A stretch of DNA of 40,049 bases, from contig JBBSDO010000002.1 in NCBI GenBank assembly GCA_038241515.1, forward strand, positions 1 to 40,049. Reading direction: 5' to 3'. This stretch comes from Elusimicrobiota bacterium. Its GTDB lineage: Bacteria > Elusimicrobiota > Elusimicrobia > 2-01-FULL-59-12. The notes below the pieces were generated by a model, which was not told the origin of the DNA, searched no databases, and saw only the letters and a program-made list of their open reading frames with translations. The translations under genes were made by a program, and so were the position numbers. Positions 1-40,049 of the stretch are shown here, piece after piece. Position 1 is the stretch's first letter; every line of letters starts with the position of its first letter.

Positions 1-856
1 CGACTTCGCGAGTGATTTGGTGGGTGACAAAGGGATTTGCGTCCCGGTCCCCACCCATCCAAGAACCGATTTTCAAGAACTCCGGCACCCGGATTTTTCG
101 GCCGTAGAATTCATTAAGTCTTCGCTCCAGCTTTTCCATCGCTCGCGGAACACGGTCAAAAAGAACTTGGTCCAAGTAAAAAAGACCGTTCTCCGCCTCG
201 TCGACCGGCGTAGGACGGCGGCGCCGAATCTCATCCGTCTGCCAAAGGGCCTCGATTTCCAGGCGTACCTCCGCAACGAAGCGATCTTCTTCCTCGGGGG
301 TCAACCGCGTGTGCTCCCGGTCAATAAGAAGTAATGCGATTCGAAGGAGTTTCGTAAGTACTGTTTGGCGCTGCGCCTCAGTGGGATGCGCCGTTAAAAC
401 AATTTCAATCGAGAAATGATCCAAAAAGTGCTGAATTTCAGGGGGTGTCACGCCACGGGCGCTTAAGCGGAGCGCCGTTTCGTCGATGGATCCGCGCTGG
501 GGGGCCCGATCCGACAGGCCCGCGTAATAGCGCTTCCGGCGAATTCGGTGCACTTCTTCCGCGAGGTTCGTTAATTGAAAGTAAATTGTAAACGCGCGAA
601 TCACTTGAGTGGTGGTTTCCAGATCGAGTTGCTTCATCCACTCGAGGAGCTCCTTCTCCTTAGCCTCGTCGAACTTTTGACGCAAATTCGAGGTCGCCCG
701 TCGCACGTGCTCGACAGAGTCAAAAACCCGCTGGCCCCCTTGACGCCGAACAATCTCGCCAAGCAAACGACCTAAAAAGTCGATATCCCGGCGTAGGGGA
801 GCAAGTTTGTCCGCAGAAGAAGACGCCGTGGAAATGACCGCTTCCTTCGATTCCAT
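1..856 (-). CDS. ppc: phosphoenolpyruvate carboxylase, N-terminal ~285 codons (rest lies beyond the window start)
   Basis: Manual translation of the minus strand from the ATG (complement of 854-856) gives MESKEAVIST...LRRDIDFLGRLLGEIV...FSIEIVLTAHPTEAQRQTVL...GSWMGGDRDANPFV. It carries the PEPC signature VLTAHPTE-x2-R and the GSWxGGDRDxNP motif. The frame is open down to base 1, so it is missing from the ORF track. Confidence 0.9.
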   Translation of the reverse strand, partial: MESKEAVISTASSSADKLAPLRRDIDFLGRLLGEIVRRQGGQRVFDSVEHVRRATSNLRQKFDEAKEKELLEWMKQLDLETTTQVIRAFTIYFQLTNLAEEVHRIRRKRYYAGLSDRAPQRGSIDETALRLSARGVTPPEIQHFLDHFSIEIVLTAHPTEAQRQTVLTKLLRIALLLIDREHTRLTPEEEDRFVAEVRLEIEALWQTDEIRRRRPTPVDEAENGLFYLDQVLFDRVPRAMEKLERRLNEFYGRKIRVPEFLKIGSWMGGDRDANPFVTHQITREV

Positions 857-886
857 CAGAGCAAAATCATCTTCACAGTGGCCTTT

Positions 887-2755
887 TTATGAACATGTCG
901 GTTCCATCTTTTGTCGTTGAAGGTACACGAGAAGCAAGCTGATATCCGAAGGCGTGACACCCGGGATTCGGCCGGCTTGGGCAATGGAGGTAGGGCGAAT
1001 GGCCTTAAATTTTTGGCGGGATTCCGGTTGGAGACCCGCCATGGTGTCGTAATCGGTCTCTGCGGGAATCTGCTTACGTTCCATGCGGGCATAGCGACTT
1101 ATTTCGCTCTGTTGGCGCTTCAAATAGCCGTCGTATTTGATTTGGATTTCAACCTGCTGTCGGACTTTTTCGAGAGACCAGGGGAGAAGAGCTCCCCGCT
1201 CACCATTGGGGGAGAGTGAGGGCTCTCCATTCATTAGCCATTCCATGGGAAGCCGCTCTCCTTGACGCAGCCGCTTCGCCAAAGAAATATGCAATTCGGA
1301 ATCACGCGTGCTTTCTAAGTGTTCCAAGTTGCTTCGCACTAGGGCGCGGTAGTGATCAAATGCGGCGAACGCTGAATCGTCAACCAGTCCAATGCGGCGA
1401 CCATGGTCCATCAAGCGAAGATCTGCGTTATCCGACCGAAGCAGCAGTCGATATTCTGATCGCGACGTAAACATTCGGTACGGTTCATCAATCCCTTTCG
1501 TCACTAAATCGTCAATCATGACGCCAATATAGGCTTCATCTCGTTTAAGAACAAGCGGCTCTTCTCCTTTGATCTTGAGGGCCGCGTTGATGCCGGCCAT
1601 CAGACCTTGACCAGCGGCTTCTTCATAGCCGGTTGTTCCGTTGATTTGCCCAGCGAAGTAAAGATTGGCCACGAGCTTCGTTTCAAGCGTGGACAAACAT
1701 TGCGTGGGAGGGCAATAGTCGTACTCGACCGCATACCCTGCTCGCATGATTTCGGCCTTTTCAAGCCCTGAAATGGATTGCACGATTTCGACTTGAACAT
1801 CCTCTGGTAGGCTGGTCGATATGCCATTCACGTAAACCTCGTCAGTGTGATAGCCCTCAGGTTCGAGAAAGATGTGGTGCCTCGTCCTCTCGGGGAATTT
1901 GACCACCTTGTCTTCAATTGAAGGACAATAGCGGGGCCCTTTCGATTTAATGACACCTGAATAGAGGGGGGACCGATCTAAATTGTTACGAATAATGTGA
2001 TGGGTCATTTCGTTGGTGTAGGTAATCCAACAAGGCAGCTGTTTTTGGTTTAAGTGTTCGGTGAAATGAGAAAAGGGAAGGGGCGGCTCGTCTCCGGGTT
2101 GGCGCTCGCACACCGAGTAGTCAATTGTATTGCCGTTCAGGCGAGGCGGTGTGCCCGTCTTCAGCCGCCCTATTTCAAAACCTAACTCCCGTAAGGGATC
2201 CGATAGAAATTGGGATGAATGTTCTCCGGCGCGGCCGCCCACGTTTTGGGTGAGTCCCACGTGCATCAGACCTTTCAGAAACGTGCCTGTCGTTAAAATG
2301 ACGGCCGAACCTTTGTAAACGGTTCCTGATTTCACTTGGACGCCCGAAGCTTGCCCCATTTCAGTCAGCACTCGAACTGTTTCACCTTGCTTGAGATCCA
2401 AATGCGCTTGCTGTTCGATGACATGCTTGAGGGAGAATTGGTAAAGCTTCTTATCGCATTGGGCACGAGGAGATTGGACGGCAGGTCCTTTCGTGCTATT
2501 GAGCACGCGAAATTGCAACCCGGCACGGTCCGTATTCCTCGCCATTTCGCCGCCGAGGGCGTCCACTTCTCGAACGATTTGGCCTTTTGCCAGGCCCCCA
2601 ATGGACGGATTGCAGGACATTTGCCCCACGCTATCAAGATTCATGGTCAAAAGAAGCGTCGGAATTCCCAGGCGCGCGGAGGCGAGCGCCGCTTCACAGC
2701 CCGCGTGGCCCGCGCCGACAACAATGACTCCATAGGTTTTGGGATAGGTGTACAT
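887..2755 (-). CDS. mnmG: tRNA uridine 5-carboxymethylaminomethyl modification enzyme MnmG (GidA)
   Basis: 622-aa ORF. The N-terminal FAD fold is VIVVGAGHAGCEAALASARLG, followed by MSCNPSIGG. Length and motifs are typical of MnmG. Confidence 0.97.
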   Translation of the reverse strand: MYTYPKTYGVIVVGAGHAGCEAALASARLGIPTLLLTMNLDSVGQMSCNPSIGGLAKGQIVREVDALGGEMARNTDRAGLQFRVLNSTKGPAVQSPRAQCDKKLYQFSLKHVIEQQAHLDLKQGETVRVLTEMGQASGVQVKSGTVYKGSAVILTTGTFLKGLMHVGLTQNVGGRAGEHSSQFLSDPLRELGFEIGRLKTGTPPRLNGNTIDYSVCERQPGDEPPLPFSHFTEHLNQKQLPCWITYTNEMTHHIIRNNLDRSPLYSGVIKSKGPRYCPSIEDKVVKFPERTRHHIFLEPEGYHTDEVYVNGISTSLPEDVQVEIVQSISGLEKAEIMRAGYAVEYDYCPPTQCLSTLETKLVANLYFAGQINGTTGYEEAAGQGLMAGINAALKIKGEEPLVLKRDEAYIGVMIDDLVTKGIDEPYRMFTSRSEYRLLLRSDNADLRLMDHGRRIGLVDDSAFAAFDHYRALVRSNLEHLESTRDSELHISLAKRLRQGERLPMEWLMNGEPSLSPNGERGALLPWSLEKVRQQVEIQIKYDGYLKRQQSEISRYARMERKQIPAETDYDTMAGLQPESRQKFKAIRPTSIAQAGRIPGVTPSDISLLLVYLQRQKMEPTCS

Positions 2756-3462
2756 CAGTCCTCTTTCAGATAGTCGACGATTCCCTTGGCCAGCCCTTGA
2801 GCGAGGCGGTTTTGGAATTCGTCTTTGGCGAGATCTTTCGCTTCAGGCTTGAACGAGAGCACGCCCAGTTCCACAAGCACCGAGGGCATTCTTGCCGTCA
2901 CACTCACAAAGCTTCGGCGATGCAGGCCGTTATCGCGGTGGTCCGGCACGGCTTTCACGAGGGCGTCCCTTAGCGCCTTAGCCAAATCGCGACTCCCCCA
3001 GCGGTAATAATAAGTCGTAAACCCTTTGAATTTGCGGCTGCGATTCCAATCACAATGAATTCGCACATAGGCATCCGCGCGCAACGTATTGGCCAGAATC
3101 GCGCGCGCCCGATTATCGGCCGACTTCCGCGGACTGTAACGCCAGGGATTGTCCGTCGTGCGCGTCAAAAACACTTTGGCCCCCTGCTCCTCAACCAATG
3201 GCACGATCTTGGAAGCCACTTTCAATGCGACATCGCGCTCCCAAACTCCCCGTCGGGCCCGGGCTCCGGGATTAATCATCGCGCCGGATTCACTTAACAC
3301 GGCATGTCCCGGATCCAGCAAAATCACCTTTCCCGCCAGAATCTTCGCCGATGCGAAAGCGGGAGCAATCGTCGATACGGCAAGAATCGCGGCCGCTAAG
3401 CCAAAAAGGAACAGCTGACACGCGTCAACTTTTTTAGGGAGTGGGGGAGAGCTTCCTCGCAA
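2755..3462 (-). CDS. N-acetylmuramoyl-L-alanine amidase (Amidase_3 type), secreted
   Basis: 235-aa ORF with a TTG start. A hydrophobic signal-like segment LFLFGLAAAILAVSTIAPAFA is followed by VILLDPGH ... ANTLRADAYVRIHCDW, typical of AmiA/B/C-type zinc amidases. The stop overlaps the mnmG ATG by 1 nt (TGATG). Confidence 0.85.
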   Translation of the reverse strand: MRGSSPPLPKKVDACQLFLFGLAAAILAVSTIAPAFASAKILAGKVILLDPGHAVLSESGAMINPGARARRGVWERDVALKVASKIVPLVEEQGAKVFLTRTTDNPWRYSPRKSADNRARAILANTLRADAYVRIHCDWNRSRKFKGFTTYYYRWGSRDLAKALRDALVKAVPDHRDNGLHRRSFVSVTARMPSVLVELGVLSFKPEAKDLAKDEFQNRLAQGLAKGIVDYLKED

Positions 3463-3471
3463 TGACGGCCC

Positions 3472-3918
3472 TTAGGGAATTATATAGACATGATCGCCGC
3501 GTCGCGCGCGAGCCGTCACTTTGATGCCGACGTCCGATTTCGGGCCGGCTAAAGCAACCGATTGGTGATCGATCTGCATGGAGTCCACCGTTTGCTCGAA
3601 ATTGGTCGTATAGCCCAGGACATGTAAATGGCTCCCTACCGCGAGCTTCTCAAGTAGGGTTACTCCAATAACACCGACTTTCGCAAAATAGTCCTCCACG
3701 TAGCCCAAGAGCACCCCATTGACGGGAGGAATTACCTCTGAGCGCGGATGCGATTGAGTCTTCTTTACTTTCTTGACAAGGGGTTTCTTGGCCTTGTTTT
3801 TCTTAGGAAGTACTTTTTTAGTGGCACGCTTCACGGCCATGCGGACTTTACCGGTCTTCTTCGTTTTTCGCACGGGGGCTCTTTTTTGGCGTTTGCCTTT
3901 GGCTGGTTTCTTTTTCAT
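3472..3918 (-). CDS. hypothetical protein with a Lys-rich N-terminal tail and a small C-terminal beta-barrel-like domain
   Basis: 148-aa ORF. The first ~55 residues are K/R/A/P-rich ([23 protein letters not shown]...). The C-terminal ~90 aa (GYVEDYFAKVGVIGVTLLEKLAVGSHLHVLG...) resemble EF-Tu domain-2-like barrels; this is from memory and unverified. The ATG overlaps the stop of the upstream CDF gene (ATGA). Confidence 0.6.
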   Translation of the reverse strand: MKKKPAKGKRQKRAPVRKTKKTGKVRMAVKRATKKVLPKKNKAKKPLVKKVKKTQSHPRSEVIPPVNGVLLGYVEDYFAKVGVIGVTLLEKLAVGSHLHVLGYTTNFEQTVDSMQIDHQSVALAGPKSDVGIKVTARARRGDHVYIIP

Positions 3919-4823
3919 GCAGTCCTCCCTTCCTCAATACGTTCCATATTCGGCCAGGATTTCGACTCGACTTGAATCGTCGTGTGGACGATCCCAAAGC
4001 GTTCTTTCAGACCCTTCCCTATGACCTCGAGGATGCTGCACTGGTTTGGCATTTGATCGGGTCCCAGCAACACGTGCCCGGAAAGAGCATTCAGGTGCGA
4101 GCAAATACTCCAGACATGCAAATCGTGTACGGAGACAACTCCATCGACGCGCATGATTTCACTTTCCACGTCCAACACGGCGATCCCCTTGGGCACTCCT
4201 TCGAGGAGCGTGTTCACGGCATCTTTAAGTAGACTTCCCGAACCCCAGAGCACTACCACCGCAGTCAGAGCACTGACGATGGGGTCCACACGCGTGGATT
4301 GGGTGAAAATCATGATAATCGCTCCGAACATCACCGCCAGCGTATTAAGAGCATCGCCTAGGAGGTGCAGCAGTGCGCCGCGCATATTCATGTCTTCTTG
4401 AGAGTGCTTATAAAAGAGGAGGGCTACGATCAGATTCAGTACAAGACCGGTCCCGGATAGGAGTAGCAGGCGGGTCGCCGCCACCGGAACGGGATGGAAA
4501 AAGCGCTTCCAAGCGGCATAAAGAATCCCTGCTGCGATGATGAACACGGTGAGTCCGTTGATCATCGCCGCAAATACTTCCATCCGGTGGAGGCCAAAGG
4601 TGCGGCGGTCGTTTACGGGTCGTTTGGCCACATAAAACGCGAATAAGCTCACGGACAGAGCCCAAATGTCTATGAAAATGTGCCAAGCGTCTGACACCAA
4701 TGCGAGAGAATGAGTCCAAAGGCCGCCGAAGAATTCCAATAGAAAAATGAAGAACGTCAGCAAAATTCCGATCTTGAGGAGCCGTTGGGACTCCTCCATC
4801 GGATGTTCGTGTGGGGGTCTCAT
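3915..4823 (-). CDS. cation diffusion facilitator (CzcD/ZitB-like) metal efflux transporter
   Basis: The protein has six hydrophobic segments, [15 protein letters not shown] in TM2, [10 protein letters not shown] in TM5 and a C-terminal cytoplasmic domain (VHDLHVWS). The maximal ORF reaches 4871. Starts at 4823 or 4799 are more likely because they leave room for the divergent rpmH promoter. Confidence 0.85.
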
Positions 4824-4850
4824 GGAGATGAATATTCTATAATACGCCCT

Positions 4851-4991
4851 ATGCCTAAACGAACCTATCAACCGAATGTGCGCCGTCGGGCAAAAACAAT
4901 CGGATTTCGTGCAAAAATGAAAACCTCTGGTGGCCGCCGCGTCTTGAAGAACCGACGCGCTAAGGGCCGGTGGAAGCTCATCCCCGAGTAG
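4851..4991 (+). CDS. rpmH: 50S ribosomal protein L34
   Basis: [46 protein letters not shown], 46 aa, the canonical L34 sequence. The start is taken at the internal ATG of ORF 4785-4991. Confidence 0.97.
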
Positions 4992-5087
4992 AGGCTAGAC
5001 TCGGAGGGCCGGTGTGTCGGAAAGTCGGTGCTGAGCTTTTCCCCTTTCTCCAACACACTGAAATTCGGGTTCCCCGGTACGCCATCA

Positions 5088-5462
5088 ATGAGTTATCGGT
5101 TCACGTGGGATGAGCGGCTGCATCGCAAGAGCGATTTCACCCGGGCGATTCGACAAGGCCGCCGTTATTCCACGGCGGTTTTAATTTTATGGGTAAGCCG
5201 AAGCCGTGAAACTCCTCCGGCTCCGGCACGATTGGGGTTGGCCATTCCAAAAGCATATGGAAATGCTGTTGATAGGAATCGCCTTAAGCGTCTGCTGCGT
5301 GAAATATTTCGACTGAACAAAGCCCGACTGCCGACCGGAGTGGATTTGGTCTTTTCCGCGCGGCACAAGCCGTCTGAGCTCCGGTACAAAACGCTCGAAC
5401 CCCTTGTTTTAGATCTATGGACAAAAGCGCATCTCCTTTCGCCGCCCTTGACGCCAGTTTAG
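5088..5462 (+). CDS. rnpA: ribonuclease P protein component
   Basis: The gene lies directly after rpmH. The basic ~124-aa product begins MSYRFTWDERLHRKSDFTRAIRQGRR and contains AVDRNRLKRLLRE (RNR motif region). The conserved order rpmH-rnpA-yidD-yidC supports the call. Confidence 0.9.
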   Translation: MSYRFTWDERLHRKSDFTRAIRQGRRYSTAVLILWVSRSRETPPAPARLGLAIPKAYGNAVDRNRLKRLLREIFRLNKARLPTGVDLVFSARHKPSELRYKTLEPLVLDLWTKAHLLSPPLTPV

Positions 5463-5668
5463 CGATCATCCTCCGTTCGCTGATTCGAGTGTATCAATGG
5501 GTGAGCTTTGCGGTGCCGCACCGTTGTCGCTTTATCCCTTCTTGCTCAAAATACATCGACCAGTCCTTGGCGGCGCGTGGGTTTTTTAGGGGTTTGCCTT
5601 TAGGTCTGGGCCGGCTTCTCAGGTGCCACCCTTGGAATCCTGGCGGCTACGATCCCGTTAATAATTAG
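5417..5668 (+). CDS. yidD: membrane protein insertion efficiency factor YidD
   Basis: 83 aa containing LIRVYQWVSF..RCRFIPSCSKY....G...G..LGLGRLLRCHPWNPGGYDPV, the YidD consensus. It overlaps the 3' end of rnpA. Confidence 0.9.
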   Translation: MDKSASPFAALDASLAIILRSLIRVYQWVSFAVPHRCRFIPSCSKYIDQSLAARGFFRGLPLGLGRLLRCHPWNPGGYDPVNN

Positions 5669-5677
5669 GAGAAATTT

Positions 5678-7216
5678 GTGGAAAATAAAAACTTCCTGTT
5701 AGCGATTGCCCTTTCGATTTCGTTTCTCTTTATTTGGTCGGTTTTCGTCGTTCCACGGTTTTCTCCACCTCCCCTGCAAGCGCCGCCCGCCCAAGCTTCC
5801 CCCAAGGGTGAGGCCACGGCAGTCCCGTCCGCCTTGACGGCTGCCCACCCGGAAGATGCGCGATCCCCAGCGCAGTCCGCCGATACCATTTTACGGAACG
5901 AGAGGAATGAAATCGTTTTAGCTCCCCTAGGGGGCGCTGTCAGGAATTGGCGTTTGAATCTCAAAGGTCAAGAAATCGACCTCGTGAACAGCGGGGACGG
6001 AACGCCTTTGCCGTTGTCTACGTTCAATGTACCCTTTCACATCACGCAAACGGGCAGTCAGGCCGTGATGACCGCTACTTTGACGAATGGCGTGAAAGTC
6101 ACCAAAACCTTAATTCTCAGCTCTAGTGGTTTCCTAAATAATTTGGTGATACACCTGGAAAACCCTTTGTCCCAACCGGTAGAAATCAAAAATTGGGAGT
6201 TGGGATGGGGTCCTGGCCTAGGAACAGCTCCCTCCGAAAGAAAAGAAAATAGCCGCCTCACACGTGCGCTTTCTCTAGGAAAGATCACATCGCATTATCT
6301 TAAGGCGGGAGAGTACCCGGACGCTGGCCAGTGGGCTGGCATCGATAACCGTTACTTTATGGTTGTCTTTATCCCGCCCGCTAATGTTCATCCACAATTT
6401 ACGGTGAGTGGCAGCAAAGAGCAGACGGTGGTCAGTCTACGCGATACGACTTCGATTCCTGCCCATGGCCAAGTGACACTCGAGTACCCCTTCTATGCTG
6501 GGCCCAAGGGATACACGCAACTTAAGCAGTATGGAAAGCGCCTCGAAGAAGGCGTTGATTTTGGGACCTTTAGCGCCGTGGGGAAAGTGATTCTCAGCGC
6601 GATCTATCGCCTGCAAGGATGGACCGGCAACTACGGCTGGGCGATCGTGATCTTGACGATTGGACTTCAGACCTTGCTATTACCCCTAACCCTCAAAAGT
6701 TTTAAAGCGCAGATGGCCATGAAAAAACTGCAGCCGCAGATTGCCGCTATTCAAGCGCAATTCAAAAGTGATCCCAAACGTCTCAACATCGAAATGATGA
6801 ATGTCTATAAAAAGACCGGCACCAATCCTTTCGGTGGGTGTTTGCCGATGCTTCTTCAACTCCCAATTTTCTGGGCGCTTTTTACAACACTGCGTAACGC
6901 CTACGAGTTGCGCGGAGCCCCGTGGATTGGTTGGGTCCACGACCTTTCTGCCGCTGATCCTCTCCATATCCTGCCGATTGTGATGGGTGGGGCCATGTTT
7001 TTCCAACAGCGTCTCTCGGGTGCGGTGACGGATCCCACCCAGAAGCAGATGATGATGGTGATGCCGATCATGTTCACAGTCATGTTCTTTAACTTCCCGG
7101 CTGGCCTTGTTCTGTACTGGCTTACGAACAATCTGCTAACCATGGGCTTCCAATATGGGTTCCAGCAATATCAAAAGGAAACCCCGCGAGTGATTAATAC
7201 CACGATCGTGAAATGA
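5678..7216 (+). CDS. yidC: membrane protein insertase YidC
   Basis: 512 aa with a GTG start 6 nt after AGGAG. It has an N-terminal anchor, a periplasmic domain and the conserved C-terminal core (WAIVILTIGLQTLLLPLT, KLQPQI, GCLPMLLQLPIFWALF, LYWLTNNLLT). Confidence 0.95.
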   Translation: MENKNFLLAIALSISFLFIWSVFVVPRFSPPPLQAPPAQASPKGEATAVPSALTAAHPEDARSPAQSADTILRNERNEIVLAPLGGAVRNWRLNLKGQEIDLVNSGDGTPLPLSTFNVPFHITQTGSQAVMTATLTNGVKVTKTLILSSSGFLNNLVIHLENPLSQPVEIKNWELGWGPGLGTAPSERKENSRLTRALSLGKITSHYLKAGEYPDAGQWAGIDNRYFMVVFIPPANVHPQFTVSGSKEQTVVSLRDTTSIPAHGQVTLEYPFYAGPKGYTQLKQYGKRLEEGVDFGTFSAVGKVILSAIYRLQGWTGNYGWAIVILTIGLQTLLLPLTLKSFKAQMAMKKLQPQIAAIQAQFKSDPKRLNIEMMNVYKKTGTNPFGGCLPMLLQLPIFWALFTTLRNAYELRGAPWIGWVHDLSAADPLHILPIVMGGAMFFQQRLSGAVTDPTQKQMMMVMPIMFTVMFFNFPAGLVLYWLTNNLLTMGFQYGFQQYQKETPRVINTTIVK

Positions 7217-8613
7217 TTTCTTCTCAAGATACGATTGCCGCCCTCGCCACTCCTGTTGGAGAAGGAGGCATTGGCGTCATTCGGGTCAGCGGAAGCGAAT
7301 CTATTCCTGCCGTCGATACCATTTTTCGTTCCGCTAAGATCACCCACCTCAGTCAAGCCGCCAGTCACACGTGTTGGATTGGAAAACTATATGCGAATAA
7401 GGGGAAGGAACCCCCTGAAGTTATTGACCAGGTGGTAGTGACGGTCTTTCGTGCGCCTCATAGTTACACCGGTGAAGACGTGGTCGAAATTTCTGCTCAC
7501 GGAAATCCCCTGCTCCTGGACCGAATTCTGAGGGCCTGCCTTAATCAGGGAGCCCGCCTAGCCGGTCCCGGCGAGTTCACAGAACGTGCTTTTCTCTCAG
7601 GCAAAATGGATCTCACGCAGGCTGAAGCCGTGGCTGATTTAATCCGGGCGAAGACCGACAAGGGCCAAGCCGCCGCCGTGGCGCAAATGGAGGGCCGCCT
7701 GGCCGGAAAAATTCGCGGCTTACGAGACCGTCTCCTTCCGCTCTTAGCCCACGTCGAAGTGGGCTTGGATCATTCTGACGAAGACCACGATTTTCTAAAG
7801 CGCCAACAACTGATATCGGGATGTCAGGCGCTCGAGGAAGAAATTGCGGCCATCCTGGACTCGGCCCCACTGGGAAAAGTGTTGCGCGACGGATTGCGCG
7901 TCGCGCTTTTGGGAAAACCGAATGTGGGGAAATCTAGTCTTCTCAATTCACTCTTAAACGAAGAACGTGCGATCGTCACTCCCGTTCCGGGGACGACTCG
8001 CGATACCCTTGAAGAAACTCTAAATTGGGACGGAATTCCCGTGGTATTGACGGACACGGCCGGTCTGCGGGAGTACACGGGGGATCCCATAGAAGAACTA
8101 GGAATCGCCCGATCCCGAAAAGCCGCCGCCGCCGCGGACCTCATACTTGGCATCTTTGATGGGTCCGGGCCTTTCTCATCGGAGGACAAACAGGTTATTA
8201 AGGAATGCGCCGCATTTCCCCATATCTGGGTAGTCAATAAATCTGATTTGCCCAGCCAATGGAACCTCAGCGAATTGGCTCGACTGAACGGCGGCGCTCC
8301 CGCGATTCAGATCTCCGCAAAAACGGGCGCCGGACTTTCCACACTTATCCGCAAAGTTAAGGAAACCGTCCTCGCTCAAAGCGCCAATTCCGGGGAGGCC
8401 GGGTGGGTACTCAACCTTCGTCATCAGGATGCCCTCTCACGAACCCAAGAGGCCCTGAAACAAGCACGTGAGGCGGCGAAGTCCGCGGCTTTTGAAGAGT
8501 GCGTCGCGCTAGAACTCCAAAGCGCACTTCGTTCGCTGGGGGAAATTATTGGCGAGACCCCTACGGAAGAATTATTGGGTCAAATATTCTCGCAGTTTTG
8601 TGTCGGTAAATAG
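7213..8613 (+). CDS. mnmE: tRNA modification GTPase MnmE (TrmE)
   Basis: 466 aa containing DTIAALATP, the G-domain motifs GKPNVGKSSLLN and DTAG, and the C-terminal FCVGK. The ATG overlaps the yidC stop (ATGA). Confidence 0.97.
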   Translation: MISSQDTIAALATPVGEGGIGVIRVSGSESIPAVDTIFRSAKITHLSQAASHTCWIGKLYANKGKEPPEVIDQVVVTVFRAPHSYTGEDVVEISAHGNPLLLDRILRACLNQGARLAGPGEFTERAFLSGKMDLTQAEAVADLIRAKTDKGQAAAVAQMEGRLAGKIRGLRDRLLPLLAHVEVGLDHSDEDHDFLKRQQLISGCQALEEEIAAILDSAPLGKVLRDGLRVALLGKPNVGKSSLLNSLLNEERAIVTPVPGTTRDTLEETLNWDGIPVVLTDTAGLREYTGDPIEELGIARSRKAAAAADLILGIFDGSGPFSSEDKQVIKECAAFPHIWVVNKSDLPSQWNLSELARLNGGAPAIQISAKTGAGLSTLIRKVKETVLAQSANSGEAGWVLNLRHQDALSRTQEALKQAREAAKSAAFEECVALELQSALRSLGEIIGETPTEELLGQIFSQFCVGK

Positions 8614-8631
8614 GCGCTTTTAGGAGGTTTT

Positions 8632-8808
8632 ATGCCCTTCGTTCGTATTTCCATGTTTCCTCGTGATGCGGAAGTAAAAAAAATACTCGCCAAGGAATTG
8701 ACGGAAGTGATCTGCAAACACTGCAAAGTGCCGCCTGAAGCCACCTGGATCGTATTTGAAGATATTCCCAAAGACCATTGGTCGATGGGGGGACAACTCA
8801 AAGGATAA
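8632..8808 (+). CDS. 4-oxalocrotonate tautomerase-family small protein (58 aa)
   Basis: Not in the ORF track because it is under 60 aa. AGGAGG lies at 8623-8628 and the ATG at 8632. The product MPFVRISMFPRDAEVKKILAKELTEVICKHCKVPPEATWIVFEDIPKDHWSMGGQLKG has the catalytic Pro after Met and the beta-alpha-beta length of tautomerase-family proteins. Confidence 0.7.
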   Translation: MPFVRISMFPRDAEVKKILAKELTEVICKHCKVPPEATWIVFEDIPKDHWSMGGQLKG

Positions 8809-8836
8809 CGGCGTGCTTCCGTCCTCCAGTCCTCCT

Positions 8837-8893
8837 GTGCTCCCGTTCTCCGTGGACCAAGATTTTAACCGGAGCACCGGAGAACAGGAGCAC
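8837..8893. repeat. intergenic inverted repeat (16-bp arms, 1 mismatch) whose 3' arm is part of a GGAGCACCGGAG direct duplication
   Basis: GTGCTCCCGTTCTCCG (8837-8852) pairs with CGGAGAACAGGAGCAC (8878-8893). GGAGCACCGGAG occurs at both 8871-8882 and 8887-8898. It is followed by an A-tract rather than a U-tract. Confidence 0.6.
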
Positions 8894-8910
8894 CGGAGCA
8901 CAAAAAGAAA

Positions 8911-10032
8911 ATGATTATTGGAATCCCCAAAGAAGTGAAACAGGGTGAGTTTCGGGTGGCTTTGACGCCATCCGGGGCAGAGGCCCTGCGCTCCGAGGGG
9001 CATCGCGTGCTCGTCCAAAAGTTCGCCGGGGAGCAGGCAGGCTTTCCGGACTCGGAATACCGCAAGGCAGGCGCAACGGTTGTTTCAAAAGCGGCCGCCG
9101 TTTGGGCGGCTCAACTCGTGCTGAAGGTGAAAGAACCTCTCCCTGAGGAGTTCGGTTTCTTTCGACAGAACCAAATTCTCTTCACGTTTCTCCATTTGGC
9201 CCCCAACGCCCAGCTGGTGCGGGCGCTCCTGAGGAAGCGCGTCACCGCGATCGGATATGAAACGGTGGAAGAACAAGGCGGGAAACTGCCCATTCTTGAA
9301 CCCATGTCCGAAATCGCTGGGCGGATCGCCGCGTTGATGGGGGCGTATTATCAAGCCAATCCCCAGGGTGGGCGAGGCGTGCTTTTTGGAGGAATGCCCG
9401 GCGTCCTCCCAGCCCACGTAGTCATTCTTGGCGGGGGCACGGTCGGCGAAAATGCGGCCCGAGTTGCGGTGGGAATGGGTTCGCGTGTGACCATTCTTGA
9501 GCGGCGGGCGGACCGGATGCGTTACCTAGACGAAATCTTGCCACATGTCTCCACTCTCATGGCGGACTCGGCATCCATCCGCAATGCCGTGAGTTCTGCG
9601 GACATTCTGATCGGTGCGGTCCACCTGCCAGGCGCGCGCACTCCTCAGCTAGTCAACCGCGCGCTTGTGAAAAAAATGAAACCCCGCAGTGTGATTGTGG
9701 ATGTGGCTATCGATCAGGGAGGAAGTTGTGAAACGTCGCGGCCCACAAGCCACTTCAAACCTTCCTATATTGCCGAGGGCGTCCTGCACTACTGTGTCCC
9801 CAATATGCCGGGAGCCTACGGTCGCACCTCCACGCTGGCTCTAACGAACGCAACGCTTCCTTATATTCTTCTCATCGCACGATTCGGAGTCACGAAAGCG
9901 GCGATTGATTCGCGCGCCTTGCTCAAAGGTCTACAATGCTACGAAGGGCAGGTTCTTTGTCGCCCCGTGGCCGAAACCCAAAAATTACCCTATGCGCCTG
10001 CCGAACAGATTTTCTTCTCTCAAGCGAACTAA
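8911..10032 (+). CDS. ald: alanine dehydrogenase
   Basis: 373 aa containing MIIGIPKEVKQGEFRVALTPSG and the NAD fold VVILGGGTVGENAA. It shows the full-length pattern of L-alanine dehydrogenase. Confidence 0.95.
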   Translation: MIIGIPKEVKQGEFRVALTPSGAEALRSEGHRVLVQKFAGEQAGFPDSEYRKAGATVVSKAAAVWAAQLVLKVKEPLPEEFGFFRQNQILFTFLHLAPNAQLVRALLRKRVTAIGYETVEEQGGKLPILEPMSEIAGRIAALMGAYYQANPQGGRGVLFGGMPGVLPAHVVILGGGTVGENAARVAVGMGSRVTILERRADRMRYLDEILPHVSTLMADSASIRNAVSSADILIGAVHLPGARTPQLVNRALVKKMKPRSVIVDVAIDQGGSCETSRPTSHFKPSYIAEGVLHYCVPNMPGAYGRTSTLALTNATLPYILLIARFGVTKAAIDSRALLKGLQCYEGQVLCRPVAETQKLPYAPAEQIFFSQAN

Positions 10033-10447
10033 TTCCCATGGCTTTACCCTGGTTGAGTTGATGATCGTAGTCGTCATCATTGCGGTTATTGCCGCAATTG
10101 CTATTCCCCGGTTCGCCAATCTGATTCTGAAGTCGAAAGAAAGTGCCACAAAGGGTGGGCTTGGAGAACTGCGCGCCGCTTTATCCATTTATTTTGGCGA
10201 TAACGACCAGATTTATCCCACTGACACCCTGGGTTCTCTGACGTCGAATTTGAAGTATTTGTCCCTCATTCCGCAAGTGAAAATCCCCAAGAACCATCTC
10301 GACACCTTCAACGTTTCCCCGGAACCTTATCCTACCGACACCGGCACCTGGTCCTACAACAACAACGATGCAAGTACAACGTGGGGAGATCTCTTTGTGG
10401 GCTGCCTCCACCAGGATGCCTACGGTTCAACCTGGACGGCGTACTAG
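9992..10447 (+). CDS. prepilin-type N-terminal cleavage/methylation domain protein (type IV pilin / T2SS pseudopilin-like)
   Basis: It has the G|FTLVELMIVVVIIAVIAAIAIP class-III signal and a ~120-aa C-terminal domain. The only in-frame ATG upstream of the Gly is at 9992 (leader MRLPNRFSSLKRTNSHG), which overlaps the ald 3' end by 41 nt. The track ORF 9905-10447 is the over-extended version. Confidence 0.75.
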   Translation: MRLPNRFSSLKRTNSHGFTLVELMIVVVIIAVIAAIAIPRFANLILKSKESATKGGLGELRAALSIYFGDNDQIYPTDTLGSLTSNLKYLSLIPQVKIPKNHLDTFNVSPEPYPTDTGTWSYNNNDASTTWGDLFVGCLHQDAYGSTWTAY

Positions 10448-10450
10448 CCG

Positions 10451-11308
10451 ATGTGCCGATTGCTTGGTTGTCTTTCCTTCGATCCGATTCAATCCTTGTA
10501 TGTCTTGCGAGATTCCGAACAGTCTCTCTTCCGGCAGAGCTATGCAGACAAGAAACGTCTTCAGGGCGACGGCTGGGGTATCGGCTGGCTAGAGAGTAAA
10601 AGAGGACGCGTAGTTAAGAGCCCTAGACCCCTTTATCGAGAGAAAAGTAGATTGAGCGCAGCGGCTTTACGAGTGCGAGGCTCCTGTCTCATCGGTCACG
10701 TGCGCTGGGCTTCGAATCCACTCAAGCTTCCGAAAACACAGCTCATTGGGAAGGTTCATACTCAGCCGTTTCAATTTAAGAACTGGCTGTTCGCACATAA
10801 CGGAACGCTGTATATTCCACGCGAAGTAAAGGCACATATAGGGGATTGGGCCCAATTCCTCAAGGGGCGCAATGATAGCGAAGTATTGTTTTATTGGCTT
10901 ATGAAAGATCTCTGGCCACTCCTAAAGGGAGAATCTCAAAGTCTACGCGAGTTAGGGATGGCCGTTCGTCGAAGCGTCCAAGGTCTTAACCGGATTTGGG
11001 CGAGTTGCCGCAAAAAGTATCCTATCTATCGATATGCCTATCACGGGTTAAACTGGGTTCTAACTAATGGACAGGTCATGCTGGCATTTTGCTACGTCGA
11101 CCCTAAAGGTTTTGATTCAGCCACCGCACTATGCTCAAAAGGTCAAAGCTATTATCAAGTGCAGTTTCAAGCCAGCCCAAAGACCACAGTCTTTGCTTCG
11201 GAACCCCTATACGGGAAAGGCGATTGGTTGCCGATGCGACATGGGGAGTTAATTCTGGCCCAACTTATGCCACGCGGCATAAAAAATGACCGTTTAAAGG
11301 TTTTTTGA
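10451..11308 (+). CDS. class II (Ntn-type) glutamine amidotransferase, YafJ-like
   Basis: It starts MCRLLG, with the nucleophilic Cys directly after Met, and contains GDGWGIGW and HVRWAS..., typical of GATase_4/YafJ-type proteins. Confidence 0.8.
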   Translation: MCRLLGCLSFDPIQSLYVLRDSEQSLFRQSYADKKRLQGDGWGIGWLESKRGRVVKSPRPLYREKSRLSAAALRVRGSCLIGHVRWASNPLKLPKTQLIGKVHTQPFQFKNWLFAHNGTLYIPREVKAHIGDWAQFLKGRNDSEVLFYWLMKDLWPLLKGESQSLRELGMAVRRSVQGLNRIWASCRKKYPIYRYAYHGLNWVLTNGQVMLAFCYVDPKGFDSATALCSKGQSYYQVQFQASPKTTVFASEPLYGKGDWLPMRHGELILAQLMPRGIKNDRLKVF

Positions 11309-11607
11309 TGGCTTTAAGTCTAATTTTCGTCCTTATTTGCTGTTGGCTATTCTGGAATGCTCTGAAGTTTTACCGCCACATGAACTGGAACGAACCGGCG
11401 GAGTCGAGCCCCGATTTCAAAGCGATGCGAAAAAAAGAGGCCGAACTGGTGCATATACAGGAAGTATTAGAATCAGCGCACAAAGAGGGAAAGATATCGG
11501 ATGCTCTAGTTCACGAATTCAATCAATTTTACGAAAGAGAAGCGGCCGAATTGAAAGCCGAGGAATCCCTTTGGAAGAGCCGCCATCATAAAAGTGACAA
11601 TACCTGA
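11308..11607 (+). CDS. small hypothetical membrane-anchored protein
   Basis: A ~99-aa ORF with one N-terminal hydrophobic helix (ALSLIFVLICCWLFW) and a charged helical tail. The ATG overlaps the upstream stop (TGATG). I recognised no family. Confidence 0.5.
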   Translation: MALSLIFVLICCWLFWNALKFYRHMNWNEPAESSPDFKAMRKKEAELVHIQEVLESAHKEGKISDALVHEFNQFYEREAAELKAEESLWKSRHHKSDNT

Positions 11608-12175
11608 GCCTGTCCCAGCACTCAAGGAATGGCAGGTTGTTTGCGCTGCTCTGGGACAAGGCTTGCAAACGATTACGCTTCGCAAAGGGGGGATCGAGGA
11701 GGAGCAAGGGGAGTTTCGCCCGCGGTTTCCTAAATTCTTGCTCTATCCAACTCGCGAACACCAAACAGCCGCCGCGATTCAACCCTCCTATCGACACCTT
11801 CTCGAACACAATTCTCCCCAGCCCCCGGAACCGGGAAAGCTTTGTTTCGATCTGTGGGCGACCTTTGAACGCGGCTATCCAATCCTCTCACGCAAAACAG
11901 CTTTGGCCTTGGCTCGTTTTACGGTTTGGACACCCGACGCGCTGTCGAAACGGTTCGATCTTTACCCAGAGAAGCCCATGATATTGATGATCTTACGGGT
12001 GCACAAGCTCCCGCATCCGCTGATCATTTCGGAAGACCCCAGCTACGCGGGTTGTCGCTCTTGGGTTCCATTGGTGAACTTCCGCCCGTCTCCTGATCTC
12101 ACCGGGCCTCCAGTCTTGGATCACGAAAGATTTACCAAAACCACCGTTGAAATTGAACACGTTATTCGTTTCTAA
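11594..12175 (+). CDS. hypothetical protein, DUF1802-like
   Basis: 193 aa with a GTG start. The N-terminus ALKEWQVVCAALGQGLQTITLRKGGIEE resembles the DUF1802 family as I remember it. I did not verify this by search. Confidence 0.55.
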   Translation: MTIPEPVPALKEWQVVCAALGQGLQTITLRKGGIEEEQGEFRPRFPKFLLYPTREHQTAAAIQPSYRHLLEHNSPQPPEPGKLCFDLWATFERGYPILSRKTALALARFTVWTPDALSKRFDLYPEKPMILMILRVHKLPHPLIISEDPSYAGCRSWVPLVNFRPSPDLTGPPVLDHERFTKTTVEIEHVIRF

Positions 12176-12178
12176 AAA

Positions 12179-12208
12179 TTGACTTCTCGTCAGAAATGTT
12201 GATAAAGT
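12179..12208 (+). promoter_or_regulatory. candidate sigma70-type promoter for the REC-HD-GYP gene
   Basis: TTGACT (12179-12184), an 18-nt spacer, then TAAAGT (12203-12208). The ATG lies only 9 nt downstream and there is no SD. Confidence 0.35.
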
Positions 12209-12217
12209 AAGGCCCTC

Positions 12218-13240
12218 ATGGACGCTTCCGGAATCGGGTATGCCGGCTCCAAGATCCTCCTCATTGAAGACGACCCCCAAGCGGCAGGAATTTTAGAACC
12301 AATCCTTATTTCCAAAGGCTTTTCTGTTGCCATTGCGCGCGATGGCATCGAAGGCCTCGAGAAAGTCGATGTACTTTCCCCGGACATCATGCTCGTTGAT
12401 ATTCATATGCCTAGGATGGATGGACTCGAGTTTTGTCGCCAGGTGAAAAATAACCCTCACACGCGTCTTATTCCCGTCATCATGTTGACGGCGAGCACGG
12501 AGATGGACAAGAAACTGGAGGCGCTCGAAGCCGGTGCTGACGATTTTGTCAACAAACCGTACAACTCGCTCGAGCTGGTGACGCGCGTGAAATCACTTCT
12601 TCGCGTCAAATATTTGAACGAGCAATTGGATAATGCCGAAGACGTTCTCTTCGCGATGGCACGAACTATCGAAGCAAAAGATTCGTACACCCAGGGCCAT
12701 GTCGAACGCGTTTCTCGTTTGGCTGTTCGATTAGGCGAGCATCTCGGTTTATCTGAAGAAGAGAAGGACGCGCTCCGCAAAGGTGGAATTTTGCATGACA
12801 TTGGCAAGATTGGAGTTCCCGATAAGATTCTGAATAAGGCAGGCCCCCTCACGAGCGAAGAACGCTTGATTATCCGAATGCATCCGGCGCAGGGGGCCAA
12901 GATCTGTGAAAAACTCAAGACCATGCGCGGGGCGATACCCGTTATTCGTCATCACCATGAACGAATGGACGGCACAGGATATCCTGATAAACTTTCGGGA
13001 AAAGACATACCCATTTTGGCGCGCATTATGACGATTGTGGATATTTATGACGCATTGACGACTACCCGTTCCTACCGCAAACGCCTGCCCCAAGATGTGG
13101 CGCTCGAAATTCTCTGGGAAGAGGCCAACAAAGGGTGGTGGGATAAGGAAATTCTCGGCGAATTTACCAAGATGATCCGCGCGGTTAAAGGAGATAATAA
13201 TTTCGAAGAAGCCGCCAAAACCACCTCTGCCTTTTCGTAG
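12218..13240 (+). CDS. response regulator with HD-GYP domain (putative c-di-GMP phosphodiesterase, RpfG-like)
   Basis: The REC domain shows ILLIEDD...LVDIHMPRMDG...VIMLTAS. The HD-GYP domain shows HVERVS...GILHDIGKIGVP...HHHERMDGTGYPDKL. Confidence 0.9.
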   Translation: MDASGIGYAGSKILLIEDDPQAAGILEPILISKGFSVAIARDGIEGLEKVDVLSPDIMLVDIHMPRMDGLEFCRQVKNNPHTRLIPVIMLTASTEMDKKLEALEAGADDFVNKPYNSLELVTRVKSLLRVKYLNEQLDNAEDVLFAMARTIEAKDSYTQGHVERVSRLAVRLGEHLGLSEEEKDALRKGGILHDIGKIGVPDKILNKAGPLTSEERLIIRMHPAQGAKICEKLKTMRGAIPVIRHHHERMDGTGYPDKLSGKDIPILARIMTIVDIYDALTTTRSYRKRLPQDVALEILWEEANKGWWDKEILGEFTKMIRAVKGDNNFEEAAKTTSAFS

Positions 13241-13294
13241 TACACTCTAAGTCGTCCCCTTCACCTTCGTAACCCATAAAGGATCCACCTGCTT

Positions 13295-14827
13295 ATGAGC
13301 TCTATTTTCCGCTCCATCAAGTTTAACGTCATTTTGTTCTTAATCATCGCCTCGCTGGCCGCCCTAGGCACTTTTATTCCCCAGGTGACCGACAGCGCCG
13401 ATAAAGTAAACGCTCTCCTCGGCCATCATCCTCTTTGGGGACGAATTTTAAATGGCTGGGGCATTTTTGACATTTACCATACCTTTCTCTTTGCGGCTCT
13501 CTTGGGTTTGATGGCTTTTGATGTGGTCGTTTGCAAATTGTGGAACAAGCCTCCCGATCCCGGACTGGTGCCGCTAGCCGAGAATCAGTCGGACGAGGAA
13601 GACGCGACCCTGCAGGCACTGCGCAAAAAACCCTTTCGACTAGAGGGGTTGATGGACAGCTCCGTATCCGAGCTTTCGGAAAGATTGTCCTCCACGCTCA
13701 AAACTCATAACTTCAGCATCAAGAAGATTGTCTTGCCTGCCGGAGGAGTCGCCTTCGTCGCTTCGCGGCACCGGTTGCAGCGCTGGGGCAGCTACGTCTC
13801 GCACATTGCCCTTGTCGTCATTCTCCTCGGCGCCGTCATGAAAAGTCTCATGGGATTTGAAACTTTCTTGCCCATATTAGAAGGCCGATCCGCGAACGTT
13901 TCGCAAGCGATATACGAGACGCTTAGCGAACCCGCGCGTGATCCTTCTCTTCCCAACTGGGTTCAAACCTTCGACCGATGGGCCGCTTGGCCGCACCATT
14001 TGAAAAATGCGCTGATGCGCCGTTCCCTCGATCCTATCCAGCATTGGGAGCTTTTCGTGGATAAGCTGACAGTCGATTTCTATCAGCACTCGACGACCCC
14101 CAGCACCTTCGCCAGCAAAGTACGGCTATATAATTTTGATCACTCGGTAGCCGACACCACGATTCGCGTCAACCAACCTCTTGACGTAAACCATGTTCGC
14201 TTTTATCAAGCATCGTGGGGCGTCACGGGCATGATTCGCGGTGCCGTGCTTCAAATCAACGGCAAAGACGTGCCCATGGGTATGAAACAGACATTTCCGA
14301 TCCCGGGCGAGCCCTGGACGGGTCGCCTTGAGCACTATCTGCCGGATTTCACAATCGGCCAAGACGGTCAGCCCACTACGGCCAGCCTCGAATGGAAACA
14401 CCCAGCCATCGTGATCGGCTTTTACAACAAAAAGAAAACGCAGATCGGCACGCTGGTCCTCGGTGCACCGTCGCCTGCGAGCGCTCCAGGCGAAGAGCCC
14501 TGGGGGCTTTTTTTCTTCGCCGGAGGACATCTCCCCGTGCGCCCACCGTTTCGAGTGCGCTCTGTTGAGCCTGTACTTTTCTCTGGGGTGCAAGTCACTT
14601 ATGACCCTGGCTTCCCCGTGATCGTAACAGGTGTTCTTTCGATGCTTCTGGGGCTGGCGGCGCTTTTCTATCTGCACCAGCGACGGGTGATCATCTTTCT
14701 GCGTCCTGTACCCAACAAAGCGGAAACTCGAGTCGATGTCGGAGGTTGGAGCTCGCGGGGCGCAAAGGAATTTGACCGGGAATTCAAAAAGATTTTCGAT
14801 CAATGGGAGCTTGCCGACATTCGATGA
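13295..14827 (+). CDS. resB: cytochrome c biogenesis protein ResB/Ccs1 (system II)
   Basis: 510 aa. The N-terminal motif is IKFNVILFLIIASLAALGTFIPQ. It has a large soluble central domain and a C-terminal TM segment, and a CcsA-family gene lies two genes downstream. Confidence 0.85.
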   Translation: MSSIFRSIKFNVILFLIIASLAALGTFIPQVTDSADKVNALLGHHPLWGRILNGWGIFDIYHTFLFAALLGLMAFDVVVCKLWNKPPDPGLVPLAENQSDEEDATLQALRKKPFRLEGLMDSSVSELSERLSSTLKTHNFSIKKIVLPAGGVAFVASRHRLQRWGSYVSHIALVVILLGAVMKSLMGFETFLPILEGRSANVSQAIYETLSEPARDPSLPNWVQTFDRWAAWPHHLKNALMRRSLDPIQHWELFVDKLTVDFYQHSTTPSTFASKVRLYNFDHSVADTTIRVNQPLDVNHVRFYQASWGVTGMIRGAVLQINGKDVPMGMKQTFPIPGEPWTGRLEHYLPDFTIGQDGQPTTASLEWKHPAIVIGFYNKKKTQIGTLVLGAPSPASAPGEEPWGLFFFAGGHLPVRPPFRVRSVEPVLFSGVQVTYDPGFPVIVTGVLSMLLGLAALFYLHQRRVIIFLRPVPNKAETRVDVGGWSSRGAKEFDREFKKIFDQWELADIR

Positions 14828-15459
14828 AATACTACCCCATCTTCCTAAACCTAAAAGAGCGTACGGTTCTCCTCGTAGGCGCGGGAGAGATTAGTCTACA
14901 GAAAATCCGCGGACTTCGGGAATGCGAGGCGCGTGTCCACGTCGTGGCCCCCGAGGCCCTCCCGGAGATTCAACAGCTGGCGCAAAGCGGTACAATAGAA
15001 TGGAACCAGCGAGATTATAGAACTGACGATCTCGCTGGGAAAAATCTTGTCATTGCCGCGACCGACGATAAAGACCTGCAAAAGCGTATTGCTTCCGAAG
15101 CGCGAGAACGCGGCCTCTGGGTGAATATCGTGGACGTACCTCCACTTTGTGACTTCATCGCACCCGCACTTGTGAGCCAGGGCGACATTCAAATCGCCAT
15201 CTCGACCGGCGGTGCAGCCCCGGCACTGGCCAAGTTCATTCGCAAAAAGCTAGAGCCCATTATCGGACCTGAATACGGTCAGCTCGTGCAGATGGTCCAG
15301 GGCCTGCGCCCCGATATTTTAAAGCTTCCAAAAGCCAGGCGCTTGTCGCTGTGGGACTGTATTGTGAGTCAACAATTTTTAGATCAAATTCGAACCGCTG
15401 GGGTCCAGCAAGCGGAGACCCAACTCAAGGAGTGGATTTATGGAAAACATCCTTTTTAA
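14824..15459 (+). CDS. sirC: precorrin-2 dehydrogenase / sirohydrochlorin ferrochelatase (CysG N-terminal-domain type)
   Basis: MKYYPIFLNLKERTVLLVGAGEISLQKIRGL matches the siroheme synthase N-terminal domain pattern. The ATG overlaps the resB stop (ATGA). Confidence 0.85.
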   Translation: MKYYPIFLNLKERTVLLVGAGEISLQKIRGLRECEARVHVVAPEALPEIQQLAQSGTIEWNQRDYRTDDLAGKNLVIAATDDKDLQKRIASEARERGLWVNIVDVPPLCDFIAPALVSQGDIQIAISTGGAAPALAKFIRKKLEPIIGPEYGQLVQMVQGLRPDILKLPKARRLSLWDCIVSQQFLDQIRTAGVQQAETQLKEWIYGKHPF

Positions 15460-16351
15460 TATCGCCTACGGCTGTTACACGGCCAGCACGGCACTTTTTC
15501 TAGCCTACCTCATCACCAAGAAGGAAAAATACAGTCGCGTCGCTCTTATTATTCTTGGTGTGGCCTTAGCGATTCATGTAGGAAGTTTAATTACTCGTAC
15601 AGTGGTCGCGCGTACGAATTACATGCACCAGGCGGTTGCCCTGCGCGCCGAAGGGAAAACAGAAGCTGCAATCGGCGCCGAACGCGCAGCGCACTCCTAC
15701 GTCCCTTGGAGCAACTGGTTCGAAAGCTTTTCTTTTTTTGGTGCGATTATTGGGGCGATTTACTTTTTTATATCCCTGAACCTGCCGATACCCATACTGG
15801 GTGTCTTCATCATGCCGATCAGTTGGGGGCTTTTAACCGTCGCCTTCTTCTCTGACAAAGCGATCCGACCGCTCATGCCTGCTCTCCATAGCTACTGGAT
15901 GGCCATTCACGTGCCGATCATGTTTACGTCCTATTCGATTCTGGGAGTTGCCTTTGCCGTGGGTATAGCCTACCTGATCGAAGAATATCAGCTTAAATCA
16001 AAACATCCCAGCGAGTTATCCTACCGCCTTCCCTCTCTCGACGAGCTCGACAACTTGATTTACAAACTCATCATGGCCGCTTTTCCGCCTCTGACATTAG
16101 GGATTTTTCTTGGAGGCGTCTGGGCCTACTCGGCTTGGGGACGGTTTTGGGGCTGGGATCCGAAGGAAACTTGGGCGTTGATCACCTGGTTCATTTACGT
16201 CGTCTATCTGCACCTACGTTTATTTGTCGGGTGGCGAGGCCGGAAAACGGCGTATCTTTCCCTTATTGGGTTTTGTTTTGTTCTTTTCACTTACGTGGGT
16301 GTGAATTATCTGAGCCCGCTGCATGGATTTTTATCGGGGACAGGGCGCTAA
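15440..16351 (+). CDS. ccsA: cytochrome c assembly protein CcsA/ResC family (could alternatively be a HemX-type member)
   Basis: 303 aa, polytopic, with the Trp-rich haem-handling motif WGRFWGWDPKETWALITW. It sits between sirC and hemA. Confidence 0.85.
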   Translation: MENILFNIAYGCYTASTALFLAYLITKKEKYSRVALIILGVALAIHVGSLITRTVVARTNYMHQAVALRAEGKTEAAIGAERAAHSYVPWSNWFESFSFFGAIIGAIYFFISLNLPIPILGVFIMPISWGLLTVAFFSDKAIRPLMPALHSYWMAIHVPIMFTSYSILGVAFAVGIAYLIEEYQLKSKHPSELSYRLPSLDELDNLIYKLIMAAFPPLTLGIFLGGVWAYSAWGRFWGWDPKETWALITWFIYVVYLHLRLFVGWRGRKTAYLSLIGFCFVLFTYVGVNYLSPLHGFLSGTGR

Positions 16352-16370
16352 TGAACTACGGAAGGGCAAC

Positions 16371-16467
16371 AGGCAAAGGGCAAAAGGCAAAAGGCAAATC
16401 TCTCGAGGTATTTCTATTTAAAGAAACCCGCAAGAGTTTTGCTTTTTTCCTTTTGCCCTTTGCCTTT
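16371..16467 (+). terminator. long inverted repeat with tandem GGCAAA(A/G) arms; possible intrinsic terminator after ccsA
   Basis: AGGCAAAGGGCAAAAGG (16371-16387) is the perfect complement of CCTTTTGCCCTTTGCCT (16449-16465). The pairing extends with 2 mismatches to about 28 bp, the loop is 39 nt, and TTTGATTTT follows. Confidence 0.4.
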
Positions 16468-16478
16468 TGATTTTCCGT

Positions 16479-17570
16479 ATGTCCCTCGTCGTCATCGGCC
16501 TCAACCATCGCACCGCTCCCGTCGAACTTAGGGAACGCCTCGCCTTTTCCGGTCGTGGTCTCGAAGAAACTCTCCCTAAACTTAAGAGCGAATGGAACTT
16601 GGACGAACTCGTCATCCTTTCTACTTGCAACCGCACCGAGTTTTACGGAAACGCCGAACGCCCGGGCTCTACGCGCGAAACTCTAGGACGGTGGCTAATT
16701 CAGCACACGGAGACCGCCTCTCTCGACTCCCACCTTTACTACTTTGAAAATGAGCAAGCCGTTCAGCACCTTTTCAAGGTAGCCTCGGGACTCGATTCCA
16801 TGGTGGTCGGCGAGCATGAAATCCTTAGTCAAGTAAAGAGCGCTTATCTCGTCTCACAGCGGGCGGGATGCACGCACAAATTATTGAATGTTCTATTCCA
16901 GCGAAGCTTGTATGTCGGCAAACGGGTGCGCACGGAAACAGGTCTGTCGCTGGGCTCGGCCTCGATCGGCAGTGTGGCTGTGGGAATGGCCGAACGGATC
17001 TTCGGCGATTTGCGCGAGCGAACCGTGATGATTCTCGGCGCGGGCAAGATGGCCGAACTCACAGCCAAGTACCTTTTATCGCAAAAAGTCCGATCGATTT
17101 TGGTCTCCAACCGCACCTTCGAGCGAGCCGAGGACCTGGCTAAGCAATTCGGAGGCAAAGCGCTTCATTTCGAAGACGCTCTTAACCAGCTGGACGATAC
17201 CGACATCGTCATCTGTTCGACCGCGGCGCCCCATCCGATTATTCAAGCCGATCAAGTGATGGCACTCATGCAGCGCCGCAAAGGGCGTTCTCTGTTTTTT
17301 ATCGATATCGCGGTACCGCGCGACGTGCATCCCGATGTCCATGAGATCGACAATGTTTACGTCTACAACATTGATGACCTTCAAAGCATCGTGACGAATA
17401 ACCTCTCAAAGCGAGGAAATGAAGTGCAGCTGGCCGAGGCGATCATCAACGAAAAAAACGCGGAGTTTGCTCACTGGCTTCAGGCCTACCACGCGGGCCA
17501 AGACCACAGTCTCCGCCATGCCGATTTGCCTCCCGACCCCACGTTGTCACGCGCTCCCGACGTCAAGTAG
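16479..17570 (+). CDS. hemA: glutamyl-tRNA reductase
   Basis: MSLVVIGLNHRTAPVELRERLAF, ILSTCNRTEFY, HLFKVASGLDSMVVGE and ILGAGKM are classic HemA motifs. I preferred the ATG at 16479 over the TTG at 16467. Confidence 0.95.
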   Translation: MSLVVIGLNHRTAPVELRERLAFSGRGLEETLPKLKSEWNLDELVILSTCNRTEFYGNAERPGSTRETLGRWLIQHTETASLDSHLYYFENEQAVQHLFKVASGLDSMVVGEHEILSQVKSAYLVSQRAGCTHKLLNVLFQRSLYVGKRVRTETGLSLGSASIGSVAVGMAERIFGDLRERTVMILGAGKMAELTAKYLLSQKVRSILVSNRTFERAEDLAKQFGGKALHFEDALNQLDDTDIVICSTAAPHPIIQADQVMALMQRRKGRSLFFIDIAVPRDVHPDVHEIDNVYVYNIDDLQSIVTNNLSKRGNEVQLAEAIINEKNAEFAHWLQAYHAGQDHSLRHADLPPDPTLSRAPDVK

Positions 17571-17575
17571 ACGTT

Positions 17576-18493
17576 ATGAATATCCGGATCGGCACGCGAA
17601 AAAGTCCCTTGGCACAAATTCAGGCTACTTGGGTAGCTGCGCAGATCCGCGAAAGGTTTCCTGAGATCGGGGTGGAATTAGTGGGGATTACCACATCGGG
17701 AGATAGGCCCTCACCCTACCCTCTTCCTCAGGGAGAGGGCCCTGGTGGGCTTAAAGCCCTTTTTACCAAAGAAATCGAAGAAGCCTTGTTAGCTAATCAC
17801 ATCGACCTGGCGGTACACTCCCTCAAGGATATGGCCACCGAACTTCCGAAGGGACTGGTCCTATCGGCCGTTCCACTTCGCGAAGACCCGCGCGACGTAT
17901 GGATTTCAAAAACTCACATACCCTTTAATGAGGTCAAAGAAGGAGCGAAGATCGGGACAGGCGCAGTCCGCCGTCATGCGCAATTGCGCCACCTGCGACC
18001 CGACTTCCAAGTTCTTCCACTGCGCGGCAACGTAGACACCCGTCTTCAAAGACTTCGGGAAGACGATTGGGATGGAATTATACTGGCCCTGGCAGGCTTA
18101 AAGCGCCTGGGACGACAATCGGCGGTCACCGAGATTCTCTCGAACGACATCATGCTCCCGGCGGTCGGGCAAGGCGCTTTGGCGATCGAAACCCGCGAGC
18201 GTCGGGACGACCTATCTCCGATCCTCGCCGCCCTCAATCATCAGGCGACGCATCAGGCGGTCCTTTGCGAACGAGCGCTTCTTCGAACTCTAGGGGGAAG
18301 CTGTCAGACTCCGATCGCCGCCTACGCGGAGGTTCATGGAACGACCATTACGCTGAGTGCCCTTGTTGCTTCGCCCGCAGGCGCGCCTTATTTTCGCAAC
18401 GAGGCAAGTGATTCAGCGGAAAATGCGGAGACGCTGGGACGCGCGCTGGCGAAGGAACTGCTAATCGCTGGAGCGGATAAAATTCTTGCCTAA
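17576..18493 (+). CDS. hemC: hydroxymethylbilane synthase (porphobilinogen deaminase)
   Basis: 305 aa containing IRIGTRKSPLAQ, AVHSLKD, LRGNVDTRL, LPAVGQGALAIE and the cofactor Cys in GGSCQTPI. Confidence 0.95.
   Translation: MNIRIGTRKSPLAQIQATWVAAQIRERFPEIGVELVGITTSGDRPSPYPLPQGEGPGGLKALFTKEIEEALLANHIDLAVHSLKDMATELPKGLVLSAVPLREDPRDVWISKTHIPFNEVKEGAKIGTGAVRRHAQLRHLRPDFQVLPLRGNVDTRLQRLREDDWDGIILALAGLKRLGRQSAVTEILSNDIMLPAVGQGALAIETRERRDDLSPILAALNHQATHQAVLCERALLRTLGGSCQTPIAAYAEVHGTTITLSALVASPAGAPYFRNEASDSAENAETLGRALAKELLIAGADKILA
17706..17746 (+). repeat. REP-like GC-rich palindromic element lying in frame inside hemC
   Basis: In GGCCCTCACCCTACCCTCTTCCTCAGGGAGAGGGCCC, the arm CCCTCTTCC pairs with GGGAGAGGG to form a 9-bp stem with one G-U pair and a 3-nt loop. 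It encodes PSPYPLPQGEGP. A reverse-orientation relative lies at 22584-22630. Confidence 0.6.
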
Positions 18494-18553
18494 GGGTCGA
18501 AGCCCAAGGGGTTTGCCGATCAGTCGGAAATTTGATAGTTTGCGAGTGACCTT

Positions 18554-19594
18554 ATGCGCATTTTGATCACCGGGGCGGCAGGGATGATCGGCAGTCATGC
18601 CGCGGAATACTACGCCAAAGCCGGCCACCAAGTGATTGCGTTCGACAATCTCATGCGCTCGCGACTTTTTGGGTCGACCCACCCTTCCGTTGAATACAAC
18701 TGGCAGTTTCTCGAGCGCTTTTCCAATGTGACCCGCGTCGTCGGAGATGTCCGAAATGAAGCGGAGGTCCGCAAAGTCCTAGGGGACGGCGTCGATGCCC
18801 TGATCCATGCCGCGGGTCAACCGGGCGTGTCTTACTCGCTGCAAAACCCCCGTGAAGACTTCACGATCAACGCGCAGGGAACGTTGAACGTCCTGGAATG
18901 CACGCGACTCATTTCGCCTAAAGCGCGCTTCGTGCTTTGTTCGACGAATAAAGTCTACGGACAAGGGGTCGACTCGATTCCTTTGCGTGAAGAGACGAAA
19001 CGCTACGATTTCGAGGGCCCGATCCGGGCTCTGCCAGAAACCTTCCCTATCGATCATGTCGGGCATACCCCTTATGGAGCGTCGAAATACGTCGGGGACC
19101 TCTATGCCCAGGAATACGCTCACGCGTATCGAATGCCGACGGCTGTTTTTCGCATGTCCTGCATCTATGGCACCCGCCAGTTTGGCTTCGAGGATCAGGG
19201 ATGGCTGGCCTGGTTTATCATCTGCTGCAAAAAAGGAAAACCGATTACGATCTATGGCAATGGAAAGCAGGTGCGCGATGTCCTTTTCGTGTCAGATTTG
19301 ATTAAGGCGTACGACGCTTTCATCCAAGGTGATCGGCCTCACGGTGTTTACAACATGGGCGGCGGACGCGAACACACTCTTTCGTTACTGGAACTATTAG
19401 ACGAGATCCAAGAATGCGGTCTTAAACTTCCCTCCGTGACCTATGCCGATTGGCGGATGTTCGACCAGAAGGTCTACATTTCAGATATCGCCAAAGCCAA
19501 AGCAGATTTTCAGTGGAAGCCGAAGGTTACTCCAACCCAAGGCGTGCAGCACCTTGTGGAGTGGGTATCTCAGAATACCGCGTTGTTTAATTAA
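18554..19594 (+). CDS. NAD-dependent sugar-nucleotide epimerase/dehydratase (extended SDR; CDP-paratose 2-epimerase-like)
   Basis: MRILITGAAGMIGSH (GxxGxxG), the catalytic YGASK, and FGFEDQGWLAWF, which I remember from RfbE-type epimerases. Confidence 0.85.
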   Translation: MRILITGAAGMIGSHAAEYYAKAGHQVIAFDNLMRSRLFGSTHPSVEYNWQFLERFSNVTRVVGDVRNEAEVRKVLGDGVDALIHAAGQPGVSYSLQNPREDFTINAQGTLNVLECTRLISPKARFVLCSTNKVYGQGVDSIPLREETKRYDFEGPIRALPETFPIDHVGHTPYGASKYVGDLYAQEYAHAYRMPTAVFRMSCIYGTRQFGFEDQGWLAWFIICCKKGKPITIYGNGKQVRDVLFVSDLIKAYDAFIQGDRPHGVYNMGGGREHTLSLLELLDEIQECGLKLPSVTYADWRMFDQKVYISDIAKAKADFQWKPKVTPTQGVQHLVEWVSQNTALFN

Positions 19595-19600
19595 AAGATC

Positions 19601-21793
19601 GTGCCTAAGCCTGCATCTCTGGCCTCCCAACCGGCAACGACCTGGCGTATTCCTCAACGTTTTATTCGACCGCTCTTTGCACTTTGGGCAGGCGGCGTCT
19701 TCCTCATTTACCTACAAAATGCCAGTCCCAATCTAAACTACCTCTTACATATCCTCGATGAACTCGCTGGAATGTCGTTTTTCCACGCCTACACACTTAA
19801 GCTGTTGAAATCTGCCGGAGTAGCGGTGTGGCTCGTATGGGTGGCCTTTCAAATGGGGAATGCCTTCATCCGCCGGATTCTTCGCGATCACGAGTTGGGT
19901 TGGCCAGAACGATGGTCTCTCGGACTCGCCGCCGGTTATGGCGGCTACTTTCTTCTCATGGCCTCCGTGGGCGCCGCAAGTCTATGGTATCCATCCGTTT
20001 TATGGGCATCGACAATTGTTTGTGGGCTCCTCTTTGGATGGAGGCGCCATACTCCAGAATGGCAAAGCAAGACTGATGCCAACAAGAAAGCAGCGCCCTG
20101 GAAATTTATTTGGATCGGTTATCTGGTGCTCTTATCCTTGTTGTTCCTTCTAGCCCTAGCGACGCCCGAAGTCTTTTACGACACCCTTTACTATCACATC
20201 GCAGTTCCTAATTTATATCGGATCGCACATCGCATTTATAATCTGCCCTCTCTTCTCTTCTCTAATTTTGTCCTCACCATTCAGCTCGTTTACGGCTTGG
20301 CCGTAACCCTAGGGACGGAAATCACCGCAAAATTGATTCATGGTTCAATGGGAATGGGTCTTGCCGCCGCATTTTTCGCATTTGAAAAACGTTGGTTTTC
20401 CAAAGGAAGCGCGCTTTTGTCTTGTGTTTTGTTTTTTTCAATTCCACTTGTTGGAATGAACCTCGTTACTACGGGAACAGATGTGGGCTGGAGCTTTTTG
20501 CATGTGACTGCGACCTATGCTCTTCTTCGCGGCCTTCTAGAATACGAAACACGATGGTTAGTCTTGGCCGGCTTACTCACTGGCCTGTCTGCCAGTTGCA
20601 AATACCCGGGTCTTCCGTATATCCCGTTGGCCGGAATCCTTCTCGTGTGGCATCTTTTTAAGGATCAAAAGAGGACAGCGGGAGAAGTCTTGAAAGGTTT
20701 ACTCCTTTTTGGGGTGCCTGCCCTGGCTATGCTCGTCCCCATGCTGATCAGAAATGTAGCGTTCCACAGTAATCCGCTTTATCCGTTTGGGGGAACTCAG
20801 TTCGGAACTCCGCGGATCGATCCGCATTACTGGGCCACCTTCATTGGCGATGCCAATACGCGGGTCTTGAAGCGCGAATTTCAAAGTGTTTTCACGGCTT
20901 TTCACTTTGTATTTCATCCCTGGTTTATCACGATGACGGGCCGCAGTAACAGCGATTTCATCGGACCGCTCTACCTAATGGCTCTTCCTCTTTTGTTTCT
21001 ATTGCGCGCCCCGTCGCCCGCCTTTCGGCTATTACGGCGATATGTGAGCTTACTGTGGTTGCTCTGGATGTGCAGCACGACGATGCCTCGGTACGGCCTA
21101 CCGGCTTTAGCCTTAGCTGTTTTGCTCTTGGCCGAAGCGCTCGTTCGTTTGACAGAAAAATCAAAATGGCGTCCTGCTATCTTGGGGCTGATTCTCGCAG
21201 CGAGCATCAGCAATCTCCTTTGGTTCTTGATCGCTTCCTACGGGACAGACGGATGGCGGGTCGTCGGTGGGCTTCAAAGTGAAGAAGCCTATTTGGGCGA
21301 CAGTCATGGAACTTATCCTACTCCCCCTTACACCGCCATCGCTTGGATGAACCAACACTTGCCGAAAAACTCTAAAGTCCTTTTTGCGGGAGAGGCGCGC
21401 AGCCACTACATCAATTTCCCAGTAATACCCAGCTCTGTTCCGGATCCGCAGCCCATCGTTGAGCTGGCACGGCACTCCCGCAATGGCGCCGATCTGGCTC
21501 GGCAGCTTCGTGAACTAGGCGTGACGCACATTTTCCTAAACTTTGCCGAGGCCGCGCGCACGGAAGGTTATGGGCTTTTCCCTTGGAACGAGGCCAACTG
21601 GCAGATATTCACCGACTTTTGGTCGCATGATGTTCATCTCCTTTGGAAAGAAGAGCATTTCGAACCGAATAATTTAAAGGCGCTGTACGTATTCGACATC
21701 TTGGATGAGAAGATGGCTAGTATTCCGCACGCCCCGGCTCCCAATCCCTTTCAAAGATGGGCTCCGAAACCTACAATCTCTGGGACCCTATGA
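19601..21793 (+). CDS. large polytopic membrane protein with a C-terminal soluble domain; putative GT-C-type (ArnT/PMT-like) glycosyltransferase
   Basis: 730 aa with a GTG start. More than 10 hydrophobic segments in the first ~520 aa are followed by a ~200-aa soluble tail. It is translationally coupled (ATGA) to a GT2 gene and preceded by an epimerase. The GT-C assignment is contextual and not motif-proven. Confidence 0.6.
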   Translation: MPKPASLASQPATTWRIPQRFIRPLFALWAGGVFLIYLQNASPNLNYLLHILDELAGMSFFHAYTLKLLKSAGVAVWLVWVAFQMGNAFIRRILRDHELGWPERWSLGLAAGYGGYFLLMASVGAASLWYPSVLWASTIVCGLLFGWRRHTPEWQSKTDANKKAAPWKFIWIGYLVLLSLLFLLALATPEVFYDTLYYHIAVPNLYRIAHRIYNLPSLLFSNFVLTIQLVYGLAVTLGTEITAKLIHGSMGMGLAAAFFAFEKRWFSKGSALLSCVLFFSIPLVGMNLVTTGTDVGWSFLHVTATYALLRGLLEYETRWLVLAGLLTGLSASCKYPGLPYIPLAGILLVWHLFKDQKRTAGEVLKGLLLFGVPALAMLVPMLIRNVAFHSNPLYPFGGTQFGTPRIDPHYWATFIGDANTRVLKREFQSVFTAFHFVFHPWFITMTGRSNSDFIGPLYLMALPLLFLLRAPSPAFRLLRRYVSLLWLLWMCSTTMPRYGLPALALAVLLLAEALVRLTEKSKWRPAILGLILAASISNLLWFLIASYGTDGWRVVGGLQSEEAYLGDSHGTYPTPPYTAIAWMNQHLPKNSKVLFAGEARSHYINFPVIPSSVPDPQPIVELARHSRNGADLARQLRELGVTHIFLNFAEAARTEGYGLFPWNEANWQIFTDFWSHDVHLLWKEEHFEPNNLKALYVFDILDEKMASIPHAPAPNPFQRWAPKPTISGTL

Positions 21794-22524
21794 AAGTTTC
21801 AATCGTCATCCCAGCTAAAAACGAAGCCGACGTTTTACCGTCGCTCTTAACGAGCGTGCAAACCGTGCTAGGGAAATGCGCGTTTTCGTCCGAAGTGATC
21901 GTCATCAATGATCATTCGTCCGATCAGACGGCCGAATTTTCTCGCGCAAAAGGCGCCATCGTCATTGATAATCCGGGGAAAGGCGGTAAGGGCCGAGCTT
22001 TAATTTGTGGATTCCAAAAAGCGGCTGGGGATTACATCATCATGTTGGATGCCGACGGATCGCATTTGCCGGAATATATTCCAGAATTTGTGGACTTGCT
22101 CGACAAGGGTTATGGACTTGTCGTCGGCTCACGCCAGCTCGGGGGGAGTGACGAATACGCTTTTGTTCGTGCGTTAGGAAATATTTTTCTCTCGGGCGTA
22201 TTTAACCTTATTACCAAGAACACGATTACCGACGTACTGAATGGCTACAAGGGCTTTCGACGCGAAGTTTTTACCCGCTTTCGCTACAAGTCAGGAGAAT
22301 TTGAGATCGAAATTGAACTCATTGCCAACGCATTGAAGGCCGGCTACAAAATCGGTGAGTTTGCCTGTCATGAAAAGTCGCGCGCAGGCGGAGAAGCCAA
22401 GTCCCGAGTCATTCGTCACGGCACTCGTTTTCTGTGGAAGATCATTCAGCTGACAATCCCCTATCGTTTATCTTCCACCTTCCGCCGCCGCGGCAGCCCA
22501 TCCGCCATCGCCAGCACTCTCTAG
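21790..22524 (+). CDS. family 2 glycosyltransferase (Dpm1/polyprenyl-phosphate sugar synthase-like)
   Basis: MKVSIVIPAKNEADVLPSLL, VIVINDHSSDQT and MLDADGSH (DxD) are GT2 motifs. The start was chosen at ATG 21790, which overlaps the upstream stop. Confidence 0.85.
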   Translation: MKVSIVIPAKNEADVLPSLLTSVQTVLGKCAFSSEVIVINDHSSDQTAEFSRAKGAIVIDNPGKGGKGRALICGFQKAAGDYIIMLDADGSHLPEYIPEFVDLLDKGYGLVVGSRQLGGSDEYAFVRALGNIFLSGVFNLITKNTITDVLNGYKGFRREVFTRFRYKSGEFEIEIELIANALKAGYKIGEFACHEKSRAGGEAKSRVIRHGTRFLWKIIQLTIPYRLSSTFRRRGSPSAIASTL

Positions 22525-22541
22525 CCCACAGGTATCGCTTT

Positions 22542-22785
22542 CGTCGTTCGACGGTGCGCGGGTAAAAAGTAGGTGGCCGGCCGGTCTCCCTCGCCCGCCG
22601 GTAGGCGGGAGAGGGTGGGGTGAGGGCACGCGCTTCAATTCTGGCGTCCTTTCCATAAGTAATCCCACCGCTGGTTCACTTGGGTTTTCAATTAGGTAAC
22701 CCCTTGCAATGGATGCTCCTCCTTAGTTCCTGGGCTTGTTGCACACTCCCATCGACCGTGCCCTCACCCGCGCACCCGTCGTTCG
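22542..22785. repeat. nested palindromic, MITE-like intergenic element flanked by 9-bp direct repeats
   Basis: CGTCGTTCG occurs at 22542-22550 and again at 22777-22785. Terminal inverted repeats are GGTGCGCGGGT (22553-22563) and ACCCGCGCACC (22766-22776). A second pair is GGGTGAGGGCACG (22618-22630) and CGTGCCCTCACCC (22757-22769). A REP-like hairpin at 22584-22616 sits between the two left arms. Confidence 0.45.
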
Positions 22786-22820
22786 TATAGGAGCGAATAA
22801 TAAGAAAGTAAAATAGTTTT

Positions 22821-23645
22821 ATGTTTAACCCCGTTATCCAAGTGCGTGGCCTTACGAAAACGTTTCGTGTTCCCCAAAAGGAGCCCGGACTTCGTGGCGC
22901 TCTAAAAGGTCTATTCAGCCGGAAGTTCCGAGAGGTCCGGGCTGTTCAAGAAATGCGCTTCGATGTGACCGAAGGCGAACTCGTTGGGTTTCTGGGTCCT
23001 AATGGAGCGGGTAAGACCACGACCCTTAAAATGTTGGCGGGTCTCTTGCATCCCAGTTCGGGCGTGGCCACGGTTCTCGGTTTTGTTCCCTGGCAGCGCG
23101 AACGCGCGTTCCAAAAACAATTCACGATGGTTATGGGTCAGCGTTCCCAGCTTTGGTGGGATTTACCGGCATGGGATTCTTTTCTTTTAAATAAGGAAAT
23201 TTATGAAATCCCGAAGACCCAGTTCGACGAAACGGTCGACGAACTGGCGGACCTGCTTGAAATTAAGGATTTGCTCGGAATTCCAGTCAAAAAGTTGTCC
23301 CTCGGGCAGCGCATGAAAGCGGAGCTGGCGTGCTCGCTCCTCCATAGGCCGCGGGTGCTGCTCCTCGATGAACCGACCATTGGACTGGATGTCGTGATGC
23401 AAAAGAAAGTTCGGGATTTCATTCTCGCCTATAACAAGCGTTGGAAGGCGACCATCCTTTTGACCAGCCACAACATGGATGATGTTTCGGAGCTTTGCTC
23501 GCGTGTCATATTGATCAACCATGGAAAGCTTCTTTTCGATGGTTCCCTTCCGCAACTGCAGGATCGTTTCGGCCAAGGAAAGCTAACGGACTCCATGCGA
23601 ACGGCTTTTGCCGCGATGGAAGTCACTCAGCCTTCAGTTTTCTAG
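22821..23645 (+). CDS. ABC transporter ATP-binding protein
   Basis: Walker A GPNGAGKTTTLKML, signature LSLGQRM and Walker B LLLDEPTIGLD. Confidence 0.9.
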   Translation: MFNPVIQVRGLTKTFRVPQKEPGLRGALKGLFSRKFREVRAVQEMRFDVTEGELVGFLGPNGAGKTTTLKMLAGLLHPSSGVATVLGFVPWQRERAFQKQFTMVMGQRSQLWWDLPAWDSFLLNKEIYEIPKTQFDETVDELADLLEIKDLLGIPVKKLSLGQRMKAELACSLLHRPRVLLLDEPTIGLDVVMQKKVRDFILAYNKRWKATILLTSHNMDDVSELCSRVILINHGKLLFDGSLPQLQDRFGQGKLTDSMRTAFAAMEVTQPSVF

Positions 23646-23650
23646 GGCCT

Positions 23651-24445
23651 ATGAAAAAATATTGGTGCGTGTTTTCCTTGTATTGGCAAGAGAACCTGCA
23701 GAAGCGTTCGAGCTTTTTTGTTGATCGATTTCGTGCCCTTGTCGTTTTGGTGAGCTTCTACTACCTATGGTCTACCCTTTTAAAAGGTCGCTCCACGTTT
23801 GCTGGGTACGACCACTCGCAAATAATTACTTACGTTTTGGGGATGAACATTCTCCAAAGCCTAGTCTTTGCGGGAAATAGTTGGGAGATGGCTGGAGAAA
23901 TAAACCACGGCCGACTATCGATATATCTCACAAAGCCCCTCAACTATTTTGTTTACACGGTTTTTCGAGAACTATCTGAAAAAGCGATCAATCTACTCTC
24001 CGCAATGATAGAGATCTCAGCGTTGTTTTGGGTCTTTCATGTGGACGTCCGCTGGCCTCATTCTGCATTTAGCTGGGTTGCGTTTGCCCTGGCTACTGTG
24101 GGAGCGACAGGGCTCTATTTTCTCCTAGCTTTCATGGTAGGCTGCGCGGGTTTTTGGACCGCGGAATCTGGAGGGCCTCGCTTCTTGATTGAACTCTTTT
24201 TGGAGTTCACGGCCGGAGCTTTTTTCCCCTTGGATGTCTTGCCCGCAGCTCTTCAGCACGCGTTGAAAGTTTTACCCTCCCCGTATATGGTTTTCTTCCC
24301 GTTGCAAGTCTTTCTGGAAAAATTAACGGCCTCTGAAATCATGCAAGGATTTGCGATCCAATTCGTGTGGCTGGGAATTTTCGGCGGCCTGACTGCGTGG
24401 GTATGGCATAGAGGGGTGGCTTTTTATGGTGCGGAAGGCAGCTGA
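23651..24445 (+). CDS. ABC-2-type transporter permease
   Basis: A ~264-aa polytopic protein starting MKKYWCVFSLYWQENLQKRSSFFVDR, located directly after the ATPase gene. The track ORF 23495-24445 is over-extended into the ATPase gene. Confidence 0.75.
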   Translation: MKKYWCVFSLYWQENLQKRSSFFVDRFRALVVLVSFYYLWSTLLKGRSTFAGYDHSQIITYVLGMNILQSLVFAGNSWEMAGEINHGRLSIYLTKPLNYFVYTVFRELSEKAINLLSAMIEISALFWVFHVDVRWPHSAFSWVAFALATVGATGLYFLLAFMVGCAGFWTAESGGPRFLIELFLEFTAGAFFPLDVLPAALQHALKVLPSPYMVFFPLQVFLEKLTASEIMQGFAIQFVWLGIFGGLTAWVWHRGVAFYGAEGS

Positions 24446-25316
24446 CGGCAGGCCTGAGGGCCGAGGGCCTAGGGCCGAGAAATTTGACGGATATAGAGCT
24501 CAGAGCTTGGGCCTTGGCCCTCGCGCGTGGGCCCTGAAGTACTCGCGTATTTGGCTGAAGCTAGCCGTGATGAGTTGGGGCGTTCAGGCCGCAACGCCTT
24601 TATCGTCGTGCGGTTATCTCCTCGGTAAATTGCTTCGCATCGCATTTTTTCTTATTTTTCTTTCCGCCATCTTTAAACACACGCAGGCTCTCGCCGGATA
24701 CTCTCTAGAGGAGGCGGCGCTTTTCTTTTTAACGTTTAATCTGGTCGATATTTTGGGCCAACTTTTCTTCCGAGGAATCTATGGAATACGCGGCATGGTC
24801 CGGGAGGGCGACTTCGATTACTATCTCATTCAGCCGACAAACGTGTTGTATCGCGTTTGCTTTAACATGGTGGACTTTCTGGATTTAATTACAGTACTGC
24901 CTGTCCTATGGCTCACGTTCTATTTCTTCCGCCAAATTCCTGGCGGGCTTAGGCCCTTTGGGTTGATCCTTTATAGCCTCCTCACTATCAACGGCCTTTT
25001 CATTGCCTTCGCCATACATGTCTTAGTCGCCTCGCTGGCCGTGCTCACTCAAGAAATGGAAAATACGATCTGGATTTATCGCGATCTGATGGCATTAGGA
25101 CGATTCCCTGCCGACATTTATAGTGGTCCAATGCGGCTCATCCTTACTTTTGTTCTTCCAATCGCTGTAATGGTTAGCTTCCCAGCCAAAGCCTATCTCG
25201 GACGCCTTTCCGGTCTGGCACTCGTTTATTCCATCTTTGTATCTATAATTAGCGTCGTTTTAAGCGTCTCCTTTTGGGCCTTCGCCACTCGAAAGTACAC
25301 TTCCATCTCATCGTAA
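24426..25316 (+). CDS. second ABC-2-type transporter permease (start uncertain)
   Basis: The polytopic product is homologous in layout to the preceding permease. The first ~36 codons of the maximal ORF are the translation of a GC-rich hairpin (24451-24534). Alternative starts are TTG 24507, CTG 24534, GTG 24567 and ATG 24570. Confidence 0.7.
   Translation: MVRKAADGRPEGRGPRAEKFDGYRAQSLGLGPRAWALKYSRIWLKLAVMSWGVQAATPLSSCGYLLGKLLRIAFFLIFLSAIFKHTQALAGYSLEEAALFFLTFNLVDILGQLFFRGIYGIRGMVREGDFDYYLIQPTNVLYRVCFNMVDFLDLITVLPVLWLTFYFFRQIPGGLRPFGLILYSLLTINGLFIAFAIHVLVASLAVLTQEMENTIWIYRDLMALGRFPADIYSGPMRLILTFVLPIAVMVSFPAKAYLGRLSGLALVYSIFVSIISVVLSVSFWAFATRKYTSISS
24451..24534. repeat. imperfect inverted repeat with tandem GGGCC(G/T)A arms between the two permease genes
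   Basis: GGCCTGAGGGCCGAGGGCCTAGGGCCGAG (24451-24479) faces CTTGGGCCTTGGCCCTCGCGCGTGGGCCC (24506-24534). The spacer between the arms contains GAGCTC. Confidence 0.45.
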
Positions 25317-25450
25317 TTCTCTTGCTCCACGGCTTGAGTGGCGGTGCGGCCCTCTGAATCGTGTACACCACCGAGTTATCCATTCGTTTGGATTACCCAT
25401 CGCACCCTCCCTCGTAAACATTCACATCTATTTACATAGCCGTTTAAGGC

Positions 25451-25479
25451 TTGACAGTCACAAATACCCCGGCTAGACT
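25451..25479 (+). promoter_or_regulatory. near-consensus sigma70-type promoter heading the giant-protein operon
   Basis: TTGACA (25451-25456), a 17-nt spacer, then TAGACT (25474-25479). It lies in a 365-bp non-coding gap, and all downstream genes are co-oriented. Confidence 0.5.
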
Positions 25480-25681
25480 TCCCAGGAGTTGAGAGTTTGT
25501 TGAGTTTCGTCACTGTTCACTTAGGTTCTTTGAAAATACGACGGCAATAGCGGATTATTCCCGTCGGTAGTACTGAACGATAAACGCAAAGTCAGCGCAA
25601 GCTGGCGACGGTCGCTGGTATTTACGGCGATTACCTTCCAGATTTTTGGAGGGTGCAAAGCTTCCGGTCCTCAAGGAGTTT

Positions 25682-26236
25682 ATGGGGGCAGCGGGGTTAC
25701 CGAATTCTATGAACCTAAAGAAGTACACATTTTCTATATTTGTCCTTTTCCCTTTGGCTGGCCTTTGGAAGGGGGGTCCATCGACACCGGTGGGCGGGCT
25801 GGCTAATAGGATTTCGATCCAAAACCACGTAGTACCTTCTCAGAACTTCCTGCCCGATTTAACACCCACCGTAGACGATTTAGATGCTCGGGACGCCCAG
25901 AATCGCTCCATTTCGGATGACGAAACCCGCTCATCCTTGCGGAAACTTTTCCTCGAAAATTTGTTCCGTCTGAGCGTCGTCGAACCGACCCATGCCTGGC
26001 GCGAAGCTGCTGAAGCGCTAGATGCTCTTTCGCGCCGATTTCACGACGCGTTTTCAGTGGTCTCTCGAGCGCTCCAACAACTCTTTCAAGCTCTTCTTCG
26101 CTCCCCTCTAAGACGCGTTGTGCACAATGTTAATAAGCTGTGGATAAGTATTTCCGTCGGAGTTTATCTCACTTTTTTCCTGTCAGCTAATATCCGCTTC
26201 CAAAACGTCCCGCAATCCCTCTCCTTGCGCTGTTAA
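25682..26236 (+). CDS. hypothetical envelope protein (N-terminal signal/anchor, helical core, C-terminal TM)
   Basis: AAGGAG at 25673-25678 precedes ATG 25682. The product has YTFSIFVLFPLAGLW near the N-terminus and LWISISVGVYLTFFL near the C-terminus. I recognised no family. The start could be TTG 25646 or ATG 25709. Confidence 0.5.
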   Translation: MGAAGLPNSMNLKKYTFSIFVLFPLAGLWKGGPSTPVGGLANRISIQNHVVPSQNFLPDLTPTVDDLDARDAQNRSISDDETRSSLRKLFLENLFRLSVVEPTHAWREAAEALDALSRRFHDAFSVVSRALQQLFQALLRSPLRRVVHNVNKLWISISVGVYLTFFLSANIRFQNVPQSLSLRC

Positions 26237-26320
26237 ACCCTACAGTCGCCCCGTATTTTTCTCGGGGACTTGCTGTCTGCTGTTCAATGGGTTTGGTATC
26301 CACCACAAAAAAGGGAGTTC

Positions 26321-27076
26321 ATGGAAAATCGATTCACCCACGGCCGGGATTTATTATTTTGCGCGCGCGCGTGCGCGCGTATATTAAGTAGCAGCGCTAT
26401 TCGCCTGCCCGTCGAATGGGTAGGCTATTTGCTGTTATCGCTTTCGATTCTCCTGCCGAACGTGACGTTGGCTCAAGACACCCGAACCCTCCGCGGCGCC
26501 GATTTGAAAATTCACGGTGTGGCGTTGAATCGGAGCCTCGAACAACCCACCCGCGAAAAAATGCATATCGCCGACCACTGCGGCTACGAGAAAGCAACGG
26601 CAAGCGCGATGCCCCTCGTAGGCTCGGACGGCGCAACTGTCATACCGCATTTCCAATCGAAACGTGGCGTGGTCCTGCTTGAAGGCTATATTCAAGGCGT
26701 CGAACCCAAAGTCTTGCATACCGCCTTGCTGAGCACCTACAAAAATCTACCCACAGCCATTCGTGGCGAAATAGCCATGCAACCCAGTCCGCGTTACAAC
26801 CTGGCCATTGCCCTCGCAGCCACCGTCGCCGGCGACGGAGACTTGGCTCTGGCCAAAGGCGACTTCCTAACTCTCCAAACCGATGGCCAAATTTATGTGT
26901 ATTCATTGCCCGAAATCACCGTTCCTAGCGAGGGGCTTGTAACACTTTTCGCGGGGACCGATGACTCCCTCTACTTCGACGCAGCACTAACGCACCTGGC
27001 ACATTCCGGATCTTGCCTGGATCGAAAACCTCACGACGGCCAATTCAATCCGGCGAAAGGATTCCTATCCAAGTGA
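26321..27076 (+). CDS. hypothetical secreted protein
   Basis: GGGAG lies 4 nt before ATG 26321. A signal-like segment VGYLLLSLSILLPNVTLA|QD is followed by a ~200-aa domain of no recognised family. The stop TGA (27074-27076) is 2 nt from the giant ORF's ATG. Confidence 0.55.
   Translation: MENRFTHGRDLLFCARACARILSSSAIRLPVEWVGYLLLSLSILLPNVTLAQDTRTLRGADLKIHGVALNRSLEQPTREKMHIADHCGYEKATASAMPLVGSDGATVIPHFQSKRGVVLLEGYIQGVEPKVLHTALLSTYKNLPTAIRGEIAMQPSPRYNLAIALAATVAGDGDLALAKGDFLTLQTDGQIYVYSLPEITVPSEGLVTLFAGTDDSLYFDAALTHLAHSGSCLDRKPHDGQFNPAKGFLSK
26361..26384. repeat. 24-nt perfectly alternating purine-pyrimidine tract, (GC)5-GT-(GC)3-GT-ATAT
   Basis: GCGCGCGCGCGTGCGCGCGTATAT, read directly from the sequence. 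It lies in the 5' part of the 26321-27076 CDS and encodes CARACARI. Confidence 0.8.
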
Positions 27077-27078
27077 GA

Positions 27079-29946
27079 ATGCGGACGCATCGGATTCTGC
27101 CTCTCGGCCGCCTCCTCTCTTCACTCCAACAGTCTTTGTTGCGAAATTTCGCCTTGCTCGTGGGGGGGTTTTTGGCAGGCATAATTTTTACTTCACCTCT
27201 TCACGCTCGAACCTTCATCTGGAACGCGTCCGCAACCGGAAACTGGAGCGTCGCCAGTAACTGGAACATAAACGACGGCACGCTTCCGGGGCCAAACGAT
27301 GACGTGAGATTTACCACAACCGGTGGGACGAATAGGTCCTGCAACTTTGACGTCTCACCCTCTACGACTGTCGCCTCAATCACCATTGGCGCAGGCTACA
27401 CCACAACCCTTGCCATTAACGCCAATTGTCAGCTGGAAAGTCTGGGAAGCTTCAGTATGACAAACGGAGCCGTGGTGAACGTGAAAACGTCTAACGCCAT
27501 TTTGAATATTGACGGCAATTACAGCCAGTCGCTCGGTACGATAAATTTGAGTGGTGGAAAGGAACTGGATATCGGGGGTGATTTCTCGTTTACGGGAGGC
27601 ATTTTTGTACCGGGAATCACCGCCACAGTGCTCTTTACAGGCGGCTATTTGGGCGCCACCTCCCAAAACATCACCGGTGCTGCTGCCAATTTTTATAACG
27701 CGACTTTCCAGAACTCCGCCGTGACCTGGGTCCTTCAGAGCAGCATTACGGTCAACCACAATCTTTACATTCAATTCGGCACCCTCGATGCCAACACAGG
27801 CGTCGCGGGCTGCAACAATTCGAGCTGTAACATCCTCGTTACGGGCAGTTGGCAGAACGACGATAATTTCACCGCTCGCGTGGGTACGGTCACTTTTAAT
27901 GGCACGGTCAACACGTTAGGAATCCATAATTCCGGTAATAACAATTTCGCTCACTTGGTGTTCAACGGCGTTGGTGGAAAATGGACCCTCTATGATCCCA
28001 TTGGGGTGAATGGCAACCTCAGCTTGACCAACGGGACTCTCGACACTTCTGCCACATCGGGTGGAAATTGCAATGGCACCAGCTGCTCTTTTACCGTAGG
28101 CAACGCGTGGACAAATACCGGTGGAACTTTTAACGCCAACGGCAGCACAGTCACCTTTAATGGCGCTATCGTCAATCAACCGATCACTTCAAACACCAAT
28201 AACTTCAATAACGTGACATTGAATGGATCAGGTTCATGGGTCCTACAGGACACGATGACGGTGACATCCACAATGACGATCACCCAAGGAACCCTCAATC
28301 CCAATAACAAAGACATGGGTGTCGGGGGTTCCTGGTTAAACTCCGGAGGCACGTTCTCGGCGAGCGCGAGCACAGTTACTTTTACGGCAACGAATCTACA
28401 AAAAATTCAACCCAACAACAGCGCGTTTCCTAACGTCATCTTAAATGGATCGGGCGGCACGTGGACGGTTCAAAATGCTCTAAGTGTGGCCACCATGACC
28501 ATCACGCTAGGTACATTGAATTTGGGAAACAATGATGTCACGGTATCTCAAAGTTGGTTGAACAACGGCGGCGCGTTCAGTTTCGGGGCCAGCACAATCA
28601 CCTTCACAGGTACAACCGCCCAGAAGATCAAGTCAATCGGGCGCAATTTTAATAATGTCATTCTTAACGGTGCGGGCTCTTGGGTCCTTCAAGACTCGAT
28701 GACCGTGACTTCCGGCCTCACAATCACCCAAGGGACATTGGATCCCTCCGCGTCAAGCTACGGTATTTCGATTGGGAATAACTGGCTCAATAGCGGGACC
28801 TTTACCGCACGCTCAAGTACTCAGACATTTACGGGCTCCGGTTCAGGATTCGGAATTAAATCCAATGGAAAGCCATTTAACGACATTATTTTCAGTGGAG
28901 CAGGCTATTGGACCCTTCAAGATTCTATGACGGTCTCCAGTGCCACCCTGAACTCGGGGAATACGCTCGAACTTGCTGGTTTTGGAGCCGCCGTATCCAG
29001 TCTCACAGTTGCTGGTACCCTGGTCGTTCGAGGAACGGAAACCATAACAAACAAACCCAACTTCCTTACCGGTTCGAATGCGACCTACAACGCTTCGGCT
29101 GGATCCCCCGTCGTATTATCGACCTGGGTCTACCAAAATCTCACTATTAACGGTGACGCGGCAACTATCTTTTCTGTGCTTGGCGGATCTTTGACAATAA
29201 ATGGGAACTTGACGCTCAGCGGAGGAAGCCTAGATGCCACATCCACGAACAATTACGGAATGGGGATCGGAGGAAATTGGACAAACAGCGGAGGGGTTTT
29301 CCTTGCGCAACAGAGCACCGTGACATTCACAGGCACTTCTGCGGGTCAAACGATTACCTCTCGCGGCAGTCCGTTCAATAACTCTACTTTCAACGGCACC
29401 GGAGGCACCTGGATACTCCAGGACTCGATGACTGTAACGTCGACGATGACTCTCACGGCCGGTACGCTCGATACTGGCTCCAACCAAGCGATCGGGCTAG
29501 GCGGCGGTTGGGCCAATAACGGTGGCACGTTCCTCGTTAGGGGAAGTACCCTCAGCTTAACGGGAAATGTTCCGCAACTCATCAACAATAAAGGCCAAGC
29601 GCTCGGTGTGCTGGTTGACTCTAATATCGTAAACGGGCTAGGGACCGTGTTTACTTCGAGCTTTTCAGCCACCCAACTCTATATCAACACAGCGTCTTTA
29701 GGACAAGGGACTACCGTACAGTTTCTCGCCACCTCGACTTCAAGCATTACGACACTGAACTTGATCGGATCCAGCACAAACCCGATCTATCTACGTTCGA
29801 GCGCCAATGGCTCTGCATGGCTCCTGAAAAACACCGGTACGGAAAGCGTTTCGTTTGTCGATGTGCGTGATTCGAGCGCTACGACGAACCTGATCTACGC
29901 TTCCAACTCCCGCGATTCAGGCAACAATACGGGCTGGGTGTTTGGG
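27079..29946 (+). repeat. module 1 of the giant protein (signal peptide, at least five ~74-aa sub-repeats, C-cap)
   Basis: W(V/T)LQD-type sub-repeat cores lie near 28240, 28465, 28685, 28910 and 29410. The module ends with ...LRSSANGSAWLLKNTGTESVSFVDVRDSSA...SRDSGNNTGWVFG. Confidence 0.7.
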
Positions 29947-32900
29947 CAATTCATTTGGCAAGGGAGCCAGGACACGAATTGGTCAAATAGCGCTAACTGG
30001 AATTCAAAAGCAGTTCCTTCAACCAATGATGCTGCGACGATTTCCGCGTCCGCGACCCGCTGGCCGACTCTCACCCAAGACGTGACTATCTCCACTTTGT
30101 CCATCACCGCCGGATCAACTGTCACTCTCAATGGGTTTAACCTAACGCTGTCGAGTTTCACCAATTTTGGAACCCTCGTGTTTGCCGGCACCGAAACAAT
30201 TACAACTGCACCTTTGAACGTGGCCGGTTCAACCGTGACCTATACCAGCTTAGGTGCTTCCTTAATACTATCCACTTGGACCTACCGCAACCTCATCATC
30301 AATGGGGCGGGAACCTTTGCGGTCGTGGGAACCTCTTTGACCATCAATGAGGATCTCTCGATTAACGCAGGAACCCTGAACAGCGCCAACAAAGATATTG
30401 GGATAGCCGGGAATTGGGCTAATAACGGAGGGTCCTTCATCAACATGTCCACCGTGACCTTTATGGGGACCGCATCCGGTAAGGGAATTACGTCACGCGG
30501 CAGCAATTTCAATAACCTCATCCTGAATGGTTCCCTAGGGTATTGGACCTTGCAAGATTCCATGACGGTGGTCTCCTCCATGACGATCTCAGCAGGAACT
30601 TTAGACGCGTCGACGGGGAATTGCTTGGCGGGAACGGCCAGCTGCAATATTTCAGTCGCGGGGACCTGGCTTAATAGCAACACGGGCGTCTTTATCGCCA
30701 ATACCAGCACCGTGACGTTCAACGGGACCCTTACGGGGCAGAAAATCACTTCTCGAGGGAATCCCTTTTACAACCTGTCCATTAGTGGAGGGGCGAACGG
30801 CTTCTGGACCCTTCAGGATTCCATGACCGTGACGAACAACGTCACCTTGGCCCTCGGTAAATTGGATGCCTCGACGGCCAATTGCGCCGGCGCCAGTTGC
30901 AATCTGTCCGTGGCCGGAAACTGGCTCAATAACGGCGGCACTTTTGCCACACAACTCAGTACCGTGACGTTTAACGGCACGACCTCCGGTCACACGATCA
31001 CTTCCCGCGGCAATAACTTCAACAACGTCACAGTCAACGGCGTGAGCGGTTATTGGACATTACAAGACTCCATGACCTTAACCTCCACCATGACGCTCAC
31101 CGCCGGCACGTTCGACACCGGCAGCAACCAGGCGATCCGGCTCACGGGCGGTTGGGCCACGACGGCGGGGACTTTCATTGCCAATGGGAGCACCCTGACT
31201 CTCGTTGGAACAAATCTCCAAGTCATCAACGCGAAAGGACAAACCTTCGGAGTCATCGTCGACTCCAACACGACCGCCGGTGTGGTTGTATTCAGTTCCA
31301 GTTTTACGGCCGGCCAGTTTTACCTCAACGGCTCGGGGCTGGGACAAGCGACAACGGTCTACTTCCAGGCGGGTTCGACTGCTACGATTACGAGTTTTAA
31401 TATCATCGGCTCGGCTTCCAACGGAGTTTATCTCCGTTCGACGACGAACGGAAATTCCTGGTCTCTGTCGAATACGAGCACAAATACCGTGACTTTTGCC
31501 AACGCCTCGGATTCGGACGCCCGTTTGGCTACTCAAATCAGGGCCGTTTCGTCTACGGATGGGGGAAATAATAAAAATTGGAACTTTGTCGGTCAGTCCG
31601 GAACAAAACAGTGGGTCGGGGGAGCCACCACCGGTTCGAATACGAATTGGTCAAACGGAGCAAACTGGGATCTAGGCGTTCCATCGACGTTAGATACGGT
31701 TCTGATTCTGTCTTCAGCAACCACGATGCCGCAATTGACATCCAATGTGTCGGTCGCCAACGTCACAATCGGAACCGCCCCCGCTTCTCTCAATTTAAAC
31801 GGCTACAACCTATCTAACACGTCCAACCTAAGCAATAAAGGTAACTTGCAATTACAGGGAGGCGAATCGATTACTCCGGTGCCTTCATTTGTAGCCGGCT
31901 CCTCCGTAACGTATACGGGAGATGGGACGTCCGGAAATTTCATCGTCTATTCCACGTGGACTTACAGCAATCTCGTCATCACGGGAACTTTCGGCAACTT
32001 CGCCGTGACCGGCGCTGGTGCTATGACAATTGGACAGAGCCTGGCTATCAATTCCGGAAATGTCACGCTCCCCAATAATAACGCGGTCAATGTTACCGGC
32101 AATGTGGCCATTCAAGGGGCTCTCTCCAATCTCACGTTAAGCGGGTCGACGATCACGGTCGGAGGCAACTGGACGATCGGCCAAGCCAGTGACTTTACGC
32201 CGGGAAATTCCGTTCTGGCCTTCTCTTCCTCAAACCCGGGTCGCTCGATACAGCCCGCTGGAAGTTCCTTCAATTCGGTTACATTTAGCCAATCTGGCGG
32301 CAATTGGAATCTAGCAGGAGACATGAATACAACGGGCGCCACGATCAATTCAGGAGCCGGACTTACCCTCGCCGGCTTCAATCTAACAGTCTCCAGTTTT
32401 ACGATAGGCGGAACCCTGACACTGGGCGGCACGGAAAACGTCAGCACTAAGCCTAATAATCTTGTCGGTTCCACGGTGACTTACAACGGCGGAGGGCAAA
32501 CGATCGTCCTTTCGACCTGGTCTTACCGCAACGTGATCATCAATGGAGCCGGCACATTCAAGGTCAATGGCGGTTCCCTCACTATTAATGAAAGTCTCAC
32601 CTTGGCCGCTGGCACGCTGGATCCCACGGTCAGCAACTATACGATCGGCGTGGCAAACAACTGGACGAATAGCGGAGGAAGTTTCCTCGCTCGTGCCAGT
32701 ACCATCACCTTCACGGGGTCCTCTGCGGCGGGGACGATCCAATCCGCAGGTGTGCCTTTTGCGAACGTCCAGATAAACAGCATAGGAGGCGCTGGCTATT
32801 GGACGCTTTTGGATTCCATGACCGTAACGTCCTCCATGACTCTGACGGCGGGGACGTTCGACACCTCGGGCTCGAACAACCTGGGAATCTCCCTAGGAGG

Positions 32901-35900
32901 AAATTGGGCCAATCTCGGAGGAACCTTCGTAACGAACTTAAGCACTCTAACCTTGAACGGCACCCTTGCTCAGAAGGTGAACAACAATGGCCAGGCCTTT
33001 GCGCTCTTGCTGGATTCCAACACCTCTTCCGGCGGCGTGACCTTTTCTTCAAGTTTCTCGGCGACCGGCCTCACCATTAATGGCTCCGCCACCGGACTGA
33101 ATAGTGCCACCACCGTTTACTTTAATGCCGGATCGACATTCACGATTACAAACTTGACGCTGACCGGGGCCGCCGCCAAAAAGGTCTGGATGCGATCCAC
33201 ATTAGGTGGAAAAAACTGGATGTTCAACAACACGGGCGCCAACACCGTTACATTTGTCGATGTGGCGGACTCCGATGCGCGGCCGGGCACCTTAATTACA
33301 GCTACGAATAACGACACAGACTCCGGCAATAACAAAAATTGGAACTTCGGCACGACAGGTCAATTAAAAACCTGGTGGGGAAAATCGGATTCGGATTGGA
33401 CCAAAGGCTACAACTGGGACAACGGTACTCCCTCTCTTCAAGATTCGGCATTGATCGTTTCTACGGCAACCATTATGCCGATCATGACCTCCAATGTGAC
33501 GATCTCGACGCTGACGATCAATTCCGGCTCGACGGTCACGCTCAGTGGATTCAATCTGACTTTAACGAGTTTTACGAACGCCGGCGCCTTCGCCTTTTAC
33601 GGAACAGAAATTGTGAGTACAAAGCCTTACAGCATGGCGGGTTCAACGATCGCCTACACCGGTACAGCGACTTCGCTCGTTCTTTCAAGTTGGACCTATC
33701 GGAATTTGGTCATTAGTGGGAATGCAGGACTCTTTAACGTCGCCGGCGGCTCTCTAACCATCAATGAAAGCATCAACCTCGTCGCCGGCACCCTGGATGC
33801 GACGGCCAGTAACTACACCTTGGGTGTCGGCGCCAATTGGGTCAACAGCGGGGGTTCTTTCACTGCCCAGCAAAGCACCGTTAGCTTTACTGGTGTGGGC
33901 ACAGCTTACACCATTCAGTCCAGAGGCAACCCTTTCGGCCACGTTCAATTCAACAGTCCGGGGGGCGTTGGTTACTGGACCTTGCAAGACTCGATGACGG
34001 TGACCTCCTCGATGACCTTCACCGCCGGTACCTTAGACACCGGATCCAATTGTGCGGGTCTTGGCTGCAACCTTTCCGTGGGAGGATCCTGGTTACTTAA
34101 AAATACCGGCGTTTTTGTCGCGAACCAGAGTACGGTCACTTTCATTGGATCGACGGTTGGTCAACGCATCACCTCGGGCGGCAACAGCTTTAATCACGTA
34201 GCCTTCAGCGGAGCGGGAGGCTACTGGACGCTCCAAGATGCGATGGTGATCGCCTCCACCTTAACCCTGGCAGCGGGAACGATGGATGGAGGCGTTCAGA
34301 GTATTACCTTGGGTGGAGGCTTGGACAATAAAGGAGGTACTTTCGTTGCGAATGGAAGCACCTTGACCTTAAATGGCAGCGTTCCACAGAAAATTAATAA
34401 CGCCTTTGGTCAGGCCTTCGGAGTCCTTCTCGATTCCAATACCACAGGCGGTGGGGTGACGTTTAATTCGAGTTTTACAGCGACAGGCCTGACGGTCAAC
34501 GGAGCCGCCCAGAGCAGCCCCATGATGGTTTACTTTCATGCCGGATCCAGCTACACGATCACGAATTTGACTCTTACGGGTTCCAGTGGTCAACCGGTCA
34601 CTTTGCGATCGAGCATTAACGGTACCGCCTGGAAGCTAAAAAATACAGGAGCGGAAAGCGCTTCCTTCGTGGATGTTCAAGATTCCAATGCCAGCTCTAG
34701 CGCCAATCCGATTTACGCCTCCAATTCCACAAACTCCGGAAATAACGTGAATTGGAACTTCGGCCAATTCACCTGGCTGGGAACGGTGGATACCAACTGG
34801 TCGAATGCCGCGAACTGGAATTCCATATCGGTTCCGGCAGCAAACGATGCCGCCTCCTTATCTCCTGGGGCCCCGCGGATGCCGGTTTTAACACAAGCCG
34901 TTGCGATCTCAACGCTGACGATACCGGCGGGTTCTACGGTCACCTTGAACGGCTTCAGTCTGACTCTCTCCAGCTTCACGAATGCCGGGAGTGTAGTCCT
35001 TGTTGGAACTGAAGCAGTCAGCTCCGTTCCTTTGAACCTTGCCGGCTCCTCCGTCACCTACACCAGCAATGGGACGTCGATTGTTTTATCCACTTGGAGC
35101 TATCGCAACTTGCTCATTAACGGCGCCGGCACTTTCAAAGCCAGCGGTGCCCTCACCGTGGCGGAGAACTTCAACATCAATGCGGGAACGTTCAACAGCA
35201 ACAGCAAAGACATAACCGTGGGGCAGGATTGGTTGACGAACAGTGGTTCGTTTATCAATATCTCAACCGTCACTTTTACCGCCGGGGGAGCACAACAAAT
35301 TTCGTCTCGCAACAGTAACTTCGGTAATGTGATCTTCAACGGAGCGGGGGGTTACTGGACCTTGGTGGATTCCATGACGATTGTCTCCACCATGACGATC
35401 ACGCAAGGCACGCTGGATACCTCCGCGGCCAGCTGCGGCGGCGTCAGTTGCAACATCAGCGTTGCGGGCACCTGGCTCGTTAACAACAGTGGCGTTTTCG
35501 TGGCGAATACGAGCACGGTCACGTTCAACGGCACGGTCACTGGCCAGAAGATCACTTCCCGCGGCAGCAGCTTCAATAATATGACCCTCAACGGGACGGG
35601 CGGCTCCTGGACGCTTCAAGATCCGCTGACCCTCACTTCGACCATGACGCTCATCGCTGGCACGCTCAAGACTGGAACCGCTCAGCCGATTACGCTATCC
35701 GGAGGTTGGGCTAATACGGGAGGACTCTTCACGGCCTCCGGCCACACCCTTTATCTGACCGGCGCCAATCCCCAATACATCAACAACAGAGGGCAAGGCT
35801 TCGGCGTCCTGATCGATTCCAACACCACGACCGGCGGACTGATTTTCACCTCGAGCTTTTCCGCGACACAGCTCTTTGTGAACGGAGCCGGCCTCGGTAG

Positions 35901-38900
35901 CGCCACTTCGCTCTTCTTCAACTGGGGATCGACTTTTACGATCTCCAACTTTGCCGTGTCCGGGGCGAACGGCCAACTGGTCACGCTGCGTTCCAGCTCG
36001 AATGGCAAAGCGTGGTGGCTTAAGAATACCGGGGCGCAAAGCGTCTCTTTCGTCGATGTCCAAGACTCGAACGCCAGCTTGGGAAATATTATTTACACTT
36101 CCAATTCGACCGACTCCGGAAATAACGTGAATTGGAAGATCGGGCTCTTCACATGGAACGGAAATACGGACACCACCTGGTCGACCGCCACAAACTGGGA
36201 TTCGAATATTGTCCCGAGCGCGGGGGATGCCGCAACGATCCCCAGCTCCGCTTTGGTGATGCCGACCCTTACACAGGCGGTAACCATTTCTACCTTAACG
36301 ATCAATGCGGGGGCCCAGTTGACCTTAGGCGGTTATGGATTGTCGCTTTCCAGCTTCACGAATGCCGGCAATTTTGTCTTCGTGGGTACGGAAGCGGTTA
36401 CGACCGCGCCAAACAACTTACCCGGATCAAGCGTCACCTACACGAGCAACGGCAATTCGATTGTCTTGTCCACTTGGACCTTCCGCAATCTCCTTATCAA
36501 CGGCAACGGGACGTTCAAAGCCACCGGCGCATTGACGGTAAATGAAAACTTGGTTCTCGCGGCGGGGACGCTCGACATGACCGTTACTAATTATGGCCTT
36601 ACCTTAGGCAACAGCTGGACGAACACCGGCGGTTCCTTCCTGGCCCGCCAAGGTCTTCTGACATTCAATGGAACGACCGCAGGGAACTCGATCACCTCTC
36701 GCGGGATCCCTTTTAACCTGGTCACGTGGAACGGATCAGGCGGCTATTGGACCCTGCAGGATACCATGACCGTTATTTCCACCATGACGATTTCGGCGGG
36801 AACGCTCGATACCTCGGTCGCCAATTGCAGTGGTGGAAGTTGCAACATCGCTTTGGGCGGAACTTGGCTGAACAATGGCGCAGGCATTTTTGTGGCCAAT
36901 GGCAGCACCGTCACATTTACCGGTACGGCGGTCGGGCAAAAAATCACGTCGCGCGGCATTCCCTTTTATAGCTTAACCCTCAACGGCGGCGGGAGTGGAT
37001 TCTGGACGCTCCAAGACTCCATGACCGTCGTGGGTAACTTGACGCTGACCGGCGGAAAACTGGATATGTCCGGCGCCAATTGCGCTGGAACAAGCTGCAA
37101 TTTGTCGGTCGCGGGGACGTGGCTCAATAACGGAGGCACATTCCTCTCCCAGCTCAGCACCGTGACTTTAAACGGAACAGCGGCTGGGCAGTCCATCACG
37201 TCCCGCGGGAATGGCTTTAATAACCTCACGTTGAATGGCATCGGTGGGTATTGGACCCTAATCGATTCCATGACTGTCACCTCGACGATGACCATTACTC
37301 AAGGAACGCTTGATGCTTCGGCTTCGAACTGCACCGGCGTGAGCTGCAATATCACGGTCGGAGGGACCTGGTTGACGGGTCCGAGCGGGGTTTTTGTGGT
37401 CAACACCAATACGGTCTTGTTGACTAGCACTTTGGCCAACCAAAAAATAACCTCAGGCGCTAACTCCTTCAATAACGTCACGTTGAATGGAGGCGGAGGG
37501 GTCTGGACCCTTCAGGACCCGCTTACCTTGGTGTCGACGATGACACTGACTGCCGGCACCCTGAACACCGGTTCCAACCAATCGATCACGCTCGGTGGAG
37601 GGTGGGCCAATACCGGCGGTCTCTTCACCGCCAACAGCTCGAACTTCTCCCTCAATGGAAACGCCACGCAGGTGATTAACAATAAAGGCCAGGCCTTCAG
37701 CACATTGGTCGATTCAAACACAACGGCAGGAGGCGTCCTATTTACTTCCAGCTTCTCCGCCACCCTCTTCTCCGTCAATGGGGCGGCACTCGGTTTACCG
37801 ATGGCCGTGCAATTTTTGACGGGGTCCACAGTGACCATTACAAATCTCTCACTGACCGGCGCTAGCAACCAGAACATCACGCTGCGTTCAAGCCTCAATA
37901 CCAAGTCGTGGTGGCTGAAAAACACGGGAACTCAGACTGTCTCTTTTGTGGATGTTCAAGATTCCAATGCCAGCCTTAGCTCAAATCCCATCTATGCCAG
38001 CAATTCGAAGGATTCGGGCAACAACCTGAACTGGAAAATCGGTCAATTCACTTGGCTCGGTACGGTTGACACCAACTGGTCGAACGCCGCCAACTGGGAT
38101 TCCTTAGCCGTTCCAGGCGCCATGGATGGTCCCGCCATTTCCGCAGCCGCAGTACGGATGCCGATCCTCACACAGGCCGTGACGGTTTCAACCTTAACGA
38201 TCACCGCAGGCTCTACAGTGACCTTGAACGGCTTTAGTCTGAATCTTTCCAGTTTCACAAATGCTGGCAGTCTAGTCCTAGTCGGTACGGAAACTGTCAC
38301 GACGGCTCCGAATAACCTCGCGGGATCCAGTGTCACCTACGTCAGCACCGGCAATTCCATCGTCTTATCGACCTGGACGTACCGCAACCTCCTTATTAAT
38401 GGCTCAGGCTCCATGAAAGCCACCGGAGCTTTGACCGTCAGCGAAGGCCTCGCCATCTACGCCGGCTCCTTCAACGCCAATAGCAAAGATATCTCCGTCG
38501 GTTCGAGCTGGATCACAAACGCCGGCGCCTTCATCAATATCTCGACCGTCACCTTTACGGCCACAACCCCTCAAACCCTGCGCTCCAACAACAGCAACTT
38601 CAACAACATCGTCTTTAACGGATCCGGCGGATCGTGGGTCTTGCAAGACTCCATGACCGTTACCTCCACCATGACGATCACTCAAGGCACCCTCGATACT
38701 TCCGCCGCCAACTGCTCCGGCGCTAGCTGCAATATCGCCGTCGCCGGTTCTTGGCTCAATAGCGCCACCTTCACCGCTAACACCAGCACCGTCACTTTCA
38801 CGGGTGCCCTGGCCGGCCAGAAGATTACTTCCGGCGGCAGCAGCTTCAATAACTTGACTATCACCGGCGCCGGAACCTGGACTTTGCAAGACCCCTTGGT

Positions 38901-40049
38901 CTTGACCGCTACGGCCACCTTGACGGCAGGATCCCTTAAAACCGGATCGAATCAACCCATCACACTCGCTGGCGGCTGGGCTAATACCGGCGGCATCTTT
39001 ACGGCGGGCGCCACGACCCTGACGGTCAATGGCGCAGTTCCTCAGCTCATCAATAACAACGGCCAAGCCTTTGGCGTCATCGTCGATTCCAATACCAACA
39101 CCGGCAAAGGACTCGTATTCACATCCAGCTTCTCGGCCACACAGCTCTATGTCAACGCCGCTGGCCTTGCTCAGGCCACCACCATCCAGTTCTTGGCGGG
39201 ATCGACTGACACCATCACCACCCTCACTTTGGCCGGAATGGACGCTTCAAACCCCATCTACCTGCGATCCAGCGCCGCTGGCTCCTCCTGGTTCCTGAAA
39301 AATACCGGATCCGAAACAGTCTCTTTCGCAGACGTCAAAGATTCCAGTGCCACCGCCAACATCATCTACGCCGTCAATTCCACGAATTCCGGCAATAACC
39401 AAAACTGGAACTTCGGCCAGTTCACCTGGAACGGCAATACCGATACCAATTGGTCCAACGTCGCGAACTGGAATTCGAATGCCCTCCCAGGCACGAGCGA
39501 CGTCGCCACCATCCCGGCTTCGGCCACGCGCTGGCCTACTTTGACCCAGCCCGTCACGATCTCGGCTTTAACCATCACCGCCGGCTCCACTGTCACCTTG
39601 AACGGCTTTAACCTCACGCTCAATACCTTGAACAACTCCGGCGCTCTCGTGCTCGTTGGCACAGAAACCGTTTCGAGCGTCCCAACCAACTTGGCAGGTT
39701 CCACCGTCACTTACAACAGCACCGGCACTTCCATTGTCTTGTCCACCTGGACTTACAGAAACCTCTTCATCAACGGCTCCGGCACCTTCAAAGCCACTGG
39801 CCCTCTGACCATCAATGAAAACCTTATGGTGGGGGCCGGGACCTTCGACACGAATAATAAAGATATCACCGCCGCCCAAAGCTGGATCACGACCGGCGGC
39901 TCTTTCATCAACGTCTCGACTGTCACCTTTACCGCCACGACCCCTCAACAGATCACGTCCCGCGGATCCAACTTCGGCAATCTCATCTTGAACGGTTCCG
40001 GCGGATCGTGGGTCCTCCAAGATTCCATGACCGTCACCTCCTCCATGAC
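27079..40049 (+). CDS. giant secreted repeat protein (predicted beta-helix / adhesin-like), 5' portion only; at least 4323 codons with no stop before the window end
   Basis: The frame (coordinate mod 3 = 1) is open from ATG 27079 (GTG 27073 is also in frame) to base 40049. The ORF track lists no frame-1 plus-strand ORF after 27076, as expected if no stop occurs. Spot translations at 27079, 28201, 29920, 31561, 33301, 34741, 36121, 38017, 39361 and 39961 all stay in this frame and give the same motif family (STVTF.G, FNN..LNG.GG.W.LQDSMTV, GTLD). The N-terminus MRTHRILPLGRLLSSLQQSLLRNFALLVGGFLAGIIFTSPLHA|RTF looks like a signal peptide. Confidence 0.9.
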   Translation, partial: MRTHRILPLGRLLSSLQQSLLRNFALLVGGFLAGIIFTSPLHARTFIWNASATGNWSVASNWNINDGTLPGPNDDVRFTTTGGTNRSCNFDVSPSTTVASITIGAGYTTTLAINANCQLESLGSFSMTNGAVVNVKTSNAILNIDGNYSQSLGTINLSGGKELDIGGDFSFTGGIFVPGITATVLFTGGYLGATSQNITGAAANFYNATFQNSAVTWVLQSSITVNHNLYIQFGTLDANTGVAGCNNSSCNILVTGSWQNDDNFTARVGTVTFNGTVNTLGIHNSGNNNFAHLVFNGVGGKWTLYDPIGVNGNLSLTNGTLDTSATSGGNCNGTSCSFTVGNAWTNTGGTFNANGSTVTFNGAIVNQPITSNTNNFNNVTLNGSGSWVLQDTMTVTSTMTITQGTLNPNNKDMGVGGSWLNSGGTFSASASTVTFTATNLQKIQPNNSAFPNVILNGSGGTWTVQNALSVATMTITLGTLNLGNNDVTVSQSWLNNGGAFSFGASTITFTGTTAQKIKSIGRNFNNVILNGAGSWVLQDSMTVTSGLTITQGTLDPSASSYGISIGNNWLNSGTFTARSSTQTFTGSGSGFGIKSNGKPFNDIIFSGAGYWTLQDSMTVSSATLNSGNTLELAGFGAAVSSLTVAGTLVVRGTETITNKPNFLTGSNATYNASAGSPVVLSTWVYQNLTINGDAATIFSVLGGSLTINGNLTLSGGSLDATSTNNYGMGIGGNWTNSGGVFLAQQSTVTFTGTSAGQTITSRGSPFNNSTFNGTGGTWILQDSMTVTSTMTLTAGTLDTGSNQAIGLGGGWANNGGTFLVRGSTLSLTGNVPQLINNKGQALGVLVDSNIVNGLGTVFTSSFSATQLYINTASLGQGTTVQFLATSTSSITTLNLIGSSTNPIYLRSSANGSAWLLKNTGTESVSFVDVRDSSATTNLIYASNSRDSGNNTGWVFGQFIWQGSQDTNWSNSANWNSKAVPSTNDAATISASATRWPTLTQDVTISTLSITAGSTVTLNGFNLTLSSFTNFGTLVFAGTETITTAPLNVAGSTVTYTSLGASLILSTWTYRNLIINGAGTFAVVGTSLTINEDLSINAGTLNSANKDIGIAGNWANNGGSFINMSTVTFMGTASGKGITSRGSNFNNLILNGSLGYWTLQDSMTVVSSMTISAGTLDASTGNCLAGTASCNISVAGTWLNSNTGVFIANTSTVTFNGTLTGQKITSRGNPFYNLSISGGANGFWTLQDSMTVTNNVTLALGKLDASTANCAGASCNLSVAGNWLNNGGTFATQLSTVTFNGTTSGHTITSRGNNFNNVTVNGVSGYWTLQDSMTLTSTMTLTAGTFDTGSNQAIRLTGGWATTAGTFIANGSTLTLVGTNLQVINAKGQTFGVIVDSNTTAGVVVFSSSFTAGQFYLNGSGLGQATTVYFQAGSTATITSFNIIGSASNGVYLRSTTNGNSWSLSNTSTNTVTFANASDSDARLATQIRAVSSTDGGNNKNWNFVGQSGTKQWVGGATTGSNTNWSNGANWDLGVPSTLDTVLILSSATTMPQLTSNVSVANVTIGTAPASLNLNGYNLSNTSNLSNKGNLQLQGGESITPVPSFVAGSSVTYTGDGTSGNFIVYSTWTYSNLVITGTFGNFAVTGAGAMTIGQSLAINSGNVTLPNNNAVNVTGNVAIQGALSNLTLSGSTITVGGNWTIGQASDFTPGNSVLAFSSSNPGRSIQPAGSSFNSVTFSQSGGNWNLAGDMNTTGATINSGAGLTLAGFNLTVSSFTIGGTLTLGGTENVSTKPNNLVGSTVTYNGGGQTIVLSTWSYRNVIINGAGTFKVNGGSLTINESLTLAAGTLDPTVSNYTIGVANNWTNSGGSFLARASTITFTGSSAAGTIQSAGVPFANVQINSIGGAGYWTLLDSMTVTSSMTLTAGTFDTSGSNNLGISLGGNWANLGGTFVTNLSTLTLNGTLAQKVNNNGQAFALLLDSNTSSGGVTFSSSFSATGLTINGSATGLNSATTVYFNAGSTFTITNLTLTGAAAKKVWMRSTLGGKNWMFNNTGANTVTFVDVADSDARPGTLITATNNDTDSGNNKNWNFGTTGQLKTWWGKSDSDWTKGYNWDNGTPSLQDSALIVSTATIMPIMTSNVTISTLTINSGSTVTLSGFNLTLTSFTNAGAFAFYGTEIVSTKPYSMAGSTIAYTGTATSLVLSSWTYRNLVISGNAGLFNVAGGSLTINESINLVAGTLDATASNYTLGVGANWVNSGGSFTAQQSTVSFTGVGTAYTIQSRGNPFGHVQFNSPGGVGYWTLQDSMTVTSSMTFTAGTLDTGSNCAGLGCNLSVGGSWLLKNTGVFVANQSTVTFIGSTVGQRITSGGNSFNHVAFSGAGGYWTLQDAMVIASTLTLAAGTMDGGVQSITLGGGLDNKGGTFVANGSTLTLNGSVPQKINNAFGQAFGVLLDSNTTGGGVTFNSSFTATGLTVNGAAQSSPMMVYFHAGSSYTITNLTLTGSSGQPVTLRSSINGTAWKLKNTGAESASFVDVQDSNASSSANPIYASNSTNSGNNVNWNFGQFTWLGTVDTNWSNAANWNSISVPAANDAASLSPGAPRMPVLTQAVAISTLTIPAGSTVTLNGFSLTLSSFTNAGSVVLVGTEAVSSVPLNLAGSSVTYTSNGTSIVLSTWSYRNLLINGAGTFKASGALTVAENFNINAGTFNSNSKDITVGQDWLTNSGSFINISTVTFTAGGAQQISSRNSNFGNVIFNGAGGYWTLVDSMTIVSTMTITQGTLDTSAASCGGVSCNISVAGTWLVNNSGVFVANTSTVTFNGTVTGQKITSRGSSFNNMTLNGTGGSWTLQDPLTLTSTMTLIAGTLKTGTAQPITLSGGWANTGGLFTASGHTLYLTGANPQYINNRGQGFGVLIDSNTTTGGLIFTSSFSATQLFVNGAGLGSATSLFFNWGSTFTISNFAVSGANGQLVTLRSSSNGKAWWLKNTGAQSVSFVDVQDSNASLGNIIYTSNSTDSGNNVNWKIGLFTWNGNTDTTWSTATNWDSNIVPSAGDAATIPSSALVMPTLTQAVTISTLTINAGAQLTLGGYGLSLSSFTNAGNFVFVGTEAVTTAPNNLPGSSVTYTSNGNSIVLSTWTFRNLLINGNGTFKATGALTVNENLVLAAGTLDMTVTNYGLTLGNSWTNTGGSFLARQGLLTFNGTTAGNSITSRGIPFNLVTWNGSGGYWTLQDTMTVISTMTISAGTLDTSVANCSGGSCNIALGGTWLNNGAGIFVANGSTVTFTGTAVGQKITSRGIPFYSLTLNGGGSGFWTLQDSMTVVGNLTLTGGKLDMSGANCAGTSCNLSVAGTWLNNGGTFLSQLSTVTLNGTAAGQSITSRGNGFNNLTLNGIGGYWTLIDSMTVTSTMTITQGTLDASASNCTGVSCNITVGGTWLTGPSGVFVVNTNTVLLTSTLANQKITSGANSFNNVTLNGGGGVWTLQDPLTLVSTMTLTAGTLNTGSNQSITLGGGWANTGGLFTANSSNFSLNGNATQVINNKGQAFSTLVDSNTTAGGVLFTSSFSATLFSVNGAALGLPMAVQFLTGSTVTITNLSLTGASNQNITLRSSLNTKSWWLKNTGTQTVSFVDVQDSNASLSSNPIYASNSKDSGNNLNWKIGQFTWLGTVDTNWSNAANWDSLAVPGAMDGPAISAAAVRMPILTQAVTVSTLTITAGSTVTLNGFSLNLSSFTNAGSLVLVGTETVTTAPNNLAGSSVTYVSTGNSIVLSTWTYRNLLINGSGSMKATGALTVSEGLAIYAGSFNANSKDISVGSSWITNAGAFINISTVTFTATTPQTLRSNNSNFNNIVFNGSGGSWVLQDSMTVTSTMTITQGTLDTSAANCSGASCNIAVAGSWLNSATFTANTSTVTFTGALAGQKITSGGSSFNNLTITGAGTWTLQDPLVLTATATLTAGSLKTGSNQPITLAGGWANTGGIFTAGATTLTVNGAVPQLINNNGQAFGVIVDSNTNTGKGLVFTSSFSATQLYVNAAGLAQATTIQFLAGSTDTITTLTLAGMDASNPIYLRSSAAGSSWFLKNTGSETVSFADVKDSSATANIIYAVNSTNSGNNQNWNFGQFTWNGNTDTNWSNVANWNSNALPGTSDVATIPASATRWPTLTQPVTISALTITAGSTVTLNGFNLTLNTLNNSGALVLVGTETVSSVPTNLAGSTVTYNSTGTSIVLSTWTYRNLFINGSGTFKATGPLTINENLMVGAGTFDTNNKDITAAQSWITTGGSFINVSTVTFTATTPQQITSRGSNFGNLILNGSGGSWVLQDSMTVTSSM
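28201..28422 (+). repeat. representative sub-repeat unit (74 aa)
   Basis: NFNNVTLNGSGSWVLQDTMTVTSTMTITQGTLNPNNKDMGVGGSWLNSGGTFSASASTVTFTATNLQKIQPNNS. The next unit starts at 28423 (AFPNVILNG...). Confidence 0.75.
29947..31593 (+). repeat. module 2 (549 aa; N-cap, 3 sub-repeats, C-cap)
   Basis: It starts QFIWQGSQDTNWSNSANWNSKAVPSTNDAATI and ends ...GGNNKNWNFVG. WTLQD cores lie near 30545, 30805 and 31055. Confidence 0.7.
31594..33351 (+). repeat. module 3 (586 aa; divergent, with two GFNL-type segments)
   Basis: It starts QSGTKQWVGGATTGSNTNWSNGANWDLGVPSTLD and ends ...DSGNNKNWNFG. GYNL/GFNL segments lie near 31800 and 32370. Confidence 0.65.
33352..34764 (+). repeat. module 4 (471 aa; 2 sub-repeats)
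   Basis: It starts TTGQLKTWWGKSDSDWTKGYNWDNGTPSLQD and ends ...NSGNNVNWNFG. WTLQD cores lie near 33975 and 34225. Confidence 0.7.
34765..36144 (+). repeat. module 5 (460 aa; 2 sub-repeats)
   Basis: It starts QFTWLGTVDTNWSNAANWNSISVPAAND and ends ...DSGNNVNWKIG. Cores lie near 35355 and 35610. Confidence 0.7.
36145..38043 (+). repeat. module 6 (633 aa; 4 sub-repeats)
   Basis: It starts LFTWNGNTDTTWSTATNWDSNIVPSAGD and ends ...DSGNNLNWKIG. Cores lie near 36750, 37000, 37255 and 37505. Confidence 0.7.
38044..39417 (+). repeat. module 7 (458 aa; 2 sub-repeats)
   Basis: It starts QFTWLGTVDTNWSNAANWDSLAVPGAMD and ends ...NSGNNQNWNFG. Cores lie near 38640 and 38880. Confidence 0.7.
39418..40049 (+). 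repeat. module 8 (truncated by the window end)
   Basis: It starts QFTWNGNTDTNWSNVANWNSNALPGTSD and has the same layout as modules 2, 5 and 7 up to the first WVLQDSMTV core at about 40010. Confidence 0.7.

What the first reader, a model, noticed from the sequence alone, without database searches (positions are those of the whole stretch)
27079..40049. A giant ORF of at least 13 kb fills a third of the window and is absent from the supplied ORF track
The plus-strand frame with coordinate mod 3 = 1 appears uninterrupted from ATG 27079 to the last base, giving at least 4323 codons with the C-terminus outside the window. The track only reports ORFs that end in a stop, and it also drops ppc at the other edge for the same reason. 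What it shows for 27.2-40 kb is therefore about 60 short ORFs in other frames, most of them on the minus strand, which would lead a naive annotator to call the region a patchwork of hypotheticals. The real product begins with a plausible signal peptide and is a low-complexity, Thr/Ser/Asn/Gly-rich sequence almost free of charged residues, with strand-like motifs (STVTF.G, MTVTS.MTI..GTLD, W.N.GG.F). Such proteins are usually parallel beta-helix surface fibres or adhesins. I cannot place the repeat in a named family from memory. The NWS..ANW....P...D..I motif recalls the N-termini of autotransporter-associated beta-strand repeat proteins, but the ~75-85-aa unit does not match that 32-aa repeat.
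Basis: partly seen in the sequence, partly recalled or inferred. Interest (0 to 1): 0.85.

Follow-up and report, generated by a model that had tools for sequence, protein, structure and literature searches.

The report
Riboswitch-controlled giant beta-helix surface protein gene
The last third of this contig from an uncultured Elusimicrobiota bacterium is the first 13 kb of a real, much longer gene for a secreted fibre built from repeated beta-helix cassettes, apparently switched by a c-di-GMP-type riboswitch; it is an uncharacterised example of the known class of giant bacterial surface proteins.

Summary
Window 27079-40047 (+) is 4323 codons with no stop, and it runs off the end of what is a whole 40,049-bp contig of an Elusimicrobiota MAG.

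The product has a Sec-type signal peptide followed by eight cassettes of 460-950 aa. Each cassette is a cap with the motif W.G..NWS..NW...P..D, then 2-8 units of about 80 aa, then a tail of about 150 aa. AlphaFold2 models one cassette as an all-beta solenoid (pLDDT 85.5). It has no close solved relative. Pfam and NCBIfam models cover only the cap motif (Amnionless N-terminus).

The cassettes are old duplicates under purifying selection, not an assembly collapse. Cassette order is conserved in independent assemblies of relatives.

Syntenic orthologues reach at least 6166 aa. They continue into an Asp-box propeller-like domain and Ig-like arrays, and a nanopore contig suggests more than 16,000 aa.

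An exhaustive profile search finds 945 clusters at E&lt;=1e-30, all named "hypothetical".

A new result is a c-di-GMP-I-clan aptamer at 25575-25704. It is conserved in five syntenic loci and precedes two conserved small genes and the giant gene.

Best reading: a cyclic-dinucleotide-regulated giant surface fibre or adhesin. The export route across the outer membrane, the C-terminus and the ligand are unknown. Interest is moderate.

The parts
27079..40049 (+). 5' part (4323 codons) of a giant gene; open to the contig end
   Evidence: 0 stops. Identical in an independent Logan assembly over 23915-29123. Collinear with orthologue L011 over about 4000 aa.
27079..27207 (+). Sec-type signal peptide (aa 1-43; the cleavage site after LHA is a guess)
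   Evidence: Hydropathy peak at aa 22-38 and a basic n-region. Orthologues have similar leaders. No signal-peptide predictor was available.
27208..29946 (+). Cassette 0 (aa 44-956): cap, 8 units, tail
   Evidence: HMM map. Positional orthologue of cassette 0 of P0194 and of L011.
29947..31602 (+). Cassette 1 (aa 957-1508): cap, 4 units, tail
31603..33363 (+). Cassette 2 (aa 1509-2095): atypical, second cap-like segment, 2 units, tail
   Evidence: Its best match is the equally atypical cassette 2 of P0194.
33364..34764 (+). Cassette 3 (aa 2096-2562): cap, 3 units, tail
34765..36144 (+). Cassette 4 (aa 2563-3022): cap, 3 units, tail; the modelled cassette
   Evidence: AF2 pLDDT 85.5, pTM 0.82, all-beta. 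Fold searches.
36145..38043 (+). Cassette 5 (aa 3023-3655): cap, 5 units, tail
38044..39417 (+). Cassette 6 (aa 3656-4113): cap, 3 units, tail
39418..40049 (+). Cassette 7, cut by the contig end after the second unit
25575..25704 (+). c-di-GMP-I-clan riboswitch aptamer candidate (GEMM-I type, with a 61-nt insertion after the GNRA hairpin)
   Evidence: RF01051 30.2 bits (gathering 35), full model. The same clan is the top hit at the same syntenic place in L015, L044 and L009, and in L021 at 70.5 bits, above the gathering score of 59. 79 of 79 pair cells are paired and 5 pairs show compensatory changes.
25709..26236 (+). orfA, a 175-aa predicted membrane protein with no family; conserved first gene after the aptamer
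   Evidence: Homologues in L044, L009, L015 and L021. A conserved AUG lies 4-6 nt after the aptamer. Pfam and NCBIfam give nothing.
26321..27076 (+). orfB, a 251-aa protein with no family and a hydrophobic N-terminal segment; its stop abuts the giant gene's start
   Evidence: Conserved directly upstream of the giant gene in L044 (53 %), L012 (57 %) and L011 (49 %). Stop TGA 27074-27076 overlaps GTG 27073 and lies 2 nt before ATG 27079.
22821..25316 (+). ABC-2 type exporter (ATPase and two ABC2_membrane_6 permeases); conserved neighbour upstream of the aptamer; a functional link is not shown
   Evidence: Pfam. The same permeases lie upstream in L009, L015 and L021. They are absent between PMT_2 and orfA in L044.

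Best explanation
The ORF is the N-terminal 4323 residues of a much larger exported protein of an Elusimicrobiota bacterium.

**Shown**
- It is a genuine coding sequence under purifying selection.
- It is built from eight tandem cassettes. Each is a cap (W.G..NWS..NW...P..D), 2-8 units of about 80 aa, and a tail of about 150 aa.
- One cassette is confidently predicted to be a single beta-solenoid rod.

**Inferred: export and shape**
- After Sec export the cassettes form a long, largely uncharged, Thr/Ser/Asn-faced fibre.
- The part in the window would be roughly 75-100 nm if extended, assuming 22-27 residues per 4.8-Å rung.
- The segments between cassettes may be flexible.
- Paired Cys (C-x4-6-C) form small disulphide loops outside the cytoplasm.

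**Inferred: the missing distal part**
- By analogy with syntenic orthologues, the stalk continues into an Asp-box propeller-like domain, an IPT-like domain and a long array of Ig-like domains.
- The whole would then act as a giant surface fibre or adhesin.

**Inferred: regulation**
- Expression is probably controlled by a c-di-GMP-class riboswitch. It sits 4 nt before orfA, the first gene of an orfA-orfB-giant operon.
- This ties production of the fibre to cyclic-dinucleotide (sessile lifestyle) signalling.

**Unknown**
- How the protein crosses or attaches to the outer membrane.
For: **Coding and selection**
- 0 stops in 4323 codons, P about 1e-75.
- Between cassettes pN is 0.21-0.39 and pS 0.65-0.82; dN/dS is below 0.2 wherever dS can be computed.

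**Assembly**
- DNA repeats are only 60-74 % identical.
- The Logan contig is identical over 5.2 kb.
- Cassettes 0-3 are positional orthologues of cassettes 0-3 of P0194.
- The gene is collinear with L011.

**Fold**
- AF2 gives pLDDT 85.5 and pTM 0.82.
- Foldseek lists consist almost entirely of beta-helix or solenoid proteins.

**Export**
- The leader is signal-peptide-like and orthologue leaders are similar.
- All 22 Cys are paired.
- YidC has a periplasmic domain, so the cell is a diderm.

**Distal domains in orthologues**
- L011 is syntenic: ppc-mnmG...hemA lie on the same contig.
- It is at least 6166 aa, with an SSSVDGVTW propeller-like region and Big_13/Big_3_3-like repeats.
- L009 and L041 are collinear with it across frameshifts and continue for tens of kb.

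**Regulation**
- The aptamer is found in five syntenic loci, one above Rfam's gathering score, with covariation.
- orfA and orfB are conserved.
- The orfB stop abuts the giant gene's start.
- An HD-GYP-type response regulator lies at 12218-13240.
- From established knowledge: GEMM-I riboswitches commonly control adhesin, pilus and biofilm genes.
Against: - There is no direct evidence of surface location, binding or expression.
- The C-terminus of this gene is missing.
- No secretion or anchoring hallmark was found in complete family members. That covers an autotransporter barrel, a TPS domain, RTX repeats, PEP-CTERM, LPXTG and Por_Secre_tail. For the Pfam models this rests on the C-terminal domains and L027 only; for the NCBIfam models it rests on three complete proteins (P0195, L013, L019).
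- The cassette junction is modelled with low confidence (pLDDT below 50), so a rigid rod is not supported.
- The window's aptamer scores below Rfam's gathering threshold. It also has C where the other four have the G of AAAGGCAAA, a ligand-contacting position by my recollection of the Vc2 structure. Ligand identity and function of this copy are therefore uncertain.
- Co-transcription of orfA, orfB and the giant gene is inferred from spacing only.
Confidence: 0.6

Rival explanations
1. It is a structural envelope component, such as an S-layer, sheath or matrix scaffold, rather than an adhesin. The fibre would self-assemble or bind the cell's own glycan coat.
For: - The composition is low-charge and Thr/Ser/Asn-rich.
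- The S-layer protein RsaA is among the (non-significant) Foldseek hits.
- Neighbouring genes are for envelope glycans: an epimerase, a PMT_2 GT-C, a GT2 and an ABC-2 exporter. A PMT_2 glycosyltransferase and epimerase-family genes also neighbour the gene in L044.
- Wzy_C lies downstream of shorter family members.
Against: - S-layer proteins are usually abundant, much smaller and not cassette arrays.
- The distal propeller and Ig arrays in orthologues look like binding modules.
- The glycan genes lie upstream of the riboswitch, outside the putative operon.
- N-X-S/T sequons are not enriched: 133 against 127 ± 9 in shuffles.
Confidence: 0.15
2. It is a tandem array of carbohydrate-active or carbohydrate-binding beta-helix domains, like pectate-lyase or tailspike domains. 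In that case it would be a giant polysaccharide-degrading or glycan-capturing enzyme.
For: - The parallel beta-helix fold class is shared with lyases and tailspikes.
- Orthologues carry an Asp-box (sialidase-like) motif distally.
Against: - No Pfam Beta_helix, NosD, Pectate_lyase or glycoside-hydrolase hit, even at E<=10.
- D+E is only 3.1 %.
- The invariant columns are G, N, S, T, W, F, P and similar residues, with only a few D or E. That pattern points to structural rather than catalytic conservation.
Confidence: 0.07
3. It is an artefact: a chimeric or collapsed assembly of several shorter paralogous genes, or a decaying pseudogene.
For: - The contig ends inside the gene.
- The Logan assembly breaks 2 kb into it.
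- Two syntenic orthologues from short-read assemblies also end at contig ends.
Against: - The repeats are too diverged to collapse: 60-74 % at the nucleotide level.
- There are no stops in 13 kb, and dN/dS is low.
- Cassette order is conserved in an independent assembly of another organism.
- An uninterrupted ORF of 6166 aa exists in L011, and a complete 4490-aa family member in L013.
- A nanopore contig shows the same layout.
Confidence: 0.03

Closest known systems
Giant repetitive bacterial surface adhesins (FHA/HMW1/EtpA two-partner-secretion beta-helices; autotransporter passengers such as IgA1 protease, EspC, SepA; tapirins)
   Same: Very long secreted proteins. The bulk is a parallel beta-helix or solenoid stalk, with functional domains at one end. 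These are the proteins Foldseek lists first.
   Different: Matches are only at the level of fold class (E >= 0.47, TM <= 0.29). There is no TPS domain. Complete family members have no beta-barrel. The stalk is cut into self-capped cassettes rather than forming one continuous helix.
RTX / LapA / MpIBP / SiiE-type giant adhesins exported by type 1 secretion
   Same: Megadalton scale, and a long repetitive extender carrying distal ligand-binding domains. In some species (LapA) these adhesins are controlled by c-di-GMP.
   Different: Those have no Sec leader. Their extender is made of Ig-like domains, and they carry acidic Ca-binding RTX repeats and a C-terminal T1SS signal. Here there is a Sec leader, a beta-helix extender, almost no acidic residues and no HemolysinCabind hit.
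Proteins with the Amnionless N-terminal / G8 / PATR-type 'W..NW...P..D' beta-helix cap (Pfam PF14828, PF10162, PF12951)
   Same: The cap of each cassette matches Amnionless profile positions 7-69. The summed score is 41.3 bits, E = 1e-10. Relatives hit G8.
   Different: Only about 60 residues match. A single cap scores 23 bits, below the 30.4 cut-off. The units and tail match nothing, and the 32-aa PATR repeat is absent.
c-di-GMP-I (GEMM-I) riboswitches upstream of adhesin and pilus genes (RF01051 and the RF03167 variant)
   Same: The full-length aptamer architecture is present: P1, a GNRA hairpin, the CGCAAAGC junction and the P3 stem. It lies on the coding strand, directly in front of a surface-protein operon.
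   Different: Four of the five copies score below the gathering threshold. Three carry an insertion of about 45-60 nt. The window's copy has C at the G20-equivalent position. The controlled gene would be one of the largest reported for this riboswitch class (my judgement from memory).
Giant genes of Omnitrophota and the 'huge proteins' of Elusimicrobiota/Planctomycetota (bioRxiv 10.1101/2023.11.21.568195; PMC11573180)
   Same: Genes from uncultured phyla that are fragmented in short-read assemblies. They have signal peptides and large beta-helix regions. Elusimicrobiota are explicitly reported as enriched in proteins of more than 5000 aa.
   Different: The Omnitrophota proteins have different domain sets (C39/S8 peptidases, SecA-like domains, an antiparallel beta-helix). 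The papers read here do not describe the cassette family found in this window.

Membership tests
Autotransporter-associated beta strand repeat proteins (PATR, PF12951) | Tandem ~32-aa PATR repeats detectable by the Pfam model | tested here: not met
   No PF12951 hit at E<=1 on the whole ORF or at E<=10 on the pieces. One distant hit of the family search carries it (P0025).
Type Va autotransporters | C-terminal 12-stranded beta-barrel translocator (about 250-300 aa) | not testable with these tools
   The C-terminus lies off the contig. The family members with a C-terminus end instead in a ~145-aa domain with no family that finishes ...TVTAxxP; these are L013, L019, L027 and P0195 (complete) and P0001, P0004 and P0005 (fragments). 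That domain and L027 gave no Pfam hit.
Two-partner secretion exoproteins (FHA/HMW1) | N-terminal TPS domain (Haemagg_act) and a TpsB partner gene | tested here: not met
   No Pfam hit in aa 1-956 at E<=1. None of the Pfam-scanned neighbouring genes hit a POTRA or ShlB-type model; orfA and orfB matched no family at all.
T1SS RTX adhesins | No Sec leader; Ca-binding GGxGxD repeats; C-terminal secretion signal; adjacent ABC, MFP and TolC genes | tested here: not met
   A Sec-like leader is present. There is no HemolysinCabind hit and D+E is 3.1 %. The neighbouring ABC transporter is of the ABC-2 type, without MFP or TolC. The C-terminal signal cannot be tested.
Pfam Amnionless (PF14828) | Match over the 442-position profile, i.e. 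the whole ectodomain and TM region | tested here: not met
   Only profile positions 7-69 match. The whole-protein score passes the gathering cut-off only by summing three caps. A single cap scores 23 bits against a cut-off of 30.4.
Right-handed parallel beta-helix proteins (fold class) | Stacked rungs of short beta-strands forming a solenoid | tested here: met
   The AF2 model has pLDDT 85.5 and about 40 short strands with no helices. Foldseek hits are almost all beta-helix or solenoid proteins, and the best BFVD hits include 'Parallel beta-helix repeat' proteins at E = 1e-4.
c-di-GMP-I riboswitch clan (RF01051/RF03167, CL00126) | Score at or above the curated gathering threshold | tested here: inconclusive
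   Window 30.2 bits against 35. L015, L044 and L009 score 34-37 against 59. The syntenic L021 copy scores 70.5 against 59.
c-di-GMP-I riboswitch clan (RF01051/RF03167, CL00126) | Conserved P1, GNRA hairpin, junction and P3 architecture, with covariation | tested here: met
   20 model pairs mapped on A3 give 79 of 79 cells paired and 5 pairs with changes on both sides. Slid controls give 26-46 % paired. There are only 4 sequences, three of them close.
c-di-GMP-I riboswitch clan (RF01051/RF03167, CL00126) | Binds c-di-GMP and regulates the downstream gene | not testable with these tools
   This needs binding and reporter assays. The window's copy has C at the G20-equivalent position.
Known C-terminal sorting signals (PEP-CTERM, LPXTG, Por_Secre_tail/T9SS CTD) | Model hit or motif at the extreme C-terminus | tested here: not met
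   Tested only on relatives with a C-terminus: no NCBIfam or Pfam hit. The tails have no TM segment or basic end. It cannot be tested for the window's own gene.

The most novel reading that the evidence does not exclude
The window holds only the first quarter to half of one of the largest bacterial genes, roughly 9,000 to more than 16,000 codons. The product would be a ~100-nm stalk of self-capped beta-helix cassettes carrying an Asp-box propeller and dozens of Ig-like domains. It would be made from a single operon with two unknown partner proteins (orfA, orfB) under a cyclic-dinucleotide riboswitch. It would be exported by a route that uses none of the recognised adhesin secretion signals. 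That would imply an undescribed export or anchoring system for giant fibres in Elusimicrobiota and related uncultured phyla.
Probability: 0.2. Interest if true: 0.65.

Novelty: new variant of a known kind. Interest (0 to 1): 0.45.

Why it matters
Giant genes are systematically broken and mis-annotated in metagenome assemblies. Here three independent short-read assemblies end inside the same gene. Automatic tracks then show a patchwork of spurious short ORFs.

This case defines a large protein family with no curated model. The exhaustive search found 945 clusters (50 % identity) at E&lt;=1e-30, and those checked came from Elusimicrobiota, Wallbacteria and Peregrinibacteria. The family has a clear cassette grammar.

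The case also supplies a regulatory handle: a c-di-GMP-class riboswitch conserved in five loci. That makes the function testable, and it links cyclic-dinucleotide signalling to surface architecture in a phylum with almost no cultured members.

It also flags two conserved partner genes and a conserved C-terminal domain as candidates for an unknown export or anchoring mechanism.

Tried and rejected
- **Extending the contig.** An exact search for the last 90 nt in JGI metagenomes found nothing. The GTDB representative genomes do not hold this genome. The Logan contig stops 2 kb into the gene. The C-terminus could not be recovered.
- **Word-indexed protein search.** It returned only 30 hits, all under 1200 aa, and suggested a rare family. 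The exhaustive profile search contradicted this with 9370 hits. I therefore reject the rarity impression.
- **N-glycosylation idea.** Sequons are not enriched: 133 against 127 ± 9 in shuffles.
- **Rigid continuous rod.** The tail-cap junction model has pLDDT below 50 at the junction and pTM 0.64. This reading is not supported, though also not refuted.
- **Tandem DNA repeats.** TRF finds nothing relevant. The repeats are diverged.
- **Searches that found no family or structure.**
  - PDB sequence and profile searches gave nothing.
  - Pfam gave nothing for unit, tail, the C-terminal domain, orfA or orfB, and NCBIfam nothing for orfA or orfB.
- **Apparent C-termini '...GDLHLNL*' in the nanopore contig L041.** They turned out to be frameshift artefacts, because the sequence continues in another frame.
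- **Calling the aptamer the 'GGC' variant.** Although RF03167 scores best in four loci, all five copies keep A in CGCAAAGC, where that model's consensus has G. I therefore assign it only to the clan.
- **Sample origin.** Literature searches for the sample accessions found nothing.
Full report
**1. The observation**

Translating window 27079-40047 on the + strand gives 4323 codons and no stop. The other five frames of the same stretch contain 102-371 stops. With the local base composition an open frame of this length has a chance of about 1e-75.

The preceding in-frame stop is at 26962. Possible starts are TTG 27013, GTG 27073 and ATG 27079. An independent gene call on a Logan contig chose 27079.

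The ORF is missing from ORF lists because such lists drop ORFs that run off the sequence. The ORF listing reports nothing of 150 aa or more on the + strand after 27076. It reports 54 short ORFs of 60 aa or more across 27.2-40 kb, mostly on the minus strand.

Every window protein I looked up has 'longest contig 40049'. The window is therefore an entire contig and the gene is cut by the end of the assembly.

**2. Organism and setting**

MnmG of the window (887-2755, minus strand) is 74-83 % identical to many metagenomic proteins. Nearly every hit that carries an organism name is 'Elusimicrobia/Elusimicrobiota bacterium', and the one exception is an unclassified 'bacterium'. At 90 % identity the window's proteins are essentially alone in their clusters: of eight looked up, seven are singletons and the eighth shares its cluster only with the same gene from this contig under a different start.

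The contig is ordinary chromosome:
- ppc (partial), mnmG, an amidase and a CDF transporter
- yidC with a periplasmic domain, hence a diderm
- mnmE, ald and an RR-HD_5 (HD-GYP type) regulator
- resB/ccsA, hemA and hemC
- an epimerase, a 730-aa PMT_2 glycosyltransferase and a GT2
- an ABC-2 exporter
- two ORFs without any family
- the giant gene

**3. Anatomy of the protein**

The N-terminus looks like a Sec signal peptide: four Arg, then FALLVGGFLAGIIFT, then SPLHA|RT. Orthologues begin with comparable leaders.

The rest is hierarchical. There are eight cassettes, with boundaries at aa 44, 957, 1509, 2096, 2563, 3023, 3656 and 4114. Each cassette has three parts:
- a cap of about 100 aa, beginning W.G..(D)TNWSN.ANW....P...D.A.I
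- 2-8 units of 75-88 aa (STVTF.G...Q.I.S.G..FNN...NG.GG.WTLQDSMTVTS.MT...GTLD...I.V.G.W.N.GG.F)
- a tail of about 150 aa (VDSN..GG..F.SSF.AT...LRSS.NG..W.LKNTG...VSFVDV.DS.A...A.NS.DSGNN.NW.FG)

The last cassette is cut after its second unit.

All 22 cysteines are paired: ten C-x4-6-C loops plus C88/C117. This fits an oxidising, extracytoplasmic location; that is an inference.

N-X-S/T sequons are not enriched beyond composition.

**4. Real gene or assembly artefact?**

- Cassettes share only 53-68 % nucleotide identity over their aligned length, and the longest DNA repeats are 60-74 % identical. TRF finds nothing relevant.
- Synonymous sites between cassettes are saturated (pS 0.65-0.82) while pN is 0.21-0.39. 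Where dS is computable, dN/dS is below 0.2. The cassettes are therefore old duplicates kept by selection on the protein.
- A Logan assembly of SRR24807096 is identical to the window over 23915-29123.
- Cassettes 0-3 find their best matches in cassettes 0-3, in the same order, of P0194. P0194 is a 3041-aa partial protein of another Elusimicrobiota MAG. The shared atypical cassette 2 is included in this match.
- The whole ORF is collinear with L011 at 41-45 % identity over about 4000 aa.

I reject collapse or chimerism.

**5. Fold and family**

AlphaFold2 was run on cassette 4 (aa 2563-3022), using an alignment of six window cassettes and four homologues. It gives pLDDT 85.5 and pTM 0.82, with about 40 short strands and no helices.

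- Foldseek against the PDB finds nothing better than E = 0.47. The list is almost entirely beta-helix or solenoid proteins: tapirins, the IgA1-protease/EspC/SepA passengers, RsaA, EtpA, HMW1 and tailspikes.
- Against BFVD the best hits are uncharacterised phage proteins and 'parallel beta-helix repeat' proteins (E = 1.5e-5, TM 0.47).
- Sequence and profile searches of the PDB find nothing.
- Pfam reports only Amnionless, profile positions 7-69 of 442, which is the cap motif. The score is summed over three caps, and a single cap scores 23 bits against a cut-off of 30.4.
- Units and tail match nothing, even at E<=10. NCBIfam gives nothing. PATR is not hit.
- A model of the tail-to-cap junction is poor in the tail (pLDDT 40-70) and below 50 across the junction. 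I therefore cannot say whether the cassettes stack rigidly.

**6. How common is the family?**

The word-indexed search gave only 30 short hits. The exhaustive profile search of 1.84 billion cluster representatives tells a different story. It gave 9370 hits at E<=1e-3, 3937 at E<=1e-10 and 945 at E<=1e-30, many of them 2000-7700 aa long.

All named examples are 'hypothetical protein', from Elusimicrobiota, Candidatus Wallbacteria and Candidatus Peregrinibacteria.

The literature already notes that Elusimicrobiota have a high propensity for proteins of more than 5000 aa (PMC11573180). Giant genes of Omnitrophota have been described (bioRxiv 10.1101/2023.11.21.568195). Neither of these two papers describes this cassette family.

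**7. What lies beyond the contig end?**

*Syntenic orthologues.* L011 is on JADMIO010819936.1, a 60,014-bp contig that also carries ppc-mnmG-amidase...yidC-mnmE-ald...hemA. It has one uninterrupted ORF of at least 6166 aa that again runs off the contig end. Its layout is:
- seven cassettes, up to about aa 4051
- a ~430-aa region with an Asp-box motif (SSSVDGVTWNS)
- an IPT-like segment
- a long series of Ig-like repeats (weak Big_13/Big_3_3 hits)

The nanopore contig L009/L041 has the same neighbours and is collinear with L011 aa 3771-6162 across alternating frames. This is one gene broken by frameshift errors. Plus-strand fragments with further repeat types continue for more than 40 kb without ordinary genes. 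That suggests at least 16,000 aa, though this is inference from an error-prone assembly.

P0194/L044 is a third syntenic orthologue, and it too is cut at a contig end.

*Shorter, complete family members.* L013 (4490 aa), L027 (2476 aa), L019 (1247 aa) and P0195 (2221 aa) end in a conserved ~145-aa domain that finishes ...TVTAxxP. This domain matches no Pfam model, and NCBIfam finds no sorting signal in the complete members. It has no TM segment or basic tail.

No autotransporter barrel, TPS domain, RTX repeat, PEP-CTERM, LPXTG or T9SS tail was detected in any family member tested. The route across the outer membrane is unknown.

**8. Regulation and partner genes (new)**

*The aptamer in the window.* A permissive Rfam scan of 25200-27400 gives one hit: c-di-GMP-I (RF01051) at 25575-25704 on the + strand. 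It covers the full model at 30.2 bits against a gathering score of 35, with a 61-nt insertion after the GNRA hairpin.

*The same element in other loci.*
- In L015, L044 and L009 the top hit of a 56-kb scan is the same clan (RF03167, 34-37 bits, E = 4e-5 to 3e-4). In each case it lies directly in front of the orfA homologue.
- In L021 the arrangement is ABC-2 permease, aptamer, orfA, a 272-aa ORF and the beta-helix giant. There the aptamer scores 70.5 bits, above the gathering score of 59.

*Structure test.* I mapped the 20 canonical pairs onto the four-sequence alignment. All 79 of 79 cells pair and 5 pairs show compensatory changes, against 26-46 % pairing in slid controls. There are few sequences, so this is supportive rather than conclusive.

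*Sequence details.* All five copies keep CGCAAAGC and UUACC. Only the window's copy has C instead of G in AAAGGCAAA, and the Logan assembly confirms the base. By my recollection of the Vc2 structure this is the G20 ligand contact, so the ligand of this copy is uncertain.

*The partner genes.*
- A conserved AUG lies 4-6 nt after the aptamer. The true start of orfA is therefore ATG 25709 (175 aa), and control is probably translational.
- orfA is conserved in L044, L009, L015 and L021.
- orfB (26321-27076) is conserved directly upstream of the giant gene in L044, L012 and L011.
- Its stop abuts the giant gene's start.
- No convincing terminator lies in between.

*Reading.* I read this as an operon: aptamer, orfA, orfB, giant gene. 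From established knowledge, GEMM-I riboswitches typically govern adhesin, pilus and biofilm genes. That supports a role as a surface fibre or adhesin. The HD-GYP-type regulator at 12218-13240 shows the organism has c-di-GMP signalling.

**9. Verdict**

It is an uncharacterised, fairly widespread family within the known class of giant beta-helical surface proteins, in a phylum already known for huge proteins.

What goes beyond the ordinary:
- the cassette grammar
- the likely true size of the gene
- the absence of any recognised secretion or anchor signal
- the conserved riboswitch-orfA-orfB module

Novelty: new variant of a known kind. Interest: 0.45.

Noticed in passing
window 25575-25704 (+); L021 3570-3664; L015 1689-1781; L044 8537-8673; L009 1600-1740: A c-di-GMP-I-clan riboswitch aptamer is conserved in front of orfA in five syntenic loci. 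The window's copy is below the gathering score and has C at the G20-equivalent position. Three copies carry a 45-60-nt insertion that forms extra hairpins.
   Followed up: yes
window 25709-26236 and 26321-27076: Two genes with no family (orfA is membrane-like; orfB has a hydrophobic N-terminal segment) are conserved between the aptamer and the giant gene. The start of orfA in ORF lists (25646 or 25682) overlaps the aptamer and is probably wrong; ATG 25709 fits the conserved AUG.
   Followed up: partly
window 18554-25316: An epimerase, a 730-aa PMT_2 (GT-C) glycosyltransferase, a GT2 and an ABC-2 exporter sit just upstream. hemC-PMT_2 followed by sugar-modifying genes is also upstream in L044, which lacks the GT2 and the ABC-2 exporter. 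The ABC-2 permeases are upstream in L009, L015 and L021. They may modify the envelope or the Ser/Thr-rich fibre, but no link was shown.
   Followed up: partly
window 12218-13240: A response regulator fused to an HD_5 (HD-GYP-type) domain. It is a likely c-di-GMP phosphodiesterase on the same contig as the riboswitch.
   Followed up: no
window 1-880 (minus strand): The N-terminal part of PEP carboxylase (LTAHPTE motif) is cut by the left contig end. Like the giant gene, it is invisible to ORF lists.
   Followed up: yes
L013 ~15,000-15,445; L019, L027, L016, L022; P0001, P0004, P0005, P0195: A conserved ~145-aa C-terminal domain (..YDFG....AI.VTN.GN..E.F.L...W.GT....F.L.G.F....W..L.MP.....Q.M.VTVTA..P*) ends the shorter complete family members. 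It has no Pfam model, and NCBIfam finds no sorting signal in those members. It is a candidate anchoring or sorting domain.
   Followed up: partly
L002, L007, L008: There is a second conserved context for shorter family members: YceG, FecR-like, GAF histidine kinase, TldD/PmbA, the beta-helix protein, then a Wzy_C (O-antigen-ligase-like) gene. The first two are seen only in L007 and L008; L002 is cut 5' and its first ORF was not scanned.
   Followed up: no
L041 4062, 5955, 7848, 9740: The nanopore contig of the orthologue contains tandem repeats of about 1.89 kb, and a further ~115-aa repeat type (LQILLPGET..PG...GKTG.P) continues for tens of kb. If this is one gene, it is at least 16,000 codons.
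   Followed up: partly
window end 40049; L011 end; L044 end: Three independent short-read assemblies of related organisms all terminate inside this gene, although the repeats visible on the contigs are too diverged to explain a break. The cause is unexplained; it could be near-identical repeats further downstream or strain variation.
   Followed up: no
The word-indexed protein search returned no protein longer than about 1300 aa and badly under-counted this family. Apparent rarity from that tool should not be trusted for giant repetitive proteins.
   Followed up: yes

Follow-up and report, generated by a model that had tools for sequence, protein, structure and literature searches.

The window (by which we mean the whole analysed stretch of 40,049 nucleotides, from an Elusimicrobiota contig) carries, up to its end, the first 13 kb of a gene for a Sec-exported fibrous surface protein of an uncultured Elusimicrobiota bacterium. 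The protein is of a known type, the giant repetitive beta-helical surface proteins, with its own variant of the repeat design. We give a probability of about 0.65 to reading it as an extracellular fibre or adhesin built of modules, in which capped beta-solenoid modules follow one another with docked caps as a segmented rod.

Frame 1 is open from 26965 through the window end, and the giant ORF runs in it from 27079 to the contig end, that is over at least 4,323 codons (a 12,969-nt frame without interruption). The likely start is the ATG at 27079; the same start was called on an independent Logan contig (L001), which is 100% identical to positions 23915-29123 of the window (5.2 kb). For one of the window's proteins a database entry records a contig of 40049 nt, so the window covers the contig entirely. 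The gene, its leader and its upstream neighbours are placed as follows:

22821 to 27076, forward strand: an ABC ATPase gene, two ABC2_membrane_6 permease genes and two small ORFs without family match
27079 to 40049, forward strand: 5' part of the giant gene, an open frame truncated by the contig end
27079 to 27207, forward strand: Sec-type signal peptide of 43 aa, MRTHRIL...FALLVGGFLAGIIFTSPLHA / RTFIW

We infer that the signal peptide is cleaved before RTFIW; equivalent N-termini, likewise followed by the N-terminal cap described below, are found in the orthologues P0138 and P0139. The strongly hydrophobic stretches of the protein are the signal peptide and one near residue 632, which lies within the beta-helix, and a hydrophobicity scan found no transmembrane segment beyond the signal peptide in the 4,323 residues read. 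Since a signal peptide is present and no transmembrane segment follows it, we concluded that the protein is exported by the Sec route. A prepilin-type N-terminus was also considered and was rejected, as the sequence holds no G-F-T-L-I-E motif. Thr, Gly, Ser and Asn are very abundant in the protein, and charged residues make up 5.8% of it. There are 22 Cys in total, with 11 closely spaced pairs (mostly Cx4C), and N-glycosylation sequons are not enriched (133 observed against about 129 expected).

The last small upstream ORF stops 3 nt ahead of the ATG of the giant gene, and the genes at 22821-27076 possibly form one operon with it. Four other loci (L002, L081, L084 and L087) show the ABC-2 genes and the first small ORF in synteny. 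Neighbouring enzymes are of the GT-C/GT2 type in the window and of the Wzy_C type at the paralogue locus. When metagenomes were scanned with the upstream permease, most of the contigs found were short; a member of the same protein family lies downstream of the permease in L081, L085 and L091 only, and in L084, L087 and L082 a different giant protein follows the permease locus. Genes for TpsB, for an autotransporter barrel or for T1SS were not found within the window.

Past the signal peptide, the protein is a head-to-tail series of modules. Each module opens with an N-cap, (Q/L)FTWxG..DTNWSNAANW (in a variant form in modules 3 and 4), and the C-cap, which ends in ...DSGNNxNWxFG, directly abuts the next N-cap. 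A previous reading of the sequence without database searches (hereafter the sequence-only reading) had placed seven junctions, at 29947, 31594, 33352, 34765, 36145, 38044 and 39418, and every one of these is the first codon after ...NW(N/K)(F/I)G. The modules and one junction are listed below:

27079 to 29946, forward strand: module 1, 956 aa, compound (N-cap, 6 units, a cap-less N-region at 28942-29259, 1 unit, C-region, C-cap)
29947 to 31593, forward strand: module 2, 549 aa, 3 units
31594 to 33351, forward strand: module 3, 586 aa, compound
33352 to 34764, forward strand: module 4, 471 aa, 2 units
34765 to 36144, forward strand: module 5, 460 aa, 2 units, the module whose structure was modelled
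36145 to 38043, forward strand: module 6, 633 aa, 4 units
38044 to 39417, forward strand: module 7, 458 aa, 2 units
39418 to 40049, forward strand: module 8, at least 210 aa, partial (N-cap, N-region and first unit, truncated by the contig end)
35965 to 36370, forward strand: example of a cap-to-cap junction, C-cap VTLRSS...DSGNNVNWKIG / N-cap LFTWNGNTDTTWSTATNW...LTQAVTISTLTI

The most divergent pair, modules 5 and 3, still aligns end to end by BLASTP with E = 4e-73. This means that the module repeat is not due to chance. The two flavours of first unit are also as had been described, one shared by modules 2, 5, 7 and 8 and the other by modules 3, 4 and 6; in module 3 this unit sits after the second N-region.

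Counting the units by their W(T/V)LQD motif gives three in the module of 549 aa, two in those of 471, 460 and 458 aa and four in that of 633 aa, in agreement with the sequence-only reading, which had also proposed that module length equals a scaffold of about 290 aa plus about 85 aa for each unit. A least-squares fit over modules 2 and 4 to 7 (the compound modules 1 and 3 lying outside it) reproduces this rule closely: the slope is 85.1 aa and the intercept 292.9 aa, and no residual exceeds 8 aa. The picture of two repeat levels, caps and quantised lengths holds, the length rule for modules 2 and 4 to 7. It had omitted module 3, which at 586 aa is off the rule: its order is N-cap, N-region, a degenerate unit, a second and cap-less N-region (32338-32655), one unit, C-region and C-cap. 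The proposal that each module is a complete small protein is favoured by the existence of stand-alone homologues and by the position of the first N-cap right after the signal peptide, with the correction that modules 1 and 3 are compound.

There are 23 units in the part of the protein read in the window, and the sub-repeat has a DNA period of 249-255 nt. One interior unit may serve as an example:

35299 to 35550, forward strand: unit of 84 aa with a CxxxxC pair, ISSRNSNFGNVIFNGAGGYWTLVDSMTIV...SCGGVSCNISVAGTWL...TSTVTFNGTVTGQK

Cys is absent from the last unit of every module. Beyond the two levels of the sequence-only reading we found a third one, a rung of about 21 aa. The autocorrelation of hydrophobicity peaks at lag 21 (0.09) and at lag 7 (0.08), where the maximum of 200 shuffles is 0.067, and the autocorrelation of residue identity peaks at lag 84. 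A rung probably has three sides of about 7 aa each, and four rungs would make one unit of 84-85 aa. The units lie between the N-cap with its N-region (about 150 aa) and the C-region with its C-cap (about 145 aa). At least eight such modules, of about 293 + 85n aa, follow each other in the chain, and from one C-cap to the next N-cap there are 0-6 residues. The whole plan can be written as the grammar SP-[W (n u^k)^m C]^N, in which the N-cap is W, the N-region n, the unit u, and the C-region together with the C-cap C; modules 1 and 3 use cap-less joints (m = 2).

We then have to ask whether these copies are old. Near-identical DNA between modules, which the sequence-only reading had named as the sign of a recent expansion or of an artefact, is not seen: nucleotide identity between modules is 50-70%, and the best of the long DNA repeats is 300 nt at 71%. 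Between modules, synonymous sites are saturated (pS 0.58-0.82) and dN/dS is 0.09-0.25. At the junctions, where the sequence-only reading had noticed mainly synonymous differences, pS is 0.64-0.92 against a pN of 0.13-0.29. An orthologue from a different sample, P0138, is collinear over about 3,000 aa at 50% identity and has the same module order (modules of 1041, 531, 592, 458 and at least 419 aa); even the odd compound layout of module 3 is kept in it. Judged from these substitution patterns, the module copies are old and under purifying selection. The claim of old duplications held by selection on the protein must however be corrected on one point. Modules 5 and 7 are 75% identical, whereas module 5 and its positional orthologue P5 are 60% identical; since some modules resemble another module more than they resemble their positional orthologue, the duplications are not all equally old, and the sequences leave room for some past homogenisation or later duplication among modules, which is possible.

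One could also suspect, from the contig stopping within module 8, from the independent assembly L001 breaking at 29123 and from homologue contigs often breaking within such genes, that the repeats come from collapsed or chimeric reads, or that they are young copies from a very recent expansion. This is contradicted by the divergence just described, with its saturated synonymous sites and a best repeat of 300 nt at 71%, by the unbroken frame of 12,969 nt, by the identity of L001 across 5.2 kb and by the collinearity of P0138, which comes from another sample. We consider this explanation extremely improbable and, for practical purposes, refuted.

The module belongs to a very large family which has no curated model in Pfam, NCBIfam, PHROG or the PDB: modules searched against the first three gave nothing above threshold, and a profile search of PDB sequences with the module gave 0 matches at E <=1. 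An exhaustive profile search, in contrast to a word-indexed protein search which gave 17 relatives, reached 8,117 protein clusters at E <=1e-3 (1,089 at E <=1e-30), so that, with clustering at 50% identity, the family counts 8,000 clusters or more; the low-complexity composition probably saturated the candidate list of the word-indexed search. Family members are mostly 2-8 thousand aa long and come from Omnitrophota, CPR, Planctomycetota and other phyla, and the best matches (2-7.7 thousand aa) have up to 30 matched stretches each. In a scan of genome contigs, the best relatives are at 36-40% identity. Tandem modules with C-cap and N-cap occur in loci of Omnitrophota (in L004, a member with 12 C-caps), Wallbacteria, Elusimicrobiota, Planctomycetota and Peribacteria.

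We described the family by a C-cap motif (...LRS..G..W.L.N....V.F.DV.DS.A...DSGNNxNWxF), directly followed by an N-cap W.G....W....NW, and by a unit of about 75-85 aa in variable number between the caps; the window itself holds seven such C-cap/N-cap junctions, and each of its simple modules has 2-4 units. In the 147 top-ranking family representatives, a C-cap is followed by an adjacent N-cap 109 times, the median gap being 6 aa; the median length of modules with 0, 1, 2 and 3 units is 354, 403, 497 and 577 aa. Unit number, for which the sequence-only reading had proposed a comparison among homologues, does vary, from 0 to 13 per module, and length rises with the count.

Other members show the module in other settings. 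P0258 and P0005 are complete secreted proteins of one module, and the complete relatives P0139, P0002 and P0005 end in a domain of about 150 aa without Pfam or NCBIfam match. Two distant homologues from Planctomycetia (L012 and L026) have an N-terminal TPS domain (PF05860, E = 5e-33 and 3e-25), and RHS, DUF11, Big_6 or CarboxypepD_reg domains are found in others. Relatives are also encoded by 22 viral contigs. Many of the relatives on phage contigs are of about 450 aa, with units and then a C-cap 10-30 residues from the stop codon; most are without the Trp-rich N-cap, and these proteins of about 450 aa belong to no PHROG family. In the phage locus L110, which has portal and major head genes, the module gene lies between the two. 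It is a tentative thought, which we hold to be rather doubtful, that the module is at once a general block of the giant surface proteins of candidate phyla, a single-module virion protein of phages and a segmented-rod spacer with a quantum of about 2 nm.

The AlphaFold2 model of module 5 (pLDDT 86.9, pTM 0.83) is confidently all-beta, with runs of strands of 3-4 residues according to DSSP. This pattern and the periodicity of 21 and 7 residues are compatible with a solenoid whose rungs of about 20 aa have three short strands each. Foldseek found no significant match in the PDB for this model or for one centred on a junction (best E = 0.35-0.5, TM <=0.34), and the weak matches are all beta-helix proteins: Ag43, HMW1, HpmA, IgA1 protease, VacA and tailspikes. 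The matches in BFVD include phage proteins at E = 5e-6 (TMq 0.46) and 3e-5, and one of them is named 'Parallel beta-helix repeat'. PbH1-type profiles (Beta_helix PF13229, NosD PF05048) did not match in an hmmscan of modules 1, 2, 3, 5 and 6 at E <=1. From the DSSP pattern, the periodicity of the sequence and the nature of the weak matches, we concluded that the predicted fold is probably a beta-helix.

The junction-centred model (pLDDT 84, pTM 0.74) reaches pLDDT 88-94 at the junction itself, where the strands WKI and LFTW are parted by the Gly alone. The C-cap has a pLDDT of about 58-71 when module 5 is modelled alone and of 85-94 once the next N-cap is present. The cap-to-cap junction is thus predicted by these models to be ordered rather than a linker. 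This bears on the explanation that the gene encodes a polyprotein, cut at each FG/QFTW junction into at least eight separate capped beta-helix proteins of 460-630 aa. The junction is indeed the most conserved string of the giant protein, the caps follow each other without linker (0-6 aa), and single-module homologues are encoded as separate genes. Yet a site that is predicted to be ordered, with its flanking strands separated by one Gly, argues against cutting, as do the variation of the residue following the conserved Gly (Q, L or T) and the failure to find a protease domain in the giant protein or in its neighbours. Moreover the cap-less joints of modules 1 and 3 are kept in P0138 and P0139, which means that modules can join without any FG/QFTW site. 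Self-cleavage of the SEA or GPS type needs a conserved Ser, Thr or Cys; it was rejected, the post-Gly residue not being conserved. On balance we hold cleavage into separate proteins to be quite improbable, and return to the continuous fibre.

In the fibre reading, each module would fold by itself as a capped beta-solenoid, the caps shielding the open ends of the helix, and neighbouring caps would dock on each other, which would turn the chain into a segmented rod. About 206 rungs at 0.48 nm per rung would give about 100 nm for the part read, and unequal recombination could add or remove units in frame, each step changing the length of the rod by about 2 nm. By analogy with TpsA/FHA exoproteins, autotransporter passengers and phage tailspikes, its function would most likely be that of an extracellular adhesive or structural fibre (an adhesin or the stalk of a surface coat).

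An enzymatic role is less likely. Each module would then be a beta-helix with catalytic activity, acting as a polysaccharide lyase, hydrolase or depolymerase; the fold class is also that of pectate lyases and tailspike depolymerases, which are among the weak Foldseek matches, and in one homologue fragment, P0013, the N-cap and N-region stand next to Beta_helix, NosD and G8 domains. But no enzyme family of Pfam, NCBIfam or PHROG matches even at E <=1, no structural match to any enzyme is significant, the share of charged residues is only 5.8%, and the invariant columns are nearly all G, W, F, N, S, T or P, with one Asp (in the DSN motif) and one Arg (in LRS) only. An array of enzymes is hence an unlikely explanation, and we keep the adhesive or structural fibre.

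Uncultured bacteria, many of which depend on a host, commonly have giant repetitive surface proteins, most of them still 'dark'. The locus shows no new mechanism; it is a clear example of a construction plan made of rung, unit, capped module and chain. Its elements (N-cap, N-region, unit and C-cap) are ready to be turned into HMMs, which would annotate thousands of unnamed proteins. Length also varies in nature, modules having between 0 and over 10 units and proteins between 1 and 12 or more modules. With such variants one can study how the capping of beta-solenoids, the autonomy of folding and the length of the fibre bear on function. If the docking of caps is true, it would make of these proteins a tunable molecular ruler or spacer for contacts between cells or between cell and particle, in quanta of about 85 aa.

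Finally, the protein can be compared with known systems. Exoproteins of the TpsA/FHA type are, like it, very long, Sec-exported beta-helical fibres with rungs of about 20 aa, and the secretion domains of HMW1, HpmA, EtpA and FHA are among the weak structural matches of the module models. It differs from them in having no TPS domain (PF05860; none in module 1 at E <=1), in having no TpsB (Omp85-type) gene among the upstream genes in the window, and in being a chain of capped modules where TpsA is one continuous helix. Autotransporter passengers (Ag43, Hap, IgA1 protease, EspP) are the top, non-significant Foldseek matches in the PDB (TM <=0.34), and their right-handed beta-helix stalks can be likened to the giant protein; a functional analogy lies in their stable C-terminal cap or 'autochaperone' element. 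PATR or autotransporter Pfam families have no match in the part of the protein that is present, the C-terminus lying beyond the contig end.

The N-cap, as W-x-G-x(4-8)-W-x(4)-NW, weakly matches Amnionless (E = 6.5e-4 to 0.014, residues 8-70), and G8 gives faint or weak matches in homologues; none of them reaches the Pfam gathering score, and they extend over about 50 residues only. Beta-helix proteins resembling phage tailspikes or fibres give the BFVD matches (up to E = 5e-6, TMq 0.46), and phage relatives have a single module each against at least eight in the giant protein. Lastly, the giant proteins of the Archaeovorin type from Omnitrophota, for which a role in adhesion was proposed (10.1101/2023.11.21.568195), resemble it in having giant genes in uncultured or symbiotic bacteria and repeats that have diverged in their DNA. 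Archaeovorins contain numerous transmembrane regions, divergent SecA-DEAD helicase domains, domains of enzymes and an antiparallel beta-helix of a novel kind (10.1101/2023.11.21.568195), whereas the first 4,323 aa of our protein show none of these features; genomes of Omnitrophota also carry members of the capped-module family, as in L004.

The observation made from sequence alone is real: the giant protein is built of capped modules fused head to tail. The seven junctions proposed (29947, 31594, 33352, 34765, 36145, 38044 and 39418) are all exact, each being the first codon after ...DSGNNxNW(N/K)(F/I)G. The sequence following a junction opens with (Q/L)FTWxG..DTNWSNAANW, or with the variants QSGTKQWVGG... 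in module M3 and TTGQLKTWWGK... in M4.

Modules of the giant protein (units counted by their W(T/V)LQD core)
M1: 956 aa, 7 units, compound
M2: 549 aa, 3 units
M3: 586 aa, 2 units, compound
M4: 471 aa, 2 units
M5: 460 aa, 2 units
M6: 633 aa, 4 units
M7: 458 aa, 2 units
M8: at least 210 aa, at least 1 unit, cut

The lengths of M2 and M4-M7 fit 292.9 + 85.1n aa with residuals of at most 8 aa, and units recur in the DNA every 249-255 nt. Hence the claim that module length is quantised by unit number holds for these modules, but it is broken by the 586-aa M3, which had not been listed. Two second N-regions devoid of the Trp-rich cap occur in the compound modules:
28942-29259, + strand: in M1
32338-32655, + strand: in M3, beside its two units
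At these cap-less joints a half-unit (...W.L..M.V.S) passes directly into AT(L/I)NSG..L.LAGF, apparently the trace of an old unequal exchange in which homologous rungs recombined and a cap pair was lost. The same joints are carried by P0138, a collinear orthologue, and by the homologous protein P0139; this means that they are conserved and not accidental. The two flavours of first unit, one described for M2, M5, M7 and M8 and the other for M3, M4 and M6, were recovered, and even the most divergent pair, M5 and M3, aligns end to end (E = 4e-73).

Two Cys lie close together in every interior unit (mostly Cx4C, e.g. NC.G.SCN), and the 11 such pairs make up all 22 Cys of the protein; the last unit of every module is without a pair (TGSNQ.I). 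Since the units of P0138 modules 2, 4 and 5 have no Cys, the Cys loop is dispensable. For hydrophobicity, the autocorrelation has peaks at lags 21 and 7 that exceed all 200 shuffles; for residue identity the peak is at lag 84. These periodicities indicate a third level of repeat, rungs of about 21 aa, four per unit. The architecture is SP-[W (n u^k)^m C]^N, with SP the signal peptide, W the N-cap, n the N-region, u the unit and C the C-region with C-cap.

Near-identical DNA, which would have pointed to a recent expansion, is not found between modules: they share 50-70% of nucleotides and 42-69% of amino acids, and no DNA repeat extends beyond 300 nt (at 71% identity). Synonymous differences are saturated (pS 0.58-0.82) while dN is 0.24-0.62, giving dN/dS of 0.09-0.25 where computable; for the cap pairs the values are 0.64-0.92 (pS) and 0.13-0.29 (pN). 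P0138, a partial protein of 3,041 aa from another sample, can be aligned collinearly to residues 13-2968 of the window protein (50% identity), and its modules (1041, 531, 592, 458 and at least 419 aa) keep the order and the compound M3. This shows that the first four or five modules are older than that deep split. The nearest relatives of M3 and M4 are their positional orthologues. M5 and M7 are 75% identical in their N-regions, against 60% to the orthologue, and M1 and M7 are 68% identical in their C-regions, against 54%, so that later duplication or past homogenisation probably also occurred, none of it recent. The interpretation of old duplications kept by selection on the protein is thus largely right, and has to be amended for this part of the modules and for the compound M1 and M3. 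That the array is an assembly artefact is extremely improbable: it is excluded by the diverged DNA of the modules, by the agreement of an independent assembly (Logan contig L001) and by the collinear orthologue.

From 26965 onwards, frame 1 of the + strand has no stop codon up to the end of the window, which is the entire contig, and the gene is truncated by the contig end at 40049. Its start is likely ATG 27079, 3 nt past the stop of the preceding ORF; the gene call on L001, which is 100% identical to window 23915-29123, has this start too. The product is 4,323 aa or longer. It carries an N-terminal Sec-type signal peptide (MRTHRIL...FALLVGGFLAGIIFTSPLHA), and no transmembrane-like segment follows it in the 4,323 aa present in the window. 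It is rich in Thr (15%), Gly (12.5%), Ser (12%) and Asn (11%), with only 5.8% charged residues. The surroundings are ordinary chromosome, and the MnmG is 74-79% identical to proteins labelled Elusimicrobia/Elusimicrobiota MAGs:
887-8613: replication-origin-type genes rnpA, yidC, mnmE, mnmG
12218-18493: response regulator with HD-GYP-type HD_5 domain, then cytochrome-c and haem biogenesis cluster (ResB, sirohaem synthase N-terminal domain, CcsA, HemA, HemC)
18554-22524: glycan genes (epimerase, 730-aa PMT_2/LIC_10190-like GT-C membrane protein, GT2 glycosyltransferase)
22821-27076: ABC-2 transporter (one ATPase, two ABC2_membrane_6 permeases) and small membrane ORF (AGLPNSM...), followed by the giant gene
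The order transporter, small ORF, giant signal-peptide protein is conserved across related Elusimicrobiota contigs (L081, L084, L087, L082); at this place L084, L087 and L082 encode a giant protein of another family (2,777 and 2,823 aa or more), invisible to our capped-module HMMs. The paralogue-type gene P0139/P0006 is adjoined by the gene of a Wzy_C (O-antigen-ligase-like) plus TPR protein (P0139 locus; L092), glycan genes lying close to both family members.

An AF2 model of M5, computed from an alignment of modules and homologues, is all-beta (pLDDT 86.9, pTM 0.83), with three short strands per about 20 residues in the N-region. The PDB holds no sequence relative of the module, and a structural search of it gave no significant match, the weak ones all being beta-helix or solenoid proteins; in BFVD, significant matches were uncharacterised phage proteins, one named "Parallel beta-helix repeat". 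In a model centred on a junction (35455-36744; pLDDT 84, pTM 0.74), the pLDDT of the C-cap rises from about 58-71 with M5 alone to 85-94, and the strands WKI and LFTW are parted by the junction Gly alone. Hence the predicted junction looks like an ordered interface rather than a linker, and the modules would be stacked coaxially. A polyprotein cut at the junctions is very unlikely, as the junction is ordered in the model, the residue following the Gly varies and cap-less joints exist.

The capped module has no model in Pfam, NCBIfam or PHROG. In an exhaustive profile search, 8,117 clusters matched at E <= 1e-3, of which 1,089 reached E <= 1e-30; the best hits have a median length of 3,214 aa, and as many as 30 stretches are matched in one of them. 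Relatives are encoded by 253 stretches of species-representative genomes (Omnitrophota, CPR groups, Planctomycetota, Elusimicrobiota, Verrucomicrobiota, Wallbacteria and others). With our own HMMs for N-cap, unit and C-cap, tandem capped modules were also detected in the homologous loci:
L004: 12 C-caps
L014: eight modules of about 344 aa each, no units
L022: modules of about 547 aa
The top 147 family representatives contain 109 C-cap to N-cap pairs whose median spacing is 6 aa, and their module length increases with unit count. Module number varies among close relatives, from one (P0005, P0258) to at least eight (the window protein), and unit number falls to zero in L014; P0139, complete at 2,221 aa, has two long modules followed by a domain of about 150 aa at the C-terminus. 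The single-module relatives support the idea that each module is a complete small protein, and so do phage proteins of about 450 aa. Relatives are encoded on 22 viral contigs, many products being of this size and ending 10-30 residues past the C-cap; they consist of units, C-region and C-cap at the extreme C-terminus (L110, L107, L109, L094, L097, L101, L102) and have no PHROG family. The presence of portal and major head genes marks L110 as a genuine phage locus. In some Planctomycetia homologues the N-terminus is a TPS secretion domain; other homologues carry RHS, DUF11, Big_6 or CarboxypepD_reg domains. Coordinates of the phage gene and of three planctomycete loci are:
L110 3819-5225: phage family gene, between portal and major-head genes
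L012 7619-12706: TPS-fused module, Planctomycetia/Planctomycetota
L026 7205-13213: the same, additionally with beta-propeller domains
L070 7613-18436: the module with RHS repeats
Both independent assemblies stop within the repeat gene (L001 at window 29123, the window at 40049) and database homologues are mostly fragments on contigs of 1-5 kb; the family is therefore under-represented in short-read catalogues.

An array of enzymes is unlikely, conserved catalytic residues and any family match being absent. The best reading of the giant protein is a secreted, segmented beta-solenoid fibre, presumably an adhesin or a structural stalk, whose length would be tuned by in-frame gain or loss of units. 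The Thr/Ser-rich fibre is possibly O-glycosylated; N-glycosylation sequons are not enriched in it.

Giant repetitive proteins, often beta-helical, are already known from uncultured bacteria, and "dissolved" DNA repeats with persisting protein architecture have been described (10.1101/2023.11.21.568195; 10.64898/2026.06.07.730766). By analogy, the giant protein may work like the beta-helices of TpsA proteins, autotransporters and tailspikes. Tested for membership, it differs from TpsA in having no TPS domain, and it falls outside the Pfam Beta_helix family and, over the 4,323 aa present, outside the Archaeovorins. What is new is the explicit grammar of capped modules and the repeats nested in them, the evidence for the module as an autonomous unit that phages share, and the size of the uncurated family.
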